Source of the DNA: Escherichia coli
Lineage (GTDB): Bacteria > Pseudomonadota > Gammaproteobacteria > Enterobacterales > Enterobacteriaceae
NCBI RefSeq assembly: GCF_003790525.1
Contig: NZ_CP033635.1
Length of the DNA stretch: 64,000 nt
Strand: one strand, 5' to 3'
In this document: positions 1-64,000 of the stretch, one piece after another
Numbering within the stretch: the first letter of the stretch is position 1
How the letters are laid out: every line of letters starts with the position of its first letter
The notes under the pieces: generated by a model
What the model saw: only the letters and a program-made list of their open reading frames with translations
Told to the model about the DNA's origin: nothing
The model's database searches: none
Program-made: the position numbers and the translations under genes

Positions 1-8
1 GAAAATAA

Positions 9-353
9 GTGACTTCATTACAACTCTCAATCGTCCATCGACTGCCGCAGAACTATCGCTGGTCTGCTGGTTTCGCAGGTTCGAAGGTTGAACCGATTCC
101 GCAAAATGGACCGTGCGGTGACAACAGCCTGGTGGCGCTTAAATTGCTTAGCCCGGATGGTGATAATGCATGGTCGGTGATGTACAAACTAAGCCAGGCG
201 TTAAGCGACATCGAAGTTCCATGCTCGGTACTGGAGTGTGAAGGTGAGCCGTGCCTGTTTGTAAATCGCCAGGACGAGTTTGCTGCAACATGCCGATTGA
301 AAAATTTTGGTGTGGCAATTGCCGAACCCTTCTCAAACTACAATCCTTTTTAA
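9..353 (+). CDS. yejG: YejG, small protein of unknown function (114 aa)
   Basis: ORF track 9..353; GTG start; product recognised as YejG by recall; position next to yejF as in K-12. Confidence 0.8.
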
Positions 354-356
354 GCG

Positions 357-1946
357 TCAGCTCAACGCCAGTAGCTGACGCGTATACTCCTGCTGCGGTG
401 CGGCAAACACGCGCGCGCACGGTCCTTGTTCCACTACTTCCCCTTGTCGCAGTACGATAACCTGATGACATAACGCGCGGACAACGTGCAAATCGTGACT
501 GATAAACAAATAGGCCAGTTGATGCTTTTGTTGCAATGATTTCAATAGCGTCAATATTTGCGCCTGCACCGTTTTGTCGAGTGATGATGTTGGTTCATCA
601 AGAATGATCAGCGAGGGCTTAAGAATTAACGCCCTGGCAATCGCAATACGTTGCCGCTGACCACCAGAGAACTCCGCCGGATAACGGTGGCGTGTTTCAG
701 GATCTAATCCCACTTCATGCATCACGGCTATCACTTGTTGTTCGCGTTGTGCGGCAGAAAGCGTCGGCTGGTGAACCCGTAAGCCTTCCTCAATAATTTG
801 CAAAACGTTGAGTCGTGGGTTGAGTGAGGAGTTTGGATCCTGAAATACCACCTGAATGCGATGACGAATAGGTAACAGCTGGCGGCGATTTAAATTTTGC
901 AGTGGCTGACCGTCAAAGACGATGCTGCCATGAGAATTAATCAGTCGCAGCAGCGCCAGTCCCGTCGTGCTTTTCCCGGAACCGGACTCGCCCACTAAAC
1001 CCAGTGTTTCACCCGCCCGTAGCGTAAAACTGATGTTTTTCACCACCACATTATGATCCACAATGCGCTTCAAAATCCCTTTGCGAATGGGGAAGGCAAC
1101 CTGAAGCTGTTCAACATCCAGCAACGTAGAGGCAGGTTCTGGCAATGGCACCGGGTCGCCAGATGGTTCACTGTTGAGTAGCTTTTGTGTGTAAGGATGA
1201 GTGGGTGAGGCAAATAGCGTAGCAGCGTTATTTTGCTCGACACAGCGACCGTTTTGCATTACCGCCACGCGGTGGGCCAGTTTTCTGACAATGCTGAGGT
1301 TATGAGTAATAAACAGCATGCCCATATTCAGCTCGCCTTGCAGTTCGCGCAACAGCTGTAAAATCTGCGCCTGGACAGAGACGTCCAGCGCGGTGGTCGG
1401 TTCATCGGCAATTAATAATTCCGGTCGCGTTAACAGCGCCATCGCAATCATCACCCGCTGGCGTTCGCCGCCGGAGAGCTGATGCGGATAATCTGTTAGC
1501 CGTTTTGCCGCCTGGCGGATACCGACGCGATCAAGGCAGTTAAGAATTTCGCCACGAGCCGCTTCCCGACGCATCCCGCGGTGGAGTGAAAGCACTTCAT
1601 AAAGCTGTTTTTCCAGGGTATGCAATGGATTTAATGACACCATCGGCTCCTGAAAAATCATGGCAATCTTATTACCGCGTACACCGCGTAACGTTTGATC
1701 GCTGGCATGAAGCAGCGATTCGCCATGAAAACGAATATCGCCGGAGAGATATTCAACCGGCGGGGAAGGGAGCAGGCGTAAAATTGACAGCGCGGTAACG
1801 CTTTTGCCTGAACCTGACTCACCCACCAGCGCCAGCGTTTCGCCAGCCTCAATCTGAAGTGAAACATCATTGACTACTGTACGTACGGTTTGCTGATGGC
1901 GAAAACCCACCGACAAATTTTCAATCGCTAACAGAGTTTGCGTCAT
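357..1946 (-). CDS. yejF: peptide/microcin C ABC transporter, fused double ATP-binding protein
   Basis: ORF 357..1994 trimmed to the internal ATG ([11 protein letters not shown]); two Walker A motifs (GESGSGKSV and GESGSGKST). Confidence 0.9.
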
Positions 1947-1947
1947 G

Positions 1948-2973
1948 CTACACCGCCTTATTAGGATCAAATGCGTCGCGGACGGCTTCACCAATAAAGA
2001 TCAGCAAAGACAACAATATCGCCACCGACAAGAAGGCGGTGATCCCAAGCCACGGGGCCTGAAGGTTATTTTTCCCTTGTAACAGCAGTTCGCCGAGTGA
2101 CGGTGAACCGAGCGGCAGACCGAAGCCGAGGAAATCGAGTGAGGTCAGGGTGGTGATCGAACTACATAAAATAAACGGTAAAAAGGTGAGGGTAGCGACC
2201 ATGGCATTTGGCAACATATGACGCAGGATGATACTGCGATCGCTGACGCCAAGCGCCTGCGCCGCACGGATGTAGTCGAAATTACGGGTACGTAAAAACT
2301 CCGCCCGCACCACGCCGACCAGACTCATCCAGCCAAACAAGACCGTAATTGCCAACAGCCACCAGAAGTTAGGCTGTACGACGCTGGAAAGTAAAATAAT
2401 CAAAAACAGCGTCGGCATCCCCGACCATACTTCAATAAAACGTTGCCCCCAGAGATCGACTTTACCGCCGTAATAGCCTTGTAGCGCCCCCGCCAACACG
2501 CCCATCACGCTGGAGCAGAGGGTCAGCATCAGGCCAAACAGAACTGAGATCCGCGTGCCATAGAGAATGCGCGCCAGCACATCGCCGCCATTGGCATCCG
2601 TTCCCAGCCAGTTTTGCCGGGAGGGTGGAGCAGGGAAGGGCTTATCGGTAGCAAAGTTGATACTGGTAGCACCAAAGCGAATCGGTGCCCACAGTACCCA
2701 GCCGTTATTTTCCAGCCGTTGTTTCAGCCACGGGTCCTGATAATCAGCCTGACTTGCCAGCGGGCCACCAAAATCGCTTTCGCTGTAGTTTTTCAACAAC
2801 GGGAAATACCAACTGCCGTCATAACGTACCAGCAACGGTTTATCGTTGGCGATAAGTTCAGAACACAAACTCAAACCAAACAAGACGAGGAAAATCCATA
2901 ACGACCAGTAGCCGCGACGGTTATGGCGAAAACGCGCCCAACGGGCCTGATTGACGGGGCTGAGTCGCGGCAT
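1948..2973 (-). CDS. yejE: peptide ABC transporter permease
   Basis: ORF track; multi-pass membrane protein of the BPD permease type; start overlaps the yejB stop. Confidence 0.9.
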   Translation of the reverse strand: MPRLSPVNQARWARFRHNRRGYWSLWIFLVLFGLSLCSELIANDKPLLVRYDGSWYFPLLKNYSESDFGGPLASQADYQDPWLKQRLENNGWVLWAPIRFGATSINFATDKPFPAPPSRQNWLGTDANGGDVLARILYGTRISVLFGLMLTLCSSVMGVLAGALQGYYGGKVDLWGQRFIEVWSGMPTLFLIILLSSVVQPNFWWLLAITVLFGWMSLVGVVRAEFLRTRNFDYIRAAQALGVSDRSIILRHMLPNAMVATLTFLPFILCSSITTLTSLDFLGFGLPLGSPSLGELLLQGKNNLQAPWLGITAFLSVAILLSLLIFIGEAVRDAFDPNKAV

Positions 2974-4067
2974 TAGCGTCCCTCAAAATCTATACGCGGA
3001 TCGACCAGCGTATAGCTGATATCACTGACAATATTCAGCAGCAGGCCAATCAGGGTGAAAATATACAAGGTACCAAACATTACAGGATAATCGCGCGAGA
3101 CGGTCGCTTCGTAGCCCAGTAAACCAAGACCATTGAGTGAAAACATCACCTCAATCAGCAGCGAGCCGGTAAAAAACATGCTGATAAACGTCGCCGGAAA
3201 ACCGGCAATCACCAGCAGCATGGCGTTGCGGAACACATGTTTCCAGAGAATATTTTTTTCACTTACCCCTTTCGCGCGCGCGGTCACCACGTATTGCTTG
3301 CGCACTTCATCAAGGAATGAGTTTTTTGTCAGCATGGTCAGCGCTGCAAAGCCACCAATCACAGTCGCCAGCACCGGCAGCGTGATATGCCACAGATAAT
3401 CGGTGATTTTCTGATACCACGGCAGCGAATCAAAGTTAGCGGAAACCAGGCCGCGCAGAGGGAACAGGTCGAAATAGCTGCCGCCCGCGAAGAAGACAAT
3501 CAGCAGGATGGCAAACAAAAAGGCCGGAATGGCGTAGCCGATGATGATAAATGCGCTACTCCAGACGTCAAAGCGGCTCCCATTATAAACAGCTTTGCGA
3601 ATGCCTAACGGAATCGACACCAGATAGATAATCAGCGTGCTCCACAATCCGAGGGTGATGGAAACCGGCAGACTGTCTTTAATCAGCGTCAGCACCGAGG
3701 CGCTGCGAAAAAGGCTGTCGCCAAAATCAAAACGGATGTAGTCCCAGAGCATTTTGAAGTAACGTTCGTGGATCGGCTTATCGAAACCGTAGCGATGAGT
3801 GATCTCGGCGATCACTTCTGGATCTAATCCGCGTCCGCCACGGTAATTACTGTCGCTGATATTGCCGACGCCCGTTTGCGCATGGCTGGCGCGAACACCT
3901 TCACCGCCTGCGCCGGGTAATACTCCGGCATTGCCAAACTCAATGGCGGCGATGGCCTGGTCGACCGGACCGCCAGGCGCAATTTGCACGATGAAAAAGT
4001 TGATAGTGATAATCGCCCATAGCGTTGGGATCACCAGCAACAGACGGCGAATCAGATAAGCGCCCAT
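2973..4067 (-). CDS. yejB: peptide ABC transporter permease
   Basis: ORF track; DppB/OppB-like permease; operon with yejA/E/F. Confidence 0.9.
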
Positions 4068-5882
4068 CTACTCTCCCTGTTGTCTGGCTGACGGCAGTTT
4101 CGTCGCTTTGTTAACGTCATACCACCAGGTATCGATACCCAGGCTGTAAACAGGGCGTACAGCGGGGTGGGAGAATTTATCCCACCAGGCGAGACGGTCT
4201 TCCGCCATATACCACATTGGCAGCATGTAATAATTCCACGTTAATACGCGATCCAGTGCTCGCCCCAACGGCAGTAATTTTTCTTTATTTCCCTGCGCGG
4301 CAATAATTTGGTTGATCAGCGAGTCGATAACCGGGCTTTGCACGCCGGGGGCATTATAAGTGGAATTGATATATTCCGATGACCAGGAAATCTGTAAATC
4401 GGAACTGGGCCACGGCATCGCCCGCCATACGCGCGGCATCATGTCATAGTCGCGACTGCGCATGCGGTTGGTGATTTGAGAGTTATCCACCTTGCGAATA
4501 TCCATGTTGATACCCAGACGTTGCAGGCTGTGCTGGAACGGCAATACCCACTGACTATTACTGCTTGAGGGAAGCAATAATTCAAAGCTGAGTGGCTGAC
4601 CCGTTGTGGCATTAACGCGTTGCTGACCCTTCAGCACCCAGCCTGCTTCGTTAAGAAGTTTGTCGGCTTTTAACAGGTTGTCACGATCGTAGCCATCGCC
4701 TTTGGATACCGGCGGCTGGTAGATTTGCGTGAAGACTTCTGGCGGTAGATCTTTTTTCATTGGTGCCAGAAGCACCAGCTCCGCGGCGTCGGGGTAATTT
4801 CTGGCCGCGTATTCGGTATTCTGAAAATAACTGTTCGTGCGACTCCAGGCATTGTAAAACAACGCTTTGTTCATCCATTCAAAGTCAAAGGCGAGAGTGA
4901 TCGCTTCCCGCACCCGGCGATCGCTGAATACCGGACGTTGGATATTAAACGCCAGCCAGCGCGTATCCTGGGCTGATTCGTTCTTTTGCTCATCTTTGAT
5001 GATGTATTTTTTATCGAAATTTTTACCGGTATAGCGCGTGGCCCAGTTTTTGGCGTCGTTTTCCATACGCAAATCAAAGGCACCTGCTTTAAACGCTTCA
5101 AAGGCGACATTATCATCGAGGTAATAATCGTAGCGAATGGTGTCGAAATTCCAGCGTCCACGGTTTACCGGTAAGTTTGCTGCCCAGTAATCTTTTACGC
5201 GGGAATAGACAATATTTTGCCCCATTTTCCAGGACGTAATGCGGTACGGACCACTGGCAAGCGGAGGCGTGGCGAGCGGGTCGCTAAGTTTGTGATCTTT
5301 CCAGTACTTTTCTGGAAATACCGGCAGCGAAAACAGACTCAGCATATCTTCTTTGCCGGGTTTAGCTAACTCAATGCGCACGGTTAACGGCGCAATGGCT
5401 TTGACGGTGGTGCCTTTGTAGACCAGACGAAATTGCGGCACGCCTTCGGTCATAAATTTTTGAAAAGTAAACTCTACATCGCGGGCAGTAATGGGCGAAC
5501 CATCATGAAAACGGGCGCGCGGATTAATAGCGACCTCCACCCAGGAATAATCGTCAGCATAGCGTGCGCTTTCAGCAATCAGCGGGTAATAACTGCCTGG
5601 TTCGTCATCGGAAGTCGTAAATAGCGTGTCGTACAGCTGCTCGGTGCGTGCGCCCGGGTTGCCGCGTAGTGCATAGCGGTTGAAATTATCGAAGGTGCCG
5701 AGGGCGGACAACGTTATTTGCCCACCTTTTGGCGCGGCGGGGTTCACATAATCAAAATGGTTGAAATTAAATGCGTACCGGGGTTCGCCCAGTACGGCAA
5801 AGGCATAGCTTTCCTTGATAGCCTGCGCCTGCGCACCAAAGGTGAACAGAGCGATAAACAGCAGCAGTATGCGCACAATCAT
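4068..5882 (-). CDS. yejA: periplasmic oligopeptide/microcin C binding protein
   Basis: ORF 4068..5888 (TTG) trimmed to the ATG at 5882; N-terminal signal peptide; family 5 substrate-binding protein. Confidence 0.85.
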
Positions 5883-5963
5883 CTGCAACGGATTTCCTTT
5901 TACTCATCATTAGCCGCAATCCGGCATGCTTTCACTATGAATAATAAGGGACGTAAGCACACC

Positions 5964-7520
5964 TTACCACTGCGGCGTATACGGTTTCTTCAGCCAGCGA
6001 ACAAAATCGTCCAGCGGTAACGGGCGACTAATCCAGTAGCCTTGCATGAAATTAACGCCGCGTTCGCTTAGCCATCGTGCCTGTTCTGGCGTTTCGACCC
6101 CTTCAGCAACTGTCAGCATATTGAGACGTTTCGCCAGCGTCAGCACCGCGTCAAGTACGGGTGAAGTGATCGTTTCCGTACCGATGGCGTTGATAAATCC
6201 ACGATCAATTTTCAGATAATCGAGCGTAAAACGCTCAAGATAGATAAGCGCGCTGTGCCCGGTGCCGAAGTCATCAATAGCAATTTCTACGCCGACCGAA
6301 TGCAGCCAGGCGAAGAGTTGTGTGGCTTCTCGCTCTTTCAGCATATCGCGCTCGGTAATTTCCAGCACAATCTGGAAATGGTGTGCGGGCAGGGAAGTGA
6401 GCAGTTTCTGGATATCCGCTTTAAAGCTTTCGCTGTGCAAGTGGGCCGGCGCAATGTTAATGCCAAATTTGACGCCTACCGGCAGTACTTTTTCTAATTC
6501 TGCGGCATCGCGGGCAATCAACTCAAACAGGTGCTGAGTCAGTGGCACAATCATCTTTTGCGCTTCGGCAAAGTTAATGAAGGCATCCGGGGGGATTTCT
6601 CCTGCTACTGGATGCCGCCAGCGTAGCAGTACTTCCAGGCCCGTTACCCGCAAAGCTTGTGTATCAACCACCGGTTGATATACCACGTAAAATTGTTCGC
6701 GCTTGATGGCGGTCATGATTTCTCTGCCTGGGCGCATACGCACACTCATCAGGTAATAGCAGAGAAGTCCAACGAAAGTTCCACTCATGCCACCCAGTAA
6801 AAATGCGTACCACACATCGTTCCATGTCCAGTCATCCGCATAAAGCCGAACGGTCAGAGGAATGCCCGCAATTTTAGTTTCACGGACCGGCATGTCGGTT
6901 AATTCATTAACATTCATCAAACGTGAAGAAAAGGTAGATAGCGCAGTATTACCAATAATGAGGGCGAGGCCATCGTAATCTTCCTGCCGTGAACTATAAA
7001 AGAGTGAAGGCGTCAGGTTGAGATTCAGAGCGGCAAAGACGCCGCTATTTTTCAGCAAAGGGTTGCGATACCAGATGACGATTGCGGGTTTGTTCGGCAC
7101 CATCGGCGTACCGGGTAAGATCGCCATATCGACATTTTTATTAATGTCGAGCGCCGGAATCAATTCTTTTAGTGGAATGTCCATCTCACCAGTCGCAGAT
7201 GAACAGAATGTTTTTTTATCTTTCACCAGCACAAACGTACGGACATTCATGCTAAACGCCGCGCGAGCGGTCAGTTCGGGGTTAGCCTGCTGGCAGGTAT
7301 CTAAGGTCAGCGGCTGAAGCCGGTCAGTAGTGGATTTCAGGTCGGCAAAATAGGTATCGAGATACTTTTGTACGTCGGTAATCAGTGTGTCGTATTTGAC
7401 TTCGTGCTTATGCCAGGCCACTAAAAACTGAAGGCAGCTCACCAGTATCGCAATCATCACGCCTGCAACAATGCAGGTAAGCAGGAGCTTACGTCCAGAA
7501 TTGGGAGCGCGTATGAACAT
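5964..7520 (-). CDS. rtn: EAL-domain c-di-GMP phosphodiesterase, membrane-anchored
   Basis: ORF track 518 aa; N-terminal transmembrane segment plus C-terminal EAL domain. Confidence 0.85.
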   Translation of the reverse strand: MFIRAPNSGRKLLLTCIVAGVMIAILVSCLQFLVAWHKHEVKYDTLITDVQKYLDTYFADLKSTTDRLQPLTLDTCQQANPELTARAAFSMNVRTFVLVKDKKTFCSSATGEMDIPLKELIPALDINKNVDMAILPGTPMVPNKPAIVIWYRNPLLKNSGVFAALNLNLTPSLFYSSRQEDYDGLALIIGNTALSTFSSRLMNVNELTDMPVRETKIAGIPLTVRLYADDWTWNDVWYAFLLGGMSGTFVGLLCYYLMSVRMRPGREIMTAIKREQFYVVYQPVVDTQALRVTGLEVLLRWRHPVAGEIPPDAFINFAEAQKMIVPLTQHLFELIARDAAELEKVLPVGVKFGINIAPAHLHSESFKADIQKLLTSLPAHHFQIVLEITERDMLKEREATQLFAWLHSVGVEIAIDDFGTGHSALIYLERFTLDYLKIDRGFINAIGTETITSPVLDAVLTLAKRLNMLTVAEGVETPEQARWLSERGVNFMQGYWISRPLPLDDFVRWLKKPYTPQW

Positions 7521-7628
7521 GATTCCGTTAATTTCCTGAAATTACGACAACATTTAAAAGATAACAATGACCGGACTATAGCCTGGATCAAGACGCGGAA
7601 ACATCATTTTCTCTGATGAATGAAAACA

Positions 7629-7657
7629 AAAAAGCACTGCCTAAGCAGTGCTTTCAG
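7629..7657. terminator. hairpin terminator between rtn and mepS
   Basis: aaaaagcactgcctaagcagtgctttcag: GC stem flanked by an A-run and a T-run. Confidence 0.5.
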
Positions 7658-7700
7658 TTAACTCGTCAGGATAGCCAAGGGATTGCATCCAAACGGTTTA

Positions 7701-8267
7701 TTAGCTGCGGCTGAGAACCCGGCGTGCTTCGTTGTAACGCTTCTTCCAGTATGGTTCATTCATGCTGGAAATAATAACGCCACTGCTGGTGGAAGCATGG
7801 ACAAACTGGTTGTTGCCGATATAAATACCGACATGGCGTCCCGTTGAACCGGCACGGAACAGAACTAAATCACCCGTACGCAAATTACTGCGGGAAACAG
7901 ATTTACCCATTTCCTGCTGTTCATAAGTCGAACGCGGAAGTTCTAAGCCAAATTGCTCACGGAATGTACGCTGTACGAAACCAGAACAATCGATGCCTTT
8001 TTTAGTGCTGCCGCCCAGACGATAGCGTACGCCTTTCCAGTCAGCATACTGATCCATAATTCGCGATTTTACGTCGACATTACGAACCAGGTTTTCAAAT
8101 TCATCCTGAGAAGCTTGCAGTGATGATGTTTCACTACCCACTGCACGTGTCTCAGGATGCATATTCTTTGCGGTGTTATTTGCACTACATGCAGAAAGCA
8201 GAACCGCTACTGCAATCGCGGGGATCCCGCGCAAGATATATCTCAAAATCGGTTGAGATTTGACCAT
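7701..8267 (-). CDS. mepS: NlpC/P60 murein DD-endopeptidase lipoprotein
   Basis: ORF track 188 aa; lipoprotein signal with LSAC lipobox; catalytic Cys/His region (GIDCSGFV ... HVGIYIG). Confidence 0.9.
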
Positions 8268-8678
8268 GTTGTTTGTTTTCCCTTGAAGTCCTTAACGACA
8301 AATATCGTTATAAAAAAATGCCAAGCGACACGAGACTAATTACCTGGGCATGTTGAAACAATTCCTTAAGGCCAAATCTGTGGACTAACGCACAAAATTA
8401 TATGCTGTGAGGATAATCTACCGCCGAGGCAAAACGAGTTCGAGATTACCCGATTGGTGCGGTCTTGGCGAGCGGTTTTACATGATTTTTTATAAGAAAA
8501 AGTGATACAGAAAGTTAATAAGCGGGATTGGTCAATTAAAGTACGATTGAGTGAAACGCATGCAATACATTCATTTACTTAGAGAATGATTTTTGCGTTC
8601 GATAGATGAAAGCACGGTGCGCATCATCAGGATTATCCTCACTATAAAAATAACCCTGATGATGTTAATTACTGTGAG

Positions 8679-9392
8679 TTATTTGTTTTGGAAATGTTTG
8701 TTTTTTCCCGGTAGTGATTTGTCAAAAAAGGTGATTAATCGATCACTTAATGGCGTCAGCAACACCCAGGGCAAACCGATCAATATCACGGTCATCGAAC
8801 CAACAATGATGTCAGTAAACCAGTGTGCGCCAATCATTACTCTGGGAAATGCAAAAACCACAAAAATAATAAGGGCGATAAGGCCTGCAACTTTGCCGAA
8901 ATAACGCCACATGAATGCCGAAAAAATAAGCAGCATCATACCGTGATCGCCGGGAAAGCTATCTCGTGAGGCATCTTTCGTGGGAACAGAGAGCAGTTCG
9001 CTGACGCGGTTAATATCGGTAAAAGTCAATGTTGGGCTGGCCCGTTTTACAGGAATTAATGCCTGACCCAGCTGGTTTAATACTACTGCAGTTAATAGCA
9101 TGACCAGACCAATAATCACGATACGTCGTCTGCCAGGGGCGTTTTCTTTCAGCCAGAAACTCAGCATCAACATACCCATCGCCAGCAGTGAACAACCGTC
9201 GAAGGCGCGATTGTTGGTCAATGCAACCAGCCACAAAAAGGCCTTACTTTCGACCAGTTTCTGATTAAAGAAATAAAAAATATCCGCATCAATCGGCAAC
9301 CAGAATCCATGATTAACGGGAATATACCAGGAAAGAAACAGCGCGAGGCCGACAATATTCAACAACACTATTTGCGGCAAATTTTTAATCAT
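8679..9392 (-). CDS. lpxT: lipid A 1-diphosphate synthase (PAP2 family phosphotransferase)
   Basis: ORF 8679..9428 trimmed to the ATG at 9392 (MIKNLPQ); polytopic membrane protein. Confidence 0.8.
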   Translation of the reverse strand: MIKNLPQIVLLNIVGLALFLSWYIPVNHGFWLPIDADIFYFFNQKLVESKAFLWLVALTNNRAFDGCSLLAMGMLMLSFWLKENAPGRRRIVIIGLVMLLTAVVLNQLGQALIPVKRASPTLTFTDINRVSELLSVPTKDASRDSFPGDHGMMLLIFSAFMWRYFGKVAGLIALIIFVVFAFPRVMIGAHWFTDIIVGSMTVILIGLPWVLLTPLSDRLITFFDKSLPGKNKHFQNK

Positions 9393-9430
9393 ATTTTCTC
9401 TAATTATCTTACTGAAAAACGCAGGCAACC

Positions 9431-10417
9431 TTACGCGGTAGTCGCTAAACGAAGCTTCAACAGCGCGCTCTGCAAGGCATTCCAGTCAGCTTCGCTGCTG
9501 GAAATCAGCTCAATACGGCTGTCCGGTGGCGCAACGTTTTGCGTTTCAATGTGCAGGTCATCGCCCTGACGGTTGATTCGCACCAGCCCTTCGGGAATAC
9601 GCAGCACGCCTTTGACGCGTTCTACCGGTGCAAGTCGCGCCCATTCCAGAATGCCAATGGTGTCGAATACCGTATCAGCGTCGAATATCCAGCCGCAGGC
9701 CTGATATCCTTGCCCGCTGTTCAGACTGCGACGCCAGCGTTGATGCTCTGGCAGGCTTAACGCTGCTAACCCTTTTTTCACGACATGCTGATGAGAATGC
9801 GCGGCGCTGGCGGGCAACTCGGCTAAATTGCGACGCGGCAAATCCAGAAGATGACCGTCAACTTTCCCATGCGCGCTGTGAATTAATTGCCGATCGCCAC
9901 CATTTTGCTGCCACCAGCGCTGTAGCGCTTGCTCACTTTCGGGCGTCGCACGGTCGGATTTATTGGCGACAATAATGTCTGCGGCAGCCAGCTGGTCACG
10001 GAAGTTTTCATTGCTGGCGCTTTTTTCGTCCAGCAGCAGGCGTGGATCGAGAATGCACAACGTGGCGCGCAGATCTATCCACGGTTCATACACGGGCGCG
10101 GTTAAGAGATCGAGGATCTGTTTCGGATGGCCCAGCCCGGTCGGCTCTATCAACAAGCGGTCTGGTTTTCCCTGACGCAGTAAGGTATTCAACCCTACCT
10201 GCATGGGTAAACCATTAACGCAGCACATACAGCCGCCGGGGATCTCTTTCAACAATGCGCCGCTATCGGCGAGCAAAGCACCATCAATTCCGACTTCCCC
10301 AAATTCATTAACCAGTACCGCCCATTTTTCGTTGGGATCTTTATGGGCTAACAGATGAAGAATCGACGTAGTTTTCCCGCTGCCGAGAAAACCGGTGATG
10401 AGGTTGGTTCTGGTCAC
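9431..10417 (-). CDS. yeiR: CobW/COG0523-family GTPase, putative metal chaperone
   Basis: ORF track 328 aa; P-loop GFLGSGKTT and CxCC motif (GGCMCC). Confidence 0.85.
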   Translation of the reverse strand: MTRTNLITGFLGSGKTTSILHLLAHKDPNEKWAVLVNEFGEVGIDGALLADSGALLKEIPGGCMCCVNGLPMQVGLNTLLRQGKPDRLLIEPTGLGHPKQILDLLTAPVYEPWIDLRATLCILDPRLLLDEKSASNENFRDQLAAADIIVANKSDRATPESEQALQRWWQQNGGDRQLIHSAHGKVDGHLLDLPRRNLAELPASAAHSHQHVVKKGLAALSLPEHQRWRRSLNSGQGYQACGWIFDADTVFDTIGILEWARLAPVERVKGVLRIPEGLVRINRQGDDLHIETQNVAPPDSRIELISSSEADWNALQSALLKLRLATTA

Positions 10418-10534
10418 AACGGCTCCGCAATACTCTTAAAAGTTAACTGAGCGTTAATCCTGGCTAAAAAAGGCAGAAAAGAGAAGGGGAGAGCGGACGA
10501 AGGCGAGCTTCATCCGCTTTAACCGCAGAAATCG

Positions 10535-12001
10535 TTAAATTTTGAGGGTGTTTAATAGCGCTTGATGCGCGCCGAATTGTGCGATTTGTTGCCAGGCTTG
10601 TTCGATTGCCTGCACAAAATGCGGGTTATCTGGCAGATCATCACTGAAAACTTCACGCAGAGAAAGCAGGGCGGTTACGCGTTGTTCACTGTTACTGCCC
10701 GCAACAAGTTCGCAAATTTTATCGCTAAGCGGATCGCGAACATCAATGGCATTTCCGGCATCATCAACGCCGCTGACGTAACGCATCCAGCCTGCAACGC
10801 CTAATGCCAGCAACGACCAGTCCGTTTCGCGCGCCAGATGTATGCGAATACCTGCCAGCATACGTTGCGGTAATTTCTGGCTGCCATCCATCGCGATTTG
10901 CCAGGTCTTATGTTTCAGCGCCGGGTTAGCAAAACGTGCAATTAACTTATCCGCATATTGTGTTAAATCGAAATCTTTAATCCGCAGTGTCGGCGCTTGC
11001 TCATCCAGCATTAATGTTCTGGCGGCATGGCGAAATGCGCGATCCTGCATGCAATCACTGATATGGGCGAATCCTGAGAGGTAACCCAGATAAGCGAGAA
11101 AAGAGTGGCTGCCATTAAGCATACGCAGTTTCATCTCTTCCCATGGCAGGACATCATTCACCATTTGTACACCTGCGACTTCCCAGGCAGGACGCCCAGC
11201 GACGAAGTTATCTTCCACCACCCACTGGATAAACGGTTCGCAGCTAATCGCACAGGGATCATTCACCCCCAGATGCTGGCTGATTTCCGCCAGTGATTCG
11301 TCGGTTGCTGCCGGAACAATACGGTCGACCATGGTTCCCGGAAAACTGACGTGTTCTTTTATCCACCCGGCGAGTTCTGGTGAACGTTTTTCCGCCATCC
11401 CCAGCACCGCGTTTTTCACCAAATGGCCATTGTCGGGAATATTGTCGCAGGAGAGTACGGTAAACGGTGCAAGGCCGCGTTCACGGCGTCGTTTCAGTGC
11501 TTCGACGAGAATACCCGGCGCGGAGTGAGGTTCTTCAGGATTTTGAAGATCGTGAATAATCCGCGGATTGCTGGTGTCGAGTGCACCGGTGGCCGGGTCA
11601 ATACAATAGCCTTTTTCGGTAATCGTCAGGGAAACAATTGCCACCTGTGGCTCGCAAAATTTCTCAATAATTGCCGCTAAGGAATCCAGTTTTGCATTCA
11701 GGCAGTCGTGAACGGCACCGACAATTATCGCCTGATTGCCGTCCGCACCTTTCTCCAGCACGGTATATAAATGGTTCTGTGCGCGGAGCTGGCTCATCAG
11801 TTGATCGCCGCTGAACAAGCTGATCTCACAGATCCCCCAGTCGCCGCCCTGGGCATTCAGCACACGATCGGTCAGTAACGCCTGATGAGCGCGGTGAAAG
11901 GCTCCAAAGCCAAAATGAACGATACGTGATTGCAACTGCTGGCGATCGTAGCGTGGAGCGTGTACATGATGCGGGAGCGTAACGGAGGCGATTGTATTCA
12001 T
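10535..12001 (-). CDS. yeiQ: mannitol dehydrogenase-family oxidoreductase
   Basis: ORF 10535..12010 (GTG) trimmed to the ATG at 12001; long-chain mannitol dehydrogenase fold. Confidence 0.8.
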   Translation of the reverse strand: MNTIASVTLPHHVHAPRYDRQQLQSRIVHFGFGAFHRAHQALLTDRVLNAQGGDWGICEISLFSGDQLMSQLRAQNHLYTVLEKGADGNQAIIVGAVHDCLNAKLDSLAAIIEKFCEPQVAIVSLTITEKGYCIDPATGALDTSNPRIIHDLQNPEEPHSAPGILVEALKRRRERGLAPFTVLSCDNIPDNGHLVKNAVLGMAEKRSPELAGWIKEHVSFPGTMVDRIVPAATDESLAEISQHLGVNDPCAISCEPFIQWVVEDNFVAGRPAWEVAGVQMVNDVLPWEEMKLRMLNGSHSFLAYLGYLSGFAHISDCMQDRAFRHAARTLMLDEQAPTLRIKDFDLTQYADKLIARFANPALKHKTWQIAMDGSQKLPQRMLAGIRIHLARETDWSLLALGVAGWMRYVSGVDDAGNAIDVRDPLSDKICELVAGSNSEQRVTALLSLREVFSDDLPDNPHFVQAIEQAWQQIAQFGAHQALLNTLKI

Positions 12002-12223
12002 AGGAGTCACGTCTTAGTAACGATTAATTAACAATGACAGTGTAAAGTTATATGACAGCAATTGAAATTGGTCTGGATTGTTAATGCGATGAAGTGTGAG
12101 GGCGATCAATCAACGAGTGAAAATTGCGGGCGTAAGGTGTTCAGGAAGCGCAAAATAGAAGATTGGTATAATAAATTAAAAAAGGGACAGCCTGAGCTAT
12201 CCCTTTTCTGCATGCGGCTGAAG

Positions 12224-12796
12224 TTAGTCAGCACGACCCATATAACGGCGTTCTTCGATATGGATACGAATTTTTTCGCCCGGGCTTAAGTATTCTGGTA
12301 CCTGAATCACCAGACCAGTGCTCAATGTCGCCGGTTTGTTACGGGCGCTGGCAGATGCCCCTTTGATGCCAGGTGCGGTTTCAACGATTTCCAGATCAAC
12401 GGTCTGCGGTAGCTCAAGCGCCAGCAGTTGACCGTCCCAGGTCAGCACCTGCATGTCCGGCATGCCGCCCTCAGGCATAAACAGCAACTCTTCTTCAATC
12501 TGATCTTTGGTGAAGGTATACGGGGTATAGTCTTCTTTATCCATAAAGACATATTCGTTGCCATCGACATAGGAGAAGTCAACGTAACGGCGGGTCAGCG
12601 TCACGGTGTCAACGATATCATCACCTTTGAAACGCTCTTCTACTTTCAGCCCGGTACGGACATCAGAAAAACGCATTTTGTACAGCGTAGCGGCACCGCG
12701 GGCAGTGGGCGACTGAATATCAATATCCTTAACCAGCAGCAGTTTGCCGTTGTAATTCAGTACCATACCTTTTTTAATTTCGTTCGCTCTTGGCAT
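12224..12796 (-). CDS. efpL: elongation factor P-like protein
   Basis: ORF 12224..13051 trimmed to the ATG at 12796 ([11 protein letters not shown]), giving 190 aa; EF-P family. Confidence 0.85.
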
Positions 12797-12950
12797 CGAA
12801 AAATTCCTGTAGTCGAAAATGTCAAAAATATCGCGACAAAGTACTCGCGACGGGCCTTTCGGGCAAGTGGTATTCGCACTTTTGCTGGTGCAAAAAAGGT
12901 GGTACTGTGCGCGCTCATCAATCCGGTGGTTAACCTTAAGAGAACAACGT

Positions 12951-13205
12951 ATGGAATGCCGTCCGGGTTGCGGGGCGTGTTGCACTGCCCCTTCAATTTC
13001 CAGCCCTATTCCCGGTATGCCAGATGGCAAGCCCGCCAATACGCCCTGCATTCAGCTTGATGAACAGCAACGCTGTAAAATTTTCACCTCGCCACTGCGG
13101 CCGAAAGTCTGTGCAGGCTTACAAGCCAGCGCTGAAATGTGCGGTAACTCGCGTCAGCAGGCAATGACCTGGCTTATCGATCTGGAAATGCTGACCGCGC
13201 CTTAA
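12951..13205 (+). CDS. yeiW: UPF0153 cysteine-cluster protein
   Basis: ATG at 12951 inside ORF 12819..13205; [11 protein letters not shown] motif; 84 aa. Confidence 0.75.
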
Positions 13206-14383
13206 ACATCTTTAATCCGCAGTAAGCAAAACAGAGTGGCGATAATCATCACCATCGCAAACCAGAACACAGCGTGATAATTCCAGATCTCGGCGACGAT
13301 GCCCGCCACAGATCCTGCGATGATCCAGCCCACGCGCGACGTGTTGGTATAGAGCGTGGTGGCTGAACCTGCCTGACCGGGCATCAAATCCTGAAAATAA
13401 AGCATCCCGATGCCGCCCAGAATGCCAATAAAAATAGCATTTAGCAGCTGCAAGCCCAACAGAATGGCAGGTGAATGCGCCATCAGCATTCCTGCGTAAA
13501 AACAGACGCCACCCACGGCAGCAACGCGCATTAAGAAACGCTTACCCAGACGTTTGGCAAAATATCCGGCAATCAACATGGTCGGGATTTCCAGCCCGGC
13601 GGCGGTCCCCATCATCACGCCTGCCAGTTTCTCGGGAAGATGCAGTTCGTTGATAATAAATAGCGGCATGTTGATGATGTACAGGCTGTTCGAGCCCCAC
13701 ATCAATGTACAAATGACAAACAGCAGCAGCGTATCGCGACGGTTACGGCGCGGCGCTTCAACCGTGCCGGTCGCCAGCGGAAGCTCTTTTTGCATCGACG
13801 GTAAAAACAGCCACACCATCACGCCGCAAACAATAAACGCTACCGCTGCGCTCAGATACATTACCGTAAAGCTGAAACCCATCGCTAAGGCATAAGCCAG
13901 CGGCGGGCCAATGACCCATGCCAGTGAAACCTGAGCGCGTAAAAAAGAGCTGAACATCACCGCCTCACGTCCGGTTTTGTCGGCATGTTCACGTGCAAGG
14001 GCAAACATTTGCGGGTTAGCGGTCGAGCCAAAGCTGCTAAGAAAGACGCCAACGAATAACAAAACAAAGTAGTTGCGATTCCAGGCAAAAAGGGTGCAGG
14101 CCAGCACGCCTAACAGGCAGCAAAAGACAATCAGCGATTTGCGATCGCCGCGCTTATCAGAGCGCCCGGCGAGAAACTGACTGACCAGAATCCCAATGAC
14201 AGCGCTGCCGGTAAAGAAGAATCCCACCATCGCCGGACGGGCATGTACTTCATCGGTAAGGAAAATACTGAGTGTCGGGGTTTGCAAAGCGCCCGCAATA
14301 CCGGTGAGAAAGGCAACGATTAAAAACGCCGTCGAGGTCAGATCAAACGATTTCGCGCTGGAGACTGCGGGGGAGTTATGCAT
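13202..14383 (-). CDS. setB: sugar efflux transporter B (MFS)
   Basis: ORF track 393 aa; 12-TM MFS protein; divergent from fruB. Confidence 0.9.
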
Positions 14384-14649
14384 GCTGGTCGATCACTGGA
14401 AGAGGAAGACGCGGAGTTTACGCTGCTTGTTAGAAAATAAACAGACAGCGAAATCAAAAGCGCCACGAATAATCAAAATGCCATTTCACTGTTGCTGATT
14501 GGCTGCTGACGCTGCTGAAATGAAATTGCTGATAACGGATTTTCCCATCAGCAATTAGGAAAAATGACAAAAAATTGTGCAGCACATCAAACTTTTGCTC
14601 ATTAGTTTGCGGCTTTCCTTGCGTGCTGAAACAGAAGTATTATGCTTTC

Positions 14650-14736
14650 TTGAAACGTTTCAGCGCGATCTTGTCTTTAACCCTAAGCCAGGTTGGCGCT
14701 TTTTTTCTCATAGAGGCTGAATCGTTTCAATTCAGC
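14650..14736. promoter_or_regulatory. fruBKA promoter region with two Cra (FruR) operator-like palindromes
   Basis: TGAAACGTTTCA at 14651-14662 and GCTGAATCGTTTCAATTCAGC at 14716-14736, directly upstream of the fruB SD and ATG. Confidence 0.7.
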
Positions 14737-14750
14737 AAGAGAGGAGAACT

Positions 14751-15881
14751 ATGTTCCAGTTATCCGTACAGGACATCCATCCGGGCGAAAAGGCCGGAGA
14801 CAAAGAAGAGGCGATTCGCCAGGTCGCTGCGGCGCTGGTGCAGGCCGGTAATGTAGCTGAAGGCTACGTCAATGGCATGCTGGCGCGCGAACAGCAAACC
14901 TCTACGTTCCTCGGCAATGGTATTGCTATTCCACACGGCACTACCGACACCCGCGATCAGGTGCTGAAAACCGGCGTTCAGGTATTTCAGTTCCCGGAAG
15001 GCGTCACCTGGGGTGACGGCCAGGTAGCGTACGTGGCGATCGGTATTGCTGCCAGCTCGGATGAACATCTGGGTCTGTTACGCCAGCTGACCCACGTACT
15101 AAGCGATGATTCCGTTGCTGAACAGCTGAAGTCAGCAACGACAGCAGAAGAACTTCGCGCATTGCTGATGGGCGAAAAGCAGAGTGAGCAGCTGAAGCTC
15201 GATAACGAAATGCTGACGCTGGATATTGTCGCCAGCGATCTGCTGACGCTTCAGGCGCTTAACGCTGCGCGTCTGAAAGAAGCAGGGGCAGTTGACGCCA
15301 CCTTCGTCACTAAAGCCATCAATGAACAACCGCTGAACCTCGGACAGGGCATCTGGCTGAGCGATAGCGCTGAAGGCAATCTGCGTAGCGCGATTGCGGT
15401 AAGCCGTGCGGCAAATGCTTTTGATGTGGACGGCGAAACGGCAGCCATGCTGGTGAGTGTGGCGATGAATGACGATCAGCCCATTGCGGTTCTTAAGCGT
15501 CTCGCTGATTTGTTGCTCGATAATAAAGCTGACCGCTTGCTGAAAGCGGATGCGGCAACGTTGCTGGCGCTGCTGACCAGCGATGATGCGCCGACCGACG
15601 ACGTGTTAAGCGCGGAGTTTGTGGTGCGCAATGAACACGGCCTGCATGCTCGTCCAGGTACCATGCTGGTCAATACCATTAAACAATTTAACAGTGATAT
15701 TACCGTGACAAACCTTGATGGCACCGGCAAACCGGCAAACGGACGTAGTCTGATGAAAGTTGTGGCACTTGGCGTTAAGAAAGGTCATCGCCTACGCTTT
15801 ACCGCCCAGGGTGCAGATGCTGAACAGGCGCTGAAAGCCATTGGCGACGCTATCGCTGCTGGTCTTGGGGAGGGCGCATAA
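14751..15881 (+). CDS. fruB: fructose PTS fused IIA/FPr (HPr-like) protein
   Basis: ORF track 376 aa; EIIA domain plus C-terminal HPr-like domain (GLHARPG). Confidence 0.95.
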
Positions 15882-16819
15882 TGAGCAGACGTGTTGCTAC
15901 GATCACCCTTAATCCGGCTTATGACCTTGTTGGTTTCTGCCCGGAAATTGAACGCGGCGAAGTGAACCTGGTGAAAACCACCGGTCTGCATGCGGCGGGT
16001 AAAGGCATCAACGTGGCCAAAGTATTAAAAGACCTGGGAATTGATGTCACCGTTGGCGGCTTCCTGGGTAAAGACAATCAGGATGGTTTTCAGCAACTGT
16101 TCAGCGAGCTGGGCATTGCCAACCGTTTCCAGGTTGTACAGGGGCGCACCCGAATTAACGTTAAGCTGACGGAAAAAGACGGCGAAGTGACCGACTTCAA
16201 CTTCTCGGGTTTTGAAGTCACCCCCGCCGACTGGGAACGCTTTGTGACTGATTCTCTGAGCTGGCTCGGTCAGTTCGATATGGTCTGTGTCAGCGGAAGC
16301 TTACCGTCAGGCGTCAGCCCGGAAGCGTTCACCGACTGGATGACTCGCCTGCGTAGTCAGTGTCCTTGCATTATCTTTGATAGTAGCCGTGAAGCGTTAG
16401 TAGCAGGTTTGAAAGCGGCACCGTGGCTGGTGAAACCTAACCGCCGCGAGCTGGAAATCTGGGCGGGCCGTAAACTGCCTGAAATGAAAGATGTGATTGA
16501 AGCTGCGCATGCGCTGCGTGAACAAGGTATCGCGCATGTCGTTATTTCACTGGGTGCCGAAGGCGCGCTTTGGGTTAATGCCTCCGGCGAATGGATCGCC
16601 AAACCACCGTCAGTCGATGTCGTAAGCACCGTTGGCGCAGGGGATTCTATGGTTGGTGGCCTGATTTATGGCTTGCTGATGCGTGAATCCAGTGAACACA
16701 CACTGCGTCTGGCGACAGCTGTTGCAGCCCTGGCGGTAAGTCAAAGCAATGTGGGTATTACCGATCGTCCGCAGTTGGCCGCAATGATGGCGCGCGTCGA
16801 CTTACAACCTTTTAACTGA
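15881..16819 (+). CDS. fruK: 1-phosphofructokinase
   Basis: ORF track 312 aa; PfkB ribokinase family; start overlaps the fruB stop (ATGA). Confidence 0.95.
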   Translation: MSRRVATITLNPAYDLVGFCPEIERGEVNLVKTTGLHAAGKGINVAKVLKDLGIDVTVGGFLGKDNQDGFQQLFSELGIANRFQVVQGRTRINVKLTEKDGEVTDFNFSGFEVTPADWERFVTDSLSWLGQFDMVCVSGSLPSGVSPEAFTDWMTRLRSQCPCIIFDSSREALVAGLKAAPWLVKPNRRELEIWAGRKLPEMKDVIEAAHALREQGIAHVVISLGAEGALWVNASGEWIAKPPSVDVVSTVGAGDSMVGGLIYGLLMRESSEHTLRLATAVAALAVSQSNVGITDRPQLAAMMARVDLQPFN

Positions 16820-16835
16820 CAGCAGGAGAGGCATA

Positions 16836-18527
16836 ATGAAAACGCTGCTGATTATTGACGCTAATCTCGGTCAGGCACGCGCCTATATGGCGAAGACCCT
16901 GCTGGGCGCGGCGGCGCGAAAAGCAAAACTGGAAATCATCGACAATCCGAACGACGCAGAAATGGCGATTGTTCTCGGTGATTCCATCCCGAATGACAGC
17001 GCGCTGAACGGTAAAAATGTCTGGCTGGGCGATATTTCCCGGGCAGTTGCGCACCCTGAGCTGTTCCTGAGTGAAGCCAAAGGCCATGCGAAACCTTACA
17101 CTGCGCCGGTCGCTGCGACAGCACCGGTTGCCGCCAGCGGTCCGAAACGCGTAGTTGCGGTGACTGCTTGCCCGACTGGCGTAGCACACACCTTTATGGC
17201 GGCTGAAGCCATTGAAACCGAAGCGAAAAAACGTGGCTGGTGGGTGAAAGTTGAAACCCGTGGTTCTGTTGGCGCGGGTAATGCAATCACCCCTGAAGAA
17301 GTCGCAGCAGCGGATCTGGTGATTGTGGCGGCAGATATCGAAGTGGATCTGGCGAAATTTGCTGGTAAACCGATGTATCGCACCTCTACCGGTCTGGCGC
17401 TGAAGAAAACTGCGCAGGAACTGGATAAAGCGGTTGCTGAAGCAACGCCGTATGAACCAGCGGGCAAAGCTCAAACAGCGACCACTGAAGGTAAGAAAGA
17501 GAGTGCAGGCGCTTACCGTCACTTGCTGACGGGCGTCTCTTACATGCTGCCGATGGTCGTTGCAGGTGGTCTGTGTATCGCGCTTTCTTTTGCTTTTGGT
17601 ATCGAAGCGTTTAAAGAGCCGGGTACGTTGGCTGCGGCGCTGATGCAGATTGGTGGTGGTTCAGCCTTTGCGTTGATGGTGCCGGTACTGGCAGGTTATA
17701 TTGCCTTTTCCATTGCCGATCGTCCGGGTCTCACGCCGGGTCTGATTGGCGGTATGCTGGCGGTCAGCACCGGTTCTGGCTTCATTGGCGGTATTATTGC
17801 GGGCTTCCTGGCTGGTTACATTGCGAAGTTAATCAGTACGCAATTGAAACTGCCACAGAGTATGGAGGCGCTGAAACCGATTCTGATCATTCCGCTAATT
17901 TCCAGTCTGGTGGTCGGTCTGGCGATGATCTACCTGATCGGTAAACCGGTTGCTGGCATTCTCGAAGGGTTGACTCACTGGCTGCAGACCATGGGGACTG
18001 CGAATGCGGTTCTGCTGGGGGCGATCCTCGGTGGCATGATGTGTACTGACATGGGCGGTCCGGTAAACAAAGCAGCGTACGCATTCGGTGTGGGTCTGCT
18101 GAGTACTCAAACCTATGGCCCGATGGCGGCGATTATGGCGGCAGGTATGGTGCCACCGCTGGCAATGGGCCTGGCAACAATGGTGGCGCGTCGCAAATTC
18201 GACAAGGCGCAGCAGGAAGGGGGCAAAGCTGCTCTGGTACTGGGACTGTGCTTTATTTCGGAAGGTGCAATTCCGTTTGCTGCCCGTGATCCGATGCGTG
18301 TGCTGCCGTGCTGTATCGTGGGTGGGGCGCTGACTGGCGCAATCTCAATGGCGATTGGTGCGAAACTGATGGCACCGCACGGTGGTCTGTTTGTTCTGCT
18401 GATCCCTGGCGCGATTACGCCGGTATTGGGTTACCTGGTAGCCATTATTGCCGGTACGCTGGTGGCGGGGTTGGCCTATGCCTTCCTGAAACGTCCGGAA
18501 GTGGACGCAGTAGCGAAAGCAGCGTAA
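16836..18527 (+). CDS. fruA: fructose PTS IIB'BC component
   Basis: ORF track 563 aa; duplicated IIB domain plus IIC membrane domain. Confidence 0.95.
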   Translation: MKTLLIIDANLGQARAYMAKTLLGAAARKAKLEIIDNPNDAEMAIVLGDSIPNDSALNGKNVWLGDISRAVAHPELFLSEAKGHAKPYTAPVAATAPVAASGPKRVVAVTACPTGVAHTFMAAEAIETEAKKRGWWVKVETRGSVGAGNAITPEEVAAADLVIVAADIEVDLAKFAGKPMYRTSTGLALKKTAQELDKAVAEATPYEPAGKAQTATTEGKKESAGAYRHLLTGVSYMLPMVVAGGLCIALSFAFGIEAFKEPGTLAAALMQIGGGSAFALMVPVLAGYIAFSIADRPGLTPGLIGGMLAVSTGSGFIGGIIAGFLAGYIAKLISTQLKLPQSMEALKPILIIPLISSLVVGLAMIYLIGKPVAGILEGLTHWLQTMGTANAVLLGAILGGMMCTDMGGPVNKAAYAFGVGLLSTQTYGPMAAIMAAGMVPPLAMGLATMVARRKFDKAQQEGGKAALVLGLCFISEGAIPFAARDPMRVLPCCIVGGALTGAISMAIGAKLMAPHGGLFVLLIPGAITPVLGYLVAIIAGTLVAGLAYAFLKRPEVDAVAKAA

Positions 18528-18681
18528 TAAAAGGTGTGTTACAGGGCAGAAATTTCCTGCCCTGTAACATTTGATGAGCGCAAAGGGAATGACCGGTTTG
18601 TGAATGTAATTTTATGAATTTAAATGGTTTTATCTTTTAGTGGAAACCTGAAACTTTCATCAAACACTAAGGTTATTTCCT

Positions 18682-18712
18682 CAAGGGCAGATTAATTTCT
18701 GCCCTTTTTTAG
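18682..18712 (+). terminator. rho-independent terminator downstream of fruA
   Basis: aagggcagattaatttctgcccttttttag: stem followed by a T-run. Confidence 0.6.
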
Positions 18713-18950
18713 TGTTCCTGTTCTGTGCATCCCGTCACAAATTCCCCGTTTTTATAATTCAGGCATTTAATCGCGTTTTGTGAGCCTGCTCAAATCTGCC
18801 CATTTTGCCTCTCTGGCGGTAATTTACTTTACGTAAAACATGCATACTATGAGCACATGTTTAAATATGAACACATGTTTAAACCGTCTTTGCAGTATCA
18901 ATATTCTTGTGGATTGACAGGGTTGGTAATTTTTTACCAGAGGACGTGCT

Positions 18951-19892
18951 ATGCGCGAAAAGGATTATGTCGTAATTATAGGTTCGGCGAATATTGATGT
19001 CGCCGGATATTCACATGAATCATTAAATTATGCGGATTCAAATCCAGGTAAAATAAAATTTACGCCTGGTGGGGTAGGGCGCAATATTGCACAAAACCTG
19101 GCGTTGCTGGGTAATAAAGCCTGGCTACTGAGCGCCGTAGGCAGTGATTTTTATGGCCAATCGCTGCTAACGCAAACCAATCAATCTGGCGTTTATGTCG
19201 ATAAATGCCTGATTGTGCCGGGAGAAAATACGTCGAGCTATTTATCATTACTCGATAATACCGGTGAAATGCTGGTTGCTATAAATGACATGAATATTAG
19301 CAACGCTATTACAGCTGAATATCTCGCACAGCACCGTGAATTTATTCAGAGGGCAAAGGTCATTGTCGCGGACTGTAATATCAGTGAAGAGGCACTGGCA
19401 TGGATTCTGGATAATGCCGCCAACGTACCCGTATTTGTCGATCCGGTTTCAGCGTGGAAATGTGTCAAAGTGCGCGACCGTCTAAATCAAATCCACACTC
19501 TCAAGCCAAACCGCCTTGAAGCGGAAACCCTGAGTGGGATTGCGCTGTCAGGGCGTGAAGATGTGGCAAAGGTTGCCGCCTGGTTCCATCAACATGGCCT
19601 GAACCGACTGGTATTGAGCATGGGCGGCGACGGCGTTTATTACAGTGATATCAGCGGTGAAAGTGGTTGGTCTGCGCCGATCAAAACCAATGTCATTAAT
19701 GTTACCGGAGCGGGCGATGCCATGATGGCGGGACTTGCTTCGTGTTGGGTAGACGGAATGCCGTTTGCCGAATCTGTTCGTTTCGCACAGGGATGTTCGT
19801 CAATGGCGCTCTCCTGTGAATACACCAATAACCCCGATTTATCGATTGCCAACGTTATATCGTTAGTGGAGAACGTAGAATGTCTGAATTAA
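18951..19892 (+). CDS. psuK: pseudouridine kinase (PfkB family)
   Basis: ORF track 313 aa; GAGD ribokinase motif; operon with psuG and psuT. Confidence 0.85.
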   Translation: MREKDYVVIIGSANIDVAGYSHESLNYADSNPGKIKFTPGGVGRNIAQNLALLGNKAWLLSAVGSDFYGQSLLTQTNQSGVYVDKCLIVPGENTSSYLSLLDNTGEMLVAINDMNISNAITAEYLAQHREFIQRAKVIVADCNISEEALAWILDNAANVPVFVDPVSAWKCVKVRDRLNQIHTLKPNRLEAETLSGIALSGREDVAKVAAWFHQHGLNRLVLSMGGDGVYYSDISGESGWSAPIKTNVINVTGAGDAMMAGLASCWVDGMPFAESVRFAQGCSSMALSCEYTNNPDLSIANVISLVENVECLN

Positions 19893-20818
19893 AAATTTCC
19901 CCTGAATTATTACAAATCTCCCCGGAAGTGCAGGACGCTTTAAAAAACAAAAAACCGGTTGTGGCGCTGGAATCGACTATTATTTCTCACGGGATGCCGT
20001 TCCCACAAAATGCCCAGACCGCAATTGAAGTTGAAGAAACTATTCGTAAACAGGGCGCTGTACCTGCCACTATCGCCATTATTGGCGGCGTGATGAAAGT
20101 GGGTTTAAGCAAAGAAGAAATTGAATTGCTGGGTCGCGAAGGGCATAACGTGACCAAAGTTAGTCGTCGCGATTTACCTTTTGTCGTTGCCGCCGGAAAA
20201 AATGGCGCAACCACTGTGGCTTCAACGATGATTATTGCGGCGCTTGCCGGAATTAAAGTATTTGCCACCGGGGGAATTGGTGGTGTGCATCGCGGGGCGG
20301 AACATACCTTCGATATTTCTGCCGATTTGCAAGAACTGGCAAATACTAATGTCACCGTTGTTTGTGCCGGTGCAAAATCTATTCTCGATTTAGGATTAAC
20401 AACAGAATATTTAGAAACCTTCGGTGTGCCGTTAATTGGCTATCAGACAAAAGCGCTGCCTGCGTTTTTCTGCCGTACCAGCCCATTTGAAGTTAGTATT
20501 CGCCTTGATAGTGCCACGGAAATCGCTCGTGCAATGGCGGTGAAATGGCAAAGCGGTCTGAACGGTGGCCTGGTGGTGGCAAATCCGATCCCGGAACAGT
20601 TTGCGATGCCGGAGGAATCTATCAATGCAGCCATAGATCAAGCCGTCGCCGAAGCCGAAGAGCAGGGCGTTATTGGTAAAGAAAGCACACCGTTCCTGCT
20701 GGCTCGTGTTGCTGAACTGACTGGCGGTGACAGCCTGAAATCCAACATCCAACTGGTGTTCAACAACGCCATTCTGGCGAGCGAAATTGCCAAAGAATAC
20801 CAGCGTCTCGCGGGTTAA
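19880..20818 (+). CDS. psuG: pseudouridine-5'-phosphate glycosidase
   Basis: ORF track 312 aa; IndA family. Confidence 0.85.
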   Translation: MSELKISPELLQISPEVQDALKNKKPVVALESTIISHGMPFPQNAQTAIEVEETIRKQGAVPATIAIIGGVMKVGLSKEEIELLGREGHNVTKVSRRDLPFVVAAGKNGATTVASTMIIAALAGIKVFATGGIGGVHRGAEHTFDISADLQELANTNVTVVCAGAKSILDLGLTTEYLETFGVPLIGYQTKALPAFFCRTSPFEVSIRLDSATEIARAMAVKWQSGLNGGLVVANPIPEQFAMPEESINAAIDQAVAEAEEQGVIGKESTPFLLARVAELTGGDSLKSNIQLVFNNAILASEIAKEYQRLAG

Positions 20819-20911
20819 TTTCTGACGGGCAGAAAGCCGTCGCCCGTACTGATCATACATACCAAAACCTGGCGCTGACGCCGGGTTTACTGGCATGAAG
20901 GGAAAATCATT

Positions 20912-22162
20912 ATGGATATAATGAGAAGTGTTGTGGGGATGGTGGTGTTACTGGCAATAGCATTTTTGTTGTCAGTGAATAAAAAGAGCATCAGTTTGCG
21001 CACGGTTGGAGCCGCGTTGCTGCTACAAATCGCCATTGGCGGAATCATGCTCTATTTTCCACCAGGAAAATGGGCGGTAGAACAGGCGGCATTAGGCGTT
21101 CATAAAGTGATGTCTTACAGTGATGCCGGTAGCGCCTTCATTTTTGGTTCGCTGGTTGGGCCGAAAATGGATGTCCTCTTTGACGGTGCGGGTTTTATCT
21201 TCGCCTTTCGCGTACTCCCGGCGATTATCTTCGTCACTGCGCTCATTAGTCTGCTGTACTACATTGGCGTGATGGGGCTGCTGATTCGCATCCTTGGCAG
21301 CATTTTCCAGAAAGCCCTCAACATCAGCAAAATCGAATCTTTTGTTGCGGTTACCACTATTTTCCTCGGGCAAAATGAGATCCCGGCGATCGTTAAACCG
21401 TTTATCGATCGCATGAATCGCAACGAGTTGTTTACCGCAATTTGTAGCGGGATGGCGTCCATTGCGGGTTCGATGATGATTGGTTATGCCGGAATGGGCG
21501 TACCAATTGACTACCTGTTAGCGGCATCGCTGATGGCGATCCCTGGCGGGATTTTGTTTGCACGTATTCTTAGCCCGGCAACCGAGCCTTCGCAGGTCAC
21601 ATTTGAAAATTTATCGTTCAGCGAAACGCCGCCAAAAAGCTTTATCGAAGCGGCGGCGAGCGGTGCGATGACCGGGCTGAAAATCGCCGCTGGTGTGGCG
21701 ACGGTGGTAATGGTATTTGTGGCAATTATTGCGCTGATCAACGGCATTATCGGCGGAATTGGCGGCTGGTTTGGCTTCGCCAATGCTTCTCTGGAAAGTA
21801 TTTTTGGCTATGTGCTGGCACCGCTGGCGTGGATCATGGGTGTGGACTGGAGTGATGCCAACCTTGCGGGTAGCCTGATTGGGCAGAAACTGGCAATTAA
21901 CGAATTCGTCGCTTACCTGAGTTTCTCCCCATACCTGCAAACGGGCGGCACGCTGGAAGTGAAAACCATTGCGATTATCTCCTTTGCGCTTTGTGGTTTT
22001 GCTAACTTTGGTTCTATCGGTGTTGTCGTTGGGGCATTTTCGGCTATTTCGCCAAAACGCGCACCGGAAATCGCTCAGCTTGGTTTACGGGCGCTGGCAG
22101 CAGCAACGCTTTCCAACCTGATGAGCGCGACCATTGCCGGGTTCTTTATTGGTTTAGCTTGA
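20912..22162 (+). CDS. psuT: NupC-family nucleoside transporter
   Basis: ORF track 416 aa; CNT-family membrane protein; close paralog of nupX at 24099. Confidence 0.85.
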   Translation: MDIMRSVVGMVVLLAIAFLLSVNKKSISLRTVGAALLLQIAIGGIMLYFPPGKWAVEQAALGVHKVMSYSDAGSAFIFGSLVGPKMDVLFDGAGFIFAFRVLPAIIFVTALISLLYYIGVMGLLIRILGSIFQKALNISKIESFVAVTTIFLGQNEIPAIVKPFIDRMNRNELFTAICSGMASIAGSMMIGYAGMGVPIDYLLAASLMAIPGGILFARILSPATEPSQVTFENLSFSETPPKSFIEAAASGAMTGLKIAAGVATVVMVFVAIIALINGIIGGIGGWFGFANASLESIFGYVLAPLAWIMGVDWSDANLAGSLIGQKLAINEFVAYLSFSPYLQTGGTLEVKTIAIISFALCGFANFGSIGVVVGAFSAISPKRAPEIAQLGLRALAAATLSNLMSATIAGFFIGLA

Positions 22163-22169
22163 GTTTCAT

Positions 22170-22206
22170 TGCCGGATGTACGCCTTATTAAGCGTTGCAT
22201 CCGGCA
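22170..22206. repeat. REP-like palindromic element
   Basis: tgccggatgtacgccttattaagcgttgcatccggca, REP-type palindrome after the psuT stop. Confidence 0.6.
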
Positions 22207-22229
22207 ATCGCGCTATTGCAGATTATTTT

Positions 22230-22889
22230 TTACTGCATCATCCCGGAGAATTTATTCTCCGGGTCCATCTCCAGCGCCAGTCCTGACAACTGCTTTCTGT
22301 TTTTAATTAGATATCCTTTCTTGCTTTTAATTAATAAACCGTCGTGAATGAATTGCGCGAGAACATATAAAAGATGTCGATAAGAAACGCCTAAATACTC
22401 TGCCGCTTGCGTATGCTTTTCGTGATAAAGATCACCTTCTTGTGAGAGTAATATAAATGCTGCCAGGCGATTCACTAACGGAAATGATTGATTCTGAGTT
22501 AAAGAAACAATATTGCGATAATTTTTATGGCTTAAACTAACGCAGAGTTTTCGTAAAAATAGCGTGTCGTTTAATAACAGCGGACGGTAATGTTTCATGG
22601 GGAGTGCAAGGCACCAACACTCTTCAATCGCCTGCACCGCACGTGGTTCATGGTCTTTATCGATTAACTCAATCTCACCAATAAAACAGGGGGCGGCAAA
22701 GAAATCGATCAGCGACACGCGACCATTAGCAAGCGTGGCGTAAAGCCTGGCGCGGCCTCGCGTCAGGTAAAACAGCCATGACGGCTGTTGCCCTTCCTGC
22801 ACAATGTAGTCACGTGCTAAAAAATGAAACAGCCGTGCATCGGCTGAAACATCCGTTGAAAAGCAATCCTTAAACGCGGATTCACTCAT
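22230..22889 (-). CDS. yeiL: Crp/Fnr-family transcriptional regulator
   Basis: ORF 22230..22928 trimmed to the ATG at 22889 (MSESAFKD); cNMP-binding fold plus C-terminal HTH. Confidence 0.8.
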
Positions 22890-23057
22890 CAATTGCTGCT
22901 TAAGATCATTATTGTGGATTTCTTTCACGATATTTATCCGCTATGAGATTTCTCATATTTAGCATACGTACGCTGTTGTTAAGATTCAATCATCGGCCCG
23001 GTCGAATTTTCTTTGCTGTAGAAAAAATAACGCAACTGGAAACAGAGGAAATAAACA

Positions 23058-23999
23058 ATGGAAAAGAGAAAAATTATTCTGGATTGTGATCCGGGTCATG
23101 ATGATGCTATTGCAATGATGATGGCAGCGAAACATCCGGCGATTGATTTATTAGGTATCACCATTGTAGCGGGTAATCAGACGCTTGATAAAACATTAAT
23201 TAATGGCCTGAATGTTTGCCAGAAACTGGAGATTAATGTTCCGGTTTATGCGGGGATGCCACAACCCATTATGCGGCAACAAATCGTTGCCGATAATATT
23301 CACGGTGAAACCGGACTGGATGGCCCGGTATTCGAGCCGCTGACCCGCCAGGCAGAAAGCACTCATGCGGTGAAATATATCATCGATACCCTGATGGCAA
23401 GCGATGGCGATATCACTCTGGTGCCGGTTGGTCCGCTTTCAAATATCGCGGTGGCAATGCGTATGCAGCCCGCGATCCTGCCAAAAATCCGTGAAATTGT
23501 ACTGATGGGCGGCGCTTATGGTACTGGCAACTTCACGCCATCTGCCGAGTTCAACATCTTTGCGGACCCGGAAGCGGCGCGAGTGGTGTTCACCTCCGGC
23601 GTTCCATTAGTGATGATGGGCCTCGATCTCACCAACCAGACCGTTTGCACCCCGGACGTGATTGCTAGGATGGAAAGGGCAGGCGGCCCCGCCGGAGAGC
23701 TGTTCAGCGACATCATGAACTTCACTCTGAAAACGCAGTTCGAAAACTACGGTCTGGCTGGCGGCCCGGTACATGACGCCACCTGTATCGGTTATCTGAT
23801 TAACCCCGATGGCATTAAAACCCAGGAGATGTACGTCGAAGTGGATGTTAACAGTGGCCCTTGCTATGGGCGTACCGTCTGCGACGAGCTGGGCGTTCTT
23901 GGCAAGCCCGCCAATACCAAAGTCGGCATCACTATTGATACCGACTGGTTCTGGGGATTAGTCGAAGAGTGCGTGCGCGGCTACATCAAAACCCATTAA
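23058..23999 (+). CDS. rihB: pyrimidine-specific ribonucleoside hydrolase
   Basis: ORF track 313 aa; DCDPGHDD nucleoside hydrolase signature at the N-terminus. Confidence 0.9.
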
Positions 24000-24098
24000 G
24001 TGTTGATAACAAGCCGGGACAGTATCGCAAGATGCAGGCCCGGCGATTTCTGATGGGCAGAAAGCCGTCGCCCAAAATGACATGAAGAGATAATAACT

Positions 24099-25349
24099 AT
24101 GGATGTCATGAGAAGTGTTCTGGGAATGGTGGTATTGCTGGCAATTGCATTTTTGCTGTCAGTAAACAAGAAGAGGATCAGCCTGCGTACCGTTGGCGCG
24201 GCGTTAGTGTTACAGGTCGTGATTGGCGGCATTATGCTTTGGTTACCGCCAGGGCGTTGGGTCGCTGAAAAAGTCGCTTTTGGCGTCCATAAAGTGATGG
24301 CGTACAGCGACGCGGGTAGCGCATTTATCTTCGGTTCGCTGGTCGGGCCGAAAATGGACACGCTGTTTGATGGTGCAGGATTTATCTTTGGTTTCAGAGT
24401 ATTACCGGCAATTATCTTCGTCACCGCGCTGGTGAGTATTCTCTACTACATCGGTGTGATGGGGATCTTAATTCGCATTCTCGGCGGTATCTTCCAGAAA
24501 GCATTAAATATCAGCAAGATCGAGTCATTCGTCGCGGTCACTACCATTTTCCTCGGGCAAAACGAAATTCCGGCAATCGTCAAACCCTTTATCGATCGGC
24601 TGAATCGCAATGAATTATTTACAGCGATTTGTAGTGGCATGGCCTCGATTGCTGGTTCGACAATGATTGGTTACGCCGCACTGGGCGTACCTGTGGAATA
24701 TTTGCTGGCGGCATCGTTAATGGCGATCCCAGGCGGGATCTTGTTTGCCCGCCTGTTAAGCCCGGCTACGGAATCTTCGCAGGTTTCTTTTAATAACCTC
24801 TCTTTCACCGAAACACCGCCAAAAAGTATTATTGAGGCCGCTGCGACAGGGGCAATGACCGGGCTGAAAATCGCTGCGGGTGTGGCAACAGTGGTGATGG
24901 CATTTGTTGCCATCATTGCGTTAATTAACGGTATTATCGGCGGCGTTGGCGGCTGGTTTGGTTTTGAGCAAGCCTCGCTGGAGTCCATTTTAGGTTATCT
25001 GCTGGCCCCGCTGGCGTGGGTGATGGGGGTTGACTGGAGTGATGCAAATCTTGCCGGGAGTTTGATTGGGCAGAAGTTGGCGATCAATGAATTTGTCGCT
25101 TACCTCAATTTCTCACCTTATCTGCAAACAGCTGGCACGCTCGATGCTAAAACCGTGGCGATTATTTCCTTCGCGTTGTGCGGTTTCGCTAACTTTGGTT
25201 CTATCGGGGTAGTGGTTGGGGCATTTTCTGCGGTTGCGCCACACCGCGCGCCGGAAATCGCCCAGCTTGGTTTACGCGCGCTGGCGGCGGCGACACTTTC
25301 TAACCTGATGAGTGCCACCATTGCAGGATTCTTTATTGGCTTAGCGTAG
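24099..25349 (+). CDS. nupX: NupC-family nucleoside permease
   Basis: ORF track 416 aa; near-identical in length and sequence pattern to psuT. Confidence 0.85.
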   Translation: MDVMRSVLGMVVLLAIAFLLSVNKKRISLRTVGAALVLQVVIGGIMLWLPPGRWVAEKVAFGVHKVMAYSDAGSAFIFGSLVGPKMDTLFDGAGFIFGFRVLPAIIFVTALVSILYYIGVMGILIRILGGIFQKALNISKIESFVAVTTIFLGQNEIPAIVKPFIDRLNRNELFTAICSGMASIAGSTMIGYAALGVPVEYLLAASLMAIPGGILFARLLSPATESSQVSFNNLSFTETPPKSIIEAAATGAMTGLKIAAGVATVVMAFVAIIALINGIIGGVGGWFGFEQASLESILGYLLAPLAWVMGVDWSDANLAGSLIGQKLAINEFVAYLNFSPYLQTAGTLDAKTVAIISFALCGFANFGSIGVVVGAFSAVAPHRAPEIAQLGLRALAAATLSNLMSATIAGFFIGLA

Positions 25350-25363
25350 TGCGCGAGTTATGA

Positions 25364-25397
25364 GCCGGATAAGACGCGGTCAAGCGTCGAATCCGGC
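25364..25397. repeat. REP-like palindromic element
   Basis: gccggataagacgcggtcaagcgtcgaatccggc between the nupX and yeiI stops. Confidence 0.55.
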
Positions 25398-25404
25398 AAG
25401 ATTG

Positions 25405-26493
25405 TTACACCATCGGCACTAATGAAAGCGCGTTATCGGCAGACAGGGTAGGGTTGTTTAAGCTGCCGCTGGCGCGTGAAATTGCCGCGCAGGCCATCGC
25501 AAAACGGGCGCTGTCACGGAAACTGCTTCCTTCCAGAAAGCTATACACCAGGCCCGCCATAAAACCATCGTCAGCACCAAAACTGTCTACCGTCGTATGC
25601 GCTGGCGCAGTCAGCAAAAATTGTTCGCCATCCTTTTGGCTGCAATAAACAGACTCATCGGGCAAATAAACAAACAGTTGCTGAACGCCTTGCTGATGCA
25701 ACGCATTCACTGCGGCATTACGATCAGCATCGCGGGTTATCGGCTGGCCCCATAAAATTTCCAGCTCCGACAAAGTGGGTTTCAGAGTGTGAATATGCGC
25801 CAGCCAGTGTTTGATTTTGCCCGCTTTGAATTCTGAAACGGTATCGACAAACACCGGGATTTCATCAGCGAGGGTAAAGACCCATTCCAGCGCCTCGGCT
25901 GTCAGGTTACAATCTGCCAGTACCACGCCCGCATGACGAAGTAAATCGCGCGACCCGTTCAGTAGTTGCGGTGTCAACTGATCCAGCAGATGGGTATCGT
26001 TAATCGCCAGCACGGTTTGATCGTCTCGATTGGCAATTGCCAGATACGTCGATGTGCTTTGACCATGTAAACGAACGCAGCCGGAGACATTCACGCCGGC
26101 GCGGCGCGTTTCTTCCAGGAGCATTTCGCCATAAAAGTCATCGCCAATCACTGAAAGCAAATGAACGTCGCGGCCTAACAGCGCCAGATTGTGGGCGATA
26201 TTGCGTCCAACGCCGCCTGCCGAGCAATGAATGGTACCGGGATGAGAAGCCGCTTGCGGGTAACGGATATCCGCCATCCCGCGAATATCCATATTGATTG
26301 TCCCCACCACTACGCAGTATTCCTGCTCGGTGAGAATGTAACCTTTGCCTTTAATCCGTCCTTTGCGCATTAAATCCATAATATGCGCTGCAACACGCGA
26401 ACGGCTGATTTGCAGCATATCCGCAATTTCGTTCTGCTGAATCAGCGGGTTACGCCTTAATATTGCAAGGATCTCCTTCTCCCGGTTATTCAT
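25405..26493 (-). CDS. yeiI: sugar/nucleoside kinase with N-terminal HTH domain (PfkB family)
   Basis: ORF track 362 aa; N-terminal winged-helix region plus ribokinase-like domain; paralog of psuK. Confidence 0.8.
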   Translation of the reverse strand: MNNREKEILAILRRNPLIQQNEIADMLQISRSRVAAHIMDLMRKGRIKGKGYILTEQEYCVVVGTINMDIRGMADIRYPQAASHPGTIHCSAGGVGRNIAHNLALLGRDVHLLSVIGDDFYGEMLLEETRRAGVNVSGCVRLHGQSTSTYLAIANRDDQTVLAINDTHLLDQLTPQLLNGSRDLLRHAGVVLADCNLTAEALEWVFTLADEIPVFVDTVSEFKAGKIKHWLAHIHTLKPTLSELEILWGQPITRDADRNAAVNALHQQGVQQLFVYLPDESVYCSQKDGEQFLLTAPAHTTVDSFGADDGFMAGLVYSFLEGSSFRDSARFAMACAAISRASGSLNNPTLSADNALSLVPMV

Positions 26494-26495
26494 CT

Positions 26496-27353
26496 TCAGG
26501 CTACCGCTTTTTCAGTTTGTTGCGCTTTCAGCCAGGCGATCTCTTCTGCCCAGATATCCGGGTTGATGGTTTCAAGGATCAGCGGAATGCCGTCGAAACG
26601 GTCGTCCTGCATGATCCAGCGGAACGCATCATGACCGATATTGCCTTCACCGAGGCTATGATGGCGGTCAACGCGGCTGCCAAAGGTGCTTTTCGCATCG
26701 TTAAGGTGCATCCCGCGCAGATACTTAAAGCCGACAATACGGGCAAAATCCGCGAACGTTTTCTCGCATTCGGCAGAAGTACGCAAATCATACCCGGCAG
26801 CGAAAGCATGGCAGGTATCAATGCAGACGCCGACGCGGGATTTATCTTCCACGCCGTCGATAATCGCCGCGAGATGTTCGAATTTAAACCCTAAGTTACT
26901 GCCCTGACCGGCGGTGTTTTCAATCACCGCTGTCACACCATGAGTTTTATCCAGCGCAATGTTGATGGATTCGGCAATACGCGCAAGGCAATCCTCTTCT
27001 GAAATCTGCATCAGATGGCTGCCAGGGTGGAAGTTGAGCAAAGAAAGCCCCAGCTGTTCGCAACGCTGCATTTCATCTATAAAGGCATCGCGCGATTTTT
27101 CCAGAGCTTCAGTGACCGGATGTCCGAGGTTAATCAGATAACTGTCGTGGGGAAGAATTTGCGCCGATGTGTAGTGATATTTTTCACAGGCGGCTTTGAA
27201 TTCATCGATGGTTTGCGTCGTGAGCGGTGCGGCACGCCACTGACGTTGGTTTTTGGTGAACAAGGCAAACGCGGTTGCGTCGATTTCGGCGGCGCGAATT
27301 GCGGCATTTGCCAGACCGCCAGCAGCACTAACGTGCGCTCCAATGTATTTCAT
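26496..27353 (-). CDS. nfo: endonuclease IV (AP endonuclease)
   Basis: ORF track 285 aa; TIM-barrel AP endonuclease family 2. Confidence 0.95.
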
Positions 27354-27426
27354 GCGAGGACTCCTGTTAAACCCGCTGGAGGAAAACGGTAATGATAGCG
27401 GGTTAACAGGAGCAAGATGTAGTGGT

Positions 27427-28476
27427 TTATGCGATGACGCTTTGAATCACATAGTTAATCGCACCACCACCAACAATCAGCCAGGCAAACAGTACCAGAG
27501 CCATCAGCAGAGGTTTCGCCCCGGCTTTTTTCAGCGCGCTGACGTGAGTGGTCAGACCCAGCGCCGCCATCGCCATTGCCAGCAGGAAGGTATCCAGCGT
27601 TACCAGCATATTCACTACGCTCTGCGGTAACAGGTGGAACGAGTTAAAGATGGCAACTACGATGAACAAGATGGCAAACCACGGAATAGTGATTTTGCTT
27701 TTCTCGCCGCTGTTCGCCCCAGACAGCTGTTTAACACGCGCCGCCAGCAGGATGAGGAACGGAGCCAGCATCATCACGCGCAGCATTTTGGAAATAACTG
27801 CTGCGTTTTCTGCATCCGGGCTGATGGCATGACCTGCCGCCACCACCTGCGCCACTTCGTGCACAGTAGAACCAATGTAGATACCGAAAGTTTCCGGACT
27901 AAACCATTGAGACATCAGCGGATATATCGCCGGGTAGAGGAAAATCGCGACGGTCCCGAAGATAACAACGGTTGCAACAGCCACGGTTACTTTACTGGCT
28001 TCTGCTTTCACTACCGGCTCAGTCGCCAGTACCGCGGCAGCACCACAGATACTGCTACCGGCACCGATCAACCAGCTCGTGTGCTTATCCAGACCAAACA
28101 CTTTCTGCCCCAGGAAGCAAGCCAGCAGGAAGGTACTGGACAGCGTCAACACGTCAATGATGATCCCACTGATACCGACATCGGCAATTTGCGAGAACGT
28201 CAGACGGAAGCCATAAAGAATGATACCCAGACGTAATAAATATTGCTTGGCAAACAGCACGCCACCGTCACAGCTTTTCCAGATGTGCGGATAGATGGTG
28301 TTGCCTAAAACCATCCCCAACAAAATTGCGAGGGTGAGGGCACTAAACCCGGCACCCGCAACCGCGGGAATGGAACCACCCCACAGGGCGACCCCGGTGA
28401 TAACTGCACTCAGGGCTAACCCCGGAATAAAATGCCACAGTGTACGATGTTGTTTCTGTAAGGTGATATTCGTCAT
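27427..28476 (-). CDS. yeiH: UPF0324 inner membrane protein
   Basis: ORF track 349 aa; polytopic membrane protein; divergent from the LysR regulator yeiE. Confidence 0.85.
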
Positions 28477-28574
28477 AACCCTCTCCTTTAACCGGGCATA
28501 AGGTTACGACTAACTGGTTTAAAAATAAAATTGATTATATATTTATAATTAATCTTTATAAGTGGTAAGCGACT

Positions 28575-29456
28575 ATGCACATCACCCTCCGGCAGTTGGA
28601 AGTTTTTGCAGAAGTATTGAAAAGTGGATCAACCACCCAGGCGTCGGTGATGCTGGCGTTGTCGCAATCAGCAGTGAGCGCAGCCTTGACCGACCTGGAA
28701 GGGCAGCTTGGCGTGCAACTGTTTGATCGCGTGGGGAAAAGACTGGTTGTTAATGAACACGGGCGGCTGCTCTATCCGCGCGCGTTGGCACTGCTTGAAC
28801 AGGCGGTTGAAATCGAACAACTGTTTCGCGAAGACAACGGCGCGATTCGTATCTATGCCAGTAGTACCATCGGTAACTACATTCTGCCTGCAGTTATCGC
28901 CCGTTATCGCCATGATTATCCGCAGTTGCCGATTGAACTTAGCGTTGGGAATAGCCAGGACGTGATGCAAGCGGTGCTGGATTTCCGCGTTGATATTGGC
29001 TTTATTGAAGGACCGTGCCACAGCACTGAAATCATTTCTGAACCGTGGCTGGAAGACGAGCTGGTGGTTTTCGCCGCGCCGACTTCGCCGTTGGCTCGTG
29101 GTCCGGTCACCTTAGAACAGCTGGCCGCTGCGCCGTGGATCCTGCGTGAACGCGGTTCCGGCACGCGGGAGATTGTCGATTATCTGTTGCTGTCACATTT
29201 ACCGAAGTTTGAGATGGCGATGGAATTAGGTAACTCCGAGGCAATCAAACATGCGGTGCGTCATGGGTTGGGTATTAGTTGCCTGTCGCGACGGGTGATT
29301 GAAGATCAATTGCAGGCAGGCACATTAAGTGAAGTTGCGGTCCCTCTTCCGCGCCTGATGCGTACGTTGTGGCGTATACATCATCGGCAAAAACACCTTT
29401 CCAACGCGCTACGGCGCTTCCTGGACTATTGCGATCCCGCGAATGTACCGCGTTAA
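28575..29456 (+). CDS. yeiE: LysR-family transcriptional regulator
   Basis: ORF track 293 aa; N-terminal LysR HTH. Confidence 0.9.
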
Positions 29457-29660
29457 GGTGCTGTACAAGAACATGCTGGTGCTGTGTCGATTTCGTGACG
29501 CAGCGCCCTCAGCATGCATTCGCCAGAAAAGAGATTGGCTGCTTTACTTATAATCCCTGGGCGATCATGAAGGTGTCTTATAACCGTGTATTTCTGCCGG
29601 AAGGATTGCCAATCGTCTGCTACAATCGCGCCTCATTTTTAAGATGGATAGCATTTTTGT

Positions 29661-31130
29661 ATGGGTTCCGAAACTAAAACTACAGAAGCGCCGGGCTTAC
29701 GCCGTGAATTAAAGGCGCGTCACCTGACGATGATTGCCATTGGCGGTTCCATCGGTACAGGTCTTTTTGTTGCCTCTGGCGCAACGATTTCTCAGGCAGG
29801 TCCGGGCGGGGCATTGCTCTCGTATATGCTGATTGGCCTGATGGTTTACTTCCTGATGACCAGTCTCGGTGAACTGGCTGCATATATGCCGGTTTCCGGT
29901 TCGTTTGCCACTTACGGTCAGAACTATGTTGAAGAAGGCTTTGGCTTCGCGCTGGGCTGGAACTACTGGTACAACTGGGCGGTGACTATCGCCGTTGACC
30001 TGGTTGCAGCTCAGCTGGTCATGAGCTGGTGGTTCCCGGATACACCGGGCTGGATCTGGAGTGCGCTGTTCCTCGGCGTTATCTTCCTGCTGAACTACAT
30101 CTCAGTTCGTGGCTTTGGTGAAGCGGAATACTGGTTCTCACTGATCAAAGTCACGACAGTTATTGTCTTTATCATCGTTGGCGTGCTGATGATTATCGGT
30201 ATCTTCAAAGGCGCGCAGCCTGCGGGCTGGAGCAACTGGACAATCGGCGAAGCGCCGTTTGCTGGTGGTTTTGCGGCGATGATCGGCGTAGCTATGATTG
30301 TCGGCTTCTCTTTCCAGGGAACCGAGCTGATCGGTATTGCTGCAGGCGAGTCCGAAGATCCGGCGAAAAACATTCCACGCGCGGTACGTCAGGTATTCTG
30401 GCGAATCCTGTTGTTCTATGTGTTCGCGATCCTGATTATCAGCCTGATTATTCCGTATACCGATCCGAGCCTGCTGCGTAACGATGTTAAAGACATCAGC
30501 GTCAGTCCGTTCACCCTGGTGTTCCAGCACGCGGGTCTGCTCTCTGCGGCGGCGGTGATGAACGCAGTTATTCTGACGGCGGTGCTGTCAGCGGGTAACT
30601 CCGGTATGTATGCGTCTACTCGTATGCTGTACACCCTGGCGTGTGACGGTAAAGCGCCGCGCATTTTCGCTAAACTGTCGCGTGGTGGCGTGCCGCGTAA
30701 TGCGCTGTATGCGACGACGGTGATTGCAGGTCTGTGCTTCCTGACCTCCATGTTTGGCAACCAGACGGTATACCTGTGGCTGCTGAACACCTCCGGGATG
30801 ACCGGTTTTATCGCCTGGCTGGGGATTGCCATTAGCCACTATCGTTTCCGTCGCGGGTACGTATTGCAGGGACACGACATTAACGATCTGCCGTACCGTT
30901 CAGGTTTCTTCCCACTGGGGCCGATCTTCGCATTCATTCTGTGTCTGATTATCACTTTGGGCCAGAACTACGAAGCGTTCCTGAAAGATACCATTGACTG
31001 GGGCGGCGTAGCGGCAACGTATATTGGTATCCCGCTGTTCCTGATTATTTGGTTCGGATACAAGCTGATTAAAGGAACTCACTTCGTACGCTACAGCGAA
31101 ATGAAGTTCCCGCAGAACGATAAGAAATAA
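29661..31130 (+). CDS. lysP: lysine-specific permease (APC family)
   Basis: ORF track 489 aa; amino-acid permease fold. Confidence 0.9.
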   Translation: MGSETKTTEAPGLRRELKARHLTMIAIGGSIGTGLFVASGATISQAGPGGALLSYMLIGLMVYFLMTSLGELAAYMPVSGSFATYGQNYVEEGFGFALGWNYWYNWAVTIAVDLVAAQLVMSWWFPDTPGWIWSALFLGVIFLLNYISVRGFGEAEYWFSLIKVTTVIVFIIVGVLMIIGIFKGAQPAGWSNWTIGEAPFAGGFAAMIGVAMIVGFSFQGTELIGIAAGESEDPAKNIPRAVRQVFWRILLFYVFAILIISLIIPYTDPSLLRNDVKDISVSPFTLVFQHAGLLSAAAVMNAVILTAVLSAGNSGMYASTRMLYTLACDGKAPRIFAKLSRGGVPRNALYATTVIAGLCFLTSMFGNQTVYLWLLNTSGMTGFIAWLGIAISHYRFRRGYVLQGHDINDLPYRSGFFPLGPIFAFILCLIITLGQNYEAFLKDTIDWGGVAATYIGIPLFLIIWFGYKLIKGTHFVRYSEMKFPQNDKK

Positions 31131-31150
31131 GTTTCCTCCCTTCCTTGCTA

Positions 31151-31176
31151 AGCCCTCTCAACCGAGAGGGCTTTTT
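31151..31176 (+). terminator. rho-independent terminator after lysP
   Basis: agccctctcaaccgagagggcttttt: stem plus T-run. Confidence 0.7.
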
Positions 31177-31227
31177 CAATTCCATTTCCCTGACAAATCA
31201 TGCGGATATAAAATTTAACATTTGGAT

Positions 31228-31258
31228 TGATAATTGTTATCGTTTGCATTATCGTTAC
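31228..31258. promoter_or_regulatory. Fur box in the cirA promoter
   Basis: tgataattgttatcgtttgcattatcgtta resembles the GATAATGATAATCATTATC Fur consensus; lies upstream of cirA. Confidence 0.65.
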
Positions 31259-31421
31259 GCCGCAATCAAAAAAGGCTGACAAATCAGAGGCTGTTCCGGC
31301 TTTCTGGGATGATCACCTGCATACAAATAAGTCCACCGCGATGCTGCCGTACGCAAGGGGACGTAAAGAAGATGTGAGCGATACCCATTTTATTTTCGTA
31401 GTTACCTCATGGAGATATGGA

Positions 31422-33413
31422 ATGTTTAGGTTGAACCCTTTCGTACGGGTCGGGCTGTGTTTGTCCGCTATTTCTTGTGCATGGCCTGTGTTAGCGGTCG
31501 ATGATGATGGCGAAACGATGGTTGTCACTGCATCTTCCGTTGAGCAAAACCTTAAAGATGCACCCGCCAGTATCAGCGTCATTACCCAGGAAGACCTGCA
31601 GCGAAAACCGGTACAGAATCTGAAGGATGTCCTCAAAGAAGTGCCTGGCGTACAACTGACGAACGAAGGGGATAACCGTAAGGGCGTAAGTATTCGTGGT
31701 CTGGACAGCAGCTACACCCTGATTCTTGTCGACGGTAAACGCGTTAACTCCCGCAATGCCGTCTTCCGCCACAATGATTTCGATCTGAACTGGATCCCGG
31801 TCGATTCCATCGAACGTATTGAAGTGGTCCGTGGCCCGATGTCGTCGCTGTACGGTTCCGATGCGCTCGGCGGTGTAGTGAATATCATCACCAAAAAAAT
31901 CGGTCAGAAATGGTCGGGCACCGTTACCGTCGATACCACCGTTCAGGAACATCGCGATCGCGGTGATACCTATAACGGTCAGTTCTTTACCAGCGGACCA
32001 TTAATTGACGGCGTGCTGGGAATGAAAGCATACGGCAGCCTGGCAAAACGTGAAAAGGATGACCCGCAAAACTCAACGACCACCGATACCGGAGAAACGC
32101 CGCGTATTGAAGGATTCTCCAGCCGCGACGGCAATGTCGAATTTGCCTGGACACCGAATCAAAATCACGATTTTACTGCCGGATACGGTTTCGACCGTCA
32201 GGATCGTGATTCCGACTCGCTGGACAAAAACCGCCTGGAACGCCAGAACTACTCCGTCAGCCATAATGGGCGTTGGGATTACGGCACCAGCGAACTGAAA
32301 TACTACGGTGAGAAAGTCGAGAACAAAAACCCTGGCTACAGCAGCCCGATAACTTCCGAAAGCAATACGGTCGACGGCAAATACACGTTGCCGCTGACGG
32401 CGATTAATCAGTTTCTCACGGTTGGCGGTGAATGGCGTCACGACAAACTTAGCGATGCGGTGAACCTGACCGGGGGAACCAGCTCCAAAACGTCTGCCAG
32501 CCAGTACGCGCTGTTTGTGGAAGATGAATGGCGGATCTTCGAGCCGCTGGCGCTGACGACCGGCGTACGTATGGACGATCATGAAACCTACGGTGAACAC
32601 TGGAGTCCGCGTGCCTACCTGGTTTATAACGCCACCGACACCGTAACGGTGAAAGGGGGCTGGGCGACGGCATTTAAAGCGCCTTCTCTGTTGCAACTTA
32701 GCCCTGACTGGACGAGCAATTCCTGCCGTGGCGCATGTAAGATTGTGGGTAGCCCGGATCTGAAACCAGAAACCAGCGAAAGTTGGGAACTGGGGCTTTA
32801 CTACATGGGCGAAGAAGGCTGGCTGGAAGGGGTTGAATCCAGCGTTACCGTTTTCCGTAACGATGTGAAAGATCGTATCAGCATTAGCCGTACGTCTGAC
32901 GTCAACGCTGCACCGGGCTACCAAAACTTTGTCGGTTTTGAGACGGGCGCTAACGGACGGCGCATACCGGTATTTAGCTACTACAACGTTAACAAAGCTC
33001 GTATTCAGGGCGTGGAAACCGAACTGAAAATTCCGTTCAACGATGAATGGAAACTGTCGATCAACTACACCTACAACGATGGTCGTGATGTCAGCAACGG
33101 CGAAAACAAACCGCTATCCGATCTGCCGTTCCATACTGCTAACGGTACGCTGGACTGGAAACCGCTGGCGCTGGAAGACTGGTCATTCTATGTTTCTGGT
33201 CACTATACCGGGCAGAAACGCGCCGACAGCGCGACGGCTAAAACACCGGGCGGTTATACCATCTGGAATACCGGTGCGGCCTGGCAGGTGACTAAAGACG
33301 TCAAACTGCGCGCAGGCGTGCTGAACCTTGGCGACAAGGATCTCAGTCGTGACGACTACAGCTATAACGAAGACGGACGTCGTTACTTTATGGCAGTGGA
33401 TTATCGCTTCTGA
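31422..33413 (+). CDS. cirA: colicin I / catecholate siderophore TonB-dependent outer membrane receptor
   Basis: ORF 31227..33413 trimmed to the ATG at 31422 ([14 protein letters not shown] signal peptide), giving 663 aa; TonB box and terminal F of the beta-barrel. Confidence 0.9.
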
Positions 33414-33444
33414 TGAGAAGATGCCCGGCGAACCGGGCGGACTT

Positions 33445-34317
<873 letters not shown>

Positions 34318-34537
34318 TCATACCGTTAATTCATTGTGTCGTGAGTAACTTTCACTTCCGTATTTACATAACCGTGTTTTAACATTACACCTTTGTAAGG
34401 CAGCGGCAATTACAACAATTATCGCGGTGAATACTGGATTATGTGTGCCGCCTCACGCACAATAATCAGGCTGCTAATCAGCTTAATAACTTTGCCCCAC
34501 GCAGGGCAGAGGCGTCACACCTGCAGGAGAAAAATAA

Positions 34538-35206
34538 ATGCCATCACTCAGTAAAGAAGCGGCCCTGGTTCATGAAGCGCTGGTTGCGCGAGGACTGGAA
34601 ACACCGCTGCGCCCGCCCGTGCATGAAATGGATAACGAAACGCGCAAAAGCCTTATCGCCGGTCATATGACGGAAATCATGCAGTTGCTGAATCTCGACC
34701 TGGCTGATGACAGTTTGATGGAAACGCCGCATCGTATTGCCAAAATGTATGTCGATGAAATTTTCTCCGGTCTGGATTACGCCAATTTCCCGAAAATTAC
34801 CCTTATTGAAAACAAAATGAAGGTCGATGAGATGGTTACGGTGCGCGATATCACTCTGACCAGTACCTGTGAACACCATTTTGTTACCATTGATGGCAAA
34901 GCGACGGTGGCTTATATCCCGAAAGATTCGGTGATCGGTCTGTCAAAAATTAACCGCATCGTGCAGTTCTTTGCCCAGCGTCCGCAGGTGCAGGAACGTC
35001 TGACCCAGCAAATTCTCATTGCGCTACAAACGCTGCTGGGCACCAATAACGTGGCTGTCTCTATCGACGCGGTGCATTACTGCGTGAAAGCGCGTGGCAT
35101 CCGCGACGCAACCAGTGCCACAACAACGACCTCTCTTGGTGGATTGTTCAAATCCAGTCAGAATACGCGCCACGAGTTTCTGCGCGCTGTGCGTCATCAC
35201 AACTGA
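34538..35206 (+). CDS. folE: GTP cyclohydrolase I
   Basis: ORF track 222 aa; product recognised as FolE. Confidence 0.95.
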
Positions 35207-35222
35207 TTAAAAGGCAGGAACC

Positions 35223-36380
35223 ATGGAGCGCAACGTCACGCTCGATTTTGTTCGCGGCGTCGCCATTCTGGGGATCCTGCTATTAAACATCAGCGCCTTT
35301 GGGCTACCAAAGGCGGCTTATCTCAATCCCGCCTGGTACGGCGCTATTACGTCGCAGGATGCATGGACCTGGGCATTTCTCGATCTCATCGGCCAGGTGA
35401 AATTCCTCACGCTTTTTGCTCTGCTGTTTGGTGCGGGCCTGCAAATGTTGCTGCCCCGTGGCAGACGCTGGATCCAGTCGCGGTTAACGCTGTTAGTCTT
35501 GCTGGGCTTTATTCACGGTTTATTGTTCTGGGACGGCGATATTCTGCTGGCTTACGGGCTGGTGGGCTTAATCTGCTGGCGGCTGGTGCGCGATGCGCCA
35601 TCGGTAAAAAGCCTGTTTAATACAGGCGTCATGCTTTATCTGGTGGGGCTTGGCGTTTTGCTGTTATTGGGGCTGATTTCCGACAGCCAGACCAGCCGCG
35701 CCTGGACGCCGGATGCATCGGCTATTTTGTATGAAAAATACTGGAAGCTTCACGGCGGCGTTGAAGCGATCAGTAATCGTGCCGATGGTGTTGGCAACAG
35801 TTTACTGGCACTGGGCGCACAGTATGGCTGGCAACTGGCAGGGATGATGCTCATTGGTGCCGCATTGATGCGCAGCGGCTGGCTGAAAGGGCAGTTCAGC
35901 TTACGTCACTATCGTCGTACTGGTTTTGTGCTGGTGGCGATTGGGGTGACCATTAACCTTCCTGCCATCGCCCTGCAATGGCAGCTGGACTGGGCGTATC
36001 GCTGGTGTGCATTCTTACTTCAAATGCCGCGGGAACTGAGTGCGCCGTTTCAGGCGATTGGCTATGCGTCGCTGTTTTATGGCTTCTGGCCGCAATTAAG
36101 CCGCTTTAAGCTGGTGCTGGCAATCGCCTGTGTCGGACGGATGGCACTGACCAACTATCTATTGCAAACGCTGATTTGTACCACGCTTTTTTACCACCTC
36201 GGTTTGTTTATGCTGTTTGACCGTCTGGAATTGCTGGCGTTTGTTATTCCGGTATGGCTGGCGAATATTCTCTTCTCTGTTATCTGGCTGCGTTACTTCC
36301 GCCAGGGGCCGGTGGAATGGCTCTGGCGTCAGTTAACTTTGCGTGCAGCTGGGCCGGCAAGATCTAAAACATCAAGATAA
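35223..36380 (+). CDS. yeiB: DUF418-family inner membrane protein
   Basis: ORF track 385 aa; polytopic membrane protein immediately after folE. Confidence 0.85.
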   Translation: MERNVTLDFVRGVAILGILLLNISAFGLPKAAYLNPAWYGAITSQDAWTWAFLDLIGQVKFLTLFALLFGAGLQMLLPRGRRWIQSRLTLLVLLGFIHGLLFWDGDILLAYGLVGLICWRLVRDAPSVKSLFNTGVMLYLVGLGVLLLLGLISDSQTSRAWTPDASAILYEKYWKLHGGVEAISNRADGVGNSLLALGAQYGWQLAGMMLIGAALMRSGWLKGQFSLRHYRRTGFVLVAIGVTINLPAIALQWQLDWAYRWCAFLLQMPRELSAPFQAIGYASLFYGFWPQLSRFKLVLAIACVGRMALTNYLLQTLICTTLFYHLGLFMLFDRLELLAFVIPVWLANILFSVIWLRYFRQGPVEWLWRQLTLRAAGPARSKTSR

Positions 36381-36521
36381 CGATCTGGATCACATTCGTT
36401 AACAAAACGGCTGTAACCGTTTCCATTGCTGTGACTCGATTCACGAAGTCCTGTATTCAGTGCTGACAAAATAGCCGCCAGCAAGCAGTCATTTACTGCA
36501 ATCTCATAACAGGTAGTGAAT

Positions 36522-51045: not shown

Positions 51046-51470
51046 ATCCACCTCAATTAAAAATTGACCCTGTGAAAAATATGGTCGTTTTATAGGGTCG
51101 TCGTAAAAAAGTGACGACGGAAATAATGCGCGGCTATTTTAAAAACGAAGGCGAGTCATTCACCAGATAAATAAATCCAGTAAATTTGATTTAGGGCAAC
51201 AGCGGGTTGCCCCATATAGTCATTTGTCTGATTGACAGTGTAGTGCAAGCAAAAGATTTAATCCTTTAGGCGTAATAAAAAATAATTTATCATGCTAATT
51301 ATTTGATTTTGTTGTTTTTGCAGGCTTATCAGCAAGAGGGAGTATAACGCGATTATTCGCTCATTTTTCAGACATTTGCCATGCTTAAATGTGATGTCAT
51401 CACGTATTAGCATGGCCTTTCCCGTTATACTGCCAGCGTAAAGGATAAGTCACATATTTCTGGAGGGGAT

Positions 51471-53129
51471 ATGATTCTTGAGCGCGTTGAAATTGTGGGT
51501 TTTCGCGGTATCAACCGTTTGTCGTTGATGCTGGAACAAAACAACGTCCTGATTGGGGAGAACGCGTGGGGTAAATCCAGCTTGCTGGACGCCTTAACCC
51601 TGCTGCTATCGCCAGAATCAGATCTCTACCATTTTGAGCGCGACGATTTCTGGTTCCCGCCGGGAGATATCAACGGACGGGAACATCATTTGCATATTAT
51701 TTTGACCTTCCGCGAATCGCTGCCAGGCCGACATCGGGTACGCCGCTATCGGCCACTGGAAGCGTGCTGGACGCCATGCACCGATGGCTATCACCGTATT
51801 TTTTATCGTCTGGAAGGGGAGAGTGCGGAAGACGGCAGCGTGATGACACTCCGCAGTTTTCTCGATAAAGACGGACATCCGATTGATGTCGAGGATATTA
51901 ACGATCAGGCACGCCATCTGGTGCGTTTAATGCCGGTGCTGCGCTTGCGTGATGCCCGTTTTATGCGCCGTATTCGTAACGGCACGGTGCCAAATGTCCC
52001 TAATGTGGAAGTCACCGCGCGCCAGCTCGATTTCCTCGCCCGTGAGTTATCCTCACATCCGCAAAATCTCTCTGATGGGCAGATTCGTCAGGGACTTTCC
52101 GCAATGGTACAGCTGCTTGAGCATTATTTCTCTGAGCAGGGGGCCGGACAGGCGCGATATCGTTTAATGCGGCGGCGAGCCAGCAATGAGCAACGAAGCT
52201 GGCGCTATCTGGATATCATCAACCGGATGATTGACCGACCTGGAGGGCGCTCGTATCGGGTTATTTTGCTCGGCCTGTTTGCTACTTTGTTGCAGGCAAA
52301 AGGCACATTGCGACTGGATAAAGACGCCCGTCCATTGTTGCTGATCGAAGATCCAGAAACCCGTTTACACCCCATTATGCTTTCAGTTGCCTGGCATCTG
52401 TTGAATCTTCTGCCATTGCAGCGCATCGCTACTACCAACTCGGGAGAGTTGCTTTCGTTAACGCCGGTAGAGCATGTTTGCCGACTGGTACGTGAGTCCT
52501 CGCGCGTTGCCGCCTGGCGTCTGGGGCCGAGTGGTTTGAGTACCGAAGATAGCCGACGCATCTCTTTCCACATTCGTTTTAATCGTCCATCATCGCTGTT
52601 TGCACGCTGCTGGCTGCTGGTGGAAGGGGAAACAGAAACCTGGGTTATCAACGAACTGGCGCGCCAGTGTGGACACCATTTCGATGCCGAAGGGATTAAG
52701 GTCATTGAATTTGCCCAGTCCGGGCTAAAACCACTGGTGAAATTTGCCCGGCGAATGGGGATTGAATGGCATGTACTGGTCGATGGCGATGAAGCAGGGA
52801 AGAAATATGCCGCTACGGTACGCAGCCTGTTGAATAACGATCGGGAAGCCGAACGAGAACATTTAACGGCGTTACCGGCGCTGGATATGGAACATTTTAT
52901 GTATCGCCAGGGATTTTCCGATGTGTTCCACCGCGTGGCGCAAATCCCGGAAAATGTACCGATGAATCTGCGCAAAATTATCTCGAAAGCGATCCATCGC
53001 TCTTCCAAACCCGATCTTGCCATTGAAGTGGCAATGGAGGCCGGACGTCGTGGTGTGGATTCCGTACCGACGCTGCTGAAAAAAATGTTCTCACGCGTGC
53101 TGTGGCTGGCGCGCGGTCGCGCGGATTAA
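51471..53129 (+). CDS. ybjD: OLD-family ATP-dependent endonuclease (AAA ATPase plus Toprim), DUF2813
   Basis: ORF track 552 aa; N-terminal P-loop (GENAWGKSS); position between aqpZ and ybjX as in K-12. Confidence 0.85.
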   Translation: MILERVEIVGFRGINRLSLMLEQNNVLIGENAWGKSSLLDALTLLLSPESDLYHFERDDFWFPPGDINGREHHLHIILTFRESLPGRHRVRRYRPLEACWTPCTDGYHRIFYRLEGESAEDGSVMTLRSFLDKDGHPIDVEDINDQARHLVRLMPVLRLRDARFMRRIRNGTVPNVPNVEVTARQLDFLARELSSHPQNLSDGQIRQGLSAMVQLLEHYFSEQGAGQARYRLMRRRASNEQRSWRYLDIINRMIDRPGGRSYRVILLGLFATLLQAKGTLRLDKDARPLLLIEDPETRLHPIMLSVAWHLLNLLPLQRIATTNSGELLSLTPVEHVCRLVRESSRVAAWRLGPSGLSTEDSRRISFHIRFNRPSSLFARCWLLVEGETETWVINELARQCGHHFDAEGIKVIEFAQSGLKPLVKFARRMGIEWHVLVDGDEAGKKYAATVRSLLNNDREAEREHLTALPALDMEHFMYRQGFSDVFHRVAQIPENVPMNLRKIISKAIHRSSKPDLAIEVAMEAGRRGVDSVPTLLKKMFSRVLWLARGRAD

Positions 53130-54118
53130 CCGCGAAACATCGTGGCCATTTGTGGCTGAATAGCGTCGAGCATCTCATAGCGCCGACGGTATTCAGCCCG
53201 TTTTTTACTGGCGATTTCGGCAATCTCTTTTCGTGCTATCTGTGCTGGAAGGCGGTAATGGCGTTCAGCATCACATACGCCGCCAACCGATTCCCAGAAA
53301 GCGTTGTAATCAGCGTGGATCTTGCCTTCTTTATCGCGATAACGCAGGCTGCGGTAAATATGCGTTTCATTGCTGACGGCAATAATCTGCTCTACCTGCA
53401 AACGTTGGGCAAACAGACAGGCCGCTTCCATCACGAGGCGTTTGGGAAATAGCCCGTGGCAGGCTTTCGTCGCATTCTGGATTTCCTGATGTGGGATTTC
53501 CCATTTTGCGCCTTGCAGTCCGCCAATAAACATTGTTCTTTTCCCCTGATATTCACACAGGGTAAACGTGATCTCTGCCAGAGGAATACCTTCGCTGTTG
53601 CGAAACAGGATTGTGCTGTCACCTTCTTTATCCATTGAGATCATCATGGTCAGCTCAAGTGTGAACTGCTCGCCGTTTTTGCCTTCCAGCTTCGCCAGTT
53701 GCAGCCCGGGGGTATTCAAATATAAGCTGAATTCTTCCGCCGACATACACCCGCGGAGTAACGCATAATGGTAACGTAACGCCTCCAGCAATTGCTTACG
53801 GCTAAGATTCGCCGCAAGGTAAGGGCGATGCAGACGCACAGGCAGTCGCGGCTGGCGCGTTAACAACACATTGAGATTAGGCCAGTGGGAAAGTTCGTTC
53901 ATCCACTCAACGCTTAAACGCGGCATAATCAACGAGCGCAGCAAAAATTTCTGGCGAAAACTACGGCGATGCCAGAATTTACCCGGCCGACACTGTCCAC
54001 GTGCCAGACTAAGAAAAAGTGACAGGCTGCTGAGAGATTCAGATGGCGTAAAGGTCCGTTCAGTTAGCTGCGACATATTCATGAAATCAATGGTTATACA
54101 TGACGTCGATTTCACCAT
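53126..54118 (-). CDS. ybjX: VirK-like DUF535 protein
   Basis: ORF track 330 aa; between ybjD and macA as in K-12. Confidence 0.8.
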   Translation of the reverse strand: MVKSTSCITIDFMNMSQLTERTFTPSESLSSLSLFLSLARGQCRPGKFWHRRSFRQKFLLRSLIMPRLSVEWMNELSHWPNLNVLLTRQPRLPVRLHRPYLAANLSRKQLLEALRYHYALLRGCMSAEEFSLYLNTPGLQLAKLEGKNGEQFTLELTMMISMDKEGDSTILFRNSEGIPLAEITFTLCEYQGKRTMFIGGLQGAKWEIPHQEIQNATKACHGLFPKRLVMEAACLFAQRLQVEQIIAVSNETHIYRSLRYRDKEGKIHADYNAFWESVGGVCDAERHYRLPAQIARKEIAEIASKKRAEYRRRYEMLDAIQPQMATMFRG

Positions 54119-54232
54119 TGCGTATCTTAACCAAACATCAATAGTGTGATTACTAACGTAAATTTTAGGGTTTTGTTGATATTTCGTTGAAGTTAATGAC
54201 CCGGATTGGCATATGGAGTATTCAGAATATTT

Positions 54233-55348
54233 ATGAAAAAGCGGAAAACCGTGAAGAAGCGTTACGTTATTGCGCTGGTGATAGTCATCGCCGGACTGAT
54301 TACGTTATGGAGAATTCTTAACGCACCCGTTCCGACTTATCAGACGCTGATTGTGCGCCCCGGTGATTTACAGCAAAGCGTGCTGGCGACCGGAAAGCTG
54401 GACGCGCTGCGTAAGGTTGACGTGGGCGCGCAGGTCAGCGGTCAGTTGAAAACGCTGTCGGTGGCGATTGGCGATAAAGTAAAAAAAGACCAGCTTTTAG
54501 GGGTTATTGATCCTGAACAGGCTGAAAACCAGATCAAGGAGGTGGAAGCAACGCTGATGGAGCTACGCGCGCAGCGGCAGCAGGCGGAAGCGGAGCTGAA
54601 ACTGGCGCGGGTGACGTATTCCCGTCAGCAACGTCTTGCACAAACGCAAGCGGTTTCACAGCAGGATCTCGATACCGCCGCGACGGAGATGGCTGTGAAA
54701 CAGGCGCAAATTGGCACCATTGACGCGCAAATCAAGCGCAATCAGGCCTCACTCGATACGGCTAAAACCAATCTCGATTACACCCGCATCGTTGCCCCGA
54801 TGGCCGGGGAAGTCACGCAAATCACCACTCTGCAAGGCCAGACGGTGATTGCCGCACAACAAGCACCGAACATTCTGACGCTGGCAGATATGAGCACCAT
54901 GCTGGTAAAAGCGCAGGTTTCTGAAGCGGATGTAATCCACCTGAAGCCGGGGCAAAAAGCCTGGTTTACGGTACTAGGCGATCCGCTGACGCGCTATGAG
55001 GGGCAAATCAAGGATGTGCTACCGACGCCGGAAAAGGTTAACGACGCTATTTTCTATTACGCCCGTTTTGAAGTCCCCAACCCCAATGGTTTGCTGCGGC
55101 TGGATATGACCGCGCAAGTGCATATTCAGCTCACCGATGTGAAAAATGTGCTGACGATCCCTCTGTTGGCGTTAGGCGATCCGGTTGGCGATAATCGTTA
55201 TAAAGTCAAATTGTTGCGTAATGGTGAAACACGCGAGCGTGAAGTGACGATTGGCGCACGTAACGATACCGATGTTGAGATTGTCAAAGGGCTGGAAGCG
55301 GGCGATGAAGTGGTGATTGGTGAGGCCAAACCAGGAGCTGCACAATGA
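54233..55348 (+). CDS. macA: macrolide efflux periplasmic adaptor (membrane fusion protein)
   Basis: ORF 54206..55348 trimmed to the ATG at 54233 ([12 protein letters not shown]); HlyD-family coiled coil. Confidence 0.9.
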
Positions 55349-57291
55349 CGCCTTTGCTCGAATTAAAGGATATTCGTCGCAGCTATCCTGCCGGTGATGA
55401 GCAGGTTGAGGTGCTGAAGGGCATCAGCCTCGATATTTATGCCGGTGAGATGGTAGCGATTGTTGGCGCTTCGGGTTCCGGCAAATCGACCCTGATGAAT
55501 ATTCTCGGCTGCCTGGATAAGGCCACCAGCGGCACCTATCGCGTCGCCGGTCAGGATGTTGCCACGCTGGACGCCGATGCGCTGGCGCAACTGCGCCGCG
55601 AGCATTTCGGCTTTATTTTCCAGCGTTACCATTTGCTTTCGCATTTAACCGCCGAGCAGAACGTTGAAGTTCCCGCCGTCTATGCTGGTCTTGAGCGGAA
55701 ACAGCGGCTGCTTCGCGCCCAGGAGTTGCTGCAACGACTGGGGCTGGAAGACCGTACAGAGTATTATCCGGCACAGCTTTCGGGTGGTCAGCAACAGCGT
55801 GTCAGCATCGCGCGGGCATTGATGAACGGCGGTCAGGTAATTCTTGCCGATGAACCAACCGGTGCACTGGACAGCCATTCTGGCGAAGAGGTGATGGCGA
55901 TCCTGCATCAGCTGCGCGATCGCGGGCATACGGTGATTATCGTCACCCACGATCCGCAGGTTGCTGCTCAGGCCGAGCGGGTGATCGAAATTCGTGACGG
56001 CGAAATTGTGCACAATCCTCCCGCCGTTGAAAAAGTGAATGCTACTGGCGGGACGGAACCTGTTGTCAACACGGCGTCTGGCTGGCGGCAGTTTGTCAGC
56101 GGTTTTAACGAGGCGCTGACGATGGCATGGCGGGCGCTGGCAGCGAATAAAATGCGTACTTTACTGACCATGCTGGGGATTATTATCGGTATTGCGTCGG
56201 TGGTTTCCATTGTCGTGGTGGGCGACGCCGCCAAACAAATGGTGCTGGCGGATATTCGTTCTATTGGTACGAATACTATTGATGTCTATCCCGGGAAAGA
56301 TTATGGCGATGACGATCCGCAATATCAGCAGGCGCTGAAGTACGACGACTTAATCGCCATCCAAAAACAACCGTGGGTCGCCTCAGCCACACCTGCCGTC
56401 TCGCAAAACCTGCGCCTGCGTTATAACAATGTTGATGTGGCTGCCAGTGCCAATGGCGTGAGCGGCGATTATTTTAATGTCTATGGCATGACCTTCAGTG
56501 AAGGGAACACCTTTAATCAGGAGCAGCTGAACGGTCGTGCGCAGGTGGTGGTTCTCGACAGTAATACTCGCCGCCAGCTTTTCCCCCATAAAGCAGATGT
56601 GGTTGGCGAGGTGATTCTGGTCGGCAATATGCCCGCCAGAGTCATTGGTGTGGCGGAAGAAAAACAGTCGATGTTTGGTAGCAGTAAAGTGCTGCGTGTC
56701 TGGCTACCTTACAGCACGATGTCCGGGCGAGTTATGGGCCAGTCGTGGCTGAACTCCATTACTGTCAGGGTGAAAGAAGGATTTGACAGCGCCGAGGCGG
56801 AACAGCAACTCACGCGTTTACTTTCACTGCGCCACGGTAAGAAGGATTTCTTTACCTGGAACATGGATGGTGTCTTGAAAACCGTTGAAAAGACCACACG
56901 TACTTTACAACTGTTTCTGACGCTGGTGGCGGTGATTTCGCTGGTGGTGGGCGGTATTGGTGTAATGAATATTATGCTGGTGTCAGTGACCGAGCGGACG
57001 CGGGAAATTGGCATTCGCATGGCTGTAGGTGCGCGAGCAAGCGATGTTTTGCAACAGTTCCTGATCGAAGCCGTACTGGTTTGCCTGGTCGGTGGCGCGT
57101 TGGGAATAACACTGTCACTGTTAATTGCTTTCACCTTGCAGCTTTTCTTACCCGGCTGGGAGATTGGTTTTTCACCGTTGGCACTGCTGCTGGCGTTTCT
57201 CTGCTCGACGGTCACCGGGATTTTATTTGGCTGGTTACCCGCACGAAATGCGGCACGACTGGATCCAGTAGATGCTCTGGCACGAGAGTAA
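55345..57291 (+). CDS. macB: macrolide ABC exporter, fused ATPase-permease
   Basis: ORF track 648 aa; N-terminal ABC ATPase (GASGSGKST) plus FtsX-like permease domain. Confidence 0.95.
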
Positions 57292-57301
57292 TTTTTGAGA
57301 T

Positions 57302-57332
57302 AAAAATGCCAGCCGATCGGGCTGGCATTTTG
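57302..57332. terminator. bidirectional hairpin terminator between macB and cspD
   Basis: aaaaatgccagccgatcgggctggcattttgcc: stem with an A-run on one side and a T-run on the other. Confidence 0.65.
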
Positions 57333-57363
57333 CCTTTAGGATGTACACAATGAGACAGAAGAG

Positions 57364-57588
57364 CTATGCGACTGCCGCTTCTACTTCGACGGGCACAATA
57401 ACACTGGCGTGATTGCCTTTTGGCCCCTGGTGGACATCAAACTGAACGGATTGTCCAGCTTTTAGCGTTCTGTAACCATCCATCTGAATGGTGGAATAAT
57501 GAGCGAAAATATCTTCGCCGCCGCCTTCAGGGCAGATGAAACCAAACCCTTTGGCATTGTTGAACCACTTAACAGTACCCTTTTCCAT
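57364..57588 (-). CDS. cspD: stationary-phase cold-shock-domain protein CspD
   Basis: ORF 57364..57618 trimmed to the ATG at 57588 (MEKGTVKWFNNAKGFGFI), giving 74 aa. Confidence 0.9.
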   Translation of the reverse strand: MEKGTVKWFNNAKGFGFICPEGGGEDIFAHYSTIQMDGYRTLKAGQSVQFDVHQGPKGNHASVIVPVEVEAAVA

Positions 57589-57808
57589 GCTTCGACATCC
57601 TTCGCAAATCTTATACAAGTAAGATGGAATAAACCGGGGTCAGAGAGGGGGCTGTTCAAAACCTCGCCAACTCTAGAAATACAATTTAGAGAATTAGGGC
57701 GAGCCGTCAAGCATTTGACAGGGGACAGGGGGCAGGTATGAATCAAAAATTTGAAGCAGTTAACGCTATTGACAGGAATGTGACAGATGTCGCTGATGCC
57801 AACGATAG

Positions 57809-57920
57809 ATGATAGTTATTTATCATCTAGTGTTCGCGGGTGTTCGTGGTAGTGTTTTGTGTGCATTCATCGCTATGATTATAAAGGAAAATTTTGTTTT
57901 ACTTGTTCGCTCTTGTTCGT
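57809..57920. promoter_or_regulatory. integrase-proximal repeat cluster (possible att arm-type sites)
   Basis: palindrome GATGATAGTTATTTATCATC (57809-57828) followed by four TGTTCG repeats at 57831, 57841, 57904 and 57914; lies 70-180 bp upstream of int. Confidence 0.35.
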
Positions 57921-57992
57921 CACGGTTTGCCCTTGTACGATGCACGGTGTAGTCAATGGTGTAGTTAATTTTGATGACCGGAAACGCGAAAC

Positions 57993-59231
57993 ATGAGCAG
58001 CGCAATTCATAGACTTAGCGACACTCTTTTACGAAAATTAAGCGGATCACCAACCACAAAAAACGCCTTTTTTAATGACGGTGGCAATCTTAGCGTAAGA
58101 CATTCCACCAGCGGCCTGTTAACCTGGTATTTCACTTACAGGGCCGGAACTGGCAGGCAGGTATCACCGGAACGCCTGAGACTGGGCAACTATCCCGATC
58201 TGAGCCTGAAAGCAGCCAGGGAAAAAGCGGCACAGTGTCGCGCCTGGCTGGCGGAGGGGAAAAATCCACGCCATGAGCTTAATCACACAGTGCAGGAAGC
58301 GTTAGCCCCCGTGACGGTTAAGGACGCGCTCACTTACTGGCTTGAGTCGTATGCGAAGGAAAAGCGCACTGACCACGAATCACTGAAAAGCCGTATCAAT
58401 AAGCACATAATCAGCCAGATTGGTGCTATGCCGCTGGATAAATGCGAGCTACGCCACTGGCTGGCCTGTTTTGACCAGCTTGCTAAGCGTAATCCGGTAT
58501 CAGCCGGCTTTTTGTTGCAGGTATGCAAACAGGCGCTTAAGTACTGCCGTAAACGTCGCTACGCCGTCAGTAACGTTCTTGATGATATGGTCGTAGGTGA
58601 TGTGGGAAAAAAAGCAGAAATAAGCGAGCGAGTGCTAACAAACAAGGAGCTTGGCGAGCTACTCCGCGCACTGGATGAAAAAATTTTCCCGCCGTACTAC
58701 AGCGCTTTAATTCGCCTTCTGATTGTCTTCGGATGCCGTACCACTGAGCTAAGACGCTCCGAGGTTCGGGAATGGGATTTTAAAGAAATGCTCTGGACTG
58801 TGCCGAAAGAACACAGCAAAACGAAGGTAGCAATATTCAGGCCAATACCGGAAGCGATCTTGCCGTTCGTCATGAAGCTGGTGGAGCAGAACAGGCACAC
58901 GGGCTTATTGCTTGGAGAACTGAAAGGGCAATCATCCGTAGCAGAGTACGGAAGAACGGCACACAGACGCATTAATCAAGCCCCCTGGTCGTTGCACGAC
59001 ATCCGGCACACATTTACAACCATGCTGAACGATTTAGGCGTGGATCCGCATATTGTCGAACAGCTTACTGCCCACCAGATGCCAGGAATGCAACGCGTCT
59101 ATAACCACTCCCGTTATCTCGATGCAAAGCGTGACGCTCTTAATCTATGGGTAGACCGTCTCGAGCTTCTCCAGAACAATGATGAAAAAATCGTTGTTAT
59201 GACCCCGCGAATTTACCCCCAAAATTCTTGA
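57993..59231 (+). CDS. P4-type tyrosine integrase
   Basis: ORF track 412 aa; N-terminal DUF4102-like arm-binding region and C-terminal tyrosine recombinase motifs (HDIRHTF ... YNHSRY); not present at this locus in K-12. Confidence 0.85.
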   Translation: MSSAIHRLSDTLLRKLSGSPTTKNAFFNDGGNLSVRHSTSGLLTWYFTYRAGTGRQVSPERLRLGNYPDLSLKAAREKAAQCRAWLAEGKNPRHELNHTVQEALAPVTVKDALTYWLESYAKEKRTDHESLKSRINKHIISQIGAMPLDKCELRHWLACFDQLAKRNPVSAGFLLQVCKQALKYCRKRRYAVSNVLDDMVVGDVGKKAEISERVLTNKELGELLRALDEKIFPPYYSALIRLLIVFGCRTTELRRSEVREWDFKEMLWTVPKEHSKTKVAIFRPIPEAILPFVMKLVEQNRHTGLLLGELKGQSSVAEYGRTAHRRINQAPWSLHDIRHTFTTMLNDLGVDPHIVEQLTAHQMPGMQRVYNHSRYLDAKRDALNLWVDRLELLQNNDEKIVVMTPRIYPQNS

Positions 59232-59650
59232 CAAATTACGGCTGTTTTTTCTTTAAGAGATTACAGCCGTGAATAGATCTTAGAATATCGGGGAATATCT
59301 GCAAATATCTTCTCTTTATATGTGTCAACTATCGAAAAAAATTGAAATGTCTTCTTCTGAGTTCTTATTCTCTGTTTCTTGATTGTTCCAACATCTGATG
59401 GTTTATCTATTTGTTTTTAATGAGGTAATTCAGGTGACATGCCAAATGACGACATTTTTTGTTGCGTCGCTTAAAAACTCGTGACACGATTTTAAACACT
59501 AACGAGCTTCTACGAACCTTAGCGAACAAAGCCTTTAGCATGGTTGTGTTTTTAATTTAAGAGGTGAAAAAGAATCTAAGTAATATCCGATCTCATATAT
59601 CTACAGCTAAGAGAAAAGTTTATATACGTAATTTTTATGTAGGTTTTTGT

Positions 59651-59860
59651 ATGCGTGAAATAAATGAAGATCGCGTAATCCGTGAGGATGAATGTCGTAA
59701 GTTAACTGGAGTGTGTCGCACTACACGCTACGAACTGGAGAAAAAAGGGAGCTTTCCGTCTCGCCGTAATCTTGGTGGGCGTTCTGTAGGTTGGCTGCTG
59801 TCCGAGGTTATGGAATGGGTTAAAAGCCGGGATCGCATTAATTCAGGCAAGGCAGCGTAA
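59651..59860 (+). CDS. AlpA-family phage regulatory protein / excisionase-like HTH
   Basis: within ORF 59564..59860; C-terminal 69 aa match the AlpA pattern (KLTGVCRTTRYELEKKGSFP ... GGRSVGWLLSEVMEWV); alternative GTG start at 59564. Confidence 0.7.
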   Translation: MREINEDRVIREDECRKLTGVCRTTRYELEKKGSFPSRRNLGGRSVGWLLSEVMEWVKSRDRINSGKAA

Positions 59861-59998
59861 AGGGGAGTATATGACACATAAAACAAAGGCGACCGGGGGC
59901 GGTCGCCAATGGGAAAACACTAAACATAAGCCCGAACATCATAGCGATTTGCTGGCTGGTGGGCAATGTGTCCAGTGTGGTGGCTTGCTGGTGGATTG

Positions 59999-60190
59999 TC
60001 AGCCAGGTGGGCGGTTTTTGTTTGCTTTTAAGCGCCGAGGGTATTTCTCGACAAAAGGATCAAGGGCGAACTTATCAGGAACTTTAAGATTTTCAGTGCG
60101 GGTTAATGCCTTATTTATTTCCCTGCGGGTTTTCTCACGCTGGCGCATGATAATTGATAATGCTTTATTTTGTAGTTCCTGGTTATTCAT
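59999..60190 (-). CDS. hypothetical small protein (63 aa)
   Basis: within ORF 59999..60199; ATG at 60190 with AAGGTGA SD; basic/helical composition; convergent with alpA, separated by the hairpin ggcgaccgggggcggtcgcc at 59888-59907. Confidence 0.5.
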   Translation of the reverse strand: MNNQELQNKALSIIMRQREKTRREINKALTRTENLKVPDKFALDPFVEKYPRRLKANKNRPPG

Positions 60191-60247
60191 AATTATCACC
60201 TTTAAAACAATGCGCCGCAGTACCTCACACCACGGCGCTGATAGTGA

Positions 60248-60427
60248 TTATTCTGATTCTTTGGCCTTGCGGCGCTGGCGGTATTCAACTTCTCGCTTTA
60301 ATGCTGCTGTTACAAACTGCCCTGTACTTTCACCAGGCATTTTTACCGCCTCAACATTGTTCATAACTTCATGCGGAACCCTTGCCGCAACTGTTTGTGA
60401 TTTTGCGTTTACTGCTTTTGTCGCCAT
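60248..60427 (-). CDS. putative ribbon-helix-helix DNA-binding protein (59 aa)
   Basis: ATG at 60427, TAA at 60248; below the 60-aa cutoff of the ORF track; strand-helix-loop-helix pattern (TVAARVPHEVMNNVEAVKMPGESTGQFVTAALKRE); directly downstream of the palindromic operators. Confidence 0.5.
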   Translation of the reverse strand: MATKAVNAKSQTVAARVPHEVMNNVEAVKMPGESTGQFVTAALKREVEYRQRRKAKESE

Positions 60428-60477
60428 GTTGTGTACCCCTTACAAAAAACAAATGCAGTATGCAGGAAAAAAAATAA

Positions 60478-60529
60478 GTGTTCAACACTTGGCGTGTTTA
60501 ACACCTAGGCTTAAATTGGTGTTCAACAC
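60478..60529. promoter_or_regulatory. three palindromic operator-like sites GTGTT(c/t)AACAC
   Basis: gtgttcaacac at 60478-60488, gtgtttaacac at 60494-60504, gtgttcaacac at 60519-60529; in the divergent region upstream of the RHH gene. Confidence 0.6.

Positions 60530-64000: not shown

Follow-up and report, generated by a model that had tools for sequence, protein, structure and literature searches.

Divergence and rare recombination of the psuT and nupX transporter genes in the nucleoside catabolism cluster of Escherichia coli

Genes and features of the cluster

The window, 64,000 nucleotides long, matches E. coli SMS-3-5 (NC_010498.1) at 100% identity. It carries an ordinary annotated pseudouridine/pyrimidine-nucleoside cluster of E. 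coli, which was already known, with the gene order fruA / psuK-psuG-psuT / yeiL / rihB-nupX / yeiI / nfo. The following features were identified in it.

18951..19892, + strand: psuK, pseudouridine kinase (PfkB family), class-A allele (NF007355 equivalog, 714.7 bits, cutoff 540; RefSeq annotation)
19880..20818, + strand: psuG, pseudouridine-5'-phosphate glycosidase (PF04227, 442 bits; RefSeq annotation)
20827..20845, + strand: conserved motif GGGCAGAAAGCCGTCGCCC upstream of psuT, where the paralog homology starts (comparison with other transporter-gene upstream regions)
20912..22162, + strand: psuT (yeiM), CNT/NupC-family transporter, 416 aa (TIGR00804, 516.2 bits, cutoff 442; Pfam Nucleos_tra2_N, Gate and Nucleos_tra2_C)
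22163..22229, no strand: REP-like palindromic spacer 3' of psuT (hairpin of -27.1 kcal/mol, z = -4.3)
22230..22928, - strand: yeiL, Crp/Fnr-type regulator, missing from the hybrids described below (NF007707, 418.5 bits, cutoff 180; cNMP_binding PF00027 and HTH_Crp_2 PF13545)
23058..23999, + strand: rihB, ribosylpyrimidine nucleosidase, also missing from the hybrids (NF007417 equivalog, 727.8 bits, cutoff 459)
24055..24073, + strand: second copy of the motif, upstream of nupX (same comparison as for the psuT copy)
24099..25349, + strand: nupX (yeiJ), CNT/NupC-family transporter, 416 aa (TIGR00804, 498.9 bits, cutoff 442; in a tree clade with the rihB-linked transporter of Superficieibacter, 93% bootstrap)
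25350..25404, no strand: REP-like palindromic spacer 3' of nupX (hairpin of -23.7 kcal/mol, z = -4.0)
25405..26493, - strand: yeiI, predicted kinase with winged HTH and PfkB domain, class-A allele (NF007416, 810.8 bits, cutoff 561; HTH_24 at residues 1-48, PfkB at 58-348)

All open reading frames lie exactly where the initial annotation had placed them, and the model and domain matches agree with its gene and family identities (NupC-family transporters, PfkB kinases, rihB and a Crp/Fnr-type yeiL). PsuG had no match among the NCBIfam models. The psuK and psuG frames overlap by 13 nt, and the start codons of psuT and nupX, which form direct repeats, are separated by 3,187 bp. YeiI is without an assigned function (PMC9061257). 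The layout was also correctly recognized as the known K-12 architecture: K-12 carries psuK(yeiC)-psuG(yeiN)-psuT(yeiM)-yeiL-rihB(yeiK)-nupX(yeiJ)-yeiI in the gene order and orientation of SMS-3-5, with 94-97% nucleotide identity over the locus. Unlike SMS-3-5, it has an additional 51 bp REP element 3' of nupX and a psuT-type 3' end of nupX. The 'truncated' BLAST matches of four genomes (H26-H29) were considered as a rearrangement and rejected, as these loci have the normal K-12 layout and the alignment is split by the extra REP element.

Both transporters resemble NupC and vcCNT of the CNT family in passing the TIGR00804 cutoff, and the three Pfam CNT domains are shown for PsuT. NupX and PsuT have been placed in the vcCNT-containing clade; NupX transports uridine and cytidine weakly, and uptake of uridine, cytidine or xanthosine by PsuT was not detected (PMC11241209). 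The operon context suggests that PsuT transports pseudouridine. The motif upstream of the two genes is also found 5' of transporter genes in E. albertii, Citrobacter, Leclercia and Superficieibacter; it folds into a weak hairpin of 7 bp, in which 2 pairs covary (z ~0), and an Rfam scan of the locus returned two sub-threshold chance matches alone, none of them for the motif. The spacer downstream of psuT occurs as two allelic types among strains, one of which is common to K-12 nupX. By spacer comparison, the one downstream of nupX is orthologous to the psuT-yeiI spacer of E. albertii.

Within E. coli, psuK and yeiI each occur as two deeply divergent allele classes (A and B) with ~80% nucleotide identity. 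The classes show dS above 1, frequencies of 22-38% and independent assortment, and class B lies at species-level distance from E. albertii. For the class-A YeiI allele, no donor above 86% was found outside Escherichia, and a search for a described psuK/yeiI dimorphism in one literature library found none. Within the core genome of E. coli, this dimorphism makes the locus unusually diverse, and it may merit a study of its own.

Divergence of psuT and nupX and the two units of the cluster

The PsuT and NupX proteins are equal in length and 88.2% identical. Their genes are 79.1% identical in an alignment without gaps, with identities of 89, 95 and 52.5% at codon positions 1, 2 and 3 and of 63 to 87% in 60-nt windows; dS is 1.30 and dN/dS is 0.059. 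The longest exact match between them in SMS-3-5 measures 20 bp, close to the length expected by chance for such an identity (P ~0.9), and elsewhere in the E. coli panel the longest perfect run is 20-38 bp. The pair thus lacks the near-identity and the perfect blocks well above ~25 bp that mark an efficient RecA substrate. The initial annotation had called the transporters nearly identical and had proposed the pair for recombination or gene conversion on account of its high identity. This was overstated, since 88% at the protein level corresponds to 79% at the nucleotide level; low nucleotide identity, which it had named as evidence against the proposal, is what we found. With only 79% nucleotide identity and a dS of ~1.3, psuT/nupX is by that measure a poor recombination substrate. 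The pairwise alignment that it had suggested for locating conversion tracts revealed no tract and no crossover in the SMS-3-5 pair, and short tracts at the 3' end in other lineages.

In the transporter tree, NupX and the Superficieibacter protein form one clade and the PsuT proteins of Escherichia and Citrobacter another (93% each). Paralogs of the same genome never group together, and neither the tree nor the identity matrix places them nearer to each other than to their orthologs of other species, as concerted evolution would. Sliding windows were also used to look for a mosaic nupX, whose 5' and 3' halves would be nearer to different relatives; they gave no clear signal, the nucleotide distances being saturated. 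The likeness of the two proteins is kept by purifying selection and not by ongoing homogenisation. High protein similarity between neighboring paralogs hence does not imply high DNA identity or active homogenisation, and as the annotation of the cluster is textbook knowledge for E. coli, the main value of this result is corrective.

The genomic context of the genes was compared in a cross-species panel, which covers the matches listed and leaves out E. fergusonii and most cryptic clades. Among these matches, E. albertii, two Citrobacter species and Leclercia carry psuK-psuG-psuT followed directly by yeiI-nfo-yeiH, and yeiL-rihB-nupX of Superficieibacter lies between hsdS/hsdM and yjiA/cstA-like genes. 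The E. coli plasmid p98228 carries psuK-psuG-psuT and a yeiI-like gene. The cluster combines two functional units. Unit 1, psuK-psuG-psuT with the convergent yeiI, would serve pseudouridine uptake, phosphorylation and C-glycoside cleavage, and unit 2, yeiL-rihB-nupX, supplies a regulator, a pyrimidine nucleosidase and a transporter. Unit 2 sits inside unit 1 in E. coli, between psuT and yeiI, and elsewhere in Superficieibacter. Because the two units have separate contexts, psuT and nupX are best regarded as old paralogs of two distinct orthologous lineages. The reading of the cluster as paralogous modules is misleading, in that nupX is part of a module of its own, set into a psuKGT/yeiI unit that is otherwise conserved, and the divergence depths are very different (88% amino acid identity for the transporters, 39% for PsuK and YeiI).

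A recent tandem duplication, kept nearly identical through frequent gene conversion, would account for the equal length, the gapless alignment and the 88% protein identity, for a homology that reaches the common upstream motif and the REP-like downstream spacers, and for the conversion tracts of some lineages. This reading is largely refuted and highly improbable. It conflicts with the dS of ~1.3 and the third-position identity of 52%, with the grouping of NupX with the rihB-linked Superficieibacter transporter instead of E. coli PsuT, and with nupX being equidistant (77-80% nucleotide identity) from every psuT compared, including that of Citrobacter. Furthermore, each of the eight panel E. 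coli genomes with an intact nupX has paralogs of 78-79% identity, and no conversion tract extends beyond the last 190 nt. As for the direction of the original rearrangement, the contexts in the species compared may point to an insertion of unit 2 in the E. coli lineage rather than its loss elsewhere. That yeiL-rihB-nupX was instead ancestral here, with repeated losses from E. albertii, Citrobacter and Leclercia through psuT x nupX crossover, seems rather unlikely to us. A present-day crossover does give exactly the psuKG-transporter-yeiI layout, E. albertii psuT has the nupX-type stop codon and downstream spacer seen in the 11PC hybrid (see below), and the NupX/PsuT split predates that of Escherichia and Citrobacter. 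However, at least three independent losses would be needed, every one with its junction at the very 3' end because the genes of E. albertii, Citrobacter and Leclercia are PsuT-type throughout; Superficieibacter carries the module in an unrelated, variable context, and the four-gene unit without it is itself mobile on a plasmid.

Natural hybrids and conversion tracts

Cross-strain comparison for deletions between the paralogs, which the initial annotation had proposed, detected five psuT::nupX crossover deletions in 5,425 complete genomes of E. coli. Normal genomes cover at most 73% of the 2,851-nt hybrid query that was used; 8 genomes covered at least 80% of it, and 5 of these (SY019, EH10-18-47, E203449, CFSAN004176 and 11PC; ~1 in 1,000, or ~0.1%) have single-transporter loci. 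An earlier 5,051-nt synthetic psuT::nupX chimera gave an unusable count because the search merged the matching pieces of normal genomes as well into one place, yet it revealed the first true hybrid. The segments involved are as follows.

21668..22162, + strand: 3' 40% of psuT (nt 757-1251), site of all five crossovers and of the conversion tracts (junction mapping; conversion tracts)
24855..25349, + strand: 3' 40% of nupX (nt 757-1251), partner segment for crossover and conversion (junction mapping; conversion tracts)
21679..24865, + strand: example of the 3,187-bp interval deleted by a psuT x nupX crossover, for a junction of the SY019 type (hybrid junction comparison)

In all five, yeiL-rihB is gone (3,187 bp) and an intact 416-codon psuT::nupX frame remains, with a clean switch from psuT-type to nupX-type at the diagnostic sites. 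The junctions fall at five different places (~nt 757-791, 925-947, 965-977, 1084-1088 and 1198-1247), in perfect-identity blocks of 5-23 nt. In the EH10-18-47 hybrid, the psuT-type half and the nupX-type half match the respective K-12 alleles at 100% identity, with the switch inside a 23-nt identical block; two hybrids show patchy mosaic sites near the junction. Independent in-register hybrids that have lost the interval, the mark of a Lepore-type unequal crossover, are thus present in five genomes with five junctions, and the five events are independent. A query for the reciprocal product, a tandem duplication, was covered to at least 80% in 1,065 genomes, but by joined non-collinear pieces, which confound the search; no single-piece full-length match stood at its top. 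yeiL-rihB is found in at most 2 places per genome. A search of the same literature library for natural psuT/nupX hybrids found no description.

Conversion tracts were identified in two other lineages. In nupX of L011, a divergent Escherichia lineage, 19 consecutive diagnostic sites are psuT-type (nt ~1060-1251, ~190 nt), including a 137-nt perfect match to psuT (P ~2e-12). In K-12, the 3' end of nupX, its stop codon and the first 11 downstream nt are psuT-type (~55 nt tract). Such runs of donor-type sites, far beyond chance, are those of sporadic gene conversion; it is rare and without crossover, runs from psuT to nupX and affects the 3' ends. Overall, psuT and nupX do serve as a recombination substrate, but a weak one that is seldom used. 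The potential that had been proposed for the pair is realized in the rare hybrids and short tracts of other genomes, on a weak substrate and with nothing of the kind in SMS-3-5.

Mechanism and significance

Being direct repeats of 79% identity spaced by 3,187 bp, psuT and nupX are a weak substrate for homeologous recombination. A rare single crossover in a short perfect block of the 3' 40% yields the 416-codon hybrid and deletes yeiL and rihB, and rare non-crossover events have copied short 3' ends of psuT into nupX. The events were probably mediated by RecA and restrained by mismatch repair. The whole picture, a two-unit cluster with old paralogs and rare homeologous crossover and conversion, neither of them in SMS-3-5, is very probably the best explanation of the data. 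Unequal crossover between adjacent diverged paralogs is known from haemoglobin Lepore and the opsins, where, as here, tandem paralogs are fused by a single in-register crossover into a hybrid gene that is intact, with loss of the interval between them. The psuT/nupX case differs in being bacterial and haploid, in an identity of only 79% and in an interval that holds two unrelated genes (yeiL and rihB); unlike Lepore, it showed no reciprocal anti-Lepore duplication in our weak, confounded search. The dispersed bacterial paralogs tufA and tufB undergo gene conversion and are almost identical genome-wide. psuT/nupX shares with them short non-reciprocal tracts, whereas its conversion is sporadic, reaches over at most 190 nt of the 3' end and has left the two genes divergent.

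Two other origins of the hybrid loci were weighed. Collapse of repeats during assembly could be suspected, with three of the five hybrids being chromosome-level WGS records and not finished genomes, but it is extremely unlikely. Modern assemblers do not collapse repeats of 79% identity, the five distinct junctions each come with an intact 416-codon frame and a clean single switch, and identical hybrid proteins occur in independent assemblies (6, 4, 6 and at least 29 contigs), the CFSAN004176 type having the same psuG and yeiI neighbors on at least 24 contigs. A RecA-independent deletion through short homology, by replication slippage or single-strand annealing, deserves more weight, although we consider it rather unlikely. 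The minimal efficient processing segment is reportedly ~23-27 bp (Shen and Huang 1986); the junction blocks of just 5-23 nt lie at or below it, and a common internal deletion of nupX at the same locus used only 3-4 nt of microhomology. This route accords less well with the fact that every one of the five events joins the paralogs in register and keeps the reading frame, that the junctions fall together in the 3' 40%, where the genes are most alike (chance ~0.01 for five events), and that the mosaic sites in two hybrids are expected of heteroduplex repair.

We would put forward one broader idea as a speculation that is more likely wrong than right by a wide distance: the transporter paralogy may provide portable homology through which host recombination inserts and precisely excises yeiL-rihB-nupX within the psuKGT/yeiI unit, as a metabolic cassette that can be gained and lost without a dedicated recombinase, and the A/B dimorphism of psuK and yeiI may be an old polymorphism that selection on the catabolism of modified nucleosides has maintained, as opposed to a single import. 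Natural strains can do without rihB, yeiL and nupX, as shown by the hybrids and by the widespread deletion in nupX. The frequency of ~0.1% of genomes gives a natural rate, with mapped junctions, for homeologous recombination between 79% direct repeats 3 kb apart, and it could calibrate studies of recombination and of the mismatch-repair barrier.

Divergence of the two transporter genes

Window positions 18500-26900 (8.4 kb) match E. coli SMS-3-5 (NC_010498.1) with 100% identity, and on that sequence RefSeq annotates fruA, psuK, psuG, a NupC/NupG transporter gene (psuT), yeiL, rihB, nupX, yeiI, and nfo. The gene coordinates of the initial annotation agree exactly with the ORFs found in the window, and K-12 shows the same gene layout, as had been stated there; the cluster is already known and was identified correctly. 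PsuK, YeiI, RihB, and YeiL pass their NCBIfam cutoffs and both transporters pass that of TIGR00804, and PsuG (19880-20818), for which no NCBIfam family was found at E ≤ 0.001, matches Pfam PF04227 with 442 bits. YeiI combines a winged HTH with a PfkB domain, and YeiL a cNMP-binding domain with a Crp-type HTH. NupX mediates weak uptake of uridine and cytidine, and for PsuT uptake of none of the nucleosides assayed was detected (PMC11241209); YeiI is an uncharacterised protein in the literature (PMC9061257). The SMS-3-5 psuT (20912-22162) has no RefSeq gene symbol, yet its protein is 99.8% identical to K-12 PsuT.

The two transporter genes align without gaps across 1,251 nt. Their description as nearly identical is overstated and holds loosely for the proteins only (88.2% identity), the nucleotide identity being just 79.1% (89, 95, and 52.5% at codon positions 1, 2, and 3) and ranging from 63 to 87% in 60-nt windows. 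Nei-Gojobori analysis gives a dS of 1.30 and a dN/dS of 0.059, and the longest exact match in the window is 20 bp, as expected by chance at the overall identity. PsuK and YeiI are only 39% identical, which rules out a single module duplication as the source of both the kinases and the transporters.

Crossover, conversion, and decay

Hybrids of psuT and nupX were sought in 5,426 complete E. coli genomes with a 2,851-nt query from a hybrid locus, its length chosen such that normal genomes reach at most 73% coverage in one place. Eight genomes reached at least 80%. Five of these (SY019, EH10-18-47, E203449, CFSAN004176, and 11PC) are hybrids, the deletions between the paralogs for which the initial annotation had proposed a comparison of strains: a single intact 416-codon transporter gene lies between psuG and yeiI, without yeiL and rihB. 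The other three (ET734, 8600, and TOK-001) carry IS1-associated deletions, which remove yeiL, rihB, and the nupX 5' end in ET734, and the psuG 3' end, psuT, yeiL, and the rihB 5' end in 8600. Among genomes with the locus, yeiL-rihB is wholly missing in just 7. Other assemblies speak against an artefactual origin: the exact hybrid proteins are encoded on 4 to 29 or more of their contigs, and the neighbour genes of the CFSAN004176-type hybrid are the same on at least 24. The reciprocal duplication product was not detected among the E. coli genomes in what was a weak search. Recombination between psuT and nupX is thus supported as a rare population-level event (5/5,426 hybrids); the suggested role of the pair as a recombination substrate stands at that level, with no event in the window.

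Diagnostic sites place one psuT-to-nupX switch in each hybrid, at about nt 757-791, 925-947, 965-977, 1084-1088, and 1198-1247, and all five junctions fall within the 3' 40% of the gene, its most similar part (chance about 0.01). In EH10-18-47, each half is 100% identical to the K-12 psuT or nupX allele and the switch lies within a 23-nt identical block; the identity blocks at the four other junctions measure 5-17 nt, and small mosaic patches are present at two junctions. Blocks of this size bring a RecA-independent short-homology route into consideration, which we regard as improbable. RecA-mediated homeologous recombination fits the direct-repeat geometry, the in-register junctions, the bias towards the most similar segment, and the mosaic patches, and may have produced the hybrids, with sequence divergence and mismatch repair probably holding such exchange back.

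Gene conversion was assessed at 183 diagnostic sites in ten Escherichia haplotypes and E. albertii. The nupX of L011, a comparison locus deposited as E. coli but with an nfo only 94% identical to that of SMS-3-5, carries 19 psuT-type sites in succession (nt about 1060-1251), including a 137-nt perfect psuT match (P about 2e-12). In K-12 nupX, the 3' end, the stop codon, and the first downstream bases are all psuT-type. The alignment proposed in the initial annotation revealed no tract in SMS-3-5, where only isolated sites occur. Conversion thus does take place, but sporadically, in short tracts, and only at the 3' end, and the two genes are not homogenised by it.

Of the 5,426 genomes, 971 (18%) share one internal nupX deletion, the type strain ATCC 11775 and O25:H4 strains among them:

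24166-25300, + strand gene: 1,135-bp nupX deletion (nupX nt about 68-1202; comparison locus L002 6780-6947), with 3-4 nt microhomology and a remaining 66-nt 5' remnant

Together with a nupX frameshift in RIVM_C036204, this indicates that nupX is undergoing decay across much of E. coli.

Origin of the module and classes of the flanking kinase genes

Synteny was examined by a scan with one genome per species followed by tblastn mapping. Among the matches listed, E. albertii, Citrobacter sp. FP75, C. werkmanii, and Leclercia adecarboxylata carry fruA-psuK-psuG-psuT followed directly by convergent yeiI-nfo-yeiH, and tblastn found no yeiL-rihB-nupX between psuT and yeiI in these four. In Superficieibacter electus, yeiL-rihB-nupX is flanked by type I restriction-modification genes and yjiA/cstA-like genes. 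In the protein NJ tree, NupX and the rihB-linked Superficieibacter transporter form a clade (93% bootstrap) that is sister to the Escherichia and Citrobacter PsuT clade (93%), within which PsuT orthologs track species; at the nucleotide level, nupX is equally distant from all of these transporter genes (77-80% identity). The spacer 3' of E. albertii psuT is the ortholog of that 3' of E. coli nupX. The most economical reading is that the yeiL-rihB-nupX module sits within an older psuKGT/yeiI unit. That the module was ancestral between psuT and yeiI is doubtful, its absence from the species listed then reflecting repeated loss.

The four-gene psuKGT/yeiI unit is mobile in its own right. Plasmid p98228 of E. 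coli (NZ_CP173464.1, 65 kb; comparison locus L100 4962-9272) carries psuK-psuG-psuT with a convergent yeiI-like kinase gene, at about 76% nucleotide identity to the chromosomal copy and adjoining inovirus Gp2-type and AlpA genes, and matches to the unit occur on six or seven plasmid records.

Comparison with loci L002 and L091-L094 showed that psuK (18951-19892) and yeiI (25405-26493) each fall into two sharply separated classes in E. coli, with few intermediates; the window carries class A of both. Classes A and B share 80-81% nucleotide identity (dS 1.0-1.3; neighbouring nfo, 0.05). Class B is present in about 1,199/5,426 genomes for psuK and about 2,057 for yeiI, against about 3,291 with class A yeiI, and the class at one gene is independent of that at the other. 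Class B differs from E. albertii as much as flanking nfo does (about 92% identity), at a species-level distance; a protein database search found no class A donor outside Escherichia. Haplotypes of classes A and B share just about 48-63% identity across the AT-rich fruA-psuK intergenic region (18528-18950; GC about 0.39-0.41), so replacement of psuK has included the psu promoter region. In strain CH436, psuK is interrupted by IS1.

A kinase gene lies upstream of psuG in Hafnia, Serratia, and Klebsiella sp. BIGb0407 (L016, L017, and L018, about 5790-6920). Its product is about 51% identical to YeiI over 351-361 residues and about 59% to PsuK, which suggests an HTH-fused pseudouridine kinase and, as judged from these similarities, hints that YeiI may be a regulator-kinase in PsuK's pathway.

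Elements flanking psuT and nupX

Both transporter genes are preceded by a conserved 19-nt motif and followed by REP-like hairpins:

20827-20845, upstream of psuT (+): GGGCAGnnnGCsGTCGCCy
24055-24073, upstream of nupX (+): the same motif
22163-22229, 3' of psuT: REP-like hairpins
25350-25404, 3' of nupX: REP-like hairpins

The motif also precedes transporter orthologs in E. albertii, Citrobacter, Leclercia, and Superficieibacter, within divergent spacers. Its consensus could fold into a 7-bp hairpin of not unusual stability with two covarying pairs, and it has no Rfam match; the motif may act as a small RNA element or as a binding site for a protein. Downstream, the psuT 3' end and spacer occur as two allelic types among strains, one matching the K-12 nupX 3' end. 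An additional REP element (about 51 bp; comparison locus L003 8353-8458) follows nupX in K-12 and splits BLAST matches there.

Follow-up and report, generated by a model that had tools for sequence, protein, structure and literature searches.

In the window, a stretch of 64,000 nucleotides of Escherichia coli DNA, ybjD and ybjX are two unrelated core genes that have been described previously and that lie at their usual place beside macAB. The explanation that very probably accounts for the region as a whole is that ybjD is an intact Class 1 (solitary) OLD gene whose product would follow an ATP-switch model, that ybjX is a mere convergent neighbour and that a nearby insertion sequence (IS) has no demonstrated effect. 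The ybjD gene, its family, its class, its first phenotypes and the flanking inversion have all been published already, and the finding in itself matters little. What is contributed here is a core-genome count, a survey of the fixed locus, a dN/dS comparison and the decoupling of ybjD from ybjX. OLD proteins are regarded as immune effectors, but ybjD evolves like a housekeeping gene, and the most conserved part of YbjD, the predicted nuclease, is the part that is not needed for its sole known phenotype. The gene is a handy model for the role of a solitary OLD nuclease in the uninfected cell of the best-studied bacterium. The features of the region are as follows.

48631-50287, no strand: hybrid TRIP1 repeat, cut by the IS into 48631-48725 and 50110-~50287 (comparison with K-12)
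48726-50109, + strand: IS1111-type element of the IS110 family, 1384 bp (Pfam, NCBIfam, comparison with empty K-12 sites)
48811-49836, + strand: IS transposase, 341 aa (Pfam DEDD_Tnp_IS110 and Transposase_20)
50350-51045, - strand: aqpZ, aquaporin gene that separates the IS from ybjD and is divergent from the latter (Pfam MIP, RefSeq annotation)
51426-51431, + strand: candidate -10 hexamer TATACT of a putative promoter of ybjD's own, 40 nt before the ATG
51462-51466, + strand: ybjD Shine-Dalgarno sequence GGAGG (sequence)
51471-53129, + strand: ybjD, 552 aa (open reading frames of the window)
51555-51578, + strand: Walker A motif (P-loop) GENAWGKS, residues 29-36, G29-x4-G34-K35-S36 (translation)
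52335-52358, + strand: Walker B motif LLLIEDPE, residues 289-296 (translation, GajA alignment)
52596-52880, + strand: Toprim domain with E385-G-E387-x-E389 and D438-G-D440 (Pfam, alignment)
53126-54082, - strand: ybjX, VirK/YbjX family (DUF535), 318 aa from M13, or 316 aa from M15 (54076)
54100-54118, - strand: ybjX promoter core, -10 TGAAAT at 54114-54109 and transcription start T at 54100 (sequence as described in PMC12562796)
54233-55348, + strand: macA (Pfam, RefSeq annotation)
55345-57291, + strand: macB (Pfam, RefSeq annotation)

The ybjD gene is the same as that of K-12 (b0876, OldB), as had been stated in the initial annotation. The two proteins are identical at 551 of 552 residues, with M489V as the single, conservative substitution, and YbjX is identical to K-12 b0877 at 328 of 330 residues. 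Start and stop of ybjD are those of the primers of a 2026 study (PMC13261556), and its neighbours aqpZ, ybjX and macAB are arranged as in K-12; the difference is that the locus here adjoins an inversion junction with an IS. The corresponding stretch of strain SMS-3-5 is 100% identical to that of the window and carries the same gene names in its RefSeq annotation. The genes macAB form the operon of a tripartite ABC efflux pump, divergent from ybjX, and their position next to ybjD and ybjX was likewise reported correctly.

Judged by its ATPase motifs, the acidic cluster of its Toprim domain and its similarity to solved OLD proteins, YbjD is a predicted member of the OLD family, in agreement with its first description as an ATPase plus Toprim protein. 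In Pfam it matches DUF2813 over residues 1-375 (E 2e-160) and OLD-like_TOPRIM over residues 376-440 (E 4e-16), and also AAA_15 and AAA_21; NCBIfam gave only N-terminal P-loop matches that were far under the cutoffs. The layout consists of an ABC-type ATPase (1-375) with a helical insertion, a Toprim domain (376-~470) and a helical C-terminal region. A profile of YbjD retrieved GajA (1.3e-20), the Thermus OLD structure 6p74 (2.1e-19) and 6nk8 (4.9e-6) from the PDB, and a shortened query retrieved Class 2 C-terminal structures only. Foldseek with the AF2 model (pLDDT 84.6) gave GajA (1e-18), 6p74 (4.8e-17) and the OLD protein of retron Eco8 (4e-14) as top matches.

Multiple sequence alignment of 47 family members (28-54% identity to YbjD; 90% for the Salmonella ortholog) showed that E385, E387, E389, D438, D440, D472, E474 and K513 are invariant in all 47, the last three being located just downstream of Toprim in the C-terminal region. 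In 6nk8, a Class 2 OLD structure from Burkholderia, VEGDAE and TDLD are the counterparts of the Toprim residues, and the two-metal acidic site and the lysine of the predicted Toprim nuclease are fully kept. With a mean identity of 54%, Toprim is the most conserved domain, versus 31% for the N-terminal ATPase. In Walker A, all members have G29 and E30, and 42/47 have K35. The acidic pair of Walker B is E293-D294 in YbjD, not the canonical D-E, and takes the form E-[D/E/N] across the family. Downstream of Walker B, YbjD has TTNS (321-324) with Asn where GajA keeps the His of its T-H-S motif, and 33 of the 47 members have Asn at this ‘H-loop’ position. Invariant Toprim residues combined with looser ATPase motifs are what a constrained nuclease with a binding switch would be expected to show. 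The domain check thus recovered every expected catalytic motif; absence of catalytic residues, which the initial annotation had named as a refutation, does not apply since Walker A, Walker B, the Toprim residues and K513 are all present.

YbjD served as a seed of the OLD classification in 2019 and was placed in Class 1 (PMC6755086), and the name oldB/OldB was proposed for this Class 1 OLD in 2026 (PMC13261556). The gene context agrees: ybjD is a Class 1 OLD with no conserved partner and neither a UvrD/GajB helicase nor a retron RT or msr-msd alongside in the 80 species surveyed. The structurally characterised Class 1 protein of Thermus scotoductus (6p74) is also encoded by a solitary gene, and its domains follow one another as in YbjD (an ABC ATPase that has a helical insertion, Toprim, helical C-terminus), but it shares only ~16% identity with YbjD, which belongs to the DUF2813 subfamily and has the E-D Walker B and the Asn described above. 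The best profile and fold match is GajA (e.g. PDB 8sm3, 8jq9), which has the IE-x-PE style of Walker B and the Toprim glutamate in LL(I/V)EG in common with YbjD, and for which, as for YbjD, a restraint of activity by bound nucleotide has been reported (PMC13261556). No GajB/UvrD-like helicase was found within 6 kb on either side of ybjD in the window or among the best 80 loci of our collection scan. Therefore, ybjD does not belong to a Gabija system, and the matches of YbjD to the GajA model of PADLOC reflect OLD homology only. The PADLOC Old model matches as well (E 2e-24). Phage P2 Old, the archetype of solitary OLDs, is 18% identical to YbjD (PMC6755086); it is prophage-borne and kills recBC cells, whereas ybjD is a chromosomal core gene and a recBC(ts) strain survived (PMC13261556). 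With a fixed core locus across Enterobacterales and no recBC(ts) killing (PMC13261556), ybjD was rejected as a prophage exclusion gene of the P2 Old type.

The description of ybjD as a conserved single chromosomal gene can now be given in numbers. Of 5426 complete E. coli genomes, 5424 have a single full-length copy, which makes it a strict core gene. Synteny was surveyed in the best 80 loci of the collection scan, representing 80 species, all Enterobacterales. Among these, ybjD occupies one fixed locus, where its neighbour is aqpZ or lysO to one side and ybjX, macA or cspD to the other; nearly all of the loci with enough flanking sequence have the frame hcp-lysO-[aqpZ]-ybjD-[ybjX]-[macAB]-cspD-clpS. 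In the same 80 loci, YbjD identity declines by degrees, being 99% in E. coli, 97% in E. albertii and 66-68% in Serratia, Pectobacterium and Brenneria, and constant defence or mobile neighbours were found neither there nor in the annotation of the window. Distant relatives are likewise in a solitary context. Between E. coli and Salmonella, the ybjD products share 90% amino acid identity with no indels, and dN/dS is 0.037 for ybjD versus 0.05-0.07 for macAB and 0.18 for ybjX; dS is saturated at ~1.8, and these values are therefore only comparative. Defence genes are usually accessory, patchy in distribution and quick to evolve. An accessory defence-island gene is ruled out for ybjD by its near-universal presence, constant synteny and low dN/dS. 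Vertical inheritance, a single copy, a fixed locus and strong purifying selection mean that ybjD behaves as a housekeeping gene and not as a mobile defence-island gene.

Phenotypic data are available from the 2026 study, which carried out checks that the initial annotation had proposed and which, for YbjD, consists of genetics only (PMC13261556). The gene is expressed at native level, and the Keio deletion has no phage phenotype over 68 BASEL phages (PMC13261556). Induced expression lowers the plating of Bas18 and Bas20 and gives smaller plaques of Bas64-68; for this overexpression phenotype the ATPase domain is needed, and Toprim and its acidic residues are dispensable (PMC13261556). The K35A variant is more toxic, and YbjD shows no RecBC dependence (PMC13261556). 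In the mechanism that we propose, the nucleotide-binding domain would be a switch in which ATP binding, rather than vigorous hydrolysis, restrains the protein, and Toprim would be the conserved nucleic-acid-cleaving effector, used in the native role of YbjD. ATP gating is the working model that seems most likely, and it draws on one mutant (K35A) and on motif deviations interpreted by comparison with GajA and ABC ATPases. The dispensability of Toprim on overexpression is awkward for a nuclease effector, unless the overexpression phenotype differs from the native function.

It is possible, and we suggest it tentatively, that YbjD is a domesticated housekeeping OLD nuclease, with an ATP-binding switch and a Toprim domain that acts in a core nucleic-acid transaction (e.g. 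DNA/RNA repair or processing), and not mainly in phage defence. This is suggested by the presence in 5424/5426 genomes, the fixed locus, the dN/dS of ~0.04, the invariant nuclease residues, the degenerate hydrolysis motifs of the ATPase and the null phage phenotype of the knockout, and it echoes Cran1, an essential archaeal OLD protein (cited in PMC13261556). The Toprim-independent anti-phage effect of overexpression may then be a side effect. Alternatively, YbjD could primarily be a nuclease for abortive infection or exclusion of phages, in the manner of P2 Old and Vibrio cholerae OLD, that would act at native level on phages or other invaders as yet untried, and its core status would reflect long retention of an immune gene. 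Membership of the OLD family, the PADLOC matches to GajA and Old and the effects of induced expression on Bas18/Bas20 plating and Bas64-68 plaques are in line with this. However, the deletion strain was unchanged with the 68 BASEL phages, RecBC-linked killing did not occur and Toprim was not needed for the overexpression effect (PMC13261556). The gene is also unlike usual defence genes in its presence throughout E. coli, its single locus among the best 80 loci of the order and its low dN/dS, and it lacks constant defence or mobile neighbours. A primarily anti-phage function therefore seems rather unlikely.

The neighbouring ybjX is VirK-like, as had been noted before: Pfam DUF535 (PF04393) matches with E 3e-102 over profile positions 2-280 of 281 and hence over its full length, while NCBIfam gave no match. 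Compared with the family members of Shigella (YbjX and VirK), Salmonella and Klebsiella (VirK), ybjX of the window is the chromosomal ortholog and differs in nothing notable. The start at 54118 given in the initial annotation holds for the longest open reading frame (53126-54118, - strand), but not as the real start. In Shigella, the start was assigned to M13/M15, after the transcription start mapped experimentally by primer extension (PMC12562796), and the promoter and start-site sequence of that study matches ybjX here. The formerly annotated ATG (54118-54116) precedes both the -10 element and the transcription start. Because this ATG is upstream of the mapped transcription start it must be wrong, and the real start is 54082, as in RefSeq, or 54076.

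A functional module of ybjD and ybjX, either as an OLD nuclease with an accessory partner or as an excludon in which PhoPQ-driven transcription of ybjX silences ybjD, is very doubtful. The genes are convergent with stop codons that overlap by 4 bp in TTAA (53126-53129), an overlap common to E. coli and Salmonella, and the pair is listed as a convergent excludon from RNA-seq (PMC12288877). However, among the best 80 loci an intact ybjD has no ybjX next to it in Klebsiella, Raoultella, Superficieibacter and some Cedecea, and both ybjX and macAB are missing in Pectobacterium, Brenneria, Mangrovibacter and Shimwellia. Since the neighbourhood of ybjD often lacks ybjX and macAB, ybjD and ybjX do not form a unit, and synteny speaks against the protein-partner version in particular. 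The dN/dS of ybjX is about five times that of ybjD, and their opposite strands mean that they are not an operon. YbjX, which is cytoplasmic, GNAT-like and PhoPQ-regulated, also has a documented envelope role of its own together with VirK, in outer-membrane integrity (PMC12562796).

The element on the far side of aqpZ from ybjD belongs to the IS1111 group of the IS110 family, since it has the features of that group (PMC11187229): a transposase with an N-terminal DEDD and a C-terminal Transposase_20 domain (NCBIfam transpos_IS110, 3e-108, 362 bits versus a cutoff of 140), subterminal inverted repeats ATGGACGCTCC / GGAGCGTCCAT close to each end and a non-coding region, here of 273 bp, downstream of tnp. 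It is flanked by AT on both sides. The insertion target is the TRIP1 repeat (…TTTTACAGGG-AT-GTTACCTCG…). ISEc11, another element of the group, is alike in its DEDD transposase (341 aa here), subterminal inverted repeats, downstream non-coding region and site-specific target, but that target is a different one. A search of the non-coding region for a seekRNA or bridge RNA, by stretches that match the target flanks, gave a 9-nt match GAGGTAACA at 49947 that is complementary to the right target flank; matches of at least 8 nt occur in 12% of shuffles, so that the match is suggestive without being significant. The initial annotation placed an IS110-family element within 1.5 kb of ybjD; the distance from its right end to the ybjD start is indeed 1361 bp, but aqpZ intervenes, and the TRIP1 repeat into which the IS has inserted is downstream of aqpZ and not adjacent to ybjD.

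This hybrid TRIP1 repeat is the junction of an inversion of ~1.3-1.4 Mb that joins dusC (K-12 2.23 Mb) to aqpZ (K-12 0.916 Mb). The reciprocal junction, lysO-IS-yohP-mdtQ, is located at 907899-913390 of SMS-3-5, with the IS in opposite orientation; 8 SNPs distinguish the two IS copies. The TRIP1a/TRIP1c inversion of SMS-3-5 (~1.3 Mb, terminus-spanning) was already published (PMC10888264); a term search found ‘IS110’ in the reference list only, so that the paper seems not to discuss the IS at both junctions. At diagnostic sites the outer flanks of the two junctions are cleanly reciprocal, and the near identity of the TRIP1a and TRIP1c cores leaves the IS and the TRIP1 core alike as candidate places of the crossover. 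With K-12 end points of 0.915 and 2.229 Mb and a midpoint of ~1.57 Mb, the inverted segment extends about equally far to either side of the terminus, and the orientation of ybjD to replication and its distance to the terminus would therefore be nearly preserved. That the IS altered the regulation of ybjD or mobilised it, making this copy functionally unlike that of K-12, is extremely improbable: the IS ends close to the ybjD start and marks an inversion that places ybjD on the other replichore, but aqpZ and the full 425-bp aqpZ-ybjD intergenic region intervene and show K-12 order at 97% identity, YbjD differs by one conservative residue, the replication context would be almost kept, and comparison of junction, intergenic region and protein with K-12 revealed no link.

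Regarding expression signals, the sequence (C/T)TATACT around the candidate -10 hexamer is kept 5' of ybjD in the majority of the Enterobacteriaceae genera in the alignment. A promoter consensus scan of 50300-54300 found fewer promoter-like sites than in shuffles and was uninformative. No LexA box (CTGT-N8-ACAG, at most 1 mismatch) was found between aqpZ and ybjD, and over the window as a whole the counts equalled chance, which gives no support for SOS control of ybjD. An antisense open reading frame in ybjD (52205-53023, - strand, 272 aa) was rejected as a gene because it is broken up in Salmonella, into 118 and 127 aa. When 47500-58500 was compared with Rfam under a permissive threshold, neither ybjD/ybjX nor the IS matched an RNA family; the only matches were a sub-threshold cspA-like one over the cspD leader and a chance one to mmgR. 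Lastly, the consensus scan showed a terminator-like hairpin at 53185-53202, within ybjX and 56 nt past the ybjD stop.

The initial annotation had placed ybjD, a known K-12 gene, and the VirK-like ybjX next to macAB, and this proved to be real. The ORF map, Pfam and the RefSeq annotation of matching records agreed on the gene order:

47633-48580, plus strand, dusC
48726-50109, IS110-family element
50350-51045, minus strand, aqpZ
51471-53129, plus strand, ybjD
53126-54082, minus strand, ybjX
54233-55348, plus strand, macA
55345-57291, plus strand, macB
57364-57588, minus strand, cspD

YbjD is identical to K-12 b0876 at 551 of 552 residues and YbjX to b0877 at 328 of 330, and the locus is thus a textbook one: both the gene ybjD and its family are known, and it stands at its usual place. 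The window is E. coli chromosomal DNA; its positions 44000-57826 are 99.99% identical to strain SMS-3-5 (NC_010498.1), with two differences in 13.8 kb. The annotated span 51471-54118 does hold both genes, but 54118, the end of a 330-codon ORF, is not the start of ybjX, since the transcription start mapped in Shigella by primer extension lies 18 bp downstream of that ATG (PMC12562796). Start-codon mutagenesis in Shigella placed YbjX translation at M13 or M15 (PMC12562796), and the window shares with Shigella the -10 TGAAAT (54114-54109) and the T at 54100. A 272-codon ORF antisense to ybjD (52205-53023, minus strand) was judged spurious; it is broken in Salmonella. A sub-threshold Rfam match to the cspA thermoregulator (41.6 bits; gathering score 78) overlaps the coding sequence of cspD and reaches into the 5' leader of this gene (57300-57693, minus strand).

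The domain check suggested in the initial annotation shows an intact OLD protein. By Pfam and motif inspection, YbjD contains DUF2813 (residues 1-375) and OLD-like_TOPRIM (residues 376-440), Walker A (G29-ENAW-G34-K35-S36), Walker B (LLLIE293-D294-PE296) and all Toprim residues (E385-G-E387-T-E389 and D438-G-D440, then D472, E474 and K513). The PADLOC models for GajA and Old match it strongly, and the top folds for its AlphaFold2 model (pLDDT 84.6) were GajA, the Thermus scotoductus OLD 6p74 and the retron Eco8 OLD. Relatives were searched among 1.8 billion representative proteins, and 45 full-length relatives (28-54% identity) were aligned with the query and the Salmonella ortholog (90%). The profile of these 47 sequences matched GajA (1.3e-20), 6p74 (2.1e-19) and also the C-terminal region of the Burkholderia Class 2 OLD. 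None of the Toprim residues varies across the 47 sequences, and mean identity to E. coli is highest in the Toprim domain (54%), followed by the N-terminal ATPase lobe (31%) and the helical insertion (17%). Conservation is weaker in the ATPase motifs: R or S replaces K35 in five of the 47, the acidic pair of Walker B is E-D, E-E or E-N rather than D-E, and the position of the GajA T-H-S His is Asn in 33 sequences, including E. coli. By analogy with ABC ATPases, the ATPase may be a nucleotide-binding module with poor hydrolysis. Six proteins of 1000-1900 aa (P0149, P0162, P0163, P0165, P0175 and P0196) include a stretch with 40-45% identity to residues ~255-500 of YbjD, which comprise the C-terminal ATPase lobe and Toprim; their sequences suggest fused architectures derived from the OLD subfamily of YbjD.

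The OLD interpretation is supported but was published before. YbjD served as seed for the OLD class definition, in which E. coli is among the solitary Class 1 members (Schiltz et al., 2019; PMC6755086), and the experiments proposed in the initial annotation were already performed by Atahualpa et al. (2026; PMC13261556), who found ybjD to be expressed and proposed the name oldB. The Keio deletion did not change the response to 68 BASEL phages, while arabinose induction lowered plating of Bas18 and Bas20 and reduced plaque size of Bas64-68. This overexpression phenotype needs the ATPase domain but neither the Toprim domain nor its acidic residues; K35A YbjD retained the phenotype with higher toxicity, and in contrast to P2 Old, YbjD did not kill a recBC(ts) strain (all PMC13261556). 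The nuclease site is the most constrained part of YbjD, yet unneeded for the only reported phenotype. In the best-supported model, YbjD is a Class 1 OLD that would be held back by ATP binding, as GajA reportedly is, a restraint suggested by the K35A toxicity, and its two-metal Toprim site would cleave a nucleic-acid substrate natively.

A single full-length copy of ybjD with at least 95.7% identity is present in 5424/5426 complete E. coli genomes, making it a strict core gene. The locus was scanned in one genome per species, and the best 80 loci were all from Enterobacterales. Among these, identity declines gradually from E. coli (99%) and E. albertii (97%) through Citrobacter (~91%), Klebsiella/Enterobacter (~85%) and Buttiauxella/Cedecea (~80%) to Serratia/Pectobacterium/Brenneria (66-68%). 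The frame hcp-lysO-[aqpZ]-ybjD-[ybjX]-[macAB]-cspD-clpS was found at nearly all of those among the 80 loci that had enough flank; hcp was undetected at three loci, one also without lysO (L040), one also without lysO and aqpZ (L070) and one lacking hcp (L087). At this locus, Salmonella and others lack aqpZ. Among the best 80 loci, those of Klebsiella, Raoultella, Superficieibacter and some Cedecea have no ybjX, and those of Pectobacterium, Brenneria, Mangrovibacter and Shimwellia have neither ybjX nor macAB. Thus, ybjD is the constant element of its locus, and since ybjX is often missing beside it, the two do not form a module. The YbjD proteins of E. coli and Salmonella are 90% identical and align without indels, whereas the two YbjX proteins share only 57% identity; dN/dS for this species pair is 0.037 for ybjD, 0.05-0.07 for macAB and 0.18 for ybjX, values that are comparative only because dS is saturated. 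Most Enterobacteriaceae keep a -10-like TATACT 40 nt before the ybjD ATG and a GGAGG ribosome-binding site, and the aqpZ-ybjD intergenic region has no LexA box (CTGT-N8-ACAG, at most one mismatch). Three distant DUF2813-Toprim relatives are solitary among ordinary genes. One of them, on a metagenomic contig (L088, 832-2532), encodes a YbjD-family protein with 42% identity over the C-terminal half and is directly flanked by a Phd/PIN toxin-antitoxin pair on one side and the gene of a family-B DNA polymerase on the other.

Taken together, the comparative data show that YbjD evolves like a housekeeping protein. A native function in cell maintenance, which these data would fit, seems only slightly more probable than a primary role in defence, to which the phage phenotype on induction could point, and each is less likely than not. 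The point to carry forward is that a solitary OLD nuclease labelled 'defence' shows housekeeping-like evolution.

The stop codons of ybjD and ybjX overlap by 4 bp (TTAA), leaving zero intergenic space, and therefore each transcript probably enters the opposite gene. The pair is listed among convergent excludons (PMC12288877) and a regulatory consequence is possible, but not a general one for ybjD because ybjX is often absent. YbjX itself is a cytoplasmic, GNAT-like protein activated by PhoPQ; with VirK, it helps to maintain the integrity of the outer membrane (PMC12562796).

The IS110-family element noted near ybjD was confirmed at 48726-50109. It encodes a DEDD/Transposase_20 transposase of 341 aa and has subterminal inverted repeats ATGGACGCTCC, a non-coding region of 273 bp downstream of tnp and AT flanking each side, hallmark features that place it in the IS1111 group. 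It sits inside a ~270-bp TRIP1 repeat, which looks like its specific target; repeat and element together span 48631-50287. The non-coding region carries GAGGTAACA (49947-49955), complementary to the right target flank TGTTACCTC, a match of the kind expected of a seekRNA/bridge RNA guide, but matches of at least 8 nt occur in 12% of shuffles. The neighbours of the element are dusC on the left (K-12 2.23 Mb) and aqpZ on the right (K-12 0.916 Mb), and the reciprocal junction lysO-IS-yohP-mdtQ lies in SMS-3-5 at 907899-913390. The junction is that of a 1.31-Mb TRIP1a/TRIP1c inversion that an earlier study described in SMS-3-5 (PMC10888264) and that is roughly symmetric about the terminus. That paper seems silent on an IS at the junctions, as the term 'IS110' occurs only in its reference list. 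The 1384-bp IS is at both junctions (window 48631-50287 and L005 5017-6675), at the same AT within TRIP1, in opposite orientations and with 8 SNPs between copies. The lysO-IS-yohP-mdtQ junction occurs in 51 complete genomes; window 46000-58000 is covered to at least 80% by 85 of them in the complete set. At 1.38 kb, the IS greatly exceeds any other stretch of homology, which makes IS-IS recombination a plausible, though unproven, origin of the inversion; the junction comparison could not assign the crossover to the IS or the TRIP1 core. As both aqpZ and the entire region upstream of ybjD remain collinear with K-12, no effect on ybjD is apparent.

A P4-like or PICI-like satellite (window 57827-64000) begins 14 bp past yljB, between cspD/yljB and clpS, and is absent in SMS-3-5 and K-12. 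A match to window 57000-64000 over at least 80% of its length is present in only 5/5426 complete genomes. The satellite encodes a tyrosine integrase (57993-59231), an HTH regulator, an Icd-like protein, DUF4222 and a primase. Its ~10.6-kb version in strain TUM9803 additionally has SSB, PerC, ProQ/FinO-like and small-terminase genes.

Follow-up and report, generated by a model that had tools for sequence, protein, structure and literature searches.

We found that the DNA running from position 57820 to the end of the window (the whole 64-kb stretch of E. coli sequence that was analysed) is very probably the left 6.2 kb of a PICI of about 10.6 kb, close to EcCIIHE3034, that was integrated by its own integrase at a non-tRNA attB site between cspD/yljB and clpS. 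The attachment site, the core and the element family have been known since 2018; the island belongs to an established family and occupies an established site. The novelty implied by an earlier note on this DNA therefore falls away, as both the site and the core are already entered in Table S1 of Fillol-Salom et al. 2018 (ISME J 12:2114, PMC6092414), and the discovery value is little because site, core and family had all been published. The finding is of use for annotation, as it means that an integrase beside cspD without a tRNA gene signals no assembly error, deletion or new integration mechanism. Our minor additions are the placement of the crossover relative to the yljB stop codon and clpS, an arm-repeat layout that parallels that of P4, and a probable correction to the published core of EcCIDI14.

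The cspD-integrase junction and its attachment site

The features around the junction are as follows. The cspD assignment comes from the list of open reading frames and from the cspD annotated in LH50-c, K-12, IHE3034 and TUM1886, and yljB was read directly from the sequence.

54206-55348: macA
55345-57291: macB
57364-57588, minus strand: cspD coding sequence, native chromosome
57589-57710, minus strand: cspD 5' leader and a promoter-like site, native chromosome untouched by the island
57738-57812, plus strand: yljB, an annotated small gene of 24 codons, intact
57798-57837: imperfect inverted repeat around the core (17-nt arms, 82% complementary, 6 nt apart)
57809-57819: att core ATGATAGTTAT, the attL crossover and left boundary of the island; only copy in the window
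57820-57992, plus strand: island P' arm (attL arm) and int upstream region
57830, 57840, 57903 and 57913, plus strand: four KTGTTCG motifs in two 10-bp-phased pairs
57946-57969, plus strand: tandem 12-bp repeat pair GGTGTAGTCAAT GGTGTAGTTAAT, 24 bp upstream of int
57993-59231, plus strand: tyrosine integrase of P4-type architecture, 412 aa

According to the sequence and the list of open reading frames, the gap between cspD and the integrase gene is 404 bp long (57589-57992), in agreement with the roughly 400 bp given earlier. The region upstream of cspD had been described as running into int. This is correct for the native part, 57589-57819, which comprises the cspD leader and yljB and has one mismatch to K-12 before the core, but the remainder, 57820-57992, is island DNA. 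When 57589-57826 was aligned to the K-12 cspD-clpS spacer, we found two mismatches (57728 and 57820) and no homology beyond. The leader at 57589-57710 is identical to K-12, the first mismatch being the one at 57728. In the alignment that had been suggested as a check, K-12 homology ended at 57819/57826, and SMS-3-5 homology ended at 57819/57820; the arm has no homology to K-12 or SMS-3-5 from 57820/57827 on, and 57820-57992 has zero mismatches to the TUM1886 island. No blastn match to K-12 clpS-clpA-serW DNA was obtained anywhere in the window.

The insertion leaves both cspD and yljB intact. The att core includes TGA (57810-57812), the stop codon of yljB, which is preserved after insertion; the yljB product, WP_001406719.1, is annotated identically in the occupied-site and empty-site genomes that we inspected. 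The cspD leader carries a promoter-like TTGACG-16-TAAATT at 57710-57683, which is a consensus match only. On the minus strand, cspD and its leader (57300-57693) also gave a sub-threshold Rfam match to the cspA leader (41.6 bits, gathering score 78). This cspA thermoregulator match probably reflects sequence similarity within the csp family and not a demonstrated thermosensor.

Attachment at a tRNA or tmRNA gene was rejected as an explanation of the junction. The earlier observation that 57,600-57,990 lacks tRNA-like sequence held up in each search: ARAGORN detected no tRNA or tmRNA across the whole 64-kb window, Rfam at E<=1 returned nothing tRNA-like in 52000-64000 (the cspA-leader-like match on cspD was the sole one), and the T-arm motif GGTTCGAATCC with up to 2 mismatches had zero occurrences in 57589-57992, its count across the window being that expected by chance. 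ARAGORN likewise found no complete tRNA in the 42-kb LH50-c locus. The junction has neither a tRNA or tmRNA gene nor a 3' fragment of one, as would be found at a tRNA-targeting island, and the att core lies in the yljB-clpS spacer.

The proposal of a non-tRNA attachment site between cspD and clpS was borne out by the second junction. As the last 4.4 kb or so of the island fall outside the window, its right junction and clpS-clpA were observed only in other genomes that have the same island. K-12 has one copy of ATGATAGTTAT, and LH50-c, IHE3034 and TUM1886 have two each, flanking the island at core-to-core distances of 10,470, 10,543 and 10,580 bp, respectively; this is the direct repeat that the earlier note had advised looking for at the distal end. 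In all three genomes clpS starts 92 bp beyond the second core and is followed by clpA, both intact. At the left junction the base left of the core is chromosomal and the base to its right is of island origin (T at 57820), and at the right junction the order is reversed. Because the core-flanking bases swap origin between the two junctions, the crossover is fixed inside the 11-bp core. Strand exchange is thereby placed in an 11-bp stretch of identity (57809-57819), which includes the yljB stop codon and is separated from the clpS start by 92 bp. An empty attB is present in K-12 and SMS-3-5, where a perfect 7-4-7 palindrome, ATGATAG-TTAT-CTATCAT, has the core at its centre. From its appearance, the inverted repeat around the core probably provides the core-type binding sites of the integrase.

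These results also bear on the position of clpS and clpA. The statement that clpS-clpA are missing from their K-12 position is right for the window, but in every comparable genome examined the two genes are displaced by about 10.6 kb to the right-hand att copy and are not lost. The insertion would thus have moved an intact clpS-clpA operon. Displacement of clpS-clpA to the far island boundary had been listed as grounds for refuting a non-tRNA attachment site; it is a prediction of that hypothesis and so does not refute it. The earlier note had also advised checking whether clpS-clpA-serW lie at the other end of the island. In the genomes inspected clpS-clpA do, and serW is displaced in LH50-c and TUM1886 by what appears to be a separate island that occupies the serW tRNA site. 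Another integrase gene comes after clpA in LH50-c (locus 33810-35590), TUM1886 (22520-24401) and SMS-3-5 (34540-36205), and in LH50-c and TUM1886 the K-12 homology ends 14-15 nt into the serW 3' end.

The insertion replaces all DNA more than 92 bp upstream of clpS-clpA with island DNA. A promoter-like TTGACG-16-CATAAT (10 of 12 matches) faces clpS at TUM1886 locus 19729-19756, 34 bp short of the right core. When attL and attR were scanned for promoters and terminators, the results were at or below shuffle expectation, so this site is no more than a lead towards an effect on clpS-clpA expression. The satellite might rewire the ClpS/ClpA N-degron system or yljB expression and so give its carrier a phenotype, and the palindromic attB might serve the host as a regulatory site that insertion destroys, but we regard these effects as unlikely.

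Population distribution and recent history

The distribution of the insertion was determined in 5,426 complete E. coli genomes. The site was uninterrupted in 5,057 of them and occupied in 6.7%. We detected the left junction (cspD with int) in 364 genomes and the right junction (island right end with clpS) in 365, so that 364-365 of the roughly 367 interrupted sites bear the junctions of this island. The exact island variant of the window was present in only 5 of the 5,426.

Comparison with two of these chromosomes revealed an unusually clean natural before-and-after pair. Positions 41000-57819 differ from the empty-site strain SMS-3-5 at 2 places in 16.8 kb, with divergence from 57820 on. The 6.2 kb of island in the window (57820-64000) has 0 mismatches to TUM1886, whereas the chromosomal flank of TUM1886 differs from window 52000-57808 (5.8 kb) at 86 positions, or 1.5%. 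Because the island is identical to that of TUM1886 while the flank is 1.5% divergent from TUM1886 and near-identical to SMS-3-5, the simplest reading of these alignments is that an SMS-3-5-like chromosome recently acquired the island horizontally, through site-specific insertion. The combination of an SMS-3-5-type flank with this island had zero occurrences in the complete-genome collection. The pair supports recent horizontal spread of the satellite.

Upstream of the island the window has a synteny break relative to K-12 (47567-51051), where dusC (47567-48580) is joined via an IS110-family transposase gene (48811-49836) to aqpZ (50350-51051). The dusC gene and those upstream of it match a preTA-cdd-dusC cluster that lies apart from aqpZ in TUM1886 and LH50-c, and a 97-bp piece of the lysO-aqpZ spacer is found at 48629-48725. 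SMS-3-5, whose site is empty, has an identical junction, and the dusC-IS110-aqpZ break therefore predates the island and is independent of it.

Island genes, predicted mobility and alternative readings

The island genes in the window that follow the integrase are listed below.

59651-59860, plus strand: AlpA/Vis-type helix-turn-helix regulator and excisionase (PHROG 2790 'excisionase and transcriptional regulator', E = 3.5e-17)
60248-60427, minus strand: YlcI/YnfO family small protein (NCBIfam NF041551, 59.7 bits, cut-off 30)
60426-61859, plus strand: 'Icd-like' open reading frame, 477 aa (RefSeq annotation), resembling known proteins at its two ends only
62056-62355, plus strand: DUF4222-family protein (PHROG 285, E = 3e-27; genome annotation)
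62352-64000, plus strand: replicase of the primase/helicase family, cut by the window end (PHROG 864 DNA primase, E = 7e-169)

The earlier identification of a P4-type integrase was correct as to architecture. The protein has the arm-binding N-terminal domain (Arm-DNA-bind_3, PF13356, residues 8-95, E = 4.6e-16) and the catalytic C-terminal domain (Phage_integrase, PF00589, residues 214-375, E = 3.8e-17) by which P4-type integrases are recognized, and belongs to PHROG 1 (E = 1e-67). Its identity to P4 Int is only 24% over the full length, with the catalytic residues R249, H335-x-x-R338, H361 and Y370 present in the alignment. PRK09692, the common enterobacterial P4-type model of NCBIfam, gave 42.7 bits against a cut-off of 434, and because this score is far under the cut-off we place the integrase on a distant branch of the P4-type architecture.

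Both att arms carry repeated motifs. In addition to the four KTGTTCG motifs of the left arm, three more occur in the opposite arm (TUM1886 locus 19662, 19672 and 19682), so that seven of the 12 matches in 24 kb are located in the two arms. The 12-bp repeat has two exact matches in the left arm and two in the other (TUM1886 locus 19695-19718), 72 bp before the right core, and its chance expectation with up to 1 mismatch is about 0.3 or fewer. The tandem 12-bp repeats upstream of int are probably arm-type integrase binding sites. In the mechanism that we propose, Int would bind the imperfect inverted repeat around the core together with the tandem 12-bp GGTGTAGTYAAT sites in both arms.

Of the remaining genes in the window, the AlpA protein is 45% identical to P4 orf88/Vis. 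The replicase is 39% identical to P4 alpha over alpha residues 326-762 only, its N-terminal part being different, and scored 108.3 bits with the P4-family primase C-terminal domain model TIGR01613 (cut-off 108.7). Probably the long 'Icd-like' frame is either an artefact of annotation or the product of small genes fused with non-coding DNA. It matches NCBIfam phage_ICD_like at residues 86-127, PHROG 6196 at residues 44-128 and PHROG 2512 at residues 355-476, and its middle (60810-61490) had zero PHROG matches on either strand, as had two antisense small open reading frames that overlap this middle and have an FPLE-x-FI motif in common. The frame lies within a longer open frame of 662 codons (59871-61859), three copies of a 20-nt repeat occur in its middle (60885, 61047 and 61272), and the EcCIIHE3034 counterpart of the region is shorter and divided into small genes.

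Beyond the replicase, the TUM1886 island encodes SSB, PerC, a ProQ/FinO-family protein, TerS and a final small open reading frame, all on the plus strand. TerS is of the Nu1 type, with 60-71% identity to the Nu1 proteins of phage 21 and its lambdoid relatives, and 204 bp upstream of terS there is an exact lambda cosN, GGGCGGCGACCT (TUM1886 locus 17538-18326, past the window end). terS is the sole head or packaging gene in this island. The TUM1886 satellite thus carries a complete lambda-style cos-Nu1 module, which points to lambdoid cos phages as helpers. No structured RNA was found by Rfam at E<=1 in TUM1886 locus 9000-20000, and PADLOC gave chance-level matches only for the ten island proteins and detected no defence system.

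These findings agree with what defines a PICI. The element is discrete, falls within 8-15 kb (with its left 6.2 kb in the window) and has a direct repeat and an empty site; it occupies a characteristic attachment site, where site and core equal the published EcCIIHE3034 and EcCI18098 entries; its int, alpA and primase-replication module all run rightward, on the plus strand; and past the window end, in TUM1886, it has a packaging-hijack module (terS and cosN) without a full structural and lysis gene set. A helper phage would switch on the AlpA regulator/excisionase, upon which the element would excise. The excised element may then replicate via its own replicase, similar to P4 alpha in the C-terminal part of the latter, and could be packaged from its own cos by its own Nu1-type TerS into the capsids of a lambdoid cos helper.

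We considered whether other readings account for the same data. One of them, the alternative offered by the earlier note, attributes the loss or relocation of clpS-clpA to a deletion or second rearrangement, with int abutting the cspD region for reasons unrelated to site-specific insertion. The absence of clpS-clpA from a window that ends before the island's right end fits this idea, as does the real synteny break with its IS110-family element 8-9 kb upstream. However, the break falls at a clean 11-bp core, of which every genome inspected has a second copy at the far end of the island with clpS-clpA intact beside it; the left and right junction counts match; and SMS-3-5 combines the same IS110 junction with an empty, intact cspD-yljB-clpS-clpA locus, which makes that rearrangement independent of the island. 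Such an event is unnecessary, as clpS-clpA directly follow the right core in LH50-c, IHE3034 and TUM1886, and we consider it barely credible. A P4-like satellite that relies on a P2-type helper is likewise very improbable as a reading of the element. The architecture of Int, the Vis/AlpA homologue, the resemblance of the replicase to the C-terminal two-thirds of alpha, the Icd-like segment and the attP arm-repeat layout all recall P4, but tblastn of the P4 Sid, Delta, Psu, cII, Gop, Beta, orf106, orf151 and cI proteins gave zero matches in the island, and Eps gave a 21-residue match at chance level only (E = 0.003). The sid, delta, psu and eps genes that mark P4-like satellites were absent from both the TUM1886 and the IHE3034 island, and on the absence of the P4 hallmark genes we rejected this assignment. 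Furthermore, the lambda-type cosN and the Nu1-type TerS point to lambdoid and not P2-type helpers, and Fillol-Salom et al. class the elements at cspD-clpS as PICIs, set apart from P4 (PMC6092414).

The island might instead be an immobile, cryptic remnant, once mobile and now fixed, that has lost excision and transfer. In favour of this, marked IHE3034 and 18098 islands showed zero transfer after mitomycin C induction of resident prophages (PMC6092414), one small island open reading frame is annotated as frameshifted, and a helper phage for the island has not been identified. On the other hand, the identity of the 6.2 kb to TUM1886 beside an adjacent chromosome that is 1.5% different indicates that the element has recently passed horizontally from one lineage to another; the open reading frames of int, alpA, the replicase and terS are intact, as are cosN and both att cores; and the site is occupied in a small fraction of genomes, with cargo that varies between the islands compared. 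We therefore judge a cryptic remnant to be improbable, and favour a PICI that was recently integrated by its own Int.

Relation to known satellites

Literature searches gave nothing relevant on integration at cspD-clpS in main texts; the record was located in the supplementary table of PMC6092414. There, EcCIIHE3034 and EcCI18098 are listed with cspD-clpS as att gene and with the same 11-bp core, ATGATAGTTAT, as the window island. EcCIIHE3034 is given as NC_017628.1, 920272-930825, 10.5 kb, and these coordinates coincide exactly with the two core copies that we had located independently. The same paper puts the number of PICI att sites in E. coli at 8, states that PICI att sites are not used by prophages, and in its Table S1 names none of the E. 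coli sites after a tRNA gene (PMC6092414). For this reason an integrase without a neighbouring tRNA is normal for PICIs.

EcCIIHE3034 is a close relative. It shares with the window island the position of int relative to yljB and the AlpA accession WP_001206975.1, and like the 18098 island it encodes a small terminase, TerS (PMC6092414). Compared with the window-type island it is 94% identical at the left end, 89% in the replication module and 97% at the right end. The two differ in that EcCIIHE3034 has major capsid and head-decoration genes (IHE3034 locus 8609-10011) where the window type has PerC and ProQ/FinO, and in that the window type alone has an extra segment, roughly 1.2 kb long, in its 'Icd-like' region. 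Cargo is thus exchanged between otherwise collinear islands at the cspD-clpS site.

EcCICFT073, an experimentally characterized cos-type PICI, has the same int-alpA-replication order, all rightward, and also carries PerC as an accessory gene. Its cos1 (PMC6092414 supplement) closely resembles the cosN context of the TUM1886 island, and it depends on the lambdoid helpers lambda and phi80 (PMC6092414). It differs from this island in its att site, ycfD-phoQ, with core GGACATATTT, and in having no TerS homologue (PMC6092414), whereas this island has a Nu1-type TerS.

The parallels with P4 comprise the domain architecture of Int, the Vis/AlpA homologue and a replicase that resembles alpha in its C-terminal region. 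P4 integrates at a leucine tRNA gene. Its GenBank record annotates a tandem 12-bp 'attP arm sequence repeat' in both arms, one pair lying just upstream of int as it does here, but the annotated attP core and arm-repeat sequences of P4 differ from those of this island.

The Int of EcCIDI14 is 77% identical to that of the window, and this element also has tandem GGTGTAGTTAAT arm repeats in both arms, at similar distances from its ends. The 'att site core' listed for it in Table S1, CGGTGTAGTTAATGGTGTAGTTAATT, appears to be the tandem 12-bp arm repeat (D i14 locus 5049-5072 and 15665-15688; NC_017652.1) instead of the crossover, for which a short repeat such as TTATAAAT is the probable true core; it is found near D i14 locus 4923 and 15754 inside a split ISEc45 transposase gene. 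EcCIDI14 differs from this island in its replication protein, which is annotated as a RepA-family helicase whereas that of this island belongs to the primase family, and in its target, an IS110-family transposase gene; it has no ATGATAGTTAT core. The same arm repeats at a different target fit a conserved recognition of arm sites combined with a changed core specificity.

Follow-up and report, generated by a model that had tools for sequence, protein, structure and literature searches.

The window analyzed here, a stretch of 64,000 nucleotides of Escherichia coli DNA (contig NZ_CP033635.1), stops inside an island of about 10.5 kb which lies between yljB/cspD and clpS and which, judged from its sequence, appears to be a PICI of the EcCIIHE3034 type. 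Annotation and Pfam matches, read in a near-identical island, assign to it int, alpA, an Icd-like gene, a D5-type primase, ssb, perC, proQ and a Nu1-type terS. In its sequence the island has the traits expected of a PICI, namely a length in the class of about 10-15 kb, int, alpA, primase and packaging genes, rightward transcription and an att site unused by prophages, and the site is listed among the reference PICIs in the supplement of PMC10111431. Since the window ends before the island does, attR was taken from a near-identical relative (strain LH50-c, locus L002), which differs from the window by 14 mismatches in the 6701 bases of 57300-64000 and can therefore serve as a close proxy from a different strain. 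Two further loci are referred to below, the K-12 locus (L001) and the locus of an island variant of 89 % identity (L011). The genes and core elements at the left junction are the following:

57738-57812, plus strand: yljB, a host small-protein gene with its TGA stop (57810-57812) within the att identity block (sequence; RefSeq annotation of the identical stretch)
57806-57829, no strand: predicted attL core region, inverted repeat TAGATGATA-GTTATT-TATCATCTA, the left arm being K-12 sequence and the right arm running into the island
57809-57819, no strand: att identity block ATGATAGTTAT of attL, attR and the empty attB (window, K-12, L002, L011 and the published clpS_cspD.EcCIIHE3034 block)
57993-59231, plus strand: int, P4-family tyrosine integrase of 412 aa (Pfam Arm-DNA-bind_3, E 1.2e-16; Phage_integrase, E 1.6e-17)
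59651-59860, plus strand: alpA, 69-aa Xis/AlpA-family DNA-binding protein, candidate RDF and activator (Pfam Phage_AlpA, E 3.8e-16; annotation)

In the int product the Arm-DNA-bind_3 domain occupies aa 8-95 and the Phage_integrase domain aa 214-375. The protein is 24 % identical to P4 Int, and the catalytic R, HxxR and Y motifs of the two are aligned.

The stretch from 57300 to 57826 was matched in 5423 of 5426 complete E. coli genomes, while the match continued into int in only 364, and an island is present at this site in at least that number of the 5426. Homology to K-12 ends at 57826, the empty K-12 site reading ATGATAGTTATcTATCAT (L001, 2011-2028). The 20-mer GATGATAGTTATTTATCATC, previously given as a palindrome at 57809-57828, is present one base to the left, at 57808-57827, and is an imperfect palindrome with 7-bp arms and a 6-bp spacer; the arms can be lengthened to 9 bp without a mismatch (TAGATGATA, 57806-57814; TATCATCTA, 57821-57829). 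Bases 57808-57826 are common to K-12 with the exception of T57820, and in the 99.8 %-identical relative the same att block terminates the island about 10.5 kb away, just before clpS. Because K-12 homology reaches 57826 and the same block stands at the far island end, the palindrome is identified as the attL core, and its sharing with K-12 is the pattern expected of such a core. This also bears on a proviso of the preliminary description, according to which the attachment-site reading would fall if the motifs belonged to the conserved cspD promoter region of K-12: the palindrome is indeed nearly all shared with K-12, but it is not the cspD promoter since it overlaps the yljB stop, with the start codon of cspD still about 220 bp further downstream.

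Closer examination of the junctions revealed ATGATAGTTAT(t/c)TATCAT at 57809-57826 of the window, at 30980 of L002 and at 2011-2028 of L001, as well as in L011 and in the published catalogue; identity past 57819 runs to 57826 except for T57820, which is C in attB and attR. The att cores of related loci were too short for an exact-word search to find, and they were placed instead with the help of the published catalogue and by inspection of the junctions. From this comparison, strand exchange must take place within ATGATAGTTAT (57809-57819), which would fix the left boundary of the island to the base and mark the palindrome as an attachment core rather than a control element of cspD or yljB. 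With the K-12 junction, the common identity block and motifs on both arms in its favor, the attachment-site reading holds up well, and we consider it very probable that 57806-57992 as a whole constitutes attL of a PICI phage-satellite island. It is an ordinary site-specific recombination site, the core of which is already catalogued as 'clpS_cspD.EcCIIHE3034' (PMC10111431 supplement). EcCIIHE3034 itself occupies the same chromosomal site with the same ATGATAGTTAT and nearly the same attL and attR, the published IHE3034 attL differing by a few substitutions; its transfer has been reported at low frequency only (PMC6092414).

The inverted repeat owes its significance to its location on the island junction and not to statistics, since chance alone predicts about 2.35 inverted repeats with 9-bp arms in 64 kb, against 21 observed (overlaps counted; mostly GC-rich terminators). 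Its right arm reads TATCAGTTA in three of five diverged islands at the same site, and the extended palindrome is thus not conserved. Candidate half-sites TA(A/G)ATGATA and TATCATNTA flank GTTAT(T/C) in attL, attR and attB, with the T/C difference inside the spacer and a variable right arm. As T57820 differs from the C of attB within the symmetric 6-bp spacer, the true overlap region may not coincide with the center of the palindrome, and the relatives, when compared, point to an overlap displaced leftward. In the mechanism that we propose, the left arm would act as the host half-site and the right arm as the island half-site, with the crossover inside ATGATAGTTAT, and the neighboring tyrosine integrase of the P4 family would contact both half-sites through its catalytic and core-binding domains and carry out strand exchange at this position.

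The palindrome might also be an element native to the host, for instance a terminator of yljB or an RNA or DNA hairpin, that is unrelated to the island or was adopted as its landing site, given that island-free K-12 already has the inverted repeat ATGATAG-TTAT-CTATCAT and that the attL version folds as RNA with a z of -3.6. We consider this very improbable. The folding of the K-12 version (z -1.4) and of the variant-island version (z -0.5) is not unusual, the palindrome is AT-rich without a T-run and was not flagged in the terminator scan, a neighboring terminator-like match (57834-57849) is not conserved in the variants, and neither an Rfam family nor a tRNA overlaps it. A terminator or RNA hairpin was rejected on the missing T-run, the ordinary folding and the lack of Rfam or tRNA matches, and an inverted repeat around the crossover is what the core of a tyrosine recombinase requires; a host role is conceivable but unnecessary as an explanation.

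To the right of the attL core, the int-proximal (P') arm and the int-alpA spacer contain these further elements:

57830-57846, plus strand: core-proximal GTGTTCG pair at 10-bp spacing (57830-57836 and 57840-57846), candidate sites of the RDF AlpA, alternatively accessory integrase sites (sequence, simulation, variants)
57873-57888, no strand: AT-rich box CTATGATTATAAAGGA, invariant and midway along the arm, possible bending-protein site (variants)
57902-57939, plus strand: distal array in 10-bp register, CTTGTTCG at 57902-57909, CTTGTTCG at 57912-57919, a degenerate unit and TTGTACG at 57933-57939 (sequence, simulation, variants)
57913-57941, plus strand: candidate weak int promoter, -35 TTGTTC (57913-57918), 17-bp spacer, -10 TACGAT (57936-57941), read from the sequence, 7/12
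57946-57969, plus strand: doubled motif GGTGTAGTCAAT GGTGTAGTTAAT (GGTGTAGTYAAT twice), 24-47 bp ahead of the int ATG, candidate P4-type arm sites of the integrase N-domain (repeat scan, relatives, P4 geometry)
59513-59528, minus strand: GGTTCG and TGTTCG, 10 bp apart, 128-138 bp upstream of alpA (conserved in L011)

Four copies of TGTTCG, all on the plus strand, are found in two pairs at exactly the positions described before (57831-57836 and 57841-57846, 57904-57909 and 57914-57919). A chance arrangement of short AT-rich words could be suspected here, as the window in total shows no enrichment of TGTTCG (36 copies versus 39.6 expected) and about two 9-bp inverted repeats per 64 kb would arise at random. 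The clustering is nevertheless not random, with four same-strand copies in 95 bp and two pairs at exactly 10-bp spacing: among 500 first-order Markov simulations of the window none contained four copies and four contained three, while none contained two phased pairs and 12 contained one. All four copies are invariant in islands at this site that are 89-96 % identical, although the spacer between them diverges, and the core-proximal GTGTTCG pair is invariant in five island variants in which the adjoining 57847-57872 is variable. At an equal distance from int, relatives carry a TTGTTCC/TTGTTCC/TTGTACC/TTGTGCA array in place of the distal one, which in the window lies directly 5' of the doubled motif.

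The other island boundary and related islands were the places where the preliminary description had proposed to look for the same motifs, and both contain them. On the attR arm of LH50-c, three phased TTGTTCG (L002 30853/30863/30873) are followed by the doubled 12-bp motif and then by the core ATGATAGTTATCTATCAT; phased copies on this other arm were also present in L011, and related islands integrated at four further chromosomal sites retain TTGTTC(C/G) arrays. Given the simulations, the invariance across diverged islands and the reappearance of the motifs at the far junction and in relatives integrated elsewhere, chance is effectively refuted as an explanation and its probability is negligible.

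Across eight loci, each 26-41 kb long, TGTTC pairs in exact phase were confined to the islands, where they occurred on both att arms, in the int-alpA spacer and, as triplets, upstream of the capsid operon in capsid-forming relatives; replication-origin iterons, likewise island-internal, were set apart. Such iterons (CTGTTCACC) account for the phased TGTTC at 18390-18610 of L011, which were excluded as a different feature. The int-alpA spacer of relatives including EcCICFT073 holds up to six phased units. The site right after int is occupied by three (G/A)AATATC in the window island versus TTGTTC arrays in relatives, which counts against the proposed reading.

RDF sites are direct repeats at helical-turn spacing, and RDFs also regulate transcription (PMC7498355, PMC11963761). 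The TGTTCG pairs of the window and the triplet of the other arm conform to this spacing. AlpA of EcCICFT073 activates the promoter of its own gene and, when overexpressed, triggers int-dependent excision (PMC6092414). From position, phasing and a few related, partly clonal sequences, on which the pairing of proteins with repeats is based, we regard the TGTTCG repeats as candidate AlpA sites, an assignment to which we give an even chance of being correct. AlpA would bind the TGTTCG boxes cooperatively and bend the arms for excision, and may use the same boxes at island promoters. If this assignment is true, it would supply the DNA target of the PICI master activator and explain how induction of alpA by a helper phage leads to excision.

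The doubled 12-bp motif was absent from the preliminary description. With at most one mismatch the 12-bp unit matches the window four times (two exact tandem copies and two scattered one-mismatch singletons) versus 0.31 expected, and none of 100 shuffles reached four matches. As a doubled motif it occurs in exactly two places per island, at -46/-34 relative to int and 95 bp to the left of the attR core, and this pattern holds in islands at five different att sites. Measured from the core start, the doubled motif is 137 bp to the right and 95 bp to the left, and both repeat classes, TGTTCG and the doubled motif, recur in the same orientation on the far (P) arm. These are repeated sites on both arms at conserved core distances, also in relatives at other sites, as arm sites should be.

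P4 (NC_001609; Pierson & Kahn 1987, Cali 2004, Piazzolla 2006) has a comparable arrangement. Its Arm-DNA-bind_3 integrase is likewise transcribed away from the core, and tandem pairs of a 12-bp 'attP arm sequence repeat' stand on both arms in the same orientation, one of them just upstream of the int ATG, at 132 and 77 bp from the core as compared to 137 and 95 bp in the window island. P4 also has three 10-bp-phased (C/T)(G/T)TCC units 5' of the int-proximal pair, a Xis-family RDF, Vis, and an int gene repressed by Int and Vis. The two systems differ in their integrases (24 % identical), in the arm repeat itself ((A/G)TTGGGGGCATA in P4 versus GGTGTAGTYAAT), in the site (a tRNA-Leu gene with a 20-bp core in P4 versus an 11(+6)-bp block in intergenic DNA outside tRNA genes) and in the remaining genes, which are PICI-like in the window island (terS, perC, proQ) and not P4-like (no sid, psu or delta). 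Because the motif occurs on both arms with the geometry of the P4 arm repeats, it is probably, by this analogy, a site for the N-terminal domain of the integrase, and its two doubled pairs could give four arm contacts for an integrase tetramer.

The sequence of the motif varies together with the integrase. Variants TCACT and TTAAT track the integrase N-termini VKYLTSGK and VRHSTSGL in 9 versus 16 loci (L002 and L011 included; 15 without L011, whose Int N-terminus was uninspected), although this covariation could be plain linkage as the two lie less than 100 bp apart. One locus (L008) combines both variants across its two arms, and AlpA is identical between one TTAAT island (L004) and one TCACT island (L005). 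A scan of IMG/VR with the integrase alignment yielded close relatives only (76-100 % identity), with most contigs cut at the int start and only 18 that include upstream DNA, and extended the association between N-terminus and motif, not its evolutionary depth. In a cf-PICI with a 48 %-identical integrase a different doubled motif was found, with copies 233 bp apart.

These observations bear on the opposite pairing, in which TGTTCG would be a second class of integrase arm sites, leaving the doubled motif to AlpA or a different factor. Both motifs begin with (G/T)TGT (GGTGTTCG and GGTGTAGT) and stand side by side on both arms. Arm sites of the lambda type are also direct repeats in 10-bp phase, and the Xis sites of lambda attP contain TGTAGT. 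For their own doubled motif, the authors of PMC10111431 leave open whether it is bound by integrase or AlpA. We nevertheless judge this pairing to be rather unlikely. The doubled motif has the position and the tandem 12-bp form of the annotated P4 arm repeats and varies with the integrase N-terminus and not with AlpA, and in the island with the 48 %-identical integrase it is completely changed while TGTTC persists. TGTTC arrays are moreover located at the alpA and capsid promoters far from att, where the role of an activator fits and that of an integrase is not obvious. Of the integrase or IHF sites postulated earlier for the palindrome and the short repeats, the attachment site as such stands, but the IHF consensus is not matched in the int-proximal arm, and from their sequence context the TGTTCG copies are more likely sites of the RDF AlpA than of the integrase, for which the doubled motif is the more likely site.

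Comparison with other PICIs allowed this assignment to be set in a wider frame. Gram-negative PICIs (Fillol-Salom 2018, PMC6092414) have the same int-alpA-primase-terS order, and EcCICFT073 attP shows the same arm architecture including the doubled motif; arm repeats were not found reported in PMC6092414 or PMC10111431. Helper-embedded PICIs (PMC10111431, 'Attachment sites') possess a tandem 12-bp doubled motif (tgTGTATTGCantgTGTATTGCa) with a TGTA core and one co-oriented copy per arm. From the attP center the upstream copy is about 81 bp and the downstream copy about 132 bp away, as compared to 95 and 137 bp from the core start in the window island. Their motif differs in sequence (TGTAGTYAAT), and TGTTC arrays are unmentioned in PMC10111431, which states that the helper-embedded motif is not found in other PICIs. 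We observed an analogous, different doubled motif in classical and capsid-forming PICIs at five to six att sites. A tentative generalization, which we hold to be somewhat less probable than its opposite, is that phased TGTTC(G/C) boxes could be the PICI AlpA operator at the att arms, in the alpA promoter region and at the promoter of the cf-PICI packaging operon, that a single helper-induced protein would couple excision and transcription across classical PICIs and cf-PICIs, and that the doubled 12-bp motif would be a general arm code of P4-family integrases which changes with the N-domain.

The result is a map of the recombination region of a widespread E. coli satellite family, in which four half-sites are candidates for binding by the integrase arm domain and seven boxes for binding by AlpA. 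At the phoQ site, 599 genomes cover at least 80 % of the EcCICFT073 attL query. The conserved order of TGTTC array, doubled motif and int might serve in annotation as an automatic delimiter of PICI ends.

Unless int is read through from yljB, the arrangement of the genes implies that its promoter must lie within 57827-57992. The candidate at 57913-57941 has a counterpart in relatives, which carry TTGTTC-N17-TGCAAT at the same position; a sigma-70 promoter scan gave no plus-strand site of at least 9/12 and did not pick up this 7/12 candidate. The distal TTGTTC coincides with the possible -35, the doubled motif would cover the predicted start site, and autoregulation of int via attL-overlapping sites is documented in KplE1, P4 and PAI I536 (int promoters overlapping attL in KplE1 and P4, PMC2951348). 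This could mean that the repeats are a promoter or operator of int and nothing else, a role that the preliminary description had also mentioned and that we find very improbable, as the same repeats recur in the same order and orientation on the far arm, where there is no int promoter, and repeat-core distances are conserved across att sites. Regulation is on these grounds more likely a by-product of the intasome than the sole purpose of the repeats. With the promoter inside the arm, occupancy by the integrase (and AlpA) probably limits int transcription, by analogy with P4 and KplE1. In EcCICFT073, Pint activity was unchanged by AlpA (PMC6092414), which weakens the case for AlpA sites in the arm regulating int.

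A known regulatory parallel, KplE1 (CPS-53; Panis 2010, PMC2951348), resembles the window in that int abuts attL, and its promoter consequently overlaps the integrase arm sites and the RDF sites (IntS and TorI). This arrangement gives negative autoregulation, with excision controlled by the supply of RDF (PMC2951348). Unlike the window island, KplE1 is a defective prophage inserted at a tRNA; its site sequences are unrelated to those of the window (arm sites with TAAA), and its regulation has been demonstrated while that of the window would follow only by inference.

In the middle of the int-proximal arm, the AT-rich box CTATGATTATAAAGGA is invariant, and GATTATAAA is also kept in related islands. 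The IHF consensus WATCAANNNNTTR had no match with at most one mismatch anywhere in this arm, while on the other arm a single one-mismatch match abuts the core and resembles a core half-site.

The island junction lies between yljB/cspD and clpS.
Gene order around the junction: macA, macB, cspD (minus strand), yljB (small gene, 57738-57812), then the gene for a 412-aa integrase (int, 57993-59231).
The segment 57300-57826 was matched by 5423 of 5426 complete E. coli genomes, while the match runs on into the integrase in only 364. The island-free K-12 locus reads ...GATAGATGATAGTTATcTATCATgtggag..., with clpS 92 bp further along, and the window reads ...GATAGATGATAGTTATtTATCATctagtg... at its junction. 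Strain LH50-c carries an island 99.8 % identical to the window across 57300-64000, the right end of which reads ...tataaATGATAGTTATcTATCATgtggag... with clpS next; the island is thus about 10.5 kb long and its right end lies beyond the window. The sequence common to the att sites comprises an identity block, ATGATAGTTAT (57809-57819), and, beyond a single mismatch, six further bases. Since position 57820 is T in attL of all five island variants examined and C in attR and attB, strand exchange appears to have happened left of 57820. Site and identity block are already catalogued as 'clpS_cspD.EcCIIHE3034', with attL and attR alignments supplied (PMC10111431). No overlap of the junction with a tRNA gene or Rfam family was found.

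The 20-bp palindrome noted in the preliminary description, GATGATAGTTATTTATCATC, is present, though at 57808-57827, one base to the left of where it had been placed. It is an interrupted inverted repeat with perfect 9-bp arms, TAGATGATA (57806-57814) and TATCATCTA (57821-57829), and a 6-bp spacer, GTTATT. Taken with the catalogued block, the K-12, window and LH50-c junction readings indicate that the palindrome is the attL core, built from a half-site of host origin, the crossover block and a half-site of island origin. Inverted repeats of 9 bp are statistically unremarkable alone (about 2.35 expected by chance per 64 kb). The right arm is TATCAGTTA in three of five diverged islands at the clpS/cspD site; the long palindrome of the window is partly fortuitous, and only ATGATAGTTATTTATCA is invariant among islands there.

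The insertion point is the yljB stop codon, 92 bp upstream of the clpS start (window 57738-57826; K-12 locus L001 1939-2112). Insertion separates yljB from clpS-clpA by about 10.5 kb and could change clpS transcription; roughly 7 % of E. coli genomes carry an island here. In LH50-c (L002) a second tyrosine integrase (34288-35490, past the window end) lies with IS1 and other island genes directly downstream of clpA, and two integrative elements therefore flank clpS-clpA. The convergent macB/cspD gap (57305-57329) holds a perfect GC-rich hairpin, AATGCCAGCCGATCGGGCTGGCATT, probably a bidirectional terminator, and the cspA thermoregulator of Rfam matched, below threshold, across the minus-strand cspD transcript region (57300-57693).

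The LH50-c island encodes a P4-family integrase (Arm-DNA-bind_3 and Phage_integrase), AlpA, an Icd-like protein, a D5-type primase, SSB, PerC, ProQ/FinO and a Nu1-type small terminase, the gene organisation of Gram-negative phage-inducible chromosomal islands (PICIs). Fillol-Salom et al. (PMC6092414) included EcCIIHE3034 among the islands with TerS that they tested. Dense iteron arrays, presumably island replication origins, lie 3' of the primase genes past the window end, in LH50-c (L002 26800-27050) and in L011, a diverged relative at the same clpS/cspD site (18390-18610). Iterons (CCCTCTACC/GGTAGAGGG, and CTGTTCACC) and primases differ between these otherwise related islands.

Four copies of TGTTCG had been described beside the palindrome, starting at 57831, 57841, 57904 and 57914; all were found there, on the plus strand. 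TGTTCG is not enriched across the whole window (36 observed, 39.6 expected), yet neither four same-strand copies in 95 bp nor two exact 10-bp pairs were reached in any of 500 Markov simulations. We compared relatives at abgR/smrA (L003, L007), roxA/phoQ (L004, L006 and EcCICFT073 itself, L095), tqsA (L005) and yifB (L008), together with L011 at clpS/cspD. Despite differing cores, they share a single layout of the DNA on the island side. The int-proximal arm runs from the core through TTTATCAnnTAGTGTT, a TGTT(C/T) pair, an AT-rich box with GATTATAAA, three or four TTGTNC units phased at 10 bp and a doubled 12-bp motif (int -46/-34) to int. The other arm carries two or three TTGTTC(C/G) units, then, at 95-98 bp ahead of the core, the doubled motif; in LH50-c these are TTGTTCG x3 (L002 30852-30878) and GGTGTAGTTAAT x2 (30885-30908), the latter 95 bp before the core at 30980. 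Among five clpS/cspD-site variants (89-100 % identical), all TGTTCG, TTGTACG and doubled-motif copies are invariant, while 57847-57872 is highly variable. The initial reading of an attachment site with recombination-protein sites is thus supported, its motifs recurring at the other island boundary (the LH50-c right end) and, as arrays, in related islands at other sites. In EcCICFT073, a PICI that has been studied experimentally, doubled GGTGTAGTTAAT is found 135 bp to the right of the core GGACATATTT and 98 bp to its left.

The doubled motif, overlooked in the preliminary description, is in the window a tandem 12-bp repeat, GGTGTAGTCAAT GGTGTAGTTAAT, at 57946-57969, with 23 bp between its end and the int ATG. 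Every island has the motif at exactly two places, in this island 95 and 137 bp from the core. This is the geometry of P4, whose GenBank record annotates tandem pairs of a 12-bp 'attP arm sequence repeat' on opposite sides of the core, at 77 and 132 bp from it, the int-proximal pair ending 15 bp before the int ATG. Helper-embedded PICIs have a doubled TGTATTGC at -81 and +132, for which integrase arm domains or AlpA were suggested as binders and which was reported as not found in other PICIs (PMC10111431). The capsid-forming satellite vB_KppS-Ant, with an integrase 48 % identical, has a doubled TGTATAAACA with copies 233 bp apart, the second ending 16 bp before int. A doubled 12-bp motif that changes with integrase divergence thus appears to be a general trait of this integrase family.

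Among close relatives, the variant GGTGTAGTCACT pairs with the integrase N-terminus ...VKYLTSGK... (9 loci) and GGTGTAGTTAAT with ...VRHSTSGL... (16 loci including LH50-c and L011, or 15 without L011, whose integrase N-terminus was not inspected). AlpA is identical between one TTAAT island (L004) and one TCACT island (L005). Both observations favour the integrase N-domain as the putative binder of the doubled motif, in a partly clonal sample in which sites and codons are tightly linked. The yifB-site island encodes a mosaic integrase (L008 16098-17327; compared with L003, L005 and L007) whose first ~50 residues match the tqsA type and whose remainder is near-identical to the abgR/smrA type; its core AATAGCGGAT is similar to AATATCGTGA. 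The mosaic is suggestive of arm-domain swapping, with core specificity tracking the C-terminal portion of the protein.

The TGTTCG repeats form a class apart from the doubled motif, with units one helical turn apart on both arms. Exactly phased TGTTC pairs were confined to the islands (eight loci, 26-41 kb each), where they lie on either arm, within the int-alpA spacer and, in capsid-forming relatives, upstream of the capsid operon; one set of matches corresponded to origin iterons and was left out.
59513-59528, minus strand: TGTTCG/GGTTCG pair, 128-138 bp upstream of alpA.
L004 23672-23698, L005 23611-23637 and L008 22677-22703: TTGTTC(G/C/A) x3 arrays.
These triplets of capsid-forming PICIs, with 10-bp spacing, lie directly behind a terminator and ahead of the capsid/packaging operon, and may serve to load an activator or antiterminator. 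The EcCICFT073 int-alpA spacer holds six 10-bp-phased GAACAA units (L095 14985-15050), and in vB_KppS-Ant the alpA homologue is preceded by six phased TGTTCA units.

Recombination directionality factors of the Xis/Cox/Apl/Vis type are reported in the literature to bind direct repeats one turn apart, to form filaments on att DNA and often to regulate promoters too. AlpA of EcCICFT073 activates its own promoter, and its overexpression leads to int-dependent excision (PMC6092414). The most economical reading, to which we give about even chances, is that AlpA binds the TGTTCG boxes. Against it, Pint of EcCICFT073 is unaffected by AlpA (PMC6092414), and in the window (G/A)AATATC x3 at exactly 10-bp spacing (59283-59309, just past the int stop codon and a hairpin at 59238-59270) takes the position of the inverted TTGTTC arrays of related islands. 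That the boxes are instead a second class of integrase sites seems rather unlikely. The att core is already catalogued and the arm architecture fits P4 and published PICI work; new here are the particular arm motifs of this PICI clade and a testable candidate for the AlpA box.

The orientation of int, directed away from the core, means that it must either be transcribed from a promoter within 57827-57992 or be read through from yljB. A promoter scan yielded no plus-strand site. A weak candidate consists of TTGTTC (57913-57918), a 17-bp spacer and TACGAT (57936-57941), and relatives have TTGTTC-N17-TGCAAT at the equivalent position. This candidate would place the transcription start within the doubled motif, an arrangement for which negative autoregulation has been demonstrated, through integrase and the directionality factor in KplE1 and P4, and through integrase in PAI I536. 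By analogy, int of this island may be autoregulated, and the arm sites may double as the int operator proposed earlier.
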